Shown one piece after another: positions 1 to 64,000 of a stretch of 64,000 bases of DNA. Where the stretch lies: assembly GCA_964016885.1 (NCBI GenBank), contig OZ024743.1:246512001-246576000 (forward strand). Reading direction: 5' to 3'. This DNA is from Eledone cirrhosa (Eukaryota). The translations under genes were made by a program, and so were the position numbers. A model generated the notes under the pieces. That model had not been told where the DNA came from. It did not search any database and saw only the letters and a list, made by a program, of their open reading frames with translations. Position 1 is the stretch's first letter. Every line of letters begins with the position of its first letter.

Positions 1-2261
1 ATTGCTTGCAAGCACTACTGATTACGTGTGAGTGTGTGTTTGTATGTCTGTATCTGTGTTAAATTGCTTGCAAGCACTACTGATTACGTGTGAGTGTGTG
101 TTTGTATGTCTGTATCTGTGTTAAATTGCTTGCAAGCACTACTGATTACGTGTGAGTGTGTGTTTGTATGTCTGTATCTGTGTTAAATTGCTTGCAAGCA
201 CTACTGATTACGTGTGAGTGTGTGTTTGTATGTCTGTATCTGTGTTAAATTGCTTGCAAGCACTACTGATTACGTGTGAGTGTGTGTTTGTATGTCTGTA
301 TCTGTGTTAAATTGCTTGCAAGCACTACTGATTACATGTGAGTGTGTGTTTGTATGTCTGTATCTGTGTTAAATTGCTTGCAAGCACTACTGATTACGTG
401 TGAGTGTGTGTTTGTATGTCTGTATCTGTGTTAAATTGCTTGCAAGCACTACTGATTACGTGTGAGTGTGTGTTTGTATGTCTGTATCTGTGTTAAATTG
501 CTTGCAAGCACTACTGATTACGTGTGAGTGTGTGTTTGTATGTCTGTATCTGTGTTAAATTGCTTGCAAGCACTACTGATTACGTGTGAGTGTGTGTTTG
601 TATGTCTGTATCTGTGTTAAATTGCTTGCAAGCACTACTGATTACGTGTGAGTGTGTGTTTGTATGTCTGTATCTGTGTTAAATTGCTTGCAAGCACTAC
701 TGATTACGTGTGAGTGTGTGTTTGTATGTCTGTATCTGTGTTAAATTGCTTGCAAGCACTACTGATTACGTGTGAGTGTGTGTTTGTATGTCTGTATCTG
801 TGTTAAATTGCTTGCAAGCACTACTGATTACGTGTGAGTGTGTGTTTGTATGTCTGTATCTGTGTTAAATTGCTTGCAAGCACTACTGATTACGTGTGAG
901 TGTGTGTTTGTATGTCTGTATCTGTGTTAAATTGCTTGCAAGCACTACTGATTACGTGTGAGTGTGTGTTTGTATGTCTGTATCTGTGTTAAATTGCTTG
1001 CAAGCACTACTGATTACGTGTGAGTGTGTGTTTGTATGTCTGTATCTGTGTTAAATTGCTTGCAAGCACTACTGATTACGTGTGAGTGTGTGTTTGTATG
1101 TCTGTATCTGTGTTAAATTGCTTGCAAGCACTACTGATTACGTGTGAGTGTGTGTTTGTATGTCTGTATCTGTGTTAAATTGCTTGCAAGCACTACTGAT
1201 TACGTGTGAGTGTGTGTTTGTATGTCTGTATCTGTGTTAAATTGCTTGCAAGCACTACTGATTACGTGTGAGTGTGTGTTTGTATGTCTGTATCTGTGTT
1301 AAATTGCTTGCAAGCACTACTGATTACGTGTGAGTGTGTGTTTGTATGTCTGTATCTGTGTTAAATTGCTTGCAAGCACTACTGATTACGTGTGAGTGTG
1401 TGTTTGTATGTCTGTATCTGTGTTAAATTGCTTGCAAGCACTACTGATTACGTGTGAGTGTGTGTTTGTATGTCTGTATCTGTGTTAAATTGCTTGCAAG
1501 CACTACTGATTACGTGTGAGTGTGTGTTTGTATGTCTGTATCTGTGTTAAATTGCTTGCAAGCACTACTGATTACGTGTGAGTGTGTGTTTGTATGTCTG
1601 TATCTGTGTTAAATTGCTTGCAAGCACTACTGATTACGTGTGAGTGTGTGTTTGTATGTCTGTATCTGTGTTAAATTGCTTGCAAGCACTACTGATTACG
1701 TGTGAGTGTGTGTTTGTATGTCTGTATCTGTGTTAAATTGCTTGCAAGCACTACTGATTACGTGTGAGTGTGTGTTTGTATGTCTGTATCTGTGTTAAAT
1801 TGCTTGCAAGCACTACTGATTACGTGTGAGTGTGTGTTTGTATGTCTGTATCTGTGTTAAATTGCTTGCAAGCACTACTGATTACGTGTGAGTGTGTGTT
1901 TGTATGTCTGTATCTGTGTTAAATTGCTTGCAAGCACTACTGATTACGTGTGAGTGTGTGTTTGTATGTCTGTATCTGTGTTAAATTGCTTGCAAGCACT
2001 ACTGATTACGTGTGAGTGTGTGTTTGTATGTCTGTATCTGTGTTAAATTGCTTGCAAGCACTACTGATTACGTGTGAGTGTGTGTTTGTATGTCTGTATC
2101 TGTGTTAAATTGCTTGCAAGCACTACTGATTACGTGTGAGTGTGTGTTTGTATGTCTGTATCTGTGTTAAATTGCTTGCAAGCACTACTGATTACATGTG
2201 AGTGTGTGTTTGTATGTCTGTATCTGTGTTAAATTGCTTGCAAGCACTACTGATTACATGT
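1..2261. repeat. 62-bp tandem satellite, about 36.5 near-identical copies, running off the window start
   Basis: Unit ATTGCTTGCAAGCACTACTGATTACGTGTGAGTGTGTGTTTGTATGTCTGTATCTGTGTTAA recurs every 62 nt; a G>A variant is seen in units 6, 36 and 37. Confidence 0.98.
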
Positions 2262-2723
2262 AATCCAGTACTTGTTGCATGGTCAGATCTTTGAGGCAAT
2301 CTCACCAAGGCTGCTTGGTAAGGAGGGTGAGTTTTGGACACCCTACAACAGAGGTCCTCAAACTCCCCTCCTCCCTCTCATGGCCACGTAATACCCTCAG
2401 TGCCCCTACCCTTATTTCCAGAGAGGCCTGCCTACACGCAAATTGTAAATAATTATAATATAATTATAATATAATTATAATATATAATAAATAAAATTGT
2501 TAATTTCTGTATATTAAATAATATAATATATTTTATGTATGAATAAATATTATATATTTTTTATCTTACTATATTTATATATAATCTGTATCATTTGATA
2601 TTTAATATACTGTTATATCATTTCTACTGCAAATTTCTATTGGAACAGCAAATAGAATGCTTTGTGGCATTTATTTGTCAGTCTTTATGTTCTTTGTTAA
2701 AATCTTGTCAAGGTAAACTTTAC

Positions 2724-2778
2724 CTTTCTGGGGTAATTAATCCTTTCAATACCAACTTGCCAAAAACTGCTTCTGGTT
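2724..2778 (-). other. Candidate isolated 55-nt exon
   Basis: Minus strand reads ttttgtcttatAG|AACCAG...CCAGAAAG|GTAAAG with two open frames (EPEAVFGKLVLKGLITPE or TRSSFWQVGIERINYPRK). No homology recognised. Confidence 0.2.
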
Positions 2779-3609
2779 CTATAAGACAAAACTAGACATT
2801 TAGAAGGTTCCTATTTAAATTAAAATCTTCCAACAAAACTTTATATAAAAACCTTTTTGTTATCTTAATAATTGAACTAATTTTAGTAAATCCTCTTCAA
2901 ATTCATAAGTGATTAATTCAAATACAGTGTATTTTATCAAATATGGTAATGAGATGGTTAAAATAATGTGCCAATTAAGTCCTGGTGTTGATTTATTTGA
3001 TTTTCTACCCCCATTAAATTTCTGGCCTTGTGCCTGAATTAGAAACCGTTATTTTTATGCTGATGGCTTCTTAGTTAAAAATTCAACAGTCCAGTTTACT
3101 TGTCTCATAAAAATGTCAGATATTTTTATAATGCTATAAACAGTAATTCTTGCACCCAAATTGACTGTTTATTCTGGTGGGAAAGTAAAGCTGTGCATTC
3201 TTTTAATGGCTTTAGTCTTAACACTGCAGCCATTTTGGGGTACCACCTTCAAGGGATTTTAAATCTATCTTTTTGTTGAACCACTAAGTTTCAGGTCATA
3301 AAGCACACACACATACACATAAAATGGTTGGTAATATGAAGGGCATCCAGCCATAGAAAACTCGCCAAACAAAAGTTCAAGAAGATTCTTCAGTTATGTC
3401 AAGAACATGATGGCCCCCTTAGTGCTAGTGCCATGATGGAATGCACTTAGTGCACTCTGTAGAGTGCGTGAATAAGCAAGATGCAGTCCTTGGCCGGTCT
3501 GGGAGGTCAGTGTCACTAAGTACTGATTTGGGCTGTGATGACGCATCCAACTATTGCTAGCAAGGAAAATTGACATTAAATGATTATTGTTATTATTATT
3601 ATATATATA

Positions 3610-4938
3610 TCATCATCATCATCGTTTAACGTCCCTGTTCCACGCTTGCATGGGTTTGGACGGGGGTTTTCCCACTTGAGGCAAGAGTGGTTGTCTTGCT
3701 CGCATAGGACTGTCTGGCGGGTTTTCTAAAGCTGGATGCCCTTCCTAACACCAACCACATTTACAGTGTGGGGCTGGGAGGTTTTTACCGTGTTGCCTAC
3801 ATGGCCACATTACAGCATGGACTGTCTGGCGTGTTTTCTACAGCTGGATGCCCTTCCTAACACCAACCACATTTACAGTGTGGGACTGGGAGGTTTTTAC
3901 CGTGTTGCCTACACGGTCACATTACAGCGTGGACTGTGTGTTTTTTTTTGTCGTGACACCTACACGATCTCGTTTGTTTCGGCCTGGATGTTGTGGCACC
4001 AACATAACTTTGCATTGAAGGGGGCGGTGTGGATGGGGTGGGACGGGGGTGTATTTTGTTAGAGATGCCTACTGACTAGTAGGTTTTACTTTGTATTTAG
4101 GTAAGGCGGGTCTTCTCTGTTACTGAGTACCGCCAAAAGTCTCGGTCCAGTGACATTGTCTTGGAGAGGTGTAAGTGTGTGAGGTCGGAATTTATCAGCT
4201 CGTCCCAGGTTTTTCTGGGTCTGCCTACTCCGTGGCTACCATCTATCTTTATTGCCCTGCACTTTGTTATGCAGCTGTCGTATTTCATGCGCATCACGTG
4301 ACCATACCAACGTAGCCTTCTCTCGAGTAAACAACATCCGATCCCTCTTATTTCTAATTTTTTCCTTAGTTCGTTTATGCTTTGCCGTTCACGTATATTA
4401 CTATTACACATCCAGCGGAGCATGCAAGCTTCGTTCCTCTCTAGTCTGCATATATCCTCTGCACACAATGCCCGGGTCTCACTGCCATGCAACATTGCTG
4501 TTCGTATGCAGGCATCATACAACCTGCCTTTCATTTTTAGGGAGAACCCTTTAGCGGCTAATAGTGGTATAAGCTTTCTGAACTTTTTCCATCCAGTTCT
4601 GACTCTAGCTACTGTACTTTCAGAGCACCCTCCCCCACTGCTGATTTTGTCACCCAGGTAACGGAAGCTGTCCACTATTTCTATAGAAGCCTCTGCGCAA
4701 TTGAAAGAGTTAGTATTTTGTGGGCACTTGCTGCTACTTATTGCACCAGAGCACCGGCCACATGTAAAATCTGTGTTCTTAGTTAGCTTACCTGTGATCC
4801 CACTACATCTTTTATGTACCCATACTTTGCATTTGGGACATAAAATGGAGTTTCTACCTACGCCTTTCCTACACACTGAGCATGGCCATTTCTCGGAGGG
4901 GACCGGCGCCTTATTTTCTTTCCTACAAACTAGAACTT
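3610..4938 (-). mobile_element. RTE-clade LINE, 5'-truncated (PHD-like finger, RT C-terminus, 3' UTR, (GAT)n tail)
   Basis: ORF 4097-4876 has FRYLG, LHGSE and RRLRWYGHV motifs; (CAT)n at 3610; close match to 24900-26119. Confidence 0.92.
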
Positions 4939-5146
4939 TATATATATATATATATAATTGGTGTGGGATGCTTAAAGCGTCCGTAAGCGGTAGGCCGTTT
5001 GAGCACTCGATGCTCTTACAGAGCAGAGTATGATATCACATAAGAAACGGAGAATCAGTTTTGCGACGAATAAAATTTATTAGACATATTACAATCGTTT
5101 CTCTGGCGATCAGCTCGAGGCTCGATCGATGTAATGATTGAACCTG

Positions 5147-5348
5147 ATTAATTCATTTACCAGTGGTTTCTTGAAGACAGATATTTATATCTGTCTTCAG
5201 TTGCCAGAAAGAATAGCATAGAATATTTATTAAATATGGATTTGAAAAAAAAAATCCATATTTAATAAACATTCCATGTTATTCTTTCTGACGACTGAAG
5301 ACAGATATAAATATCTGTCTTTAAGAAACCACTGGTAAATGAATTAAT
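5147..5348. repeat. About 200-bp near-perfect palindrome with degenerate hammerhead cores (Penelope inverted pLTR-like)
   Basis: Arms ATTAATTCATTTACCAGTGG... and ...CCACTGGTAAATGAATTAAT; a CTGAAGA...GAAAC motif lies in each arm. Confidence 0.7.
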
Positions 5349-5787
5349 TATCGTATGTTGTTTATTACATAACTAAATATATATATATAATAATAATAAT
5401 AATAATAAAAAAATTATTATTATTATCATATAAATACAATAGACTTTAGCAGTTTCTGTTCATCAAATTTCACTCAATGTTATGGTAAAAGATACTTACC
5501 GAAGTGGGACTAAACCTGAAATCGCATGGTTATGAAGCAAACTCCTTAACTAATCAGCCATACCTGTGCCTATGAAAATTCCATTTTGCTGAAACAAGAA
5601 CCTTTTTTTTTTCATTTAACTATTTGTATTTTATATTATTTCCTTCATTATTTGATGGCAATTTTAGTTGCTGCATCCACTCAAAAGAATATCAGGTACC
5701 AAATTACCAAAGTCATTAGAACATTGCCTTTTATCCTTTTGGGATTGATAAATTTATAAATAAAGTATCAGTCAAGTATTGAAGCCA

Positions 5788-5789
<2 letters not shown>

Positions 5790-5863
<74 letters not shown>
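5790..5863. repeat. (CT)n microsatellite
   Basis: Direct reading. Confidence 0.95.
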
Positions 5864-5866
<3 letters not shown>

Positions 5867-6050
5867 ATGGGGATGGATGGACTGCACCAGGTTTAATTGC
5901 CTAAGACATGCCATATATCACTACACCGTTCCTACCATTCGTTAAGGAGAATAAATTTCAGAAAATCTATTAAAAGATTTCCTTTTATTGATATAAATAA
6001 AGGATCTGTGTAATTGTTTAGGGTGGAATTAATGGTGTATTTATCTTTTA

Positions 6051-9040
6051 TCTGGAAAATGGACAGAGAGTGTACTTCACTGAGATCACTGCTCATCAGT
6101 TGGCACAATCATCACATGGCACTACACTAACTGCTTTCTTTAAACTCTGCCAGAATGATGAATTTGCTCGATCCCTCCTATATGCTGAAGTCCCAACATA
6201 CTACACCTACTAGACCTGGAATCAAAGAAAGCAGGGTCATTTAGTGGAAGGTCATGAAGTCAAGTCAAGTGATGCTATTGGGCGTGTTTACAATGTCCAT
6301 CCCAACAACAGAGAATGTTTTTATTTATGGTTACTTCTGTATACTGTTCGAGGACCAACGTCATTTGAGGATCTTAGGTGCTTCAGAGGAAGGGAGTGCG
6401 CAACATACCAAGAAGCATGTAAACAGCATGGACTCCTGCATGACAATGGACACTGGAAGAAGTGCCTAGAAGAAGCAGCAATCACTCAAGTAGCCAGTCA
6501 AATAAGACAATTATTTGCTATCATGCTCAGAGCATGTGGAATTGAGGAAGCTCATCTACTCTGGCAGGAGTACAAAAACAATATGTCGGACGACTATCTA
6601 CACCTAGCTCGAATACATCATGGCATTATGTATATGGAATATACCCCCAGGATTTACAATCAAGCTCTCTGTGACCTGTCCCATCGAGTTCAGGCAATGA
6701 ATAGCACATTAGCTAACTGCAGGATGCCAGAGTGAGATGAAGAAATGGAGGTAGCACAAGACATTTTTCAGGAGACAAACTACAATATTCAAGCATTGCG
6801 TAAGTTTGTGGATGAAAATGAACCTCGATTGATGGATGACCAGAAATATGCCTACCACAACACCATCGAAAACATTCAAAATGACAGGGGAGGACTTTTC
6901 TTCATCGATGCTCCTTCTGGCACAGGCAAGACATTCCTCATAAACCTCCTGCTTGCAAAAGTTCGCCAAAAGCAACATATTGCCCCTGATGTGGCTTCAA
7001 GTGGCATTGCAGCAACACTTCTGGATGGAGGAAGAACTGCACACTCCATGTTTAAGCTGCCCATAGATCTCACACGGCATGAACAATCTTTTTGCAAGAA
7101 GAACTCACCCAAGGGCAAGCTTCTGCAAACATGCAAGATGATAATTTGGGATGAAGCTACTATGAGCCATAAAGGAGCAATTGAAGCTTTGGACCGGACG
7201 ATAAGGGATCTGAGAGAAAATAGTTGCATAATGGGAGGAGTGACAATGGTTCTTGCTGGTGATTTCAAATAAACTCTGCCTGTAATTCTTCAAGGGACTT
7301 GAGCTGATCAGGTCAATGCCTGTCTGAAAACATCCTCTCTCTGGCCCCACTTTCAGCTGCTGAACCTTACAACCAATATGCAAGTGCACTTAACTGGTGA
7401 TGAAGGTGTCAGTGAGTTTGCCAACCAACTACTTAAATTGGGAAATGGACTTCTTGAAAAGGACTCCAATGACCATATTCAGTTGTCATTTGGCCATATC
7501 ATTGACACAGAACAAGAACTGATTGCCAGAGTGTTTCCAAACATTCAAACTAGGCAATGTGATCCGAAATGGCTCTGTGAACGAGCAATATTAGCATCTA
7601 AAAATGTTGCTGTGAAAGAAATCAACAGACGGCTGCTGGAGATGTTACCGGGAGAGAAAATATGCTACAAATCAGTTGACACAAGACCAGGTTGTAAACT
7701 ATCCAACTGAATTTTTGAACAGTCTTGAACAAGCGGGAATTCCTCCACACAACCTGATACTGAAGCTTGAAGCATCGGTTATGCTACTTTGCAATCTGGA
7801 TTCTCCAAAACTTTGTAATGGCACAAGACTCATCATCAAAAATATGATGTCCAATGTTCTAGAAGTTGCAATCATGTCAAGAAAATTTGCTGGTGACAAT
7901 TGTTTCATTCCCAGAATACCTCTGAAGCCAACTGATTTGCCATTTGAATTTCAAAGACTTCAATTTCCGATCAGGCTCAGTTTTGCCATGACCATTAATA
8001 AATCTCAAGGGCAATCATTGAAAGTCGTTGGGTTGAATCTGGCAGATCCTGTCTTTTCACACGGTCAACTCTATGTTGGCACACCAAGGGTTGGGAACCC
8101 TGATTGTCTCTTCATTGTGACACCACAGGGCAAAACCAAGTATGTTGTTTATCCAGAGGCTTTGGAATGAGCAATGTCGTAATTCCTCATTCAATGACAA
8201 TACACACAGATCCTAATTCCTTAGTCATGTAGTTTGCAAGGAATTCTGAAGCCGCAAATTTACTGCATGATGTTGCTTTGGAAGAATATGCAGGCATTCC
8301 CGGGTACCTCTGCTATATAAAGTAGTATAAGTGAGGACTTTGTTGGATAGAAATAGCAGCCAAATTTCCTTCGAATCCCACCTTACTTTCTCAGGTATGT
8401 ATATATGTATGAAGCAAAAAGGAACGGTTCTATGTGATAACTCGAAATATTAGAAATATTAGCAAAATCCATTTCAAATCACAAACAACTGTCTTACACA
8501 CATACATGTGCGTGTATGTATCTATGTATGTCATGTGAGCCACTATAACTGTTGGTATAGCTAATAGAAATAGAAAACAAATCTCCCTCAAACAAGATCC
8601 TACTGCCATAGAGGCAAAGATTGGTGAAATCTACAGTGTACAAATTTAAATACACTTTCCCCGAATTACAGAAATGAGTAAGTAAATGCTTCATTCAATC
8701 ATAAGCCAATGCTAAATTTATTTTCTTATTTTATAAAATCTAAATGCATTTTTTTGGTCATGCCCTTTTCACTGACAACATACCTAATGATTCATCTATG
8801 AGTAAAGCATTATATATGCTGACTGTAATAGGGAGCAGTATTAAAAAAATCACCACTGGAAAAAACTAAATTTTTATCTAGATGATTTACTTTGACCAAA
8901 CGGCAATAAATATTCTGCTATAATTCCTACTTTGGTTAAAATTCAGCAATCATATTTGAATGGTCAAATATTTTGCAATGTGTGCCAAATATATTGTAAC
9001 TTTCATAAAATACCTGTGTATCACCGGGTAGCTCAGCTAG
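6051..9040 (+). mobile_element. Helitron with decayed RepHel (Pif1-like helicase half)
   Basis: Motifs LENGQRVYF, TTLTAFF, DAPSGTGKT, IIWDEA, GDF, AMTINKSQGQS and FSHGQLYV across frameshifted ORFs 6052-8170; 5' TC, 3' imperfect hairpin plus CTAG at 9037-9040; inserted between A and T. Confidence 0.92.
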
Positions 9041-9121
9041 TTTAATTATAATTGACATATCTCATGATATTTTTGTCAGACCAAACAGAAGGAGGCAAAT
9101 TAATTTTTCTTCATTCTAGAT

Positions 9122-9260
9122 CAGTGGTTCCAAACTTTTTACTCATAGAACAAGGAAAGATATTGTGGTACATATTGTACCTAAATTAAAAAATTTATTC
9201 AAAAGCAGTATTTATACATATTAGCATAGCATAAAGTAGAAATATAGATAATTAAAAGAT
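9122..9260 (+). mobile_element. hAT (Charlie-like) MITE left end
   Basis: TIR CAGTGGTTCCAAAC after TTCTAGAT; homologous to 16212-16324. Confidence 0.65.
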
Positions 9261-9300
9261 ACCGAAAAATTCTTTGTACTTTCTTCTTTACTCAACATAT

Positions 9301-9553
9301 ACAGTCAACATCTTCACACTGTGTCTGTCTATTTATATAACCAATTGACATCAATATTGTTTACTGGATATACAGTGTGTACATGCTGACTGGATATAGA
9401 GTGTGTTGATACTGACTGGATAGATAGATATATAGATAGATAGAGACAGTGTGTAGATGTTGACTGGATAGATAGATAGATAGATAGATAGAGACAGTGA
9501 GTAGATGTTGACTGGATAGATAGACACCGTGTGTAGAGGTTGACTGGATAGAT
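9301..9553. repeat. 30-45 bp minisatellite CAGTCAACATCTACACACTGTGTC(TATC)n, in both orientations
   Basis: The same unit recurs at 12590-12628, 15712-15755 and 15830-16210. Confidence 0.85.
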
Positions 9554-12028
9554 ATCTTTCTTTATTTGCCACAGGGGCATACAAAAATGGGACATTACAA
9601 AACGTGACGGCGGGGGTTTTACATAAAAATAACTTTAACATTAATAAATAACAATAAACTATATATAATAAAATAACAATTGAAATCCCCAATAGGAGGG
9701 AACGTTACTGCAGGGTTGTTTTACACCCCGTGGATAGAACAACCCTCAACACCAGGAACACGTTTTGTAGGTGTTCCTGTTTTCCCTCTGTTTATCTTCC
9801 TCAACCTACAGGTTTATATACAGAGAAGGCCCATTCACTCGGGCCATTTTTACCACATTCAGCGAATTTACTGGGGTGTAGCACCTCTGTCTCCACTCTC
9901 ACCTTCCTTCTGAAGTGATACTTAAAGAAGGGGATAAGTTGTTGTCCGGAGAGAAAGGTGTTTGCCCTCAGTCCTTTTAACCTCGTCCACCATATTACGT
10001 CTTTCGCCATAGCCACCAGACAGAGGAAAACCGCCTCTCCTTCGTTCTTAAATGAAGGCGGCGGGGTGATCCTCACGATGGACTCGACGGACAACTGGAT
10101 GCGTCCCACACGTGACAGCAGCTGTTCGACATAATTCCACAGGTCGGTCACCCCTGGGCATTGAACAATTGCGTGCAGAACGGTTTCAATGTCCTGCTCG
10201 CATCTTGGACAGGTCATTTTGGCAGGATCTCTGCCAGGGCATCCGTGCCTGAGGATTTTGTCTCAAACTGGTAGAGCTCCTCAGTAGCACTGCCAGGCCA
10301 GAGACCTCTGGAAGTTATCCATAGACCCTGGACGGAAAGTCCTTCCGAACAGACTGGTCAGTTCGTCCTCCTCAATGCCTAGAGTTTCCCCAAGAACATT
10401 GTCGCACTTATCCTCCACTAATCCCCTATAGAATGTTGAAGTGTAGTCTCCACTGATTGCCGTTTCCGCTTGGTAGAGGGCTGTGTGCGCCTGAAAGCAC
10501 TCGAGGTGCCAGGCACCCATTTTCGGTCTTCGCTTGACCCAGGACTGCAGCTCTGTTAGTGAGACGAGTTGTGGAAGAGCTTGTCTCACAAACGACAGCC
10601 ACACCGGTTCACCAGTCAGGAATACCTGGTGATGGCGTAGCCTCAGCGCATGTTTGCGCATCATCAGCCATGGCATGCCCAGCCCCCCGTTAGAAGGGTG
10701 TTGACAGCAGATGGATCTCTTCACCAATGGAGCCTGTTTCTTCCAGAGGAACTTGAAGAGTAGGCGTTCCATTTTGGTAAGGTATTCACGGGGGCAAGGC
10801 ACGACTGTCAAGCGGTAGTAGATGATGGACGCTATGTAAGTGTTCGCCACCTCCGCTCGACCTTTCACGGAGAGTTTGCACTCAGCCCACTTCTGGGTGA
10901 GTGCAAACACCTTCGCCGTGACCTCGTTCAAGTTCTTGTCCACCTGGAGGTCTGGACCGAACCAGACCCCAAGCAATTTCACCGGTCCTTCCTTCCAGCG
11001 TCCAACGACACTGTCGGAAGGCATGGGTTTGCTTCTCCATGTGCCGAGTTACAAACCGACAGGCTTGTTTGGGTTTAGTCTTGCTCCTGTCAACGTTTCG
11101 TATTCCTGTAATAGGTTGCCGATTACCCCGATTTCCGAGGTTTTCAACACCATTACGGTTGTCGTTGGCATAGGCTGACGCTGCTTTCCGCAGTCCTGGT
11201 TCGATCAGGATGCCCTGCAACAGCTCCAACTTCCACAGTAACGGCTCGAGAGTCAGTACATACAGAATCGAGGAGAGAGGGCATCCCTGACGGATGGAGC
11301 GCATGATTTGGAATGGCTCTGATAGGTAGCCATTCACCTTGACTGCCAAGCAGATACTGGTGTGCATGGCAGCGATCCAGCCTCTGAAGACGGGACCGAA
11401 GCTGGCCGCCTTGAGAACTGCTTCCAAGTATTGATCGTCGATCCTATCAAATGCCTTAGACTGATCTATGATGTATCGCATGAGGTGGAAGTTGTCGCGT
11501 ATGGACCTGGTTGGGATTGCACATGTTTCGGTTTTCTCAACGACAAGCACCAGCCTTGCTGCTAACAACTTGGCCAAAATCTTTAACTCTGTGTTGAGCA
11601 GAGTTATGGGCCTGAAATTGCTTATCTCATCCCCCTTGTTCTCATCTTTCCTGATCAGCGTTACTACGCCTCTGCCTACAGAACTGGGAATCCTCCCGTT
11701 CTGCTGCCAGTTGCAGTAGACCGCTTCGAGGATGCCAGAGAATAAGTCTGGCATGCCTATGTAAAACTCATAGGGTAGACCATCTAAACCGGGTGATTTG
11801 CATTTCCCGCAGCGGCCTAGGGCATCTTCTATTTTGCCCGCTGTGATCGGCCTTTCGCAACTCTCCGCATCCGTGCTCGAGAGTCGCGGTACGCCGTCGA
11901 GGTAGGAGCTGAAGTCCATCATTTCGTTCGATGTACCGCTTTGTCCGAACAGTTGTGCAAAATGCTGCTGGAAGGCCGTGCACATCTGCTTGTATTCAAG
12001 TATAATGCGTCCATCTTTGTCTTGCAAA
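9554..12028 (-). mobile_element. Tx1/L1-clade LINE, 5'-truncated, decayed ORF2
   Basis: SPGLDGL, NFRPITLLN, DQSKAFD, RQGCPLS, KLLGVWFG, GGLGMP and C-terminal CPRC..H..C motifs; 3' end GTGGCAAATAAAGAAA. Confidence 0.9.
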
Positions 12029-12035
12029 GATAGAT

Positions 12036-12589
12036 ATATTTCTATTTATTGCCACGAGGGCGCAATAGAAGGGGACAAATACAAGGGGCGGAGTTTACAC
12101 AAAAAGGCGAGTAAAGAAAACAAATAACAAATATAAAATTAACAATAAAGTCTTCAATAGAGAGGAGGCGTTTTGGGAGGTCGCACACACCCCCGAAAAA
12201 AGTGTGCAACCCTTCTCCTCAGGAGTACAGAGAGAGGGTGCTCCCTCATTCCTTCATCTTTTCCACCTACAGGCTGATGTAGAGAGAAGGCCCATTCACA
12301 CGAGCCATTCTCGCCACTTTCACCTACCTTTCATAAAAACGACTGGGGTGGAGCACCTCTCTCTCCATCCTGATCCTTCTTCCGAAATGATATCGGAAGA
12401 AACGGATCAGTTGTTGGCCAGAGAGAAAGGTGCCTGACCTCAGTCCTTTCAGACGCGTCCACCATACAACCTCTTTCACCATGGCTATTACGCACAGAAA
12501 CACCGCCTCTCCTTCATTTTTGAAGGGGGGAGGCGGTTTAATTGTTACAATGACCTCGGTGGTCAACCGGATCGGTCCCACCCGTGACA
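12036..12589 (-). mobile_element. Tx1/L1-clade LINE 3' fragment
   Basis: ORF2 C-terminus (VVWWTRLKGL) and the same 3' end as the neighbouring copies. Confidence 0.88.
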
Positions 12590-12628
12590 GATAGATAGAC
12601 ACAGTGTGTAGAGGTTGACTGGATAGAT

Positions 12629-15600
12629 ATGTTTCTTTATTAGCCACAGAGGCACAAAAGAAGGGGACAAATACAAAGGAGGAAGTTTACATACAATAAA
12701 AACGTGTAAAATACTATCCCAAATGCAATTTAAAATTAATAGATTTTCCCCAATAAGGGGAGACATTACATATGGGTAACACATACCCCCGTAAAAAATG
12801 TGCAACCCTCATCTCCAGGAGTACGAAGAGTGAGTACCCCTTCCTCTCTTCCTCTTTTTCCTCAACCTACAGGCTGATATAGAGAGAAGGCCCATTCACT
12901 CGGGCCATTCTCGCCACTTTCACCCACCTTTCATAAAACTTGCTGGGGCACAGCACCTCTCTCTCCATCCTGATTCTTCTTCCAAAGTGGTATTTGAAAA
13001 AAAGAATCAGTTGTTGGCCGGAGAGAAAGGTGTCTGACCTCAGCCCTTTTAACCTCGTCCACCATAGTTATCACACAAAGGAAAACCGCCTCTCCTTCGT
13101 TTTTGAAGGAGGGTGGCGGTTTGATCATGACAATGGACTCCGTGGTCAACCGGATTGGTCCCACCCGTGAGAATAGTCATTCTACATAGCCCCACAGGTC
13201 GGTAACGCTCGGGCAGTGTACGAATGCATGCGCGATGGTTTCTTCGCCTCGCACGCATCTCGGACAGATATTTTTGGAAGGGTCCCTTCCCGGGGCGCCC
13301 ATGTCTGTAGAGCTTGTCTCAAACTGGTAAAGCTCCTCGGTAGCACTGCCAGGCCAGGGACTTTTGGAAGTTGTCCATCAGTCCCGGGCAGAAGGTCCTA
13401 CCGAACAGACTAGCCAGTTCGTCTTCCTCTATGCCTAGAGTTTCTCCGAGCACGTCGTCACACTTTCTGCGGACAAACCCTCTATAGAACGACGAAGTGG
13501 AGTCTCCACTGATCGCCGAGTCCGCCTGCCAGAGGGCTGTGAGCGCCTGAGCACATTCGATGTGCCAGTCACCCATTTTCCTCGGTCTTTGCTTGACCCA
13601 GGACTGCAGCTCGATCAGCGAGACGAGTCGTGGGAAGGCTTGCCTCACGAACGGGCCCACACCGGTTGTCAGGTGAGGAATATGTTTGCGCATCGTCAGC
13701 CACAGCATCCCCAGCCCTCCGTTGGAAGGGTGTTGGCAGCAGATGGATCTTCTCACCAAAGGAGCCCGTTTCTTCCAAAGGAATTGGAAGAGCGCGCGCT
13801 CCATTTTGGTGAGAGTTTTGGCTGGACAAGGCACGACGGTCAAGCGGTAGTAGATGACGGACGCTATAAAAGTATTCGCCACCTCCGCTCGACCTTTCAA
13901 GGATAGTTTGCACTCGGCCCACTTCTGAGTGAGCGCAAACACCTTGGTCATCACCTCGTTCCAGTTCTTCTCCACCTGGAGGTCCGGACCAAACCAGACC
14001 CGAACAGCTTCACCGGTCCTTCCGTCCAGCGTCTGTCGACGCCATCGGAAGGAATCGGTTTGCCTCTCCACGATCCGAGTTGCAAACCAACGGACTTGTC
14101 CCGGTTCAGCTTCACTCCTGTGAACCTTTCATATTCCTTCAGTAAGGTGCCGACTTCCTCGATTTGCGAGGTGCTCGACACCATTACTGTCACATCGTCG
14201 GCATAGGCCGATGCCACTTTCCGCAGTCCCGGTTCTAGAGGGATGCCCTACAATAGCTCCAACTTCCGCAGTAGTGGCTCGAGAGTCAGTACTTACAGAA
14301 GGGAGGAGAGAGGGCATCCCTGTCGGATGGATCGCGTGATATGGAACGGCTCCGAGAGGTAGCCGTTCACCTTGACCCTTGAGCAGATGTTGCTGTTATG
14401 CCTTGCAGCAATCCAGCCCCTGAACACGAGTCCGAAGCCTGCCACCTCAGGCACCGCATCCAGGTAACGATGGTCAACCCTATCGAGATCCAAGTTGATC
14501 AGGGTTTACACCCTACCCTCTCTATGATGTCTCGCATGAGGTGGAGGTTGTCGTGTATGGACCTGGTCGGGATGTCTGCGTGTCTGCGCTTCTCCCACCA
14601 GGTTTTCGAACGACAAGCGCCAGCCTCTTTGCCAACACCTTGGCCAAAATCTGTAACTCTGTGTTTAGCAGAGTTATGGGCCGGAAGTTGCCTATGTCAT
14701 CCCCCTTATTCTCGTCCTTCCTGACTAGTGTGACTACGCCCCTGGTCACAATACTGGGAATTCTTCCGTTCTGCTGCCAGTTGCAGTAGACCGCTTCCAG
14801 GAGACCAGAGAACAAGTCCGGCATTGGTACGTAAAATTCGTAGGGTAGGCTGTCGAGACCTGGAGATTTGCGTTTGCCGCATTGGCTCAACGAGTCCCCT
14901 ACCTCAGCGGCTGAAATCGGCTTTTCGCAGAACTTCACCTCGCTGTCCGAGAGTCGCAGTAGGCCGTCGAGGTATGGACCGAAATCCATAGACCATCCCG
15001 GCGCGCCGCCCTGCCTGAACAGCTGAGCAAAGTGCCGCTGAAAGGCCGCGCACATCTGCTTCGGTTCAGGTATCACGCGTCCGTCTTGGTCCTTCAAAGA
15101 CCGAATCGTGGATTTGTTGCCACTTTTCGCCTCCATCACCCGGGCTCAGCTAACAGCTTTGGCTCCCTTTTTATCCAGAGCACGTATTTTGCTTCTGACA
15201 ACGCAGCCCTCTAATTGCCACTTCTAATTGCCTCTTCTACTTTATCTACCAGTTCCTTCTCGGTCCTATTTCTATCTAACGTTAATTCTTTACTAAAAAC
15301 TAACGAGTCTAATCTAACTGCCTTCTTGAGAGAGTACCACCATCTGTTATTGACAATAGCCCCTGTCAAGTGCTGTTTAACTAAAGTGCGAATCTGTCTA
15401 CCATAAGCTTTGCATGTCGGTAACGACAAGTTCAGCTTCCAGTAGCCGGGTCCTTGTCTATGGGTTCTATCAAGGTTGACTAGTTTGTGATCTGAATAGG
15501 CAACCATGAACATTTGTGGACAGCTTAACATGTCCCTATCCTTATTTCTAACTAGAACCCTGTCTAGGTACGATCTAGATGTTCCGCTACGATTAGTCCA

Positions 15601-15712
15601 CGTCCACAGTGGCACAGTCGGAAAATCTAGTCGATATCTATCGGCCAGGTCAAATTGGCCGATTAACTGTTTGAGGCTGTTACATCCCCCTTTATCGGGA
15701 CATGCTCCCACA
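12629..15712 (-). mobile_element. Tx1/L1-clade LINE truncated within the APE domain
   Basis: SYLDRV, SDH and WKLN (APE end), RT motifs including AYADDV, several frameshifts. Confidence 0.9.
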
Positions 15713-16210
15713 GATAGATAGATAGACACCGTGTGTAGATGTTGACTGGATAGATCGACACATCATCATTATCCTTTGACATGATTGGTATTCCAGCCAG
15801 CCAGGCCAAAGAATGATAATGTGTATACCTACCCAGTTAACATCTACACACTGTGTCTATATATACAGGCAACATCTACACACTGTGTCTATCTATATAA
15901 TCAAATCTACACACTGTTTATCTATCCAGTCAACAGCAAACTCACACTCTATCCATCCAATCAAATTCTATACACTGTGTCTATCCAGTCAATATCAGTA
16001 CACCATGTCTATCTATCCAGTCAACATCTACACAGTATCTATCCACTTAACATCTACACACTGTCCATTTAGTCAATATCAGCACACTGTACACGACTGT
16101 ATGTAAAATCCCCGGCATGTGTCTTTGTATTGTCCCCTTTTCTTGTGCGCCCTTGTGGCAAATAAAGAAATATATCTAGTCAACATCTACATATCCAGTT
16201 AACATCTCCA
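15712..16210. repeat. Minisatellite array containing a short Tx1 3' end (about 16120-16170, + strand)
   Basis: TGTCCCCTTTTC...CCTTGTGGCAAATAAAGAAA is followed by TATATCTAGTCAACATCTAC. Confidence 0.8.
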
Positions 16211-16211
16211 C

Positions 16212-17448
16212 CAATGGTTGCCAAACTTCTTTTATTCACAGCACATTTTAGATAAAGTAAAATATATTTTGGCACACTTTGCTATTTATACATATTAACA
16301 TAGTATAAAGTAGAAATATAGATACATGCCAGCTCGACCAGCACTGTCTCACATGTTTTCGCTTGGCCTCACAACCCCACTGCAGTGTCTGGCACAATGC
16401 CTTACCTTCGTTTTGCCTGGCACACAGCTGGATAATGATAACCTGCGAATCAGGGTTTCTCTGAGGCTTGGCCTCTGGATCTGCGAGCCACTTAAATGTT
16501 ACTGTGGATCCACCATAGACTCTTTCAACCTCCACCCACTGTCCTGTTGTTACAGTGCCGGCCGCTTTCCACACTCAATAAGGTCATAAAGCATGGCTTG
16601 GATGCTGCAGGCTTCCCCTCTCAGCTTGAGCTGGCAGGGCTGGACTGAGAGGACAGCATGACTATCTTCCCATTTCATTGTAGTAAACCCCTCACCTGGG
16701 ATGCCACATGCAGCAACACATTCTCCAGTGGCAACCTGGTGCAATCTGCATCTAGCCCAGGCTCTGTTGTACTTTGTGCCGAGGAGAGTAAACTCTCCAA
16801 ATATTGGTCACTCTCTGACAGGTTTGTGGTCGAGCCTGATCAGTTGTGACTTCTGGTGTCCTTGGCCCTAGGGCCACCTCCCCACTCACCACCATCAGCA
16901 CAGAGTTGGCTACCCGCAAGTCTCCCTCATCATTCTCCAGGGAAGCACCTTCTCTATTTTGTCTGTCAGAGCCACATGGTGGCCAGCCCATGGGCCCCTA
17001 TTTGCTCATAATAGTGAGAGATGGAGGTACTGACATTGGGAGTTTGGTTCCTTTGTGTTTGGACCGGGTGTATATGTATATTTATTTACTGCAGCACATA
17101 TTAAAAGTATAATCTGTTTCCAGTGAGGAGTTAAGGGTTAACTCTTTTGATACCAAATTGTTCAAAACCGACTTTGTTTTAAAGAGATTATATTTAATTA
17201 AAAATACTGAAAATACATTTGTACTTCTTTCTTTAATCAATAAATGGAGCAAAGTTATCAATGGTGGTTTTTTGGTAATGTTTTCGTTCTTAGTTTGATT
17301 GTTTTCTACTTTGACAGTTATATATATGGACTTTATTATGAATTTCAATTTGTATTTTTTATGTTTCAAAATCTTGCTCTTTTGTGGCACACTTAATTAC
17401 ATCTTGTGGTACACCAGAGTGCCAAAAGGCACAGTTTGGGAAATGTTG
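16212..17448 (+). mobile_element. hAT (Charlie-like) MITE with a nested CRE fragment
   Basis: Degenerate TIRs CAATGGTTGCCAAAC and GTTTGGGAAATGTTG, the latter followed by CTCTAG. Confidence 0.6.
16340..16990 (+). pseudogene. CRE-clade non-LTR retrotransposon C-terminal fragment (zinc knuckle plus restriction-like endonuclease)
   Basis: [29 protein letters not shown], then PLTWDATC and AEESKLSKY, matching CRE RLE motifs. Confidence 0.75.
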
Positions 17449-17944
17449 CTCTAGCCACTGATTCGCACACATTCATATGTTAACGCTAACCTACACATTC
17501 ATTTTTATGCTGAAGGCATCTTTGAATTAAAAATTCAACAGTCTATTTTGATTGTCTAATAAAAATGTCAAATATTTTTATAATGCTGTAAACAATGATT
17601 GTCCTTGTTTATTCTGGTGGGAAAGTAAAGTCTTGAATTTTACAATTTGCTGTAAAAACAAAATTTTTTTAAAAATTTAAATACCTAATTCCTTTCTATT
17701 TTATTTCATTCCCTTCTTTATTTAATTAAATGAGAATTTATTTCAGAAATATTTCCCAGAAAATCTTTTAAAAGATTTTTAATAAATTCTATTGATTTAG
17801 AATTTCATATTCACTTGTATATATTTACAAACAGGAAGAGAGAAAAGAAAAGAAAAGAAAAGAAAAGAAAAGAAAAGAAAAGAAAAGAAAAGGGGGGAAT
17901 AAATAAAAAGAAGAGGAAGAGGCAAACTCTACATGTTTGATGGT

Positions 17945-18320
17945 ACATCTCAGTTGCAGTCTGTGGACAAGAAGCCGAAAGCATTGCCACATAGAACAGC
18001 CAGTGATACCCGCTGCATCAGCCATTCCTCCCCATGGCCTCCTTTCTTAAGCAAGATATTTTCTTCCCAATTTGGCAGAGGAAAACAACATTTCCGGAGA
18101 CGAAAAGCAAGTGCCACTAAGAGGAATTGGTGAGTCACTGCCTGGCATTTAGTTATCTGCCTCTTTGCATTACATGCAGTAATATCCATGTTTGTGACTG
18201 AAGTGATGATGCGGACACTGAAGAACATGTTGCTACATGTGCCATCCAAGATGAGTGACTTACCCCTCTTGAATGGGCTGAGGATTATCCTGTCTGTACA
18301 TCTATCATCACTGCAGTATG
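17945..18320 (-). pseudogene. Second CRE-type RLE fragment
   Basis: PFKRGKSLILDGTCSN and WLMQRVSLAVLCGNA resemble the QRLSxAVQRGNA C-terminal motif. Confidence 0.65.
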
Positions 18321-19902
18321 GTTTCCGTTTATAGATAAAAAATAAAGGACATGACTGTATTGTTTAGGAATGAATTAAAGCTGTATTAATCTTTTATTTA
18401 GTTGTATTGAACATTTATCATGACATTTTTGACAAGCTAATCAAAATGGGTCAAATGGATTTTTCTTCATTCTAGACTTTTATCTTATTTACTTAGAGAT
18501 TATGAAATTAGGTAGAATCCCCCATCAGCAATAAGTATTTAGATCCCTGGCAAAAAGCCCTGAGGTTTTTGTCTGGTAGGGATTTTGTTCAGTGGGGTTT
18601 TGTTCAATAAGATTTTTGTCCATAACCCAAGTATTTATTAGGTAATAAAAATCCATTGTCATACAAATGTACTTAAATAACCTTCTATAAATGACTTCCC
18701 ATGTAATATGATAGCTAGAGTACTTCCTCACTCAGCGTGGCGTTCTAGTTATTATATGATAATTGCAAAAGAGAACATTTATGGCAAACTAATTCAAAGC
18801 TTTTGTTCTCATTTTCAAGATTTCATCTATATCTTTTGTACACAGGGTATACAATCGCATTTGAAACTTTAGCTATTGTCGCCTTATGTATCTTGACTAT
18901 TGGCTACAAGTTTTCATTTGAACTTCTTGTGATAACAGTACTAGACACTATGCAAAAACATTACAAAGTTCATAAGACAAATAATTAAAATTCATCACAG
19001 CCAGATTCATTTCATTTATTAGAAGAAATGAATCTGGCATGATGAATTTTAACTAAAAAGACTGTAAGGCAATTTTACAAATCAATTTGAAACACTGATA
19101 CACTTCTAGGGACAAGCATGAATGCGTATGGTGGCGAATTGGAAGAGATGTTTGAATGTTGGTTCTTGTACTGACTCTTTTTGCTCAGAGTTCAAATCCT
19201 ACCAAGATTAACTTTGCCTTTGATCCTTTTGGTGTTGATAAAATAAAGTACCAGATTGGGGTGGTAGAATAACAGAATTGTTAGAGTACTGGACAAGATG
19301 TTGTGCAGTACTTGTTTCAGCACTTTGGAATCTGAGTTCAAATCCTCCTGCTGCAGACCTGGGTGATAAGCTTAATCCATTGCCTGGTTTAACATTAAAC
19401 CAGGCTCTTTAGCAGTCTACTCTATTACTAATATTCAGGCCAGATCTCCAGGTTGAAAATACCTTCCTCCTATCAATCTCGGATGCCTTGAAAAGGGTCA
19501 TGGGTGAGGGTCATGGGCACTACACTTCCCTCCTCAACTAAATAGTAGATAAAACAATAACAACAACAAAACATGGATATGTGAAAACAGCTCTGATTAG
19601 GACGGAAACTGTTTAATTAGCAACAAAAGAAGACTACTACAGTTATTATATTCTCTTGCAATAAATACTCCTATTTAGAGGTTCATTGCTTTATAACTGG
19701 GCTCAATGCCAATGTAGGCATAACAAGAACAACAGAAAGCTGAAGTTAAACTGCCAGTGCCAGACTGGGCTGACCTGAAACTGAAAATTACAAACAGAGG
19801 TATTAGGAATGGTTAAACAATAAAACTAAAAGCCTGATAGTATTTTACAATTTCAATGTTTTTATGAGTTTCCTTTTTTATTTGTTTAAAATAGAAAACC
19901 AA

Positions 19903-19957
<55 letters not shown>

Positions 19958-19959
<2 letters not shown>

Positions 19960-20100
19960 GCATCCAACTGTAGAAAACCTGCCAGACAGTCCTATGCGAG
20001 CAAGACAATCACTCTTGCCTCAAGTGGGAAAACCCCCGTCCAAACCCATGCAAGCGTGGAACACGGACGTTAAACGTTGATGATGATGATGATGATGATA
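19958..20100 (+). mobile_element. RTE 3' tail fragment
   Basis: CCGTCCAAACCCATGCAAGCGTGGAACACGGACGTTAAAC followed by (GAT)n. Confidence 0.75.
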
Positions 20101-20133
20101 TGAATGTATGTATATGTAAATATATATCTATGT

Positions 20134-22052
20134 ATCATCATCATCATCATCACCGTTTTACGTTCGTTCTTTCACCCTAGCATAGGTTAGACGGGTTGTC
20201 CTGTTGTGACCAGTGTCCGGTCGGCTGACCTTGTCTTGCTCATACGGGAACTGATTCTGGCTTGATTTCTACAGCTGGATGCCCTTCCTAACACCATTCT
20301 CATTTACAGTGAGTGCTGGGTGCTTTTTTCCGGGGAACCTACACGTCCACTTTACAGTGTGGGCTGGGTGCTTTATTGCTGTGGCACCTCCACAACCACT
20401 TTGCAGTAGGAGGGTGTGGAGGCATATTGTCTATATGCTTCAGCTTCGGCTTGTACCCATGGGTGGTCGGGTCTTCTGTATTACTGTGTGACGCCAGAGG
20501 TCACGGTCGTGTGTCATCGCCTTTCAGAGGTATAATTAGGTAAGGTCGGCTTTTATCACCTCATCCCAGGTCATCTTGGGTCTCCCCACTCCGCGGTTTC
20601 CAGTGCTCTGCACCTTTTTATGCAGCTGTCATCCTTCATACGCATCACATGTCCATACCAACGCAACCGCCTCTCCTGCACACAGCATTTGATTCCTCTT
20701 ATGCTCAGTCTCTCTCTCAATTCATTTATACTTTGCCGTTCACGTATATTACTATTACACATCCATCGGAGCATGCAGGCTTCGTGTCTTTCTAATCTAC
20801 GCAAGTCTTTTACAGACAGCGCCCAGGTCTCACTACCATGTAACATTGCTGTTCATATACACGCATCATACAGTCTGCCTTTCATTTTGAAGGAAAAGCC
20901 TTTTGCAGCTAGCAGTGGCAGTAGCTCCCTGAACTTCTTCCATCCCATTCTTACCCTAGTTATGGTACTTTCCGAACACCCACCTCCGCTGCTAATTCGG
21001 TCACCTAGGTAGCAGAAGCTGTCTACTGTTTCTATAGAGCCCTCCCAGAGTTTGGTGGTACTTGTTTCCTGTGGCTGTTTGCTGCTTGCTGTCCCAGCAC
21101 AGCTGCTACATGTGAAGCCTACATTCTTAATTAAGCTTCCTGAGATCCCGCTACATCTCTTGTGTACCCATTGTTTGCATTTGGGGCACAAAATGGAGTT
21201 CCTACCTACACCTTTCCTACATACTGAGTAAGGCCATTTCCCTGAGGGGATCTGGGTTCTGTTTTCTCGTCTACTTACAAGGACCTTAGTCTTTGTCAGG
21301 TTGACTTTGAGACCCTTTCTTTCTAGTCGCTGCTTCCAAGTTTGGAATTTCTTCTCTAGTTCTACCATAGATTCAACTATAAGTGCGAGGTCATCTGCAT
21401 ACAGGAGTTCCCATGGGCATCCGGTCTTAAACTCTTCCGTTATTGCCTGCAGGACTATGATGAACAGGAGAGGGCTAACAACAGAGCCCTGGTGGACCCC
21501 AACCTGTACCCTAAATTCCTCGCTATACTCATTGCTAATCCTAACTTTGCTGACTGCTCCTCTATACATGGCTTGTACAGCTTTCACAAGCCATTCATCT
21601 ACTCCTAGTTTTCTAAGAGCCCACCAGATTATAGCACGTGGAACTCTGTCAAAGGCTTTCTCGAGATCGATGAATGCCAGGCAGAGTGGCTTACTTTTAG
21701 CTAGGTACTTTTCCTGTAACTGCCTCACAAGGAAGAGGGCATCAGTGGTGCCTCTTCCTGGCACAAACCCAAATTGCCTCTCATCTAGTTTCACCCGGTC
21801 CCTAATCAACTGTGCTATAACTCTTTCTGTTACTTTCATGACCTGGTCCATCAGCTTTATACCTTTATAGTTTCCTCTATCTAGTGCATCACCTTTACCT
21901 TTGTAGCAGTTGACAATGATGCTACTGCACCAATCCTTTGGTATGACACCTTCTAGTATTACCTGGTTAACAATACGTGTGGTTATGGTGTGACCTACAG
22001 ACCCAGATGCCTTCAGCATCTCGGCAGCTATACCCGATGGACCGGTTGCCTT
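20134..22052 (-). mobile_element. RTE-clade LINE, 5'-truncated (RT with PHD-like insert)
   Basis: ORF 20853-22019 has QFGF, DLEKAFD, GVHQGS, LYADDL and FCYLG; (CAT)n tail. Confidence 0.92.
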
Positions 22053-22083
22053 CCCTGTATATATATATATGTATTAAATGTAT

Positions 22084-22119
<36 letters not shown>

Positions 22120-22123
<4 letters not shown>

Positions 22124-25100
22124 CCTGCTACGAGGTACGAATCTCAGAATTTGTCAATGCTTATTAATGGTCAGACCTCGTCGCCCCCCTCCCCCCTGCA
22201 AAATGTAATGTAAATGTCATTTTTCTTGTCTCTCCAGCCTATCGGTCCATTCATTCATATATCCGTATCATCGCCCAGAATCCAATCTTTTGCTCTCTCT
22301 CAATGCTATTCTATAATTCTGTCTGGTTGTTCTAAATAATCTTCTTGTATTTTAAAATCCCATTATTCACTTATTATTACTGTTATATGCTTGTCCAATT
22401 ATGCCCAAAATTCGAAGATTTTATTTAAACCCTCTTGCTAACTACCCCATACCCCTCCCACCCGCCCCATTCTCCACCATTATTATTAGGACCAATCATA
22501 AGTCAGCGGCCTATGCTATCACTTCTGGTTGCTTTCTGATATGATGGATGGACTATGGAATTCTGGAGAGTCTGAAAAATTTGGACACTCAGTGACAATG
22601 CCAAAGATAAAGACAAATTCACCTCATGCTGCCGGACGAAAAGGCAAGGACTCCCCCTCTTTGTTTCGGCCGCGAATGGCCCACATAACCCCAACCCCAT
22701 CTCCCCTCCCCGCGCCCCGCCGTTCCCACCCACCAAATGCAATCCAAAACTTCAGAGTTGGTACCATGAATGTAGGCACCTTAAAAGGTCGCTCTAACGA
22801 GGTTGTAGAAATGCTTGAACGTAAGGAGGTTGATGTTTGCTGTATCCAAAAGACCAGGTGGAGGGATGGGTCTGCTAGATTCATTGTGGGTAAAAAACGA
22901 TGCTATAAGCTTTTCTGTGTGGGAAATGACAATGGGCTGGGTGGGGTAGGAATCATGTTAGCAGAAAAATGGGTACATAAGATAATAGACGTAAATAGAG
23001 TGAACGACAGAATAATTAAAATAAGACTTATTCTAAATAGAACTACTGTGACAGTAATATCTGCGTATGCACCCCAATCCGGACTGCCTGGCGCTATAAA
23101 AACAGATTCTATGAGACATTGATGCTCGCTACCTCCCAAATAACCGACAGTGACTATATAATTATTGCTGGCGACCTAAATGGTCACGTTGGACAACATT
23201 GTGACGGCTATGACGGAATCCATGGAGGCTATGGGTTTGGTACTGGAAATGAGGAAGGCTCCAGAATCCTGGAATTCTGTGACGCAAATAACCTAACTAT
23301 CTGTAACACTAACTTCAAAAAACGAGACAATCACTTGATCACCTATAGATCAGGGGAACACGCCAGTCAGATAGATTATATCCTTACCAGAAGACTAAAT
23401 CCCTCCCTCATGACTCTCCCAACATAGACTCATAGTCAGCGACCTCATAGTCAGGACAAGACATACTCGACAACAGAGGAGGACTATCCTCAGGAGAAAA
23501 ATATGGAAGCTAAAGGACCCCACAACAAGTAATAAATTTAAAAGCATATTACTTGATGCTTTTGATAGTAAGGCAGAGCAATTAGAGCCATACAATATAG
23601 AGGAACAGTGAGAATTCCTGAAAGGTAACCTGCTGAAGGCGGCAGATGAAGTCTGTGGCTGGAGCAGGCCTATAGGCAGGAGGAGAGTAACGTGGTGGTG
23701 GAACAGTAAGGTGGAGGAGTCAATTAAGGCCAAAAAGCAGGCTTGGAAAGTATGGCGGGATGGGGGAAGTAGAGAAGACTATCAAGTGGCCAGGGGGGAA
23801 GCTAGGAGACAAGTGTACTTTGCAAGAAGGGAAGCAGAAGAAAGAAAGTTCAAGCATGTTCTACAACGCGAGGACCAAAAACGTGAGGTGTTCAGGATTG
23901 CTAGGCAATGTGTCAAGGAAAATATTGTCGGGGAGAAGTGTCCTTAATGATGATGGTGTACTTGCCATCACTGACGCTGATAAGAAGGTAGCTTGGAAGT
24001 GTCACTACGAAAGGCTACTAAATGAGGAGAATAAATGGGAGAAAGACAGTCTCCCCCACATCGATCCAATAGAGGGACCAGCAGTGCTAGTTGAAGGTAG
24101 TATAATAAGTAAGGCAATCAAAGATATGAAGACGGGTAAGGCGGCTGGGCCTTCGGAAATAGTTGCTGAAATGCTGAAAGCATCTGGAACGGTGGGACAC
24201 ACTATGATCACCCGGATAGTAAACCAAGTCATACAGAATGGGGCCGTTCCGAAGGACTGGCGTAGCATCATCATCATTAACTGCTACAAGAGTAAAGGAG
24301 ATGCCCTAGATAGGGGTAACTATAGAGGCATTAAATTAATCGACCAGGTCATGAAGGTCACAGAAAAAGTAATAGCGCAACTAATCAGAGAACGAATTGA
24401 TCTAGATGAAATGCAGTTCGGGTTTGTGTCAGGTAAAAGTACCACAGACGCTCTTTTCATTGTACGACAACTACAGGAGAAGTACCTAGCTAAAAGTAAA
24501 CCCCCTATACTTAGCTTTTGTTGACTTGGAGAAAGCCTTTGCCAGAGTCCCCCACTCTATTATCTGGTGGGCTCTTAGAAAACTAGGTGTTGATGAATGG
24601 CTTGTGAGAGCTATACAAGCCATGTATAAAGAAACAGTCAGCAAGGTTAGAATTAACAACGAATATAGTGAAGAGTTTAGCGTAAAAGTTGGTGTTCATC
24701 AGGGCTCCGTTCTTAGCCCCCTACTATTTATTATTGCCCTTCAGGCTATAACAGAGGAGTTCAAGACCGGCTGCCCATGGGAACTCCTATATGCAGATGA
24801 TCTAACGCTCATAGCTGAATCAATGGCTGAACTAGAGAAGAAATTCCAAACATGGAAGCATGGCCTAGAATCAAAAGGCCTTAAAGTTAACTTGTCTAAG
24901 ACTAAAGTTCTAGCTTGTGGAAAGGAAAATAGGGCACCGGTCCCTTCTGGGAAATGGCCATGCTCAGTGTGTAGGAAAGGAGTAGGCAGAAACTCCATTT
25001 TATGTCCCAAATGCAAAGTATGGGTGCATAAAATATGTAGTGGGATCACAGGTAAGCTAACTAAGAATATAGATTTTATATGTGGCCGGTGCTCAGGTGC

Positions 25101-26119
25101 AATAAGTAGCAGCAAGTGCCCACAGAATACTAGCTCATTCCATTGCACAGATGGTTCTATAGAAACAGTGGACACCTTCCGTTACCTGGGTGACAAAATC
25201 AGCAGTGGTGGAGGGTGCTCTGAAAGTACAGTAGCTAGAGTCAGAACGGGATGGAAAAAGTTCAGAGAGCTTATACCACTATTGGCCGCTAAAGGTTTCT
25301 CTCTAAAAATGAAAGGCAGGATGTATGATGCCTGCATACGAACAGCAATGTTACATGGCAGTGAGACCTGGGCATTGTGTGCAGAGGATATACGCAGACT
25401 GGAGAGAAACGAAGCTTGCATGCTCCGCTGGATGTGTAATAGTAATATACGTGAACGGCAAAGCATAAACGAACTAAGGGAGAAATTAGGAATAAGAGGG
25501 ATCAGATGTTGTTTACTCGAGAGAAGACTACGTTGGTACGGTCACGTGATGCACATGAAAGACGACAGCTGTATAAAAAAGTGCAGGGCGATAAAAATAG
25601 ACGGTAGCCACGGAGTAGGCAGACCCAGAAAAACCTGGGACGACTTGATAAATTCCGACCCTCACACACTTACACCTCTCCAAGACAATGTCACTGGACC
25701 GAGATCTTTGGCGCTACACAGTAATACAGAAGACCCGCCTTGCCTAAGTACAAAGCGAAACCTACAGTCAGTAGGCACCTCTAACAAAAATACACCCCCG
25801 TCCCACCACCCCACCCCTTTCGATGTAAAGTTATGTTGGTACCACAACATCCAGTCCGAAATAAATGAGGTCGTGTAGGTGTCACGAAAAAAAAAAACAC
25901 ACAGTCCACGCTGTAATGTGGCCGTGTAGGTAACACGGTTAAAACCTCCCAGTACACACTGTAAACGTGGTTGGTGTTAGGAAGAGCATCCAGCCGTAGA
26001 AAACCCGCCAGACAGTCCTATACGTGCAAGACAACCAATCTTGCCTCAAGTGAGAAAACTCCCGTCCAAACCCATGCAAGCGTGGAAGATGGACGTTAAA
26101 CGATGATGATGATGATGAT
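22120..26119 (+). mobile_element. Near full-length RTE-clade LINE (APE plus RT), frameshifted
   Basis: APE motifs (GTMNVGTL, SAYAPQ, GDLNGHVG, QIDYIL), RT motifs (EKAF, HQGS, YADD) and (GAT)n tail; the 5' boundary is approximate. Confidence 0.9.
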
Positions 26120-26120
26120 A

Positions 26121-27148
26121 TTGAATACATTAACAGAGAAAGCCTTAAGCGATACTCTGACCAACTCCATCTCACTCAACAAACATTAGGATATACCTAA
26201 GTATTCTGTAACACTAACTTCAAAAAACGAGACAATCACTTGATCACTTTAGTGTTTGGGGTGCTAACTAATCAGTATTTCGTGGATATCTGGTTGTATT
26301 ATTTTATGAGACATAATTAAATAAATATTTTTTTCCTTCCAGACGATCGTTTCGTTATAAGATTTCTACAATTTGGGATAAATAATGTCCAGGTTATGTA
26401 GAAACTTGTATATAATCCATAGTCTTATACACAAGCGGGATCTTATAAACTCATCAGTGGATGCCCAAATAATATCGATATAAAAATTACATCTACATTA
26501 ATAAATTAGTAATGGCCTCCTTCAGCGCTAAAGAGACTGCTAGATTCGAAAGGCCAGCAGTCTTTATAAAGATAAGAAACACGCTGCCCCCAAGAGGGTA
26601 AGAGGAGGTCATCTTAAAATATAAAACAATATACACGCTGGTCATTTAAATCTGTTAGGTATTATAACCACGTGTTTAAGAACTCAATTGGATATTAAAA
26701 GAATAAATACCCATGCTAACGTGGAAAGTGGACGTTAAACGAGGATGATGATGATATGTATACACGATCGATGCACACATAGAGATATTAAAATATAATA
26801 AATACATGTATGGACCACCTATATACACACAGTTATTCTCTAAGGCTAAAAAATCAGATATGGGATATAAAGAAAATCAATCAGTATTTCATATAAAAAA
26901 TAATAATAATAAAGAAAGTCATACCTTATATCTGGAAATCACATCTGACCACCAAGAGTCTATATTTAATACATTAACAGAGAAAGCCTTAAGCGATACT
27001 CTGACTGACTCCATCTCACTCAACAAACATTAGGGTATACCTAAGTATTCTCTCAATTTAGTGTTTGGGGTGCTAACTAATCAGTATTTCGTGGATAGCG
27101 GTTGTATTATTTTATATGAGACATAATTAAATAAATATCTCTTTCCTT

Positions 27149-27151
<3 letters not shown>
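26121..27151 (-). mobile_element. Non-coding hammerhead-bearing element with a partial direct repeat (retrozyme or non-autonomous Penelope-like)
   Basis: Repeat 26121-26341 matches about 26965-27151; the hammerhead abuts the first copy. Confidence 0.65.
26338..26461 (-). ncRNA. Type I hammerhead ribozyme with enlarged, branched stem II
   Basis: Minus strand: TCCA CTGATGA GTTTATAAGAT...ATCTTATAAC GAAA C GATC G TC^TGGA; palindromic loop III. Confidence 0.8.

Positions 27152-27217
<66 letters not shown>
27151..27217. repeat. (TA)n microsatellite
   Basis: Direct reading. Confidence 0.95.
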
Positions 27218-27219
<2 letters not shown>

Positions 27220-27666
27220 CAGTGTAACGTGCAATTACTGTAGGTTCACCCCAGTGAGCACTCAATGCGTAGATTCCAGTCTGTAAAGAGGCGTAGAACT
27301 AAGCAGAGTGTAAATATAATGATAACAGGACGATTTGTTAATGTCTTTATTGTGGTTAGAAAAAGCTATCTCACTTACCGCTTTTCACAGGCGCCGCTAA
27401 ATTCCACTGCAGGTTACTCCTCTTCCACGTGCGTCCAACTGCTTAACACCGGGAGCTGCCCAAACTCGCGTCCACACCGTGTGCTGGTCACCACTAGAGA
27501 GAGGCCCTCTGCTGGCCCTTCCGGTCGAGCATCCTTCCGGCCAAAAGACCCTTCCGGTCGAGCACTCCCCCGCCTCCGGCCACCGCACGCCACACACCCT
27601 TCCGGTCGAGCACTCCCCCGCCTCCGGCCACCGCACGCCACACCATACCCACACGCCCCCCTGATC

Positions 27667-30538
27667 TCAAGGATCAATTTCCCCCTCGTCCCTCTGCATA
27701 TGAAAGTCTGCTGTCCAGGTCGGTGGTCTACGACTTCGTTGCGATCTTCGTATTATTGGGGCAGGGCTCTGGGTTTCCACCTCATCTTGGGTTTCCTCTT
27801 CCTCGGAGTCCGTCGACACAGTGATTCTTCTTACATCCAGGACATGACGTGGTACCCCGTCCACGGACACATTGTTCTTTGAATTTACGGCCGTCACCGT
27901 TCCCCTTCCCCATTGAGATGTGCAACGTGCATCTGGGGGCTTCACCCAGACTTCTTCGCCCACCTGCACGAATGCACTCTCTCTCCCCACTGGCCGTTGT
28001 GGTGGCGTGCACGGGTGCCGCCACTCGTATTTGAATACTGCTCTGTGTGGAACCGATTCCTCGACCTGTCCAACCCGAGGGGACATATTGTACCAGAACA
28101 CTGCCTCCATTGGTGAGATATGGCCCCGCTCCGCCATTGCCTTGATCGTCCGGTGGTGTCGCTCCACAATTCCATTCCCACTCGGCCTGTGCGCCGCTCT
28201 GAAGAAACGGTCCACCTTCCATCCATCGAGCATCTCCCTCAGTGCCTCCGAGCGGAACGCTGCGCTGTTGTCCATCAGCAGTTCGTCCACAGGGCCCCGC
28301 TCCAAGAACACTTCTCTCAACGTCCGCACGATTTCCTCGGCCGTTCCAGTCCTCATCTCCCTCCATATCGCCATTCGACCTGGTCCACAGTCGACCATCG
28401 AGAGGTACGTTCCCTGCCGGTAGTGCGTCACATCCACCGCTAATCACTTCCAGTCGCGATCCACCGGGAGGCTTCCCGTTTCGTGTACACCCGGGGCGGG
28501 ATCAATGGACTGACATCGGACGCAGCCTCTAACCCCCCCCCCCCCGAACACTGTGTCTGCTAACGTCCGAGTCGATTCTCCTGGCTAGGAACAGGCTCCT
28601 ATCCACCCCCATGTGGTGCATGTCATGCAACCCCTTCAGGTCTAACTCGGTCAGCCGACACACGGCAGCTATCTCATCCTCTACCTCCTTCGGCGCTTCC
28701 ATCCAGGCTGTCTTCACTCAAGTTAAGATGTCCGCCCTATTTTTCTCTGAGGGCACGAACACTACGCTCAGCTTCAGGTCGAACTCGGTGGCCAGCTCTC
28801 CTAACGTTCCCAGGCGGCGCTTTATCAGCATCTCCACCGCGCCTCTCGTTCGCACTCTCTTCTCACTGGTGAGCACTGATCTTACCCATCCGAGTACAGT
28901 AGCCGAGTCGGTGCGTATCTCGATGGTGCGCAGCCCCCACCGCAGGGCGAGGTTCACCCCTCTCAACACCGCGTCCAGCTCGGCCACATTGATGTGGCTG
29001 CAGTCGTCCTTCTTTCTAAGCCAGGCTGCATCCTCGACCTCAACACCTCCTATCTCCAACGTGACACTCAGCGCTATGCTGCTGGCATCGCACCATACGG
29101 TCCCGCTCTGTGATTTGGGAACGTACCAGCGTCCCCGCACTGGGTCGTCGGCCTTCACCCTCCCCACGATCTCCTGCATCATGGCCACCGTCCTCTCTCC
29201 CACTCTGTCACTCCAAGTCACCCCGCCCGCTCGTCTCTTGACATAGCTGCATGCTGTCCGGAGCCATCCAGCGATCGGGTAGTGACCCACCAGCTTTCCA
29301 CACACCGAGAAAAGCTCCCGCCTATTCATACTTGGGCCCAGTTCCGGAACTTCGTTTCCCCTCTGGAACACCAAAACGCCCGTCTTGTCTCGCCGTAGCC
29401 TAAGTCCCAGCGCGGCTCCTCCCTCCAATGCTTCTGATGGCTTCGCAGTCAGTCCATACTTCCGCAAATGGCTCGTGACCTCCGCCGTCGACACCACCGA
29501 CTCGTCCACTAGGATGTCGTCAATATAGGAGTTAGTAGCCCTCTTTATCTTGTCGGCCCTCCCCAGAGCGGTCTTGAGGACCGCCGCCATGATCTTCGGT
29601 GCGGAGCTCAGCCCGAAACCGAACCTGGTCAAGCAATATGTCCGGCCCTTATACCTGACCAGCTGATACCGCCAGAGCTTCTCATCTATATGCAGCTGCA
29701 AGTAAGCCGACTTTAGATCCACGATCGCTGAACCCCCCCGTCATGCGTCTCCACTCACGCAGGGTTTCCCCACAGACATCCGTGACCTCGCCACCCGTGT
29801 GGCATGACACGTGCTCGTTCAGCTCCCGATAGTCCAGCACCGGCCTCACCTTGCTCTTCGTGGGCTGCACCACCGCCAACAACGGCAATACTCCGCACTT
29901 CACCTCCTCCTTCCAGGGAAGCAGTATGCCCTCTTCGATCCATCTCTCTACTTCTCGCTCGAACTCGCTCCTAGCGTTTCCCTTCAATGTGTGTTGATAG
30001 CAGCCCACTTTGGTCTTCAGTGTTGGTGGTTCTCCCTTCCAGTACCACTCAACAACCCATCGCTGCCCATCAAACACGGCCTTGAAGTCTTTGTCCTGTA
30101 CAGTGTAAGCGGGGTATTCCTCCTCGTGGACCTTCTGGTTCTCATGACGTGCACTCACAGCGCATACCGATGCAGCGGCGCCAAACGACACACCGACATT
30201 GTTCACCGTGACGCCCCCTAGACGGCCAATCGCGTCCATGCCCATAACCACGCCGATCCCATCCACCACACTGTCTACCACGATGGCGGAAAGCCTTATC
30301 CTCCTTCTATTTCCATCTCGCTGCGACCTCGGCATTCAATTTTCCTGCCGTCGACTGCCCTTACGCTGCTCTTCCCTCCCCACCTCTGCGCCACCCCCGC
30401 GGTCACCAGTGTCGTCGTACAGCCCGTATCCACGAGGGCTCGCTGTGGCTTCCCCCTCACGAAGACTTCCACCATGGGCAGCGCCGCTACTCGTAAGGGG
30501 CAACTACCGGCGCAGTAGTTCTCCTTGGATCGTTTCCC
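27667..30538 (-). pseudogene. pol: pol (protease, RT, RNase H, integrase), frameshifted
   Basis: ALVDTG; RPVLDYR, DLKSAY, YIDD; WCDAS, HINVAEL, RTDS, NRAD; H..H zinc motif and DDE core with GNGIVER. Frame breaks occur, including at the poly-C tracts near 28533 and 29733. Confidence 0.9.
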
Positions 30539-31248
30539 TGGTCGCAGTTAGTAGCGATGTGGCCTGGTCGCTTACACCGGTAGCAAATTATCTCCGGCTT
30601 CGACTCTCTACAGTCTCTAGCCATGTGCGGGCCCTGGCACCGAAAACAGCGCCCCCTAAACGCACGCGGACGGCCGCGTGCCGAGGTTGCCTCCCTTTCA
30701 CCATTTCGCTGCCAGGTGTCCTGAGCCTCTGTAGTTGCTATCGCCGCAACACTCTTTTTGGCATCTTCCGCTATGATCCGGGCTTGTTCCACCAGTGAAC
30801 GCATTTCCATCTCTTTATAACCCGGGACTTGCTGCAGTTTCACCGCTATGTAGTCCGGAAATCCATTGATGAACGCCAACCGCACCGTGCGTTCGCATTC
30901 CGCCTGGTAACCGGCCAACATAGCCAACCGCTTTATTTCCGCTGCGAAAATGTCGACGCGCTCACCATTCCACCTGATTCTCGCCAGCTTAGCAAAAGCT
31001 GCCAACGGTCCTTCGGCGAATGCATCCATCAGACGCCTCTCAATCTTCTGCACATCTCTTTGGCTGTGCTCGTCCAACTCAAGGAAGAGTACCAGCGCGT
31101 CGCCCTCGAGGTACAATGCCATGAGGCCGGCCACGTCCTCTATCTTCTGCAAGCTTGCGACCAGCCGAACCATCCGCAGCCAAGCAACGACATCACCTTC
31201 CCCGGTGAATGCCCTGATAGCTTCGTTCATCCGTAGTCTTGTCGTCAT
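30487..31248 (-). CDS. gag: Gag with two zinc knuckles
   Basis: 253-aa open frame with CFRCQGPHMARDC and CYRCKRPGHIATNC. Confidence 0.9.
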   Translation of the reverse strand: MTTRLRMNEAIRAFTGEGDVVAWLRMVRLVASLQKIEDVAGLMALYLEGDALVLFLELDEHSQRDVQKIERRLMDAFAEGPLAAFAKLARIRWNGERVDIFAAEIKRLAMLAGYQAECERTVRLAFINGFPDYIAVKLQQVPGYKEMEMRSLVEQARIIAEDAKKSVAAIATTEAQDTWQRNGEREATSARGRPRAFRGRCFRCQGPHMARDCRESKPEIICYRCKRPGHIATNCDQGNDPRRTTAPVVAPYE

Positions 31249-31300
31249 CTTCTGATTTGTCTTGCGGCAAGTGGTTTTTTTTTTTTTTTTTTTTTTAGTC

Positions 31301-31312
31301 GCCGAAATAGCT
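31301..31312 (-). promoter_or_regulatory. Non-canonical primer-binding site complementary to tRNA-Phe(GAA) nt 1-12
   Basis: Element-sense AGCTATTTCGGC directly follows the 5' LTR; plus-strand GCCGAAATAGCT equals the start of metazoan tRNA-Phe as I recall it. Confidence 0.6.
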
Positions 31313-31785
31313 TCTGGTTAGAAAAAGCTATCTCACTTACCGCTTTTCACAGGCGCCGCTAAATTCCACTGCAGGTTACTCCTCTTCCACGTGCGTCCAA
31401 CTGCTTAACACCGGGAGCTGCCCAAACTCGCGTCCACACCGTGTGCTGGTCACCACTAGAGAGAGGCCCTCTGCTGGCCCTTCCGGTCGAGCATCCTTCC
31501 GGCCAAAAGACCCTTCCGGTCGAGCACTCCCCCGCCTCCGGCCACCGCACGCCACACACCCTTCCGGTCGAGCATTCCCCCGCCTCCGGCCACCGCACGC
31601 CACACCATACCCACATTTATTATGTTTATTGAGTAGTGACGTGTGTTTCGCTATTGATCAGCTCAAGGTTCAATCTGTATCGATCTGGCCCAGCTCTGGA
31701 ATCAAAAGCTCATCGGACCTCTGCTGTGGTAATGACAATAAACGTAATGAAGACATAACAAGTCACCCATTTATTATTATTATTA

Positions 31786-34700
31786 GTAAAAACCTTTAAA
31801 ACAAAAATTCCCCAACGCAGTTGGAGACTTCAGAGGGTCGATTACCAAGAGGATATACACTGACATCCTCTTGGAAACACCCATGACCAGCGAAAGGGAC
31901 GGTTCTACTGTCCCTTCACCACACGAACAAGGTAAGTGACCCTTTCTCACTTGCCCCGTTTCTCATCTAACATGGCCGTACTCAGAATAGGCAGTATAAA
32001 TTCACGTAGCCTGGAGTCATCTTGGAAGCAGGGTCACCTGCTCAACGACCTCAGGTCACTAAACATAGATGTGGTGGCCATCAGTGAAACCAGAATCTCC
32101 GAAGCACAAGCCTTCGCACCGATCTTCGGCGGCTACGATGTATACGCATCTCCCAGCCATCCAGGATCGGGGGGAGGGGTCGCCGTCCTTTTTCGGAGGG
32201 GCTTGGATCTCGCGATACGGGTCATCTTCCTAGACCCAGAAGGTAAGTCGGTGGTGCTGGACGTGACCGGCAGCGAAGGCAATGCTTTCAGGCTAGTAGC
32301 CGTCTACGCCCCAACAGGGGCAGGACGGCCAGGTTTCTTCAGACGTCTAGAGACCTTTCTTGGAACGTCCCGCTCTTTAGAGTTAGTGGGCGACTGGAAC
32401 GGTATCTTGGATGCACGCTGGGATCGTGTGGGGCTAGCGGATAGGGGAGGAGGGTGCAAGAGCCTCACCAACCTGCTCAGACGTTTTGAATTGTCTGACA
32501 GGTATCGACTGGATCACCCGAATGTGCCAATGTGGACATGGACAAACCGCATCGGGTCATCCAGATCGTATCTCGATAGGGTATTCTGCAGAGAACTAGA
32601 TAGGGCTAGTATAAGTTGTCCACAATTTAAAATAGTCGACTACACAGACCACAAATTTGTGATCTGTGAGATCGACATAGACAGACTTCATAGACAAGGG
32701 CCTGGTTACTGGAAGCTAAACGCGTCTTTCCGGGCGCGCAAAGCCTACAGAGACCCGATTAGCGTATTAGTTAAGCGGGCGTTGACGGGAGCGATCGTCA
32801 ACAACAGGTGGTGGTTCGCCCTGAAAAGGGCAATTAAAGTAGAGTGGATTAGGTTTAGCAAAGGAGTAGTGATAGAGGAAAATAGAGTAGAGGGAGAGCT
32901 AGTCAGAAAGCTAGAAGAGGCGTCTAGGACAGGCATCGCAACCGACGTTCTTGCAGAGAGATTGGCACTCGACCAATTCTTCAACGCAAAACACGAAGGC
33001 TGCGTTGTCAGAGCTAGAGCGCGTGCTCTGAAACACGAGGGGACAAAAGCCGTCCAATGGGCCTGGGTGGCAGAGGCGCGACGTGGCAACAAAGCTACAA
33101 TTCGGTCTTTGTCTGACCAAAATGGGTGCGTGATGCTCGGGTTCGAGCATCACGCACCCGTTTGCTCCCGAGCGGATGTGTGAAGCACCTGAGCGGATGT
33201 GTGAAGCTTTTCAGCAGCACTTTGCTGAACTGTTCAGGAGCGGCGGCGGCCCGGATCGGGGCATGGACTTCAGTGCATACCTCGACGGACTGCCTCGGCT
33301 CTCGACGACCGCAGCACAGTGTTGCGAAAAGCCAATAACAGCCGGTGAAATACGGGAGGCGATGGCTAACTGCACAAGGAGTAAATCGCCAGGTTTTGAT
33401 GGTCTGCCCTACGAAATTTATGCATTTAAGCCAGACTTGTTCGGTGACCTCTTGGCAGATGTCTACTGCAACTGGCAGCAGAACGGGAGCATTACCAGTT
33501 TTGTGAGCCGGGGAGCAGTGGCACTGCTGAGAAAAGACCCGAACAAGGGGGATGTTATCGATAATGTCAGGCCCATAACCCTGCTAAACGCAGAGTTCAA
33601 GATTTTGGCCAAGGTGTTAGCAACGAGGTTGGCGCTTGTCGTCAAGGGTCTGGTGGGAGAGGCGCAGACATGCGCCATTCCGGACAGATCCATACACGAC
33701 AACCTCCACCTCATGCGATACATCATAGAGAGGGTGGTTAAGGAACCTGGGGTGGGGCCCTGATCAACTTGGATCAATCCAAAGCATTCGATAGGGTCGA
33801 CCATCGGTACCTGGCGGCGGTCCTTGAGGCAGCCGGTTTCGGGCCCGTTTTCAGGGGTTGGATTGCAGAAATGTACAGCGACATCTGCTCAGTTGTGAGG
33901 GTGAATGGTCACCTGTCGCAGCCGTTCAGCATCATGCACTCAATCCGACAGGGTTGTCCCCTCTCGTCCCTCTCGTACGTATTGGCTCTCGAGCCGTTAC
34001 TGCACAAACTGGGGGCGATGAGGGGCGTCCCACGCGAACTAGGATGCAGGAAATCTGAGTCGGCTTACGCTGACGACGTCACCGTGGTGGTGTCGAGCAC
34101 CAGACACGTCCAGATGCTCGGCACCGCTCTCAAGGAATACGAAGCGGTGACAGGAGCAAAGATAAACCAGGAAAAGTAGGTGGGCTTGCAGCTCGGCACC
34201 TGGAGAGGCAAGTCCATGCTGTCCGACAGCGTCGTGGGGCGTTGGACAGACGGACCGGTTAAATTGCTCGGGGTCTGGTTCTGACCGGACCTCCAGATGG
34301 AGAAAAACTGGAACGAGGTGACGAGCAGCGTGGCCTCCCTCACCCAGAAATGGGCTGAGAGGAAGCTGTCCCTGAAAGGCCGGGCGGAGGTGGTAAATGC
34401 GTACATCGCATCCGTCATCTGCTACCGCCTCACCGTCGTCCCTTGCTCCAGCCCAACTCTCACCAAAAGGGAGCGCCTCCTCTTCCGCTTTTTGTGGAAG
34501 GGACGCGCTCCCATGGTCAGACGATCCATCTGCAGTCAACACCCGTTGCGTGGAGGACTGGGCATGCCATGGCTGATGATGCGCAAACATGCTCTGAGGC
34601 TGTGACATCTCTGGTGCTTCCTTGATGGTGAACAGGTGTGGTCGCCGTTCGCCAGGCACGTTTTCCCACAGCTCGTCTCCTTGACGGAGCTGCAGTCCTG

Positions 34701-35709
34701 GGTCAGAAAAAGACCGAGGGATAGCGCTTGGAAACTGGAATGTCTCCAGGCGCTCACTGCCCTCTGCCAGCTGGGCACCAGTATCGGTGGAACATCCACC
34801 TCGGCGTTCTATAGAGGACTAGTAGAGGGGAAGAGCGACAACATTCTCGGAGAGATCCTGGGCGTCAAAGAAGATCAGCTGTTTGCTCTCTTCCGGAGAA
34901 CTTTCAGCCCGGGGCCTATGGATAACTTCCAAAATTCCCTGGCCTGGCAGTGTTACCGGGGAGCGCTGCCGGTTCGAGATAAGCTCTACAGGCACGGAAG
35001 TGCCGTCAGCCGAGCCTGTTCGAGATGCGTGCAGAGCGATGAAACCATCGTGCACGCACTCGTTCAGTGCCCGAGCATTGCTGACTTGTGGAGCTATGTC
35101 GAACAGTTGCTGTCGCGTGTCGGACTGATCCGGTTGTCGACTGAGTCCTTTGAGGAGGAAAGGCAGGCGGTTTTCATCTGCCTGGTGGCCATGGCGAAAG
35201 AGATTGTGTGGTGGACAAGGTTAAAAGGGTTAAAGACAGATACTTTCCTCTTCGGCGAATCCCTAATTAACTTTTTCAAGTTTCACTTGAAGAGGAAAAT
35301 CAAGGTGGAGAGGCAAGTGCTGCCTTCTAGCAAGTTTGTTGAAAGGTGGGTGAATGTAGCGAGAATGGTCCGAGTGAACGGGACTACTCTGAATATACGT
35401 CTGTAGTTTGAGAGATAGAAAAATTGAGAGAGGGCGCTTGCCCTGGTGGTCGGGGTGGCCGTGGTCTTTTGTGTGGTTTTCGCCACGAGTAACCCTCGGA
35501 GGTTTCCCCCCTATTGGGGAATTTTCATTGTTTCAATTTTCATTTTTATTGTTTATATATATATATGTTTCTATGTCCTTTTTTTTTTCTTTTCTTATAT
35601 AAATAATAAAAATATTTACACGCACAAAACCCACATCGTACCGTCCTGTACCGTCCTGTGCCGTCTGTAATGTTTTTCTTGATGTCAGCCCTTGTGGCCA
35701 ATAAAGAAA

Positions 35710-35711
<2 letters not shown>
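31786..35711 (+). mobile_element. Tx1/L1-clade LINE with a full but disrupted ORF2 (APE, RT, zinc knuckle)
   Basis: GSINSR, ISETR, VYAP, GDWN, TDH, DQSKAFD, YADDV and CSRC..H..C motifs; 3' end CCCTTGTGGCCAATAAAGAAA; (ATT)n on both sides. Confidence 0.92.
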
Positions 35712-35755
<44 letters not shown>

Positions 35756-35984
35756 TTAATTTTATTTTTTATTAAAGTTAAGCAGTGAGTCTCTGGAGTT
35801 TCACCTGCTTCTCACAGGGTCATTAGACAAGCAGGTGAAATTTCACAGTAACAAGACCCATTATTTATCCACAGTACTTTGGTATTAAGTACTCTTTTCT
35901 CTCGGGTGTCAAATATTTATATATATATCTAGGGCAGGTCAAATTCCCGAGATCCATGAACAAGTTCTCGTCAGCGGTCTCTGT

Positions 35985-36612
35985 CCTTCGTCAACGCTGC
36001 CATGTCCTGCATCTACCGGAGACCAGTGTCTGTCCTTAGGACATCAATATAAGTCAACCCCAGTCTCCCTCCTCTAGTGTGTCCATGTAGGGGCTCCCAC
36101 AGAACCACTGAGTGCAGTGTCAACTCTGAATGTTAGTGAGCATGTCCAGCTAACCTCAGTCTCCTCTGTGTTATTTTTGAGCTGACTTTTGGGAGGCTCC
36201 CATACAGCTCTGAGTTTTTCATCCTCAGTGTATACTGATTAATGTTCAGAGCCATCCTCAGCATTCTCGTGTAGCACCTATCCACCATCTGTGTGAGTCT
36301 CTTGGTCAGTGTCTGAGTCTGAGACCCGTATAGCAACACAGACTCCACAGTAGCGATGAAGAGATGGATCTTCAGGTCTTTACGAAGGTCTGACTTCCAC
36401 ACCGATTGCAAACTGTGACACGCTGCCCAGGATTTGCCTCTCCTTTCAACTACATCATCCTCTGTGTTCCCAATCTTTGCTCCCAGATACAGGAAGTTCT
36501 CAACCAATTCTAGCAGCTTCCCGCCTACATTCATAATCTTCTCTGGCTTTTTAATGTTTTCTACCAGATACTTTGTCTTAATCTCATTCATTCTCAGCCC
36601 CACTTTGCGCAT
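35985..36612 (-). mobile_element. RTE-like LINE 3' fragment (family without the PHD insert)
   Basis: GLRMN..KTK, NFLYLG, VESVLLYGS and RRLRLAGH motifs. Confidence 0.8.
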
Positions 36613-39325
36613 TTCGAGCTCTGGTCCTCATCAGGACAGTGCTTCCCCTGCTCTCTGCTGGAACTTGAAATAGGCAAAAACATATAGTTTTTTTTGCCTG
36701 GCTAGGTGGGCTGGTTAGCCTCATTTGCATATGGAGCTGTATAAGTTGGCACAATTTGATACCACCTTGTATATATATGTGTGTGTGTGTGTGTATGTAT
36801 GTATGATGTTGGGTCACTCTTGAGTGCTACTGGTAACATGTAACCCAGTACAACCTGTCGCATGGTCGTCGGCGACTAACCCGGCCACCCCACCAAGTTT
36901 ATTTGGTGAGGAGGGTGATTTTGGATACTCTGCAGGACAAAAAACAAAACCTGACAAAGGGTGGAAGAACTCATAAGAGTCAACGGCCATCCAAAAATGT
37001 GTAAATATGTATATACATGTATGCATGTGTATGTATATGCGCAGGGACATACAAATAATTGGGCTGGATAACTGATTGTGAAGGATCCCTAGCCTTTCCC
37101 AGGGCATTCTTCTAGGAGAAGGCAACTCAGGAAACTGGGATAACTCCGACATAAATCCTGCAGCTCAGTAGTTACCGATGATGTTGATCTTTTCTTCTTT
37201 TCGGGTTATAGCTACTGTCACTCAGAGAGTGGGATTGGCTCAGTGCACAGTCTTTCCTCAGTGCACAGGCATTGCACGATAGCATTAATTGATAATTATT
37301 GATAACGTTATATCGTCCAATGCCATACTCGATAACGAAGGGGCAGCCATGATCATGTATGATCATGTATGATGTATCAGGCAGTAGCAACGTAGGAGAA
37401 AAATCGAGTCGACCAATCGATTAGTTTCGACTTTCGTTAAAGCTAGTGTATTCGTTAAAACCAATAAGGTTACTCTTTTCCAGATTAAGCTTGACCTTAT
37501 TTACGTAGCGGGTACAAAGTTGGCTTTGCATATTAATTAATCTATACACCGCATTTGATATTCAATTTGTAGAGGGACAATAAAACGTCCTGGTGTCAGT
37601 AGTTTAATTGCTTACATATTTTATACATACAACAACAATCAAAACCACATGCCAACGAGGAGAGCTTCTATGTTGTCCTCTACCTGCTAGAAGTAGCAGT
37701 TAAACTTCTCTGAAGTCTAAAAAAAAGAATTTTTGCGTAGTATAGTAGATAAATAAGATGGGATTACCACGACTGGAACGCCTTTAATTATAGATGTTTT
37801 CGATCAGGGCTAACTTGAGGTTAAATTAAAGCAACAAAAATAACAGCGGTAGTAACAGGCCATCACACAACTAGCAGCCATATCTCTTTCTAACCACGTT
37901 TTACGACTTTAAAAAATGACATGTAGGATAATATTGTCTTGGATTCCTTGTATATGTTCCCTGGATGGTCACCAAAAGAATGCTTTTTATCATAGGTTTG
38001 CTCGATCAAGGTTAACTTGAGTTTGAACTACAACAGCACAACCAGCAACCATGAACTAACTTTTCTTTCTTCCAAATATGATTTGTATTTCAGTCATGTA
38101 TATAATATTTGATAAATAAATTTCAGAGTAGACCAGCTTTATTTAAAGATCGATAAGGAGTTAGATTATATAACATTCGTATATACTTTCAAAGGACATA
38201 ATTATATACTTCATAGTTGCACAAATAACATTACACATCGTTTGCAATTCCTTCAGAATGAAAATATAAACAGAGTATATAAATAAATCTACAGTAGAAT
38301 AACATAACAAATATGTTTTAAATATACTGTATACATAAATAACATTACACATGCCTCGGTAACACTACAAAGGATGATACAATGAAAGATATATTCCTCC
38401 AATGCTAAATATTAAAGAAAATGTAAAGAAAGGGGTGAACAACGGAGACAACACCAGAGCAAAAGACAGCAACACCGCGAGAACTGGGCAACCTCTCTAA
38501 TGATATTTGAGGCAAGCCAGCACACTCGGTGAAGCGAGTGATTCCTAGTTTTCATTAAGACATCTCTAAGAGAATGTCACTCTGATATAAAACCTGCGAC
38601 TTTGTTTGCATCCAATAATGTAGACCAGTTCTACTTTTGGGGTAAATGCATTCGATGTTCAGAGAGTGGGATTGGCCCCGTGTAAAGTCTTTCCTCACTA
38701 AAAAAAGGTTCAAGCACAGACAACGCTTAATATGTGACATTTTTTGCGATGCATGTTATTGCTGGCCATAGGCAAGTCCCTAGCAGGACTAAAAAGCCAC
38801 GTCCGTGATGCTCATTATTCAAAATCGAGTTGCAACTATCATGTATGTATGAGGTTGAGAGAAAATGGAAAATAAAAAAAATAAAGGAATTATTTTAAAT
38901 GACATAACAATACGCGTAAAAAAAAAGCAGCAGCACAAATGTAACTTTAAAAATGAAACTTTGAAAAACTATACACAGCGAAATCGATCAGTACAAATAC
39001 AAATTAGATAACCATTATTTCTACAAACCCACCTGCTTTTTTTTTAAACATGATTTTTTGAAAATATAATTTATTTTGTATGAGCTAACATTCTTTCGTT
39101 GTGTACTGTAAATTTACAAGTATGTATATTAAATAGAATGTATGTATCTTCGGACAAGAGCAACAACACATAAATCTAATTAAGAACCTATCTTCAACTT
39201 TCGTTTTATTTTCCTTGTTCAATACAAACATTATATATTAGATGCATCTTCAAAACTTTATTAATTTTCCCATATAATAGGATTTGTAAAGAATTCTTTA
39301 ATTTTCTCACCTTTTAATCTTTTCA

Positions 39326-39376
<51 letters not shown>

Positions 39377-39408
39377 GAACAATGAAAAGCCGAAGGTATG
39401 TTCGTAAA

Positions 39409-39475
39409 TAGTTCATTGTTTTACGATCGTTTCAGATCAATCAACCCTCTGAAACGATCGTAAAACAATGAACTA
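39409..39475. repeat. 28-bp-arm inverted repeat of a hammerhead 3' half (GAAACGATCGTA), Penelope-end-like
   Basis: TAGTTCATTGTTTTACGATCGTTTCAGA versus TCTGAAACGATCGTAAAACAATGAACTA. Confidence 0.65.
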
Positions 39476-39714
39476 ATTAAGAACCTATCTTCGATTTTTG
39501 TTTTAGTATTTATTTATTTTTGTTCAATATACTCATATATATGACTCTGTAGCTTGATTAGAATCTTCGATGGAACCTCATGCGATGAGAGCCTACTACA
39601 AAAACTATAGCTCTCACCGCGTGATCTCGTTGAAATCATCTCTTCAAGACTGCATGGAGTTCTAACGACGTTATAGGCCCTGCATATACAGGAGAATACC
39701 AGTGTGCGTGTATA

Positions 39715-39783
<69 letters not shown>

Positions 39784-39839
39784 GGCTGTAAAAAAAGGAT
39801 AGGTCCATCGTGACAGATCTGATATGGAGTTAAAAACTA

Positions 39840-40280
39840 TTCTCGGGTCCCGAATAATTGTTCCTCCTCCGCTTATTAATATTTCAGATCCTCCCCCTAT
39901 TCTTATTCCACCTATGCACCTGCTTCTTAAATTTTACTAATCCATCTCCAGCGAAATTTTATTCTAAGTGGAAGCATTCTTGCGATAATTAATTTTCTTT
40001 AGACATTGAAAAACATTATACATGATAAAAAGAAGTACATTACTAGAAATCCCATTATAAAATAAATAGGATAGGCTGAGGTCTCAATATGTAAACTAAA
40101 CGACTACTTCTGGTTTTTAAAAAATCAACGGAGACAGCCTAGGAAAAATTAATGATTTTCCACTCCAACCCACCTATTCCAACACCCCCGCTTATTCAAG
40201 CCCCCTCGCTTATTCCAACACCCCCGCTTATTCCAACCCCCTCGCTTATTCCAACACCCTTATTATTTGGGATCCGAGCG
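39840..40280. mobile_element. MITE with TA flanks and subterminal 18-bp repeats
   Basis: TIRs CTCGGGTCCCGAATAA and TTATTTGGGATCCGAG; repeated CCCGCTTATTCCAAC. Confidence 0.75.
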
Positions 40281-40864
40281 TACAACAATAAAAATGAAAT
40301 CGGTGTTTCATATAGAGACAGAGCTTGTCAGTAGAAGATAGTTGTATAATGATGTGCGTTTATGAAGACATATTGATGCTATATTGTAGTTCTATCTGAC
40401 GTATAAGTCCAGGAGTCTGTAATGATATTTTGATGTAAGAATGACTATACTTGTATATGACATGTAACATAAAATCTAGGAGACAAATGAAGACATTTTG
40501 ATGCCGTTTGCATTTAACCAACTCTCACTGCTGGTTACAGCTGAACATATTCAATATGTACTACAAAGCGTAATGGCGATGAGAAGCATTATGTGTGTCC
40601 CTGCATCTATGTCTATATGTAAGTGTGTATGTGTATTTGTGTAAGAGCCATTTGTATGTGTGAGAATGTGTGTGCATATATGTGAGTATGCTTGTGTGAG
40701 CGTCAATTATGTGTATGTGGGTGTCTGTGTATGCGAGTGCCTATGCCTGTATGTAAATGTGTGTATCTGTGTGTCTATGAGTTTGTATGGAATTATATCA
40801 AAGAGAGACAGAGGTATTTATATGAACAACATTGAATAGTTGGAAACAAAAATATTACATTTTG

Positions 40865-40866
<2 letters not shown>

Positions 40867-40940
<74 letters not shown>
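40867..40940. repeat. (TC)n microsatellite
   Basis: Direct reading. Confidence 0.95.
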
Positions 40941-40946
<6 letters not shown>

Positions 40947-41449
40947 ATTCACTCCCACTGTTCTTTCTTCGTCTCTCTCTAATTCCTCTTCTTCCTTCTG
41001 CTCTCTTTACTTTCACTCTTTTCCTTCCTTTTTCTTCACTCAATATCTTTTCTTCTCCTTCCTCCCGCAGCGTCTTTCACATACATCTGCATTCTAATCA
41101 ATATTTGTTATAAATACATTGTTTCACTTTCTCCCTCCGCCCACTATTACATCTACTTACCTCCTACCTACACTCTCTTTTCTGTCATCATTGCAAATAT
41201 GTCTGGCTTCTGAATTAGGACCGTTCGTGAACATAAAGACACACACACATATATGTATATATACTGTATATATAAGCATATACATACATATTCACGCCAC
41301 GCGCGCACACACACCGACGAAGGGCATCCGGCCATAGTAACCATGCAAAAATGGAACGTATAATGAAGACGTGATCGTCTGATTTGTCTACTCTCCGACC
41401 GTGGTAAACCGTCGAATCCATGCCGTCATGAAAAACGGACAGAAAACGA

Positions 41450-41494
<45 letters not shown>

Positions 41495-41500
<6 letters not shown>

Positions 41501-41629
41501 ATAGAAGGAGCTTCTACAGGACTAGTACTGTTTCATTCAGATGAAATCTTCAGGAAGCTTTTGAAGCTTCCTGAAGATTTCATCTGAATGAAACAGTACT
41601 AGTCCTGTAGAAGCTCCTTCTATAAAATA
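41495..41629. repeat. Perfect palindrome with about 66-bp arms, each carrying a minimal hammerhead core
   Basis: CTGAAGA tttcatctgaat GAAAC agtacta GTC at 41571-41604, mirrored on the minus strand; 3-nt loop. Confidence 0.75.
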
Positions 41630-41701
41630 AAAAATTTTACTCTGCCATGTATTGAGTACCTTACTTACTGTGGTTATCCCCGACTCAACCCGGGACCTAC
41701 G

Positions 41702-41729
<28 letters not shown>

Positions 41730-41732
<3 letters not shown>

Positions 41733-42090
41733 TGTACCCCCGGCATTCGCGGTGGTCCCGGTTATTCGCTGGAATTTTCCTTAGAACCTAACTAATAATT
41801 GTTCGTGGAAACCACCGCATATTCGCGGAATCGTAAATATCTCACCGATTTTTTAATGGCTTTTTTCGTGGCAATATATATATTTTTAACGCTAAATTAT
41901 TAATAACAGTATACCGTATTTGCCGACCTATTGGACGCCCCTTCACATAAGACGCTCCCTCTTTTTTTAAAATTAAATTTTATGTTATATTTTGACGTTT
42001 ATAGGCATGTTTATGGACCACGTCCAATATTCGCGGTTTTTCACTCTTCGCGGTTGCTCTAGGAACGTAACTCCGCGAATACCCGGAGAA

Positions 42091-42095
<5 letters not shown>
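41730..42095. mobile_element. Tc1/mariner (pogo/Tigger-like) MITE
   Basis: TA|CAGTGTACCCCCG...TTCGCGG left end; the right part is homologous to 54256-54366, which ends CGGGGGACAACTG|TA. Confidence 0.7.
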
Positions 42096-42182
<87 letters not shown>

Positions 42183-42919
42183 TGTAAATTGTATATTGCT
42201 GCCAATTATGGTCACACAATAATCAAAGGAAGACATTATAAAAATCGAGACTGCAGTTGTGTATCACTGTAAATAATTAATGTCATGTCTATTTGACGCT
42301 ATTTATGATCACGTAGAGACATTAAATCTCTACTTCCTTTAACGAAGATATAATTAAGTGCGTCACGAAAGAGCAAAAATGTAAAAAATAAAACAAATTG
42401 AAATTCAGAAAAAAGTTTATATGTAACTATTAATGTGGGAAACAACTAAACGAAGAATGAAAACATTGCCAAAAAAAAAAAAAAGTTACACCAAGCGCAT
42501 GTTTCCCATTGATAACTTTGTTCTATTTATTGACTAAAGAAGAAATTATAAATATTTTTTTTGTATTTTTAATTTTATTTCTGCTTTATGCTAATATGTT
42601 TGACTACTGCTTTTGAATAAATTTTTCGAATATTGGTACAAAGTGCACCAAAATATGTTTACTTGTTCTAAAGTAGGGTTTCATACATACGACCTCTGGC
42701 AGAACAATTTTCGTGACTAATATTTTCCAAAAACTTGACAATTTGTCCCTCGCCCCTTCCATATTCTTGCAATTTACGCAAGAAATACAAAAAACAAAAA
42801 ACAAAAACAAAAAAAAAGAACAAACAGAATTAAGGAAAATTTTGAAACGAAAAATTTGTGTCCCTACGTTTTGTACTAATTCATATATATCACTTACGTA
42901 TTCATTTTGATGATGATAC

Positions 42920-43105
42920 TGTTTCTACTTTGGGCACAATGCCAGCAATTACTCCAATGCATTACTGGTGCTTTATTTTATCAACCCCGTAATGATAAAA
43001 GGCAAAGTTAACCTAGGCGGGATTTGAACTCAGAACGTAAAGGGCCATAACTCTATGCTGTAAAGCATGGTGTCTGACGCTCTACCGATACTGCCAAACC
43101 ACCGA
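42920..43105 (-). mobile_element. tRNA-derived SINE; related copies at about 19120-19345, 51515-51690, 56602-56710 and 63605-63702
   Basis: B-box-like GAGTTCAAATCC, core GCCTTTYATC..ACGGGGTYGATAAAATAAAGYACCAG and tail GGCCTTGTGCC..AAGTAGAAAC shared among copies. Confidence 0.8.
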
Positions 43106-44469
43106 ACAACCTATCAGCTGTATTGCAGGTTAGCATTATAACTGATGGCAATTATGACCTCCTATTTTTACCTATTTTTACTTATGGATCTAATAATTTA
43201 TATAACTGGTTTAATGATCCAGCCACCATAGTGTTCTCACCCATGACAGAGACAGGTCATACACATGAAGGAGATTCTTCTTTCACTCCCCGATGAGGCT
43301 TATTTGACTTTAATAGAACGTGCTCCTAGTCCAAGTGGCGCCCATGGCACGTGTCATGCTTGCCACATCCTAGTTACGTCTCGGCCCAGGACATAATGGT
43401 TCTTTTGAGTCCTTGCGTTTGAGACCCTTATTCCTAAGTGTACCATGTACAAAAAGAAAAAAAAAAACTTGTGAAACCACTGCTTTATATGAACGCAAAC
43501 ATAACTGAGTAGTAAGAGGTTTGTGTCGTAATCATGAGACCTTGTGTTGAATACTACTGCATGGCACCCGTGCTTTGTGAATGAAATTGGGCGAAGGGGA
43601 AATTGGATGGAAGTCAGTCGGTTTGGCTGTACTTGTAATTCGATAGTCCAACTTTATCAAACACTGTGTCACGCTGAATATCCCAGCCTTGTCAAACATT
43701 GTGTCATGTTGAATATCCCCATGTTAGATTATCCAGAACTGAACGTCACTCAACTAGAACTCTTACGAAATTATTGGAATGGACCCCCCTCGGTTTCGGT
43801 AATGAATGTTGCAGTTGTTCGATCGACTGAATAGCCTGCTTGCGAAATTAACATATTATTGGCGCTGAGCATTCTAGATATATGTGTGCCCATAACGATT
43901 CATTGTGACACAGTGCATGATATGACTGGCCCTTTGAATCACATGTATAGTTCATTCGGCAGGCTTCCAAACAGTTTATGTCAACACAATTTTTTTCACA
44001 AGGCTTGGGACGATCCGAAGCTATGGTAAAGACGCTTGCCCAATATGTCACGTAGAGGAATGGAACTGTAGATCTCATCATCGCAGCGGCGGCGGCGGTG
44101 GTAGTGGTATCCATTTGTTTTGAGAGGCTATGGTTATGTGCCTGGAAAGGTTTGTATCGGTTTCACCTATAGAGCAGCATCTACTGTGACTGTTGACGTT
44201 CCACACAGGAGTGACAGTTGCTGCATTTGAAGGCACCGTCTCCCTCTGCTATCATAATTCGAATTTTTTGAGGTTTTTTTTTTTAGCAGTAAGCCCTTCC
44301 TCTCGTCTTTCTAAATATTTCTTTAGCTATAACTTTCATTGAGAGCACTCGTTTGCAACATTCTTCATTAAGAGCGCTCACTCGCAATCTCCATGTAGAC
44401 CACTCACTTGCAATATCGTAATATTTATTCCAGTTGTATTTGCTTTCTGAGTTCAAACAAACTCACTAA

Positions 44470-44720
44470 AAAGCCGCTAGTACTCCCAATTGAAAGATCA
44501 CAGCTCCGATATTATAATGTCTCAGGAAAGAGTCGCTGGACAGATTTTGCGGGGGAAAACCAGCCGTTAGGAGACTCTGGGGTAGACTCCGAGTAAGATG
44601 GTTGGATAAAATCCATAAGCTTGGCTGGTCTAGCTTGGGGATCCAGCCGGATCAATTGGAGACGGTTACTTCTGACAGAACTCGCTGGAAGGAGTACATG
44701 AGGACTCTGCCTCAACTGAA
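44470..44720 (+). mobile_element. Old RTE 3' fragment
   Basis: IERSQLRY; homologous to 49850-50050 on the opposite strand. Confidence 0.6.
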
Positions 44721-44937
44721 CGACTAACTAGTGAATTAATGTTTAAATGGATGAGCATTCCACAAACATGGTTTACCCTTTATGCAATCCTCAAACAGAA
44801 TCAACTTGACACAATATGTGACAAAGCTGGACATTTGAATTGTGGGTACAATTCATTCGGTACTACTCAGGTTGACTCTACAGTTAGGCCAGCTAGTTAG
44901 CTACCTATGTCACACACATCAGAAAGATGCATTACTG

Positions 44938-45361
44938 CAGGGCCAGATTTAGACCTTGGGGTGTCCGAGGCACTTCAGTTTTCACAGTCCGAGACTAGAT
45001 ATATCAGAGTGACTTCATCTTGCTCATACATATTTGGCACGGTTTCTATGGTTGGATGCCTTTCTTAACACAACCGTTTTAGAGTGTTTACTGGGTGCAT
45101 TGTTTTTGTGATACCAGCAAAACTACTTTACACAGTGTCATCAAATACTTTTTATAACAACCTGATTCTCTAAAGTCGAGAAACTTTGATGAATTTTGCC
45201 ACAGTAAGGGCATTAAATACTTTTGTCAAAAATATAGTTCTTGTTGTCAAAGAGATGAAACTAAGAAGCCGAGCAGAGAGCACAAATAAATTGGTACGGC
45301 CGTCGCTGGTGGAGGGCCACGGGGAAATTGCCCCCTTTTCCCCACATTAAATCCGGCCATG
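44938..45361. mobile_element. hAT MITE
   Basis: TIRs CAGGGCCAGATTTA and TAAATCCGGCCATG; 8-bp target duplication CATTACTG. Confidence 0.85.
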
Positions 45362-45762
45362 CATTACTGTACCTTTAAGGTTTACTTTTTTTTTAAATAC
45401 AAATTTGTATATAACATAATTTCCTGCTATCAATAAATTATCTGATCAGAGCAAAAATTAAGTTTATCAGTTTGTCAAATTGTAAATTGAAATTAGTTTA
45501 TTTGGAAGAATGAGGCATATAATTGAAAAAAGGGGACGCATATTTTAGGGTTTGTTTAGAGCGTTACATACACAAGCACCGGTCACGCCTCTACTCAATT
45601 TCACTCAGAAGGCTTGGCTCGACCCAAAGCTAGGGGAGGTCAAAGTTCGATGCTAACAATGAAAATAAAAATTAAAACCATTCACTTTATCGTACATTCA
45701 CCTGACACTTATACTACACATTGCTATTAATTGATGTATTTCTGACTAGCAACGACACATTC

Positions 45763-45844
45763 GCTGCGATGGCCGAGTGGTTAAGGCGTTGGACTCGAAA
45801 TCCAATGGGATATTCCCGCACAGGTTCGAATCCTGTTCGCAGCG
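45763..45844 (+). tRNA. tRNA-Ser(CGA)
   Basis: 82 nt, acceptor GCTGCGA/TCGCAGC, anticodon arm TTGGA-CTCGAAA-TCCAA, long variable arm, GGTTCGAATCC, downstream oligo-T. Confidence 0.96.
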
Positions 45845-46274
45845 ACACGGCGCTGTTTTTTTTGTTTTTTTTAAAGTTATTTTCCTTTTCCATTTCTGAT
45901 TTCTACAGTCAACTGTTACTTCCTTTCTAGCAAAGTCTCGTAAACAATAAATGCCATTCACATTTCAGGCAACACTTAATCTATTTTGCCTTCCTAAGAT
46001 GTTGATTACTTAAATAAATACCCAGGATGCGACGCGGTGGGATCGAAGCCAATCCCTCATGATTGCGAAACTAACATCTTAACGACACTATCATTGTACA
46101 TTTTAGACATCTAAGGAGTGTTTGTATAATACACTTCGAGGAGAATATATAGTTTGTGGGGTTTAATAATGTTATGTCATCATTGTCTTATTTTCAGGGT
46201 TTAATAAACAAATTATCCCATCATTATCCCACCTCTAGTTTTTGAAAGTCTAGGTATTTGGCTCCTTTGGCTAG

Positions 46275-46675
46275 CCATCCAGTATGTTCCCCTTTCTCCC
46301 AAATAAATTAATTTCAGCTTATATTTTGACAAAATGACGAACTTAGTTTTGACACTTCTTGATCTAAGCATACTAAGAAAATTATAAACCTGCATTTTCC
46401 ACTACACAGTTCACACTAACACATGCCAAATCATATGACAATAGTCAATCATTTAACATCTTTGTCACGTAACAACGTATTGGAAGAGGGTCGTTATGAC
46501 ATGTCATATGATTTGGCGTTGGTGAATGTGGACGGTACTGTGAAAAATGCAGGTCTAATCATTTTTTTTTTTTTTTAGTGTGGTCAGAGCAAGAAGTATT
46601 TAAATTAGGTTAGTCAGCTTGCCAAATTGTAAATTAAAATTATTTTATTTGGGAGAATGAGGCACATAACTGGAA
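46275..46675. mobile_element. Old foldback element with about 170-bp inverted arms
   Basis: 46275-46440 is the imperfect reverse complement of 46502-46675; single arms recur at 45440-45535 and 51050-51210. Confidence 0.6.
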
Positions 46676-46697
46676 GCAGGGGAAGCATATTTTAGGG

Positions 46698-47013
46698 CAG
46701 GGGTGTGCAACATATTCCATTGGCGGGCCACTTTTGAACATTGGAACAACTATTAGGGCCATTAATATTTATTAAGCACTATTCCAAAATTTCACCACAA
46801 CTTTCCATAATATGGAGCTGGGAAATTATATCACACATGACCCTATCAGTCAAGCCCTTTAGTATAGGTCAACTAACAGAAAGTTGTATTACGGTTACGA
46901 AAACATTCTAAATAAGCCTTTAAGATAAAAATAAAAAAACGGTCATCGCGGGCCACTCTGACTGGCCTGGCGGGCCGGATTGTGGCCCGCGGGCCGCCTG
47001 TTGCACGCCCCTG
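46698..47013. mobile_element. hAT (Charlie/MER58-like) MITE
   Basis: TIRs CAGGGGTGTGCAAC and GTTGCACGCCCCTG; target duplication TTTTAGGG; empty site at 45543. Confidence 0.92.
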
Positions 47014-47166
47014 TTTTAGGGTTTGTTTAAAGCGTTACATACGCAGGCACCGGTCACACTTCTACCCAATTTCACTCACAAGGCTTGGATCGACGCAAAG
47101 CTAGGGAAAACAAAAACAAAAAACTTAAAACCATTCACTTTATCGTACATTCACCTGGCACTCATC

Positions 47167-49469
47167 CTAAACGGACGGTAGTCCGTTTAGTAATATTGTT
47201 GTGGTCGTGTTTTCGTTGGCAATCGTCTGTTTACGACAGTACAGCGCGGTTCTACTTTATTTAACTGAGATAAAACTTATATGAGCATGAACAGTAGATC
47301 ATTACGCATCTTTTGGCTTAAAAATCTAGAAATTTGGTCCAGCGGGAAAAAGTTTATAATCAAAGTTTGCTGATAAATCTTGTGTTCAAGTGAGTGAGTA
47401 GTAAGCGTGACGCTAGGGGAGGTAATCCAGAAATGACGTCGTTTGGAAAAGTTTAATTACTGCATGAAAGAAATGATTCAAAAATTGAACTTGCCCAATC
47501 TTCACAACATTGAAAATTGGTCAAAATTTGACAAATCTGACTTCAAACCAGATATGATTCATTTGAACAATGTTGGAAATCTTAAATTGACACACATTTT
47601 TGCCAATGTTTTTGCCACCTGATCCTTGTTCTCTGGCTGACTGACTAATTTTGTGACTTAATAAAATGTCATCATACTAGTAATGCACAATGGTCATTTT
47701 TAAATTTAAATTTTATTAAATAGTTGTTGTTTGCATTGCCTTAAAATAGTAACAAGAATGTACACATACTTTTTAAAAATACATCATTATCAGTCAAATC
47801 AGTCAAATGTCACTAAAAGCCAGGTGGTCGATAACAACTTCTATAAGATTAGTTACATGCTCACACATTGGATCACCTCTCATCAATGGCATTGGGTGTC
47901 TGAGGTAATCGTGGAGATAACTGATGAAGTCACAAATGAAGTGATGGTCTTCCAGTGTGAACAACTCCCTATATCCATTGATATATGTGATGGCTTCCGA
48001 TTCATAGGTGCATTTTATGAGGAATTCCATGCATCCGATTTTCAATGATTCAATGGGCATTTTATCAGAGATGATAAGGTATTTGACCACGTTTTGCTTT
48101 GTAAGTAAATTGGAGAGAATCACTGCAGTCAAAGTCATTTCTTTGCATGGGTTTTTGTCCATTCTAAAAAGTTAAAATGATAAAGTATTACTACTATATA
48201 ACTTACATCTATTGTTGTAACACCATTGAAATGCACAAGTTTCACTAATTCACTATTATGCACTAATCATCTCAAATGCATTCATGATTTACTAGCTTTG
48301 TCATTAAGCCAGTTGCCTCAACTAGATTGCAATTATACTCAAAAGAACTTTAAAATGTCAATCACTTGTCAGTAATTCACTATGATCATTTAATTATTAG
48401 ATAGTTGTTGCTTGCATTGCCTTAAAAAATAGTAGACCAGATAGAAAAATGCATACAGTAAAAAAAAGTAATATTGTTGGAATATAAACCTTTAAAAATA
48501 CAGGACAAGAAACTAAAATAAAACTTTAAAAGAATAGGACAAGAAACTAAGATAAAACTTTAAAGAATTGGACAAGAAATAAAAATGTTACAATAATATT
48601 AGTGGCAAAATTTGTTTATTCGTTTCCTGTGCTATGCCCCAGTATCATCTTGATTAGTGCATAATAATTGTCATGCTCTCATTGTGCGTTGCCCCTGAGC
48701 GGTTGGTTCTGGTTGGGGTTGGTTGGCTGAGCAGTTCTGCTCCGTCAGAATGACCATTGCAAGAAGAATTGGCCGATGCAGCTGCAGGTCTCCTCCAAGA
48801 ATGCACTTCTGGTCCCGCAACACCAGACGAAGATGGAGAAGACGACCGGGACAAGATGTCGACTCTGACCACCGACTAGGGCATCTCCCTCAACCACCGG
48901 TCCTCCCTCCCTCTGTCCCGTCATCCCTCCAGTCCTCCTGCTCCCCCTTCCTGTACCAGAAAGCTGTGGCACGCATTCATCTGGACTGCCGGACTTGAAC
49001 TCAAGGACAAGATGCAAGGAGAAGATGGACGGGTTGGTCAAGATCAAGGATGAGCGGGACGACAAGACCGTCCGCTGCTGCTCAAGATCTGTGCTCATGG
49101 GCCCATGGGTCCATTCACATTATGCATGACACATGAGGCGTGTCGCCGAATGATGAAATAGGGGTATGGTTATGGCCCAATTGGTGTTCAAACCAGGATC
49201 AAATGATCTCCCCGGTCTGACGACGACCTCTGAATATGGAACCCAGAGCCTATGAATGTGGAACTCGATTTTTTACCAATAAAAATGTTGCCACTAATAT
49301 TATTGTAACATTTTTTTATTTCTTGTCCAATTCTTTAAAGTTTTATCTTTGTTTCTTGTCCTATTCTTTTAAAGTTTTATTTTAGTTTCTTGTCCTGTAT
49401 TTTTAAAGGTTTATATTCCAACAATATTACTTTTTTTTGCTGTACGCATTTTTCTATCTGGTACTAAAC
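47167..49469. mobile_element. Unclassified 2.3-kb insertion
   Basis: Absent from the paralogous tRNA flank at about 45714; CTAAAC at both ends; terminal hairpin; internal long inverted repeat. Confidence 0.7.
47803..48162 (-). CDS. 119-aa ORF with a BACK-like (post-BTB) helical motif
   Basis: LSNLLTKQNVVKYLIISDKMPIESLKIGCMEFL resembles SPOP-type BACK helices; acceptor-like tttttAG just before the ATG. Confidence 0.45.
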   Translation of the reverse strand: MDKNPCKEMTLTAVILSNLLTKQNVVKYLIISDKMPIESLKIGCMEFLIKCTYESEAITYINGYRELFTLEDHHFICDFISYLHDYLRHPMPLMRGDPMCEHVTNLIEVVIDHLAFSDI

Positions 49470-49512
49470 ATTGCTATTAACTGATGTATTTCAAACCAGT
49501 CCTGTCACATTT

Positions 49513-49594
49513 GCTGCGATGGCCGAGTGGTTAAGGCGTTGGACTCGAAATCCAATGGGATATTCCCGCACAGGTTCGAATCCTGTTCACAGCG
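49513..49594 (+). tRNA. tRNA-Ser(CGA) variant with an acceptor-stem mismatch, possibly a pseudogene
   Basis: Same as 45763-45844 except G>A at 49589 (C5:A68). Confidence 0.85.
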
Positions 49595-49760
49595 ACACGG
49601 CATTTTATTTATTATTCTCTCTATTTTTTTTAGAAGTTATTTTCTTCCATTACTGATTTCTACAGTCAACCGTTTCTTCCTTTCCCGCAAAGTCTCTTAA
49701 TCCATAAATCCCATTCACATTTTAGGCAATACTTTATCTATTTTTCCTTCCTAAGATGTT

Positions 49761-50295
49761 CGTCTTGGTCTTCGTCGTCTTCTTCGCCCACTTATTCATG
49801 AGAGAGTCGTGGGGGCAGAGTCCTCAAACACTCCTTCCAGCGGGTCCTGTCAGAAACAACCGTCTCTAATTGATCCGGCTGGACCCAAGTGAAACCAACC
49901 AAATTCAAGGATGTTATCCAACCATCTTACTCGGAGTCTACCCCTGGATCTCATGCCGGTTGGTTTTGCTCATAAAATCTGTCCAGCGATTCTTTCCTGA
50001 GACATTCTAATCACATGCCCATAGTATCAGATTTGTGATCTCTCAATTCGGAGAAGTAGCGGCTGTACCTGGAACGACTCTCTGATCTCCGTGCTACGCA
50101 CTCTATCAAGTAATGTTACTCCAAAGACCATTCGGAGGAATCCCATTTCGGCCGCTTGTATTCACAATCATATTCTTTCGGTCATTACCCAAGATTCATG
50201 ACCATAAGTAAGGGTTGGCACGAATACCGAATAGAAGATAGCGAGTTTGGTTTTAATGCCTACCTCCCTTCTTTTACTGAATGCTGATAATGATC
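49761..50295 (-). mobile_element. RTE 3' fragment with target duplication
   Basis: Flanked by CCTAAGATGTT and CCTAAAATGTT; empty site at about 45993; (GAA/GAC)n tail; AEMGFLR motif. Confidence 0.75.
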
Positions 50296-51912
50296 TCCTA
50301 AAATGTTGATTTCTGAAATAAACTAGCATAAAAACCACCATTCGGGCGGTTTTCTGCTAGCATGTGTAATGTGCATATTTATATTATATGCAAAGATACA
50401 TGCATGTAGATATATGTAAAATAAAATAATAATTGACAATATACAAAGAATTTGAAGAGAGACTGTGTTACACTGTCTTCTGTAATCAGTAACGTAATCC
50501 ATGATACATTTAAAAAAGACGATATTATATATAAACTGCATTACGGTGAAATGTAATGAAACCTTATATAACGATGCAAATATATGGATGTTTATATAAG
50601 CAATGTAATAAGTGTTATGATATAACGGACGCTAACCGAAAGTGTAGACATTTGAACATTTTACAAGAAGTGAATCTGAAAATAAGAATATTTATGTTTA
50701 ATCAACAACTACGAAATTTAGTAGATAAATTATGTAATATTCATTCATTATTTATTCAAAGTAATCTAACTTATTTTGCTAACGGGATAAAAAAAAATAT
50801 ATTCGGGACGCAGTCCCGCACTCCTCCCTTTATTATATACCCAAGATGCGACACGGTCGGATCGAACCCAATCGACACTATCATTGTACATTTTAGACAC
50901 TTGTGGAGTGTTTGTATAATACACTTCGAGAAGAATATCTTATTTGTAGGGTTTAATAATGTTGTCATCAATGTCTTATTTTTAGGGTTTAAGAAATAAA
51001 TGATCCCATCTGAGGTTTTTGGTAGTCTGGGTATTTAGCTCCCTTGGCTAGCCAGCCAGTATGTTCCTCTTTCTCCCAAATAAAATAATATCAGCTTACA
51101 ATTTGACAAGGTGATGAACCTAGTTTTGACATTTCTTGCTCTAACCACACTAAGAAAATGATTAAACCTGCATTTTCCACTACACAGTTCACACATACCC
51201 ACACCAAATCATGAACACAGTACGACCCCCTCAACCTCTTTGGGTATTTCTACAACACAGCTACGGGACAAAAATGTTTAGCGATTGATCGCAGGAAATT
51301 ATTGTATGCATTAAATTGTTGAAACGCTGGCAAAAACTGTAACATATGTAAGCAATACGTGGTTCTCGGTCGATGTTGGAGGACAGTAGCTTCAATAAAG
51401 TACCGACTTTGTCTGCAATGACCCGCCCAACCAATAATAGCTTGGAAAAAACGGACGTGAAATGATAACAATTATAATGGTTGTGGTGGTGGTGAATAAT
51501 CGTGATGGTGATAATGTTTCTACTTTTGGCACAAGGCCAGTGCATTTCTGGTACTTTATTTTATCGACCTCGTAAGGATGTAAGGCAAAATTAACCTAGG
51601 CGGGATTTGAATCCAGAAAGTAAAGGGACATAACTCTATGCTGCAAAGCATGTTGTCTGACGCTCTACCGATATTGCCAATCCACCGCCCTTGATGGTAA
51701 TAATGACGATGACGATGATGGTGAGTAATCAACACGTTAAGGAAACACAGACTAAGTGTTGTGTCTGAACTATGAATATAAGTTATAACTTACATATGAC
51801 CTCACTTTGCTGCAACAGACTGAGTGCTGACTATAAAACTCTGCATGGGAAACGGAAAAAAATTACGTGAAAACACACAAAATACAACAAAGCAGTGAAA
51901 TAAAACCTAAGC

Positions 51913-51994
51913 CGCTGCGAACAGGATTCGAACCTGTGCGGGAATATCCCATTGGATTTCGAGTCCAACGCCTTAACCACTCGGCCATCGCAGC
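51913..51994 (-). tRNA. tRNA-Ser(CGA)
   Basis: Reverse complement of 45763-45844. Confidence 0.96.
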
Positions 51995-52379
51995 GAACAC
52001 TTTTCAGAAGTGGAAAATAGAACACTTAATAGTGATGTCTGACAGAAGAATCAGGTGAATGTACGATAACGTGAATAATTTGAATTTTCTTTTTATAGTT
52101 GGCTCAGAACTTAGACTTTACGCATGCGTTTAAATCAACTATCAGAGATAAATTTAGTTATTTACAATACCTAAGAAACATTGTTTCAAATCTAAACGCG
52201 CCGTTACCTACTGTCTCTTTGAAAGTAGAGTGAAACAATTTAAAGAAACGTTTCGTTACTGGAGTTGGGGTTGTATAAGAGTCCCAGGTTCAGTTAACTC
52301 CGACTGTCAGAACCGACCCCACGACTTCAAAACGCTAGGTTATTTTTTCTTTTGTTTATTCTCTGATAAATTTTTATTG

Positions 52380-54255
52380 GTTTGTATCTGCCGGAAGTAC
52401 AAAGGTCAGTGACGTCATGGGACTCGAGGGCCTTTTTGGAAGCAAAAGGACGAGCGACAGCACGTGTGTGGAAGTAGGACCAGGGATCGGCCACCCGATT
52501 TTCGACTCCCGTACACAGAGGACGGTGTATTTTTGCCGCGTGAGCTCGGGATATATGTTTATAGGTTCTGGTCAGAGGTTAGGCATGATGTCTATAAGAT
52601 TCATATGGTCACTGCGCGTGACTGCAAGGGCAAGAAATGGAAGAGAAAAAGGATATTTGCGAATGACAGTTTTTTGGAGGGTACACACCTTGTCAACTCA
52701 TGTTAAGCTCATACTGAGCTTAACATGGGTCTATGTGACCGTTTTCGAAGAAACCTTTATCAACACGAACTACGACGTTAAATGTGACATTGATGCAGCA
52801 ATCCTCGCCTTCTTGCCACAAACGCTTTCTGGTGCCGTGCGTTGTGCATGAGCATTGTCTTCCTACTTTTCCTGGCGGTGGAGGACGCAGCCTGCCTCAG
52901 GAAGAAAGATGACTTCAACCACATGAACATGGCCGAATTGGACGTCATGCTGAAGGGAATGAATCTGGCCGTAAGATGGGGCTGCATCTATAATTCACAC
53001 AGAACAGCATTAAGTTATTTCACGAGCCGGCGGTTCCGTTAATCGAACAACTGAAAAACCACTGTACTCAGATGGGTGAGATCAGAAATCACCGATGTGA
53101 GGAGGGTACGAACGGAAGGGGATGCAAATGTGTTAATTAAGCGTCGTCTGGGAACTCTGGGAGTGGTAGCTGCCGAGTTCACCCTGAAGCTGAGCATGGT
53201 CTTTGTGCTCTCAGAAAGGAATAAGACGGACGTTCTAACCAGGGTGAAGAAAGATTGGAAGTGCCAGAGGATTCGGAGCGAGTGTGACTGCAGTGTGTCG
53301 GCTGAATGACTCGGAGCTAAAGAGACTGCATACCATACATCACATGGGAGTGGATAGGAGCCTGTTCCTAGCTAGGAAAGTTGACTCCGATGTTAGAAGA
53401 CAGAGTGTGCAGAAAGTTTTCAGGAGTTGTGATAGGTGTCGACCTCGCCCATGTATGAACGAGACGGGAAACATCCCAGTGGAACACAACTGGAAATGGC
53501 TGCGGATGGCAATATGGAAGGAAATAAATACAGATGAAATTGAATAAATGCTGAACGAGATATTCCTGAAGCGGGCCCCTAGAATGAGCTGCTGATGGAC
53601 AATGGCACTGCATTTCTCTCAGAACCGCTTAAGGAAATGCTTGATAAGTGGAACATGAATCGCTTCTTAAGAGCGACGTATAGGCCAAGTGGAAATGGAA
53701 TTGTGGAGAGACACTATCGCACGATCATAGCCATAGCGAAGAGGGGATATATATCACCAATTGAGGCAGTGTTTTGGTACAATATGTCGCCTCGGTCAGG
53801 CTAGGCCGAGGAGTCGATACCACACAAAGCGATATTCAGATATGAATAGTGACATGTGTGTAAGGAGGCACAGCGATCTGTGGAAAGGAGAACGCCTGCA
53901 TTTGTACAGGTCGGGGACGAAGACTGGGTCAAGCCGCCAAATACGAGCTGCATGTCTCGACGGGAGAAGAGAACGTGTTCATGGATGAAATGCCACGTCA
54001 TGTCTTGGATGTCTGCAGGATCATCGATTTGTCGGACGACAACGAAGAAGCAGGGGAGGATGCGAATAACGCCCAGCTCTGCAGAGATCACAGCGGGAGC
54101 ATCGTCCACCCAGATAGATGGCAGACTTTGACAGTGAGGTGATGGGGTGAGCTTTGATATCAGAGAGGGCGTGTGGGGCCGGGAGGAATTGCCGAAATAT
54201 AAGGTTCAGTGACGTCATACAGCGCGAGACCCTTGTTGGAGGCAGAAGAGCGAGT
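52380..54255 (+). mobile_element. Decayed Gypsy element related to 27351-31615 (RNase H to integrase, PPT, LTR pieces)
   Basis: VEDAACLRKKDD, HHMGVDRSLFLARK and RPSGNGIVERHYRT; GATCAGAGAGGGCG|TGTGGG; LTR-like similarity between 52385-52460 and 54185-54255. Confidence 0.8.
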
Positions 54256-54366
54256 GATATTTTGACGTTTATAGGCATTTTTATGGACCATGTCCAATAT
54301 TCGCGGTTTTTCACTCTTCGCAGGCGCTCTAGGAACGTAACCCCTGCGAATACCGGGGGACAACTG
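54256..54366. mobile_element. Right end of the pogo-like MITE seen at 41730
   Basis: Close match to 41985-42095. Confidence 0.75.
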
Positions 54367-55074
54367 TATAGTGTTCAAAAAGACTTCTGCGATGTTCCCT
54401 TAAAAAGTGACAAGTTGTAGCCAGATAGTACGTACCAGCAGAGATAGTAATAAGCTCGCAGTAAGGAAGCTGCGTTGTCTATATGAAGAGGCAGATGACT
54501 GTGTGTGCTTGAAGTGCCGATGGAAGAATTGCTATCGAGCCCTTGTCGAGAGGGTCGAAGGTTTTTTTTGCTATGTCTACATCTCGCTACTTGCTTGAGC
54601 AACTCGAAGTGATCCTTCTCTTCCGAGGAACTGGAGTGGAATGACCGAAAGAAAAACTTATCTCATTTAATCTCAAGCTGGTTAACCTCTCCAGACCACT
54701 GATGCCAACCCAAGATAAAGAGAAATAGCAGCCAGATGTCATTCAGGGGTCAGTATGTACGAAGAAATTTCGCTACAAATTCATGTCCATCCAATCAATT
54801 ACCCCACTACAACAGAGAATGCTGATATTTCCTTTTAAAACCAAATGACTCACAGTATTGCCGCAGGTGATAACGAGGCTGAAGCACTGGAACATCTAAG
54901 CAAGCATCATCTGAAGCGAACTTCTTGATCACTCAGCTATTCTCTACCCAGTCTATATATAAATTTGAGCGACTTTCGTCCGTCCGTCCGTCATACAATG
55001 TATGTGGATGTAAAAGGAAAGAAGCGGATGATGAAAAACTATAGCAAAACAGCGGTTGGCGTTCCATTTGCTAC

Positions 55075-55520
55075 ACTGTGTGTGAGTGTATGCGTATGTC
55101 TGTGTAAATGTATGTGTGTGTGTGTGAATATGTGTTCGTGTATGTGTGTGTGTGTGTGTGAATATGTGTTCGTGTTTGTGTGAATGTAAGTCTGTGAGTG
55201 TGTATTTTTGTAAGTGTGTCTGTGTTTGCACGTTTATATTTATATACTCATACATATGCATGCATATGCACATACACATGCATATGCACATACACACACA
55301 TATACACACACATACACACACATATGCACATACACACATACACATACACACACACATACACACACATACACATACACACATATACACATACGCGTCAGCG
55401 TGATGGAAAAAAATCCTAGTATGGAAAAAGAGGGAAAGTTAATATCAACTCCACACACACACACACACTCACTCACTCACACCCACCCTCACTCATTCAC
55501 ACACACACACATTCACACAC

Positions 55521-55582
<62 letters not shown>

Positions 55583-55706
55583 TCACTCACACACACACAC
55601 ACCCTCACTCACTCACGTATACACTCACACACACGTTCACACACATACCAGCCACTCTCTACTCAGTATGGAAAAGGAGGGAAAGTTAATAATATCAACT
55701 CCACAG

Positions 55707-55758
<52 letters not shown>

Positions 55759-55823
55759 CACTCACTCACGCATACACTCACACTCACACACACATACACA
55801 CAAACACAAACGCGCACACACAC
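55075..55823. repeat. Compound (TG)n/(CA)n low-complexity region
   Basis: Direct reading; the ORFs here are artefacts. Confidence 0.95.
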
Positions 55824-57331
55824 TTTCAGTTAAAATCTGAACCTTGAAGATTTTGAATTTGACCATATCAATTTAAATAAAGTAAGATTTCGACATTACA
55901 ACATAACTTAAACAACCGCATGAAATCAGTCCCACAATGTTCGTATGTGTGTTGGATCTCCGTTGATTCTGATGACAAGCGTTCTAATCGTTTGATCAAC
56001 GAAATAGCCTCCTCGTGTAATTAACACGCAAGTTACCGAGCATTCCACTGACATACGTACTCATACTGTAATTATCCGAGAGATTCAGCGTTACTCATGT
56101 GTAGCAACTCTTTGAATGTACATGTTTTTTACCAACTGAGTGGACTGAAGCGACGGGAAATAGTTTTTGATGAAGAACACAACGTGTCGCCGGGATTCGA
56201 ACTCACGATCGTAGGCCGAACACCCTAACCATTAAACCACGTGTCTTCACAACGTACATATAATTGCAAACAAAACAAAAAACCTTTATGAACGCTAACC
56301 TTTTAATAAGGGACATATAATTGCAAACAAAACAAAGAACATGTATGAACGCTAACCTCTTAACAAGGGACATGACCAAAACATAAAAAAAATCAACGGT
56401 CCCACCACAGACAACGCCATAAACATGGAAGTAAAAGAACTAACTTCTCAACTAAAAATAGAAAATTGGTACTTTAATTTATCGACTCAGAAAGAATGAG
56501 AGGCACAGTTAATCTCGATGGTAGTTGAACTCAGATCAGAGAGAGTCAGAACAAATACCTCTAACCATATATTTATTCGTGAGTGAATAATATTATAATA
56601 ATTGTTTCTACTTTTAGCACAAGACCAGCAATTATTCCAGTGCATTACTGGTACTTTATTTTATCAACCCCGTAAAGATGAAAGGCAAAGTTAACCTCGG
56701 CGGGATTCCATTAGTTTGCAAACAGAGAACCTCATAACCTACCCTATTTTTCCATATACTACTGATTTTGATATCAGTAGATTACTAAAAAGTTGATTAA
56801 CAATATTCCAAAGATACCATTACAGGCAGCTGAGAGTATAAATACATTCCTTGAAAGGAAATATACAAATTTCAAAAAAAGGCACATAAATGTTCTTTTT
56901 TATGAATAAGGACCAGTTGAATTTGTTATATTCCCACCAGGCGATACCAACTATTTTGAACATTTATACAAGAGCAACTCTGTCTATCCAAAGAGTGCTC
57001 TTATCTGGAAGAAAGTGGCAATTATATCATTTCAAAGCTTTCCAATTTTCTCTTTAATGAAACGGACAGAATAAATGTTGATATCTAACTTGATGTCCCC
57101 TCTGCTTTGTGAACTTAGAGACCACGGAAGAGGGTTTTCATGACCACGCGAGAGGGTATATTTATTAGTAAATGGTAAAATATATACAACAAATGAGTAG
57201 GTGAATTGTAGTAGATGGTTTCCAGTTCAGTCAGACTGCAACTACAAATAAAAAAAATTGTTAGTTTGCTTTGTAACAATAGCATATCCAAGTTTTCGGA
57301 TAAATCAACTTACTTTAACTTTGACCTCATT

Positions 57332-58390
57332 TCAATGGGACCCTTGAACTTTATGGAGTCTAGCTAACTCTTTGACGTTAGGCTGTATTTTCCTAAGATG
57401 TAGCCGGAGATCTCCACGTGTAATTACATTGTAGCGGTTGCGAGCCTTACTGTGTAGTCTGAAAACAGCACCAAACCTCTTCTTGACTAAGTATGAGCTT
57501 GGAAAAGGCAGAGCAAATCTCTTAGCCTCTGCATGTAGGTGTGGAAATCGACGCTGAATTTTCTCTTGCATCCAAAAAAGGGGTTCACCTATTTTGGGAA
57601 ATCTAATTTTGATCATGTCATCTGCTTGAAGTTCAATGAATTCTTCCTGAAATATAACGTCCAAATCGTCGACGTTAGCTACGAAGTGATCTGCTACCCA
57701 CATTGGGATGTCCATCGACAAAAGGTCGACAAATGGTTCTCTCGTGTTGTTTTGTAGCGCACGGAGGTGAGCGGTATAAATTTTGAGTTGGTCATCGCTT
57801 ACAATGTTTTGAACATTGGCGACACTAGGAAAATTATAGAATTCCCGTCAAACAAAGATTCCTTTCGATGACATTCAATTTGGCCAGGAATGTTTTCACA
57901 GCATTCCTTGCTTTAAGTAAGGTGATCTTCTGCCCCTGCAAAGCCAAAATGACGCTATTGCATTTGTCGAAGATGTCGGTGAGGTAGGCGCAGTTTTGCC
58001 TCACATCGAGGGTTTTCTTGTACAGTTGTGTTGCGTCCTCGCAGAAACTGAATGATAGAGTCGAACAGTTCAAAGAAGTGAGTAAGGCACTTGCCTTTTG
58101 AAAGCCACCTCACTTCAGTATGAAGGAGCAACTTGACGAATTCTTCGTCATTATCTTGGCACAGTTGCCGGAAAATTCGTTCATTGAGGAAATGCCGTTT
58201 GATAAAATTGATGACATCAATGGCCACCTGCAAGGACTTGCTCAGCGGCTTACTGAGTTTCTTCGCAGCCAAGTGTTGTCGATGAATGACACAATGAACA
58301 ACAAATACAGATAGATTTTCTCTCTTCAGAAGAGTGACGAAACCCTTATGCTGGCCGACCATTGCTCTTGCGTCGTCCGTAGCACATGAT
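57332..58390 (-). pseudogene. hAT transposase remnant, Buster/Charlie type
   Basis: HCVIHRQHLAAK, LLHTEVRWLSKG, YLTDIF, FPSSYLV, RGDLRL and QGSH* motifs; frameshifted. Confidence 0.88.
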
Positions 58391-58394
58391 ACAC

Positions 58395-59314
58395 TGTGTG
58401 TTGTATTTGGTCCTAGATGTATGTATACCTGCCTGTGTGTTGTAGGTAGTCCTAGATGTATGTATTACCTGCTTATGTATTGCATGTGGTCCCAGCTGTA
58501 TGTATTACCTGTTTGTGTGTTGTATGTGGTCCTAGATGTGTGTATTACCTCCTTATGTGTTGTATGTGGTCCTAGATGTATGTATTACCTGATTATGTGT
58601 TGTATGTGGTCCTAGATGTTTGTATTACCTGCTTATGTGTTGTATGTGGTCCTAGATGTGTGTATTATCTGATTATGTGTTGTATGTGGTCCTAGATGTG
58701 TGTGCTACCTCTTTATGTGTTGCATGTGGTCCTAGATGTGTGTATTACCTGCTTATGTGTTGTATGTGGTCCTAGATGCGTGTATTACCTGCTTATGTGT
58801 TGTATGTGGTCCTAGATGTGTGTATTATCTGATTATGTGTTGTACATACATTTAGGACCACATACCTGTCTGTGTGTTGTATGTGGTCCTAGATGTATGT
58901 GCTACCTCCTTATGTGTTGCATGTGGTCCTAGATGCGTGTATTACCTGCTTATGTGTTGTATGTGGTCCTAGATGTGTGTATTATCTGATTATGTGTTGT
59001 ATGTGGTCCTAGATGTGTGTGCTACCTCTTTATGTGTTGCATGTGGTCCTAGATGTGTGTATTACCTGCTTATGTGTTGTATGTGGTCCTAGATGCGTGT
59101 ATTACCTGCTTATGTGTTGTATGTGGTCCTAGATGTGTGTATTATCTGATTATGTGTTGTACATACATTTAGGACCACATACCTGCCTGTGTGTTGTATG
59201 TGGTCCTAGATGTATGTGCTACCTCCTTATGTGTTGCATGTGGTCCTAGATGCGTGTATTACCTGCTTATGTGTTGTATGTGGTCCTAGATGTGTGTGCT
59301 ACCCGCTTCTGTGT
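58395..59314. repeat. 40-bp minisatellite, about 23 copies
   Basis: Unit TGTGTTGTATGTGGTCCTAGATGTGTGTATTACCTGCTTA. Confidence 0.95.
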
Positions 59315-60530
59315 TTTTTCTTTTTTTCTTTGTAATATTATTTATACAATAGGGAATAAAATAGATCTACATAGTGTTAACTCGTTACGGTTGAGTCAAT
59401 AATTTATAAGATTCTAACTGGCTGCACTCAAAGTGTCCTTGACCCAGTTGACTGTGGGTTTTTCCATTATTAGGATCTCAATTGCCCGTTAATGTCGAGA
59501 CACGTCTACACACCTGCTCACAGCTGCGTTCAGACCATAGTTATGCTGTCTGCATGCTCATTCAAATCCATTCACACTAGGTGTTTCAAAGACTTACAAA
59601 TATGGCTTATAAAACTTACCAAAGTAAAGAGCCTACCAGTGCCCCTCAGAGCTCCAAATTCCCCCCCCCCCCTGCCCCCGTTGAGAACTTTCGTTCTAGA
59701 CAATTACCGTCATCATATACTTATTGTTTTTCATATCCGCTCAAGCAACTTTCTTGTATTTCTAGAAAATGCATATATAATATGCCTATATAATTTGTAC
59801 ATGGGCACAGCATGGCCAAAGGGTTAATAAGTTAGATTTGCAATCCTAAGGTCTACAGTTCGATACTACTATGTAGCATCTTGGGTGAGTGTCATTTATC
59901 ATAGCATCGAGTCAACTTAAGTCTTTTTAGTGGAACTGGGTTGACCAAAACTGTTTGGAAACTGCCAGATAAACCGTACCTGTAATTCACACAGAATAGC
60001 GTTAAGTCATTTCACCAGCAGGCTGTTCTGTTGATCGAACAACTGAAACACTCATCATCGAAACTGGTGGAGGTTCATTCAAGAATTTATCCATAGAATA
60101 ATTATTTCAAAAAAGTTATAAAAAAGAAACAGAATGCAAAGATAACAAGAACAACAAAAACAGACATGAAAAACTGAAGCTGTTTATTCCATTAAATAAA
60201 TAAAAATAACAAAAGAGATGTTTGTTCTCTTATGTATTATTTCCATGCATTTCCGTTCTTTATAGCCATCAGGCACTATATATTTTTACGATTGACAAAC
60301 TGATCTGATAACATCAGAATTATTAAGAAGTAGATAGAAGTTACCGAACGTTTTATGTTTATCGAAGCCGGCAAGAAATCAGTTTGTAAAGGAATTAAGT
60401 CGACAATTTATTTCCAAAACGAACGTTCTACATCAAAACCATTAGGTTTCTTTTTTTTAGCTTGTCGATAGATGAATAAAACCCACAAAATTTGGGTTCC
60501 AGAAACAAAAGCAGAGATACACACACACAC

Positions 60531-60583
<53 letters not shown>

Positions 60584-61226
60584 TATGTGTGTACGTGTGC
60601 ATACTTACAGTTATATATATATGAAGAAAGAATTATTATTATTATTATTATATTATGCTGTATTAAATATGTGGAAAAACAAAATACAACTGAACAAATA
60701 TATAGCTAAACTAGAGATTATTTTTGCTTCTATCATGAATATGAAAGACTATAAATGACAGCAGTAATAAGAATAGTGAGTGACTCAACATCTATAACGT
60801 GAATGGGCATGACGGAGACAAGTTACAGAAAATCTTTCGGAGTCAATTTTGCCTGAATTTACAGTAACTTTAATAACATCCAGTAACGTGCGTTAGAGGG
60901 CGTTGGGGGCGGTAACTTTTATATTTTGCTAACTTACCCCGTGGAAATTCCAGTTTAATTATAAACAACCAGCAGATATTAAAGATCAATATGGCATTTT
61001 AAGTGTTATATATAAAAGTTATGTATAAACACACAAATAATATATACAGTATCTAGTTACATATAAAACGAATAAATTACTGAAATTCCCAAAATGGAAT
61101 ATTTTACTCATTTATAGAACGTTTCCATGGAGATTAAGATGTTCTCATTTGAAGATAAACAATATTTTTCGTACGTTTAGAATAAAATTTCGACAACACC
61201 ACCACCTCTTCTCTCTCTCTCACACA

Positions 61227-61314
<88 letters not shown>

Positions 61315-61340
61315 GAAAATAGAGAAATTAATGTGAGCAA

Positions 61341-61422
61341 GAAGCCAAACAAGAGACTCCAACCGTGAAGCCAAACAGGAGACTCCAACCGTGAAGCCAA
61401 ACAGGAGACTCCAACCGTGAAG
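61341..61422. repeat. 26-bp tandem repeat, 3 copies
   Basis: GAAGCCAAACAGGAGACTCCAACCGT. Confidence 0.9.
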
Positions 61423-61464
61423 GTTGCATTTTTTCAGGGTATGTCAATATTTATTTATAAAATC

Positions 61465-61530
61465 TATTTTATCTGATGAAAGCGCACCATAATCTGCCTT
61501 GGTGGCCCTTGAAATATGTATAATGAAATA
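61465..61530 (+). ncRNA. Minimal type I hammerhead ribozyme upstream of the Penelope ORF
   Basis: TATTTTAT CTGATGA [stem II] GAAA T ATGT A TA^ ATGAAATA; 8-bp stem I. Confidence 0.75.
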
Positions 61531-61556
61531 AATATGGTTTTATAAAGTGGACGACG

Positions 61557-63516
61557 GTGGTGTTGTCGATATATATATATATGGACTGCACTACATACAA
61601 CAACTTCATTCGAAAAGAATTACATAAAAAATATAGAAAAACGAATGAAGTAACTCTTAAGCACATCAATGACGAGGCATGCGAAATAGTGAAAAATCTC
61701 GGAATCGAAGATAGGACAGGACCACTCTTACCGGCGGTATCCACCTTCAATCTTAAGGACCATAAGGTAAACTTTGATAATGACCCTACAATTAGATTAA
61801 TCTGCCCCTCTAAATCAGATATAGGTAAAATAAGCAAATATATCTTAGATAGAATCATCCCCCAAATTAGGGCTAAGGTTAACATTAAACTCTGGAGGAA
61901 GACCCAAGAAGCAATAAGATGGTTTAATAGCATTAGCAATAAGAATAAATCTAAGTTTATCCAGTTTGATATCGACGAATATTACTCATTGATATCACCT
62001 GAAACTTTGAATAGAGCCATTAAGTTTGCTAAGGATAACTCTGACCTTACAAACGATGAAATTAAGATTATATTAGAAGCTAGGAAAACTATAGTCAAAT
62101 TTGAGAACAGTTATTGGGTTCGTAAAGATAGACCCTCTAACTTTGACATAACAATGGGCTCTAACGATTCGGCGGAAATAACTGATATTGTGGGGTTATT
62201 TATCGCCTTTAGACTCCAGGAAAAATTCAGCAATCTCCACGGTGGAATATACCGCGACGATGTTCTCCTCCTAGTTAAAAACCTAAATAACCAAAAACTA
62301 GAAAAACTACGCAAAGATATAAGAAAACTACTACTCGAAATAGGACTAACTATAACATATGAATACAACCTTAAAGTAGTTAACTTCCTGGATGTCACAC
62401 TCAATTTAAACTCTGGTCTGATTAAACCGTTTCATAAATTGAATGAAAATCTCAAGTACGTAAATGTTGGGTCTAACCACCCCATCTCTATAATTAAATC
62501 TATCCCTAAAAATATTTCCCTTAGAATCTCGGGTCTATCTTCTAACATACAAGTATTTAAGGAACACGCCGAGTACTACGATAACGCCCTTAGTAAAGCA
62601 GGCTACCTCAACAAAATAGAGTATATAGATGAGAACAATTAAAACACCCCAAATAAATCCCACATAGGTAGATATAATAACAACACCAAACCACACTTAC
62701 TACCATAGTATACACACCAGTAAACCAACAAACAAAACTAATAGAAAGCGATGCAAATAGTACTTATGGTATAACCCTGAATACAATAGTTCCATTAGTA
62801 CAAATTTACCAGTTCTCTTCTTTAAAATAATTAAGAGACATTTTCCTACATCACACAAATACCACAAAATCCTAAACCCTACCACTATAAGACTGTCATA
62901 CTCTACAGCGTTAAACCTTGAACAACACATAAAAAAGATCAATACTAGAAGGTTAAACGAAAACACTAAAAACTTAAGTACAAAGAACACAAAAAAAACA
63001 GTAGACAATACACTACAGAACATAAATAAACCACACCTAAGTTCGTCCGCAATACTACACCGGAGAAAACCCAACGTACACAATTGTAACTGCACCTATC
63101 CTGACAACTGCCCCCTCGGCAATAACTGCCTGGAAAAAAATATCATTTATAAGTGTACCATTAAATCCGGAGGCAACGAGTGGTATTACGTGGGATCAAC
63201 GGCAACATCGTTTAAATCTCGATTATATAGGCATTCTTACTCAATAAAACACCAGTGCCAAAGAAATGTAACAACTTTAGCAGAAAAAGCTTGGACGCTC
63301 AGGGATAGCGATCAAAAGTTTACCCTAAAATGGGAGAAATTAGCTAAAACCCAAAGCTTTTCCAGGAGCCAAAATTTCTGCAAATTGTGTAATCTTGAGA
63401 TTTATTACATAATCACACACAAGAAGAAATTGCTTAATAACAGAATTGAACGAACATTATTCTGCCGTCACCGAACTAAAACCCTTTTTTCCCACTACAA
63501 GCTGAATATTACATAA
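61557..63516 (+). mobile_element. Penelope-like retroelement (RT plus GIY-YIG), disrupted
   Basis: IRLICP, FDIDEYY, MGS, IYRDD, NFLDVTL and SNHP motifs; then CPL..NCL..IIYKC..YYVGST..FKSRLYRH. Confidence 0.92.
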
Positions 63517-63886
63517 AAGAGGGACATCCCCCAACTATATAAACCTCAATCTAGTTAGAAAAATATAAAAACAATCTCTTCTCAACATATATATGTATAT
63601 TAATTGTTTCTACTTTTGGCACAAGGCCAGCAATTACCCAGTGCATTACTGGTACTTTATTTTATCGACCCCGTAAGGATGAAAGGCAAAGTCAACCTCG
63701 GCCCTTAAATTACCACACTAATAATGAAAAGATATGCTGATGAGAATAGGTGCGAATATGCTATAATGAATGTGTCTAAAAGCGACCATATGTATGTATA
63801 TATATGTGAAAATGTATATAAATAAGTAAATATATATATATGTTTGATTTGTATAGTTAGATGTAAGTGTATTCATGTATTAAAGT

Positions 63887-63923
<37 letters not shown>

Positions 63924-64000
63924 GACTGGAGTATGTATGTATATATGTGTGTGTCTATACGTGTGTATATAAAGATAAGTTGAGTATGAAAATGTATACA

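Follow-up and report, generated by a model that had tools for sequence, protein, structure and literature searches.

The window analysed here, a 64-kb stretch of DNA, holds four 5'-truncated, dead copies of an APE-RT retrotransposon (A, B, C and D) within a single minisatellite, between 9.3 and 16.2 kb. The copies measure 2.5 kb (A), 0.55 kb (B), 3.1 kb (C) and about 80 bp (D); A, B and C are arranged head to tail on the minus strand, and D lies on the plus strand. All 14 matches to the minisatellite core found in the 64-kb window fall inside 9302-16211, and the host array without the retrotransposon copies amounts to about 630 bp (629 positions). The window as a whole is AT-rich and consists almost wholly of mobile-element debris.

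The host array is an imperfect palindrome with its centre near position 15790. The distal part of its left arm (9346-9553, minus strand) is made of units of the form CAGTCAACATCTACACACTGTGTCT(ATCT)nATC, delimited by TRF periods of 26, 32 and 48 and a unit parse, and a single unit on the plus strand (9297-9335) stands tail to tail with it. The left arm continues with one unit between copies C and B (12590-12628, minus strand), which carries ATCTATC at both ends, and with the segment 15713-15778 (minus strand), which comprises the duplicated heptamer on the 5' side of C, the first unit and the non-repeat head of the arm. A spacer at 15779-15802, located by DNA folding, forms the palindrome centre. 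The right arm (15803-16089, plus strand) consists of its head and of units more degenerate than those of the left arm, and its tail lies at 16174-16211 (plus strand). The two arms have a common non-repeat head and align end to end; when the retrotransposon copies are skipped, 232 of 268 aligned columns are identical. The DNA fold of 15714-15870 has a free energy of -38.4 kcal/mol (z -9.0), and none of 200 shuffled sequences folded as low. This palindromic array is old. It has the long inverted arms built of tandem subrepeats that characterize foldback-type elements; no second copy of the array was found in the 64-kb window, and no target-site duplication (TSD) was identified at its ends.

The array interrupts a MITE-like repeat, whose left part (about 175 bp; 9122-9296, plus strand, preceded by TTCTAGAT) is cut at the start of the minisatellite, and a second MITE-like copy with both ends present (16212-17448, plus strand) directly follows the array. 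Over 157 bp, the left part matches positions 42524-42670 with 78% identity; these positions belong to a third copy of the family, at 42345-42670. The right inverted end of the second copy lies at 17434-17448 and is followed by CTCTAGCC; this copy is broken by some 860 bp of unrelated sequence (16329 to about 17189). MITEs of the hAT type have short terminal inverted repeats and an 8-bp TSD. In our case, the ends at 9122 and 16212 are imperfectly complementary to 17434-17448, the outermost 8-mers TTCTAGAT and CTCTAGCC match at 5 of 8 positions, and a search with the terminal motif alone performed at chance level (3 matches versus a mean of 1.8). An earlier note on this DNA had placed the array between two hAT MITE left ends. 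Left ends of one MITE-like family are indeed present at 9122 and 16212; the hAT part of the label derives from a terminal motif and the 8-bp flanks, not from a database match.

Copy A (9554-12028, minus strand) is truncated just upstream of the reverse transcriptase (RT) and retains the RT (Pfam RVT_1, E 2.4e-10), the C-terminal CCHC motif and the 3' UTR, with three in-frame stops among the mapped codons and a frameshift near 11160. Copy B (12036-12589, minus strand) comprises the last ~105 codons of ORF2, at 88% amino acid identity to C and with one stop, plus the 3' UTR. Copy C (12629-15712, minus strand) is truncated inside the APE domain and contains the RT, CCHC and 3' UTR, with five stops and several frameshifts; it keeps the loop equivalent to betaB6-betaB5 (WTWTNRSGTSRSYLD). 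Copy D (16090-16173, plus strand) is a 3' UTR remnant, 79% identical over 71 bp to the 3' end of A, and its 5' boundary falls between 16090 and 16100. The copies map on APE-RT proteins of 1150 aa with stops and frameshifts, and all of them are therefore dead.

The four copies end in a common terminus, GTGGCnAATAAAGAAA, followed by three bases (N-A-T). The last element bases are 9554 in A and 12629 in C, each followed by ATCTATCCAGTCAAC, and 12036 in B, followed by ATCTATC; when the junctions were re-read, the letters that the earlier note gave for these three 3' ends proved right. For D, in which AAAGAAA ends at 16170 and is followed by TAT and then, from 16174, by ATCTAGTCAAC, its junction sequence was also right, and only its coordinate for the 3' end was off, by 3 nt. 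On the 5' side, the truncation points of A, B and C fall at about residue 395, about residue 1071 and residue 153 of homolog P0004, respectively; they thus differ, as previously noted, and all adjoin TATC-type sequence, namely ATCTATC. A 7-bp duplication of ATCTATC flanks A, B and C: in minus-strand orientation, it is found at 9547-9553 (3' TSD copy of A), 12029-12035 (common to the 3' side of B and the 5' side of A), 12590-12596 (5' TSD of B), 12622-12628 (3' TSD of C) and 15713-15719 (5' TSD of C). The base that follows each 5' ATCTATC aligns to element sequence in a homologous copy, and the 5' junctions of A, B and C show 1-3 nt of microhomology; copy C starts with VGACPD, a stretch that WEY precedes in the Argonauta homolog (WEYVGACPD). 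Because the T before the heptamer is common to the element end, the TSD could also measure 8 bp (TATCTATC). Removal of the elements together with one heptamer each gives the junction form of the unoccupied site at 9505-9532. Copy D has a shortened, degenerate unit junction, with no TATC on its 5' side and no TSD seen. A TSD of a whole unit (32-39 bp) was also considered, since three flanking units match at 37-38 of 39 positions; it is unnecessary, given that unoccupied neighbours are as similar (38/39 between units U4 and U5) and that B and A have only 7 bp in common.

The orientation of the copies flips with the minisatellite, as had been claimed: the minus-strand arm carries A, B and C on the minus strand, and the plus-strand arm carries D on the plus strand. 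The right-arm counterparts of the sites of C and of B and A are degenerate and hold no element, and the left-arm counterpart of the D site is likewise empty. The sites occupied in one arm are thus empty in the other, and we therefore attribute the flip to separate strand-specific insertions and not to a later inversion of one cluster, with moderate confidence because repeat units can misalign.

A sensitive self-search identified only one further copy of the group in the 64-kb window. This copy, E (about 31786-35711, plus strand), has a broken ORF2 that spans APE, RT and CCHC (Exo_endo_phos, 7e-14; RVT_1; zf-RVT). Its 3' terminus is the same as that of A-D, and it is flanked by (ATT)n at 31773-31785 and 35712-35738: (ATT)4A precedes it, 186 bp above the ORF2 start, and (ATT)9 follows it. 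Only six tracts of at least four ATT/AAT units exist in the 64 kb. A stagger of 7 bp is consistent with the phase of the 5' tract, a fit expected by chance in 1 of 3 cases, and from the ATT tract we infer the 5' boundary of E. An ORF1 with zinc knuckles upstream of ORF2 is a feature of Tx1 elements. In E, homology searches gave no confirmed homolog for the 186 bp upstream of ORF2 (31786-31971), and a 49-codon open frame upstream of ORF2 gave no convincing homolog, with two weak multi-stretch matches. The same terminus together with the (ATT)n flanks suggests a target switch, and E likely used the same insertion mechanism with an (ATT)n target.

Regarding the identity of the elements, Pfam detected RVT_1 and zf-RVT in both A and E (zf-RVT weakly in A) and Exo_endo_phos in E, with no match for 5 of 11 fragments; Rfam gave no matches over 8000-18500. 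Copies A, C and E are collinear on a 1153-aa homolog, the APE having been lost by truncation in A and B, and the group shows the ORF2 architecture of Tx1, with an N-terminal APE, an RT and a C-terminal CCHC. With the RT frame of A as query, the 'Transposon TX1 uncharacterized 149 kDa protein' scored 170 bits, the zebrafish (Danio) pol-like protein BAC82613.1 scored 160 bits and human L1 ORF2p scored 85 bits. None of the best 120 of 1173 matches to BAC82613.1 was named as Kibi, Koshi or Tx1L, and the available sections of PMC4889948 and PMC2684134 do not give the identity of this element. In an RT tree of 48 rows, A, C, E and the unnamed protein P0001 form a 100/100 clade, within which A and C pair to the exclusion of E (99/94); in a short C-terminal tree that includes B, copies A, B and C are not resolved against E. 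Because the RT tree contains no reference Tx1 or L1 rows, the Tx1 membership of the A-E group is likely rather than formal. The closest named relative of the E endonuclease is from Argonauta hians (54% identity), which makes an octopod host probable. Against PDB, this endonuclease gave only weak L1-EN matches, and the endonuclease fragment of C gave none.

Our main reading, to which we assign a probability of roughly 0.8, is that a Tx1-type lineage, with an endonuclease that likely recognises an ATCTATC-type motif, inserted the copies successively. Target-primed reverse transcription is the established mechanism for this class of elements. The junction geometry is observed directly; the nick chemistry and a specificity set by the endonuclease, deduced from this mechanism, would be as follows. 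The APE would nick the GATA strand at a T/A step (5'-GATAGAT/AGA), and the RT would copy the RNA from the 3'-OH of the nick, starting at the AATAAAGAAA-N-AT end. An early stop of the RT would produce the 5' truncation with 1-3 nt of microhomology, and a cut of the other strand 7 nt further, at the ATCTATC/CAGTC boundary, would duplicate the heptamer. As the duplication would regenerate the target, a second copy could then land against the first (B-TSD-A, in either order). The element stack enlarges a 0.6-kb repeat to about 7 kb and shows how targets regenerated by TSDs build stacks.

The earlier note had proposed a family that targets (TATC)n or this minisatellite, and the in-register ATCTATC TSDs support this proposal at the one locus. 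ATCTA starts at 30 of the 629 array positions, and the chance that three independent 3' junctions match both the register and the orientation of the units is roughly 1e-5, even on the assumption that only the array could receive insertions; this estimate leaves out B because its site is common to A. All four A/B/C/D-type copies of the window lie in the array (one locus, three independent sites), and four of the five group copies lie in about 1.2% of the host bases. Outside the array and the elements, ATCTATC occurs eight times, and none of these occurrences has a copy.

Within this main reading, the lineage could, like Kibi and Koshi, target a microsatellite in general, here (TATC)n/(GATA)n, and would have hit the minisatellite solely for the tracts of this kind in it, a version that we hold at somewhat below even odds. 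All TATC tracts of at least three units in the window lie in the array, one of A and B was inserted with an element end and not the minisatellite on one side, the tract around sister E is pure (ATT)n, and the targets described for known relatives are (TC)n, (TTC)n, (TTCC)n and (TTTC)n. Set against a generic tract as target, both well-defined sites are located exactly 7 nt before CAGTC, and the longest tracts (9469-9492 and 9419-9444) have no insertion at inner positions. Two of the eight perfect ATCTATC/CAGTC boundary sites in the array are occupied and six are empty, versus 0/7 for inner tract sites (p 0.27) and 0/16 for the other ATCTATC sites (Fisher p 0.10), neither difference being significant. 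We lean slightly towards the unit boundary as part of the target rather than any (TATC)n. A more elaborate and rather doubtful form of this idea is that an octopod Tx1 lineage is specialised for a foldback-like minisatellite element that is dispersed and might be carried between MITE ends, and that it cuts this element at ATCTATC/CAGTC, while its sister lineage (66% protein identity) targets (ATT)n, with a few endonuclease residues, e.g., in the loop that reads NRSGTSRS in one and NRIGSSRS in the other, behind the switch. If true, the two would be a natural matched pair for the study of how APE target specificity is rewritten.

An endonuclease with a weak preference for T/A steps, combined with a local hotspot or safe haven of palindromic, repeat-rich DNA in which copies build up and survive, appears improbable to us. 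The array can extrude a strong hairpin, the surrounding window is almost all mobile-element debris and the D site is degenerate, all of which would fit such accumulation; nevertheless, it leaves unexplained the identical 7-bp TSD and register of three copies and the strict strand match of four, and T/A steps occur everywhere in the AT-rich window, yet four of the five copies are concentrated in so small a fraction of it.

The history of the copies before insertion bears on the remaining alternatives. The copies are diverged from each other, as the earlier note had observed, with 74-84% DNA identity among A, B and C over the mapped codons. In all six pairs among A, B, C and E, dN/dS ranges from 0.13 to 0.28 and dS from 0.56 to 1.93, with an upper bootstrap bound of pN/pS of at most 0.47, on codons filtered by local similarity to P0001, a filter that favours conserved codons. 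Without the identity filter, mismatches by codon position were 48/28/70, 24/28/74, 17/14/37 and 48/37/86, i.e., a third-position excess in all four frame comparisons. A reference-free analysis of mismatch spacing modulo 3 gave a modest signal (954/740/698), and the codon-based tests were clearer. This mostly synonymous divergence shows that the copies come from active, separate source lineages that diverged before insertion, rather than from local duplication.

The earlier note had itself raised the possibility that the TATC tract is an element-encoded tail and that the cluster arose by duplication. This combination fails on four counts: the same heptamer borders three differently truncated copies at either end, the divergence is biased towards synonymous sites, the occupied sites are empty in the other palindrome arm, and sister E, with the same terminus, has (ATT)n flanks. 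If a minisatellite unit rode with the element, as a 3' tail or by 3' transduction, and the elements thereby seeded the array, the units behind A and C might be expected to be alike, and these 39-bp units do match at 38 of 39 positions; moreover, these two units, and none of the other 12 core matches, carry a CAACCTC variant, although they would be neighbours in the empty array. Identity between the 3' UTRs of A and C, however, is only 62% (47% on average after shuffling), so that they differ far more than the units that follow them, which is unlike an inherited tail. Only the heptamer follows B, a unit lies upstream of C, both arms contain many element-free units, E has no unit, and the heptamer is also present at the three 5' truncation points; hence, we consider a carried unit very unlikely. 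An origin of the cluster by local duplication of one insertion, despite the tandem head-to-tail layout and the inverted duplication that the array itself underwent, is scarcely credible and is effectively refuted by a dN/dS far below 1 with synonymous bias in every pair, by the different truncation points, by flanks that are 95-97% identical around elements at only 74-84%, and by the non-homologous positions in the two arms.

Insertion by a sequence-targeting lineage has several published counterparts. As Tx1 targets, PMC4494074 lists (TC)n, (TTC)n, (TTCC)n, (TTTC)n, U2 and DNA transposons, with satellites named in a figure legend, and PMC3812793 gives ACAY, AC, TC, TTC and TAA as microsatellite targets; TATC is absent from the target list of the latter, in the part of the article available. 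A literature search, with Repbase outside its scope, returned no TATC/GATA-targeting Tx1 and no cephalopod Tx1 targets, a weakly supported negative. TSD-sharing tandem insertion and Tx1 families that target microsatellites and transposons are already published, and copies A-D likely belong to an element of this known kind, a sequence-targeting Tx1 lineage, with an apparently new target. According to the Kojima criterion in the available text of PMC4494074, a family is sequence-specific when the same repeat is found in >20% of its flanks genome-wide. Of the features used there, namely fixed position, orientation and TSD, we found the ATCTATC TSD in three of four copies and the unit orientation in four of four.

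The in-register insertion into short repeats resembles that of Kibi at (TC)n, Koshi at (TTC)n and crocodilian Tx1 at (TTCC)n/(TTTC)n, as described in the available parts of PMC4494074 and PMC3812793. In Kibi, Koshi and their relatives, the target differs between related families, as it does between A/B/C and E; their targets are pyrimidine-only, whereas those found here are ATCTATC (A/B/C) or (ATT)n (E). No (TC)n or (TTC)n flanks were observed; the elements work similarly to Kibi and Koshi but are not members by target. Dong belongs to an R4-type clade and Waldo and Mino to the R1 clade; because the clades differ, the likeness of E to these elements would be convergence. They also target microsatellites, (TAA)n in Dong, the repeat class of the (ATT)n of E, and (ACAY)n/(AC)n in Waldo and Mino (excerpts of PMC3812793). 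Repeated insertion at one position of a repeat, as in this array, is described in the sections at hand of PMC4494074 for Tx1L in Tx1D, for crocodilian Tx1-Mar and SINEU-3 in Mariner-N4, and for Tx1-9_AMi in Harbinger. The tandem SINEU-3 copies 'sandwiching a TSD', explained there by sequential insertion, have one TSD in common, like B and A; the TSD is 16 bp in SINEU-3 and about 10 bp in SINEU-1, versus 7-8 bp here (PMC4494074). In Octopus vulgaris, the part of PMC13282606 available reports 80 L1-Tx1 families that occupy 56.3 Mb, 13 of them recently active, and neither the main text nor the supplement contains the word 'target'. In the case of an octopus host, the copies probably belong to such families and would add targets to a large, target-uncharacterised Tx1 complement (80 families in O. 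vulgaris).

Human LINE-1 ORF2p has the same APE-RT architecture, and its endonuclease nicks a T/A step (5'-TTTT/AA; PMC1950540, in the part available), as proposed here; LINE-1 differs in being promiscuous and in having a poly(A) tail, whereas the copies studied here lack a poly(A) tract and terminate in AATAAAGAAA-N-AT. According to excerpts of PMC3812793, the way in which retrotransposons of the APE type read their microsatellite targets is poorly understood. The two close sister lineages in one genome, with different targets and a candidate loop preserved, would make this specificity question testable, if our reading is true. In the available text of Repanas et al. (PMC1950540), the betaB6-betaB5 loop alters nicking profiles and alone does not transfer specificity; because of this, a role of the loop in target choice at this locus is offered as a hypothesis. 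The loop that aligns with the L1 betaB6-betaB5 hairpin is kept in both C (NRSGTSRS) and E (NRIGSSRS), and related proteins also vary at this position.

The host minisatellite, i.e., the array that holds the four 5′-truncated, dead Tx1-like copies A to D, is an old palindrome (9346-16211) with a non-repeat head common to both arms (15757-15778 and 15803-15830). One additional inverted minisatellite unit lies beside it, at 9297-9335, and together the palindrome and the extra unit have a foldback-like organisation. The second MITE-like copy, directly after the array, carries an insert of approximately 860 bp (16329-17189), a 48-bp segment of which is similar to positions 18216-18263 within the window.

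Copy E, the fifth member of the Tx1-like group (31786-35738), spans the entire ORF2 and is bordered on either side by (ATT)n; it likely represents a sister family with a target other than that of copies A to D. Approximately 170 bp upstream of copy E ends the right LTR of a minus-strand LTR retrotransposon (27350-31615), in which zf-CCHC, RT/RNase H and integrase fragments were identified. Its LTRs, located at approximately 27350-27653 and 31312-31615, are identical at 302 of 304 positions; therefore, this element inserted recently.

Elsewhere in the window are PIF1-type helicase fragments at 6214-8170, which probably derive from a decayed Helitron, and several LINE copies (4097-5035, 20853-22073 and 22502-25878), which we take to be RTE-like and whose ORF2 shows a PHD-finger match located after the RT (domain search of 24490-25875). 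For the two long frames of 371 and 251 aa at 61527-63516, the Pfam search gave no match at an E-value of 0.001; by eye, we take them to resemble a Penelope-type RT and a GIY-YIG endonuclease.

Two transposase-like frames at 57332-58464, with no match in the Pfam search, are adjoined by a minisatellite of 23 copies of a 40-bp unit with a higher-order period of 317 (58397-59315). Additionally, a satellite with a 62-bp unit (36.5 copies, 99% match) occupies positions 1-2261 and extends past the window start.

Follow-up and report, generated by a model that had tools for sequence, protein, structure and literature searches.

A Gypsy-order LTR element with a candidate primer-binding site complementary to the 5' end of tRNA-Phe

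Three types of primer are distinguished in the accessible text of a survey of plant LTR elements: whole tRNAs, half-tRNAs cut in the anticodon stem and self-primers, with half-tRNAs found, in that plant survey, in Ty1/copia lineages only (PMC6317226). In canonical priming the primer-binding site (PBS) lies after the 5' LTR and pairs with the CCA end of a tRNA; tRNA-Phe can serve in this way, as in some errantiviruses (available part of the PMC13524379 supplement), and the corresponding PBS starts with TGG. In half-tRNA priming, described for copia, Ty5, Osser, Bryco, Bianca and FunCo1, the primer is a 5' tRNA fragment and not the CCA end, the cut falls in the anticodon stem and internal nucleotides pair with the element (accessible text of PMC6317226 and, for FunCo1, of PMC5445492). 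In Tf1, Tf2, Tj1 and the Tf1/sushi elements, an LTR-adjacent PBS pairs instead with the 5'-terminal 11–12 nt of the element mRNA, which must be cut to yield a 3'-OH (PMC7175516 and PMC4600332, as far as available); the Tf1 RNase H cuts this 11-nt 5'-terminal RNA duplex between bases 11 and 12 (PMC7175516), and the order in which such cut-to-prime chemistry and tRNA priming originated is an open question in the available text of PMC3601003. Two further systems involve sequences at the same position: the fungal GalEa elements carry a Conserved Hairpin Site, a 9-bp palindrome with a downstream partner (accessible text of PMC5445492), and a 31-nt 5' fragment (5' tRF) of tRNA-Asp has been tied to the PBS of plant Gypsy elements, in a regulatory and not a priming role (accessible text of PMC11962134).

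Here we analyse an LTR element of Gypsy domain order, located within a stretch of 64,000 nucleotides of Eledone cirrhosa DNA (hereafter, the window). The element spans 4,265 bp on the minus strand (31615-27351) and is bounded by LTRs of 303 bp each (5' LTR, 31313-31615; 3' LTR, 27351-27653), which are identical at 301/303 positions and differ at 2. The 5' LTR's end was fixed by comparison with the 3' LTR and by the ATAAA target-site duplication (TSD) present on both flanks (31616-31620 on the 5' side, 27346-27350 on the 3' side). Both LTRs start with TG; the 5' LTR terminates in CCAGA, a one-base change (C to G) in this copy, since the 3' LTR and the sister copies read CCACA. Within these limits are gag (30487-31248, minus strand), containing the motif LYLEGDAL and two CCHC knuckles (PF00098), a fragmented pol (27667-30335, minus strand), with a protease region and the start of RT, an RT-DUF7047-RNase H part (YIDD; D-E-D-D) and an integrase (rve), and a polypurine tract (PPT; 27654-27668, minus strand), whose G-run is followed by a 2-nt spacer (CG) and the TG of the 3' LTR. 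A short PPT-LTR spacer, mostly CG, was likewise present in L074, a relative from a metagenome, and in seven of the nine other host elements for which a match was obtained.

The domain order Gag-PR-RT-RNase H-IN (PF00098; PF00078, weak and partial; PF13456/PF00075; PF00665), the TG...CA LTR pair, the short TSD and the G-rich PPT before the 3' LTR are all structural characters of Ty3/Gypsy elements, with the protease region recognised solely by likeness to a second metagenome relative, L073. The RT-RNase H stretch had no PDB match at E 0.01, the ESM Atlas returned only unnamed or RVT_1 clusters, and the RT motifs do not occur in the readable supplements of a mollusc LTR survey. The element had been described as young on first reading; this holds for the insertion, but comparison with the open pol frame of L073 reveals that two frame changes, near 29736 and 28510, break pol, so that the insertion is recent but broken. 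The element appears to be nested in a high-copy host repeat: contig depth climbs sharply past 31616, and loose ends beyond this position resemble, by eye, the opposite flank (27311-27350 versus 31616-31700), both of which agree with the boundaries called here.

Immediately after the 5' LTR, with zero gap, comes the 12-mer AGCTATTTCGGC (31312-31301, minus strand), followed by GACT and a run of 22 A (31275-31296, minus strand). This 12-mer is an exact 12/12 complement of nt 1-12 of host tRNA-Phe(GAA) and the match does not extend to nt 13. The preliminary description had given this as the start of metazoan tRNA-Phe, and the host genome (G000), in which we searched for element copies and tRNA genes, bears it out, since its tRNA-Phe(GAA) genes start GCCGAAATAGCT-CAG. 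In this genome we counted 853 occurrences of the 12-mer's complement versus 24 of the reversed control, which contains one more CpG and so understates the chance level. Among these matches, 247/853 continue with CAG, as in the 15-mer start of tRNA-Phe, many of them in a tandem array; ARAGORN identified the 12 CAG-continuing places that we fetched as tRNA-Phe(GAA) starts wherever it called a gene, and two of the tRNA-Phe loci (L062 and L063) scored 69.8 bits with Rfam RF00005. For a fixed 12-mer and a set of 100 tRNAs, the likelihood of complementarity to the first 12 nt of one of them is roughly 6e-6, and we reject a chance match. Also as first noticed, there is no TGG-type PBS: none of 11 representative elements has a TGG in the 10 nt that follow the LTR, and we reject canonical priming by a tRNA 3' end. 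The tandem array has a unit of ca. 1.26 kb with tRNA-Phe(GAA) and tRNA-Asn(GTT) and covers G000:C4:117.36-117.54 Mb and beyond (L065-L072); well over 90 units were counted among those listed, many showing changes in the acceptor or T stem.

A site complementary to tRNA nt 1-12 fits none of the three primer types distinguished in the accessible text of PMC6317226. It shares its position with the canonical Phe PBS, but that site pairs with the CCA end and the window site with the other strand of the acceptor stem. With half-tRNA systems it has in common the 5' portion of a tRNA; it differs from them in pairing from nt 1, in a cut that would fall in the D stem, in the use of tRNA-Phe and in belonging to an element of Gypsy domain order, and a Hemivirus-type half-tRNA PBS was rejected because the match covers tRNA-Phe nt 1-12 and not the end of the anticodon arm. 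It resembles the Tf1/sushi group in the pairing of an LTR-adjacent site with a 5'-terminal segment of 11–12 nt, although there the 5' end is that of the element mRNA and here it is that of a host tRNA, the LTR lacking an 11-12-nt complement. Like the GalEa hairpin site, it is a conserved non-TGG sequence placed right after the LTR and able to form a hairpin; unlike it, it is not palindromic (self-complement of 4 of 12, and 2 of 12 in L074, by which we discarded a palindromic site) and has a 12/12 match to a tRNA.

Conservation of the 12-mer was evaluated on elements selected by Gag and not by the site itself: 137 loci were retrieved with Gag queries and, leaving out three loci that had been chosen via the 12-mer, they corresponded to 79 distinct places in the host genome. 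The 12-mer was exact in 66 of these places and carried one change in 10 and two changes in 1; the other two had no recognisable site, one of them with a deletion inside it. The 12-mer is thus conserved in divergent copies selected by Gag, a point on which the first interpretation depended. The site followed directly after CA in 75/77 places, and in LTR-pair comparisons of 20 hand-picked divergent elements the end of the LTR coincided with the site wherever both ends were intact. Furthermore, the 12-mer was kept in subfamilies with ca. 90, 84, 78, 72 and 60% Gag identity, despite their differing U5 ends. A search of the host genome with a pattern leaving the six central bases free retrieved 603 matches versus 59 for the control; by hand count, the first 100 matches listed comprised 82 exact sites, 13 near variants (11 of them changed at CpG) and 5 unrelated sequences. 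Foreign Gag and Pol queries against the host genome yielded the same family group among the best candidates, and no sister clade using another tRNA. One host contig, C994, contains several copies at a spacing of ca. 10 kb.

The conserved block has sharp limits. Mean pairwise identity among nine representatives was 0.96 at +1..+12 and 0.38 at +13..+24, and upstream it was 0.67 at -12..-1 and 0.40 at -24..-13, bearing in mind that six host representatives were anchored on -3..+5 and that these positions are therefore fixed by construction. Position +13 shows three different bases and +14 shows four, so that conservation ends sharply at the base that pairs with tRNA nt 1. The 22-A run differs in length from copy to copy and is lacking in divergent families; it therefore lies outside the conserved site, and we rejected it as part of the PBS.

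A Gag profile retrieved two metagenome loci outside the host genome, L073 and L074. The first has a Gag only 34% identical and an unrelated LTR and, although it was picked by Gag, it carries the exact 12-mer after CA at 361-372. The second, with 53% Gag identity over the N-terminal part, has AGCTATCCCGGC after TACA, with two changes with respect to the 12-mer, both in the part matching the acceptor stem. Neither locus has a second LTR, and hence their LTR ends are deduced from the CA plus 12-mer. The complement of AGCTATCCCGGC starts at least 52 tRNAs called by ARAGORN (34 tRNA-Phe, 16 tRNA-Thr and 2 other) among the 80 prokaryotic loci listed; judging from these sequences, it is a natural tRNA-Phe start, the matched tRNAs being prokaryotic and not from the host of L074. 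A search of viral contigs did not yield a tRNA-Phe start of animal type that matched L074. In these contigs the Gag profile produced zinc-knuckle matches only, and a Pol profile applied to them and to contigs of prokaryote genomes found nothing. Named relatives by likeness of Gag or Pol come from Octopus, cuttlefish, gastropods, crustaceans, Nymphon, Watersipora and Hydra, and the four D-E-D-D residues of RNase H are kept in, respectively, 43, 44, 44 and 34 of 45 aligned relatives. Positions 1775-2060 of L074 belong to two tandem elements with one common LTR, where gag begins ca. 15 nt after the PBS.

Because the same bases can fold back on U5, as was already pointed out in the preliminary description, the site could pair with the RNA of the element itself (the U5 arm, the transcript start or a spliced LTR junction), the match to the tRNA being incidental. 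The fold-back is indeed predicted: in the window subfamily, an arm at 31334-31325, included in the U5 end (31317-31334, minus strand) and overlapping a pyrimidine tract, pairs with the PBS with -15.1 kcal/mol, and the hairpin is predicted in every host subfamily tested (the region folds at -7.7 to -15.1 kcal/mol), where U5 changes often preserve it via G-U pairs; it is weak in L073 and L074. Still, the arm is placed ca. 12-22 nt from the LTR end, and a primer cut there would give a cDNA of only ca. 14 nt, probably too short to be useful. The site is invariant while U5 changes, which is the opposite of covariation, and in divergent families the U5 pairing is weaker or lost. To this extent, the data argue against a site that covaries with U5 rather than with the tRNA.

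Elsewhere in the element the complementarity is poor. The best ungapped LTR complement of the PBS has 7-9 of 12 Watson-Crick pairs in 11 representatives, and scanning the window element and L073 in their entirety revealed no complement above 9 of 12; the duplex of the PBS with tRNA nt 1-12 has a predicted energy of -18.7 kcal/mol versus -9.8 to -12.5 for the best LTR:PBS duplexes, which are near the values for shuffled LTRs. Tf1/sushi-type self-priming on the LTR, which would involve a perfect complement of 11-14 nt, was rejected on this basis. Spliced junctions fared better in part: scoring every GT-AG junction in the LTR, against a shuffled mean of ca. 8 and maximum of 9-11, gave 10 of 12 Watson-Crick pairs in 6/10 representatives. 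However, these matches borrow from the U5 arm, their donors differ between families and those of the other four representatives (L184, L187, L073 and L074) are at chance (7-8), and we also rejected self-priming across a splice junction. On balance, we regard priming by the element's own RNA as distinctly unlikely.

A different possibility is that the 5' end of an intact tRNA-Phe binds without being cut, either priming from an internal 2'-OH, in a retron-like branch, or acting as a scaffold or for packaging with another primer. This would fit the sequence data equally well, and the tRNA could be held by the bipartite duplex predicted by co-folding. Co-folding with the whole tRNA was favoured over separate folding in 9/9 representatives (ddG -4 to -16 kcal/mol), all with a predicted two-part duplex in which the PBS pairs with nt 1-12 and U5 with ca. 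nt 15-25, around an internal loop at the LTR CA. The second block, between the U5 pyrimidine tract and tRNA-Phe nt 15-25, is marginal and should be taken as a lead only: its shuffle p values were 0.03-0.14 in seven host types, versus 0.28 in L073 and 0.57 in L074, and nt 13-27 of tRNA-Ser score as well as tRNA-Phe in several representatives. We consider an uncut tRNA unlikely, since the zero gap and the sharp 12-nt block suit a 5'-terminal primer that is copied, and no other primer site was found; besides, to our knowledge no LTR element primes from a 2'-OH. The primer might otherwise be another host RNA whose 3' end, or whose anticodon-cut half, finishes in the 12-mer, which would reduce the case to ordinary 3'-end or half-tRNA priming. 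A half-tRNA cut in the anticodon loop needs a U before the anticodon, and the 12-mer has neither this U nor a CCA end. For this reading, the genomic matches inspected amount to 30 + 12 of the 853, and the first 30 listed were 25 element copies, 1 tRNA-Phe start and 4 unrelated DNAs; as 247 of the 853 continue as tRNA-Phe, we deem another host RNA very improbable. We give equally little credit to the site being a relic or a regulatory target of 5' tRNA fragments with no role in priming. Such fragments are reported to act on LTR elements (accessible text of PMC11962134), but the site occupies the exact position of a primer with no other PBS present, and it is kept at 34% Gag identity, and an element would not be expected to keep a target for its own silencing.

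Together, comparative sequence data indicate that minus-strand synthesis is probably primed by a short 5' piece of tRNA-Phe, whichever the nuclease that produces it; this is the interpretation advanced in the preliminary description, which is supported, except that the primer may be 10 nt instead of the ca. 12 nt proposed and that priming itself is inferred. The RNase H route accounts for about half of our confidence in it. In a first step, strands would be exchanged between the U5-PBS hairpin and the acceptor and D stems of the tRNA, leaving tRNA nt 1-12 on the PBS and, with less certainty, nt 15-25 paired with U5 around the internal loop at the LTR CA. Since nt 13-15 mismatch the terminal bases of the LTR and a paired 3'-OH is needed, the tRNA would have to be cut or trimmed, to give a 3'-OH after nt 12 or, should the AG following CA represent a 2-nt overhang, after nt 10. 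The shorter length is suggested by the 2-nt spacer at the PPT end, which an AG overhang would match by analogy with retroviral ends. The cutter would most likely be the element's own RNase H, acting on the template as in Tf1 and with the tRNA as target in trans; the main alternative, about as compatible with the data, is a D-loop fragment made by the host and trimmed back to the duplex. Plus-strand synthesis would then copy the whole primer up to the 5' end, and the exact limit of conservation at tRNA nt 1 would be accounted for in this way. More tentatively, and with somewhat more doubt than confidence, we propose that a whole invertebrate clade of Gypsy-order elements with a DUF7047 pol primes from the 5' end of tRNA-Phe, which would be annealed and then cleaved after nt 10-12 by the elements' own RNase H, a fourth priming mode that uses Tf1 chemistry in trans and that, if true, would form a bridge between self-priming and tRNA priming.

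In our search of the accessible literature, subscription articles, Repbase annotations and the first publications on Cigr-1 and Tor excepted, we found no description of an element that is primed by the 5' end of a tRNA bound to a complementary PBS. The words PBS and tRNA are absent from the main text of mollusc and annelid LTR surveys. According to its available text, the PBS search in PMC13524379 used only the last 12 nt of tRNAs and could not have called a site of the window type for this reason, and the start of the window PBS is absent from the supplements available for that paper. More generally, PBS searches with tRNA 3' ends only would score these elements as lacking a PBS. Confirmation of priming would assign a role in replication to a very short 5' tRNA fragment, and would link the cut-to-prime chemistry of Tf1 with tRNA priming. 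A further prediction is that competition at these elements would come from 5' tRFs and not from 3' tRFs. With ca. 600 sites in the host genome, the family is abundant, so native cDNA should be within reach.

The leader also contains putative splice signals. A donor-like GT(A/G)AGT is present in U5, 20-28 nt before the LTR end, in 8/9 representatives (among them the window element, as GTAAGT at 31340-31335 on the minus strand, L178, L181, L176, L184 and L187), with none in L074, and in several subfamilies the gag ATG is preceded, at a distance of 5-15 nt, by a pyrimidine tract and YAG, the tract being lost in the window subfamily. These signals predict a leader intron whose removal would eliminate the PBS from the mRNA and would separate translated from genomic RNA. 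No splice joint was seen in contigs from two runs whose kind is not recorded, and these contigs skipped the A-run; neither observation bears on the priming claim.

Other mobile and repeated sequences occur in the window. Head to head with the LTR element lies a non-LTR element (31936-35406, plus strand), in which RT-like frames accompany an APE-type endonuclease (PF03372), and related non-LTR copies are found at ca. 9.5-15.7 kb on the minus strand. A decayed relative of the same LTR clade (52900-54170, plus strand) retains an RNase H-integrase part ca. 73% identical, with a PPT-like tract and a TG start near 54160. Three tRNA-Ser(CGA) genes are located in repeated flanks (45762-45846, 49512-49596 and 51911-51995), and there are two tandem repeats, a perfect 62-bp repeat from 1 to ca. 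2400 and a 40-bp repeat at 58300-59320.
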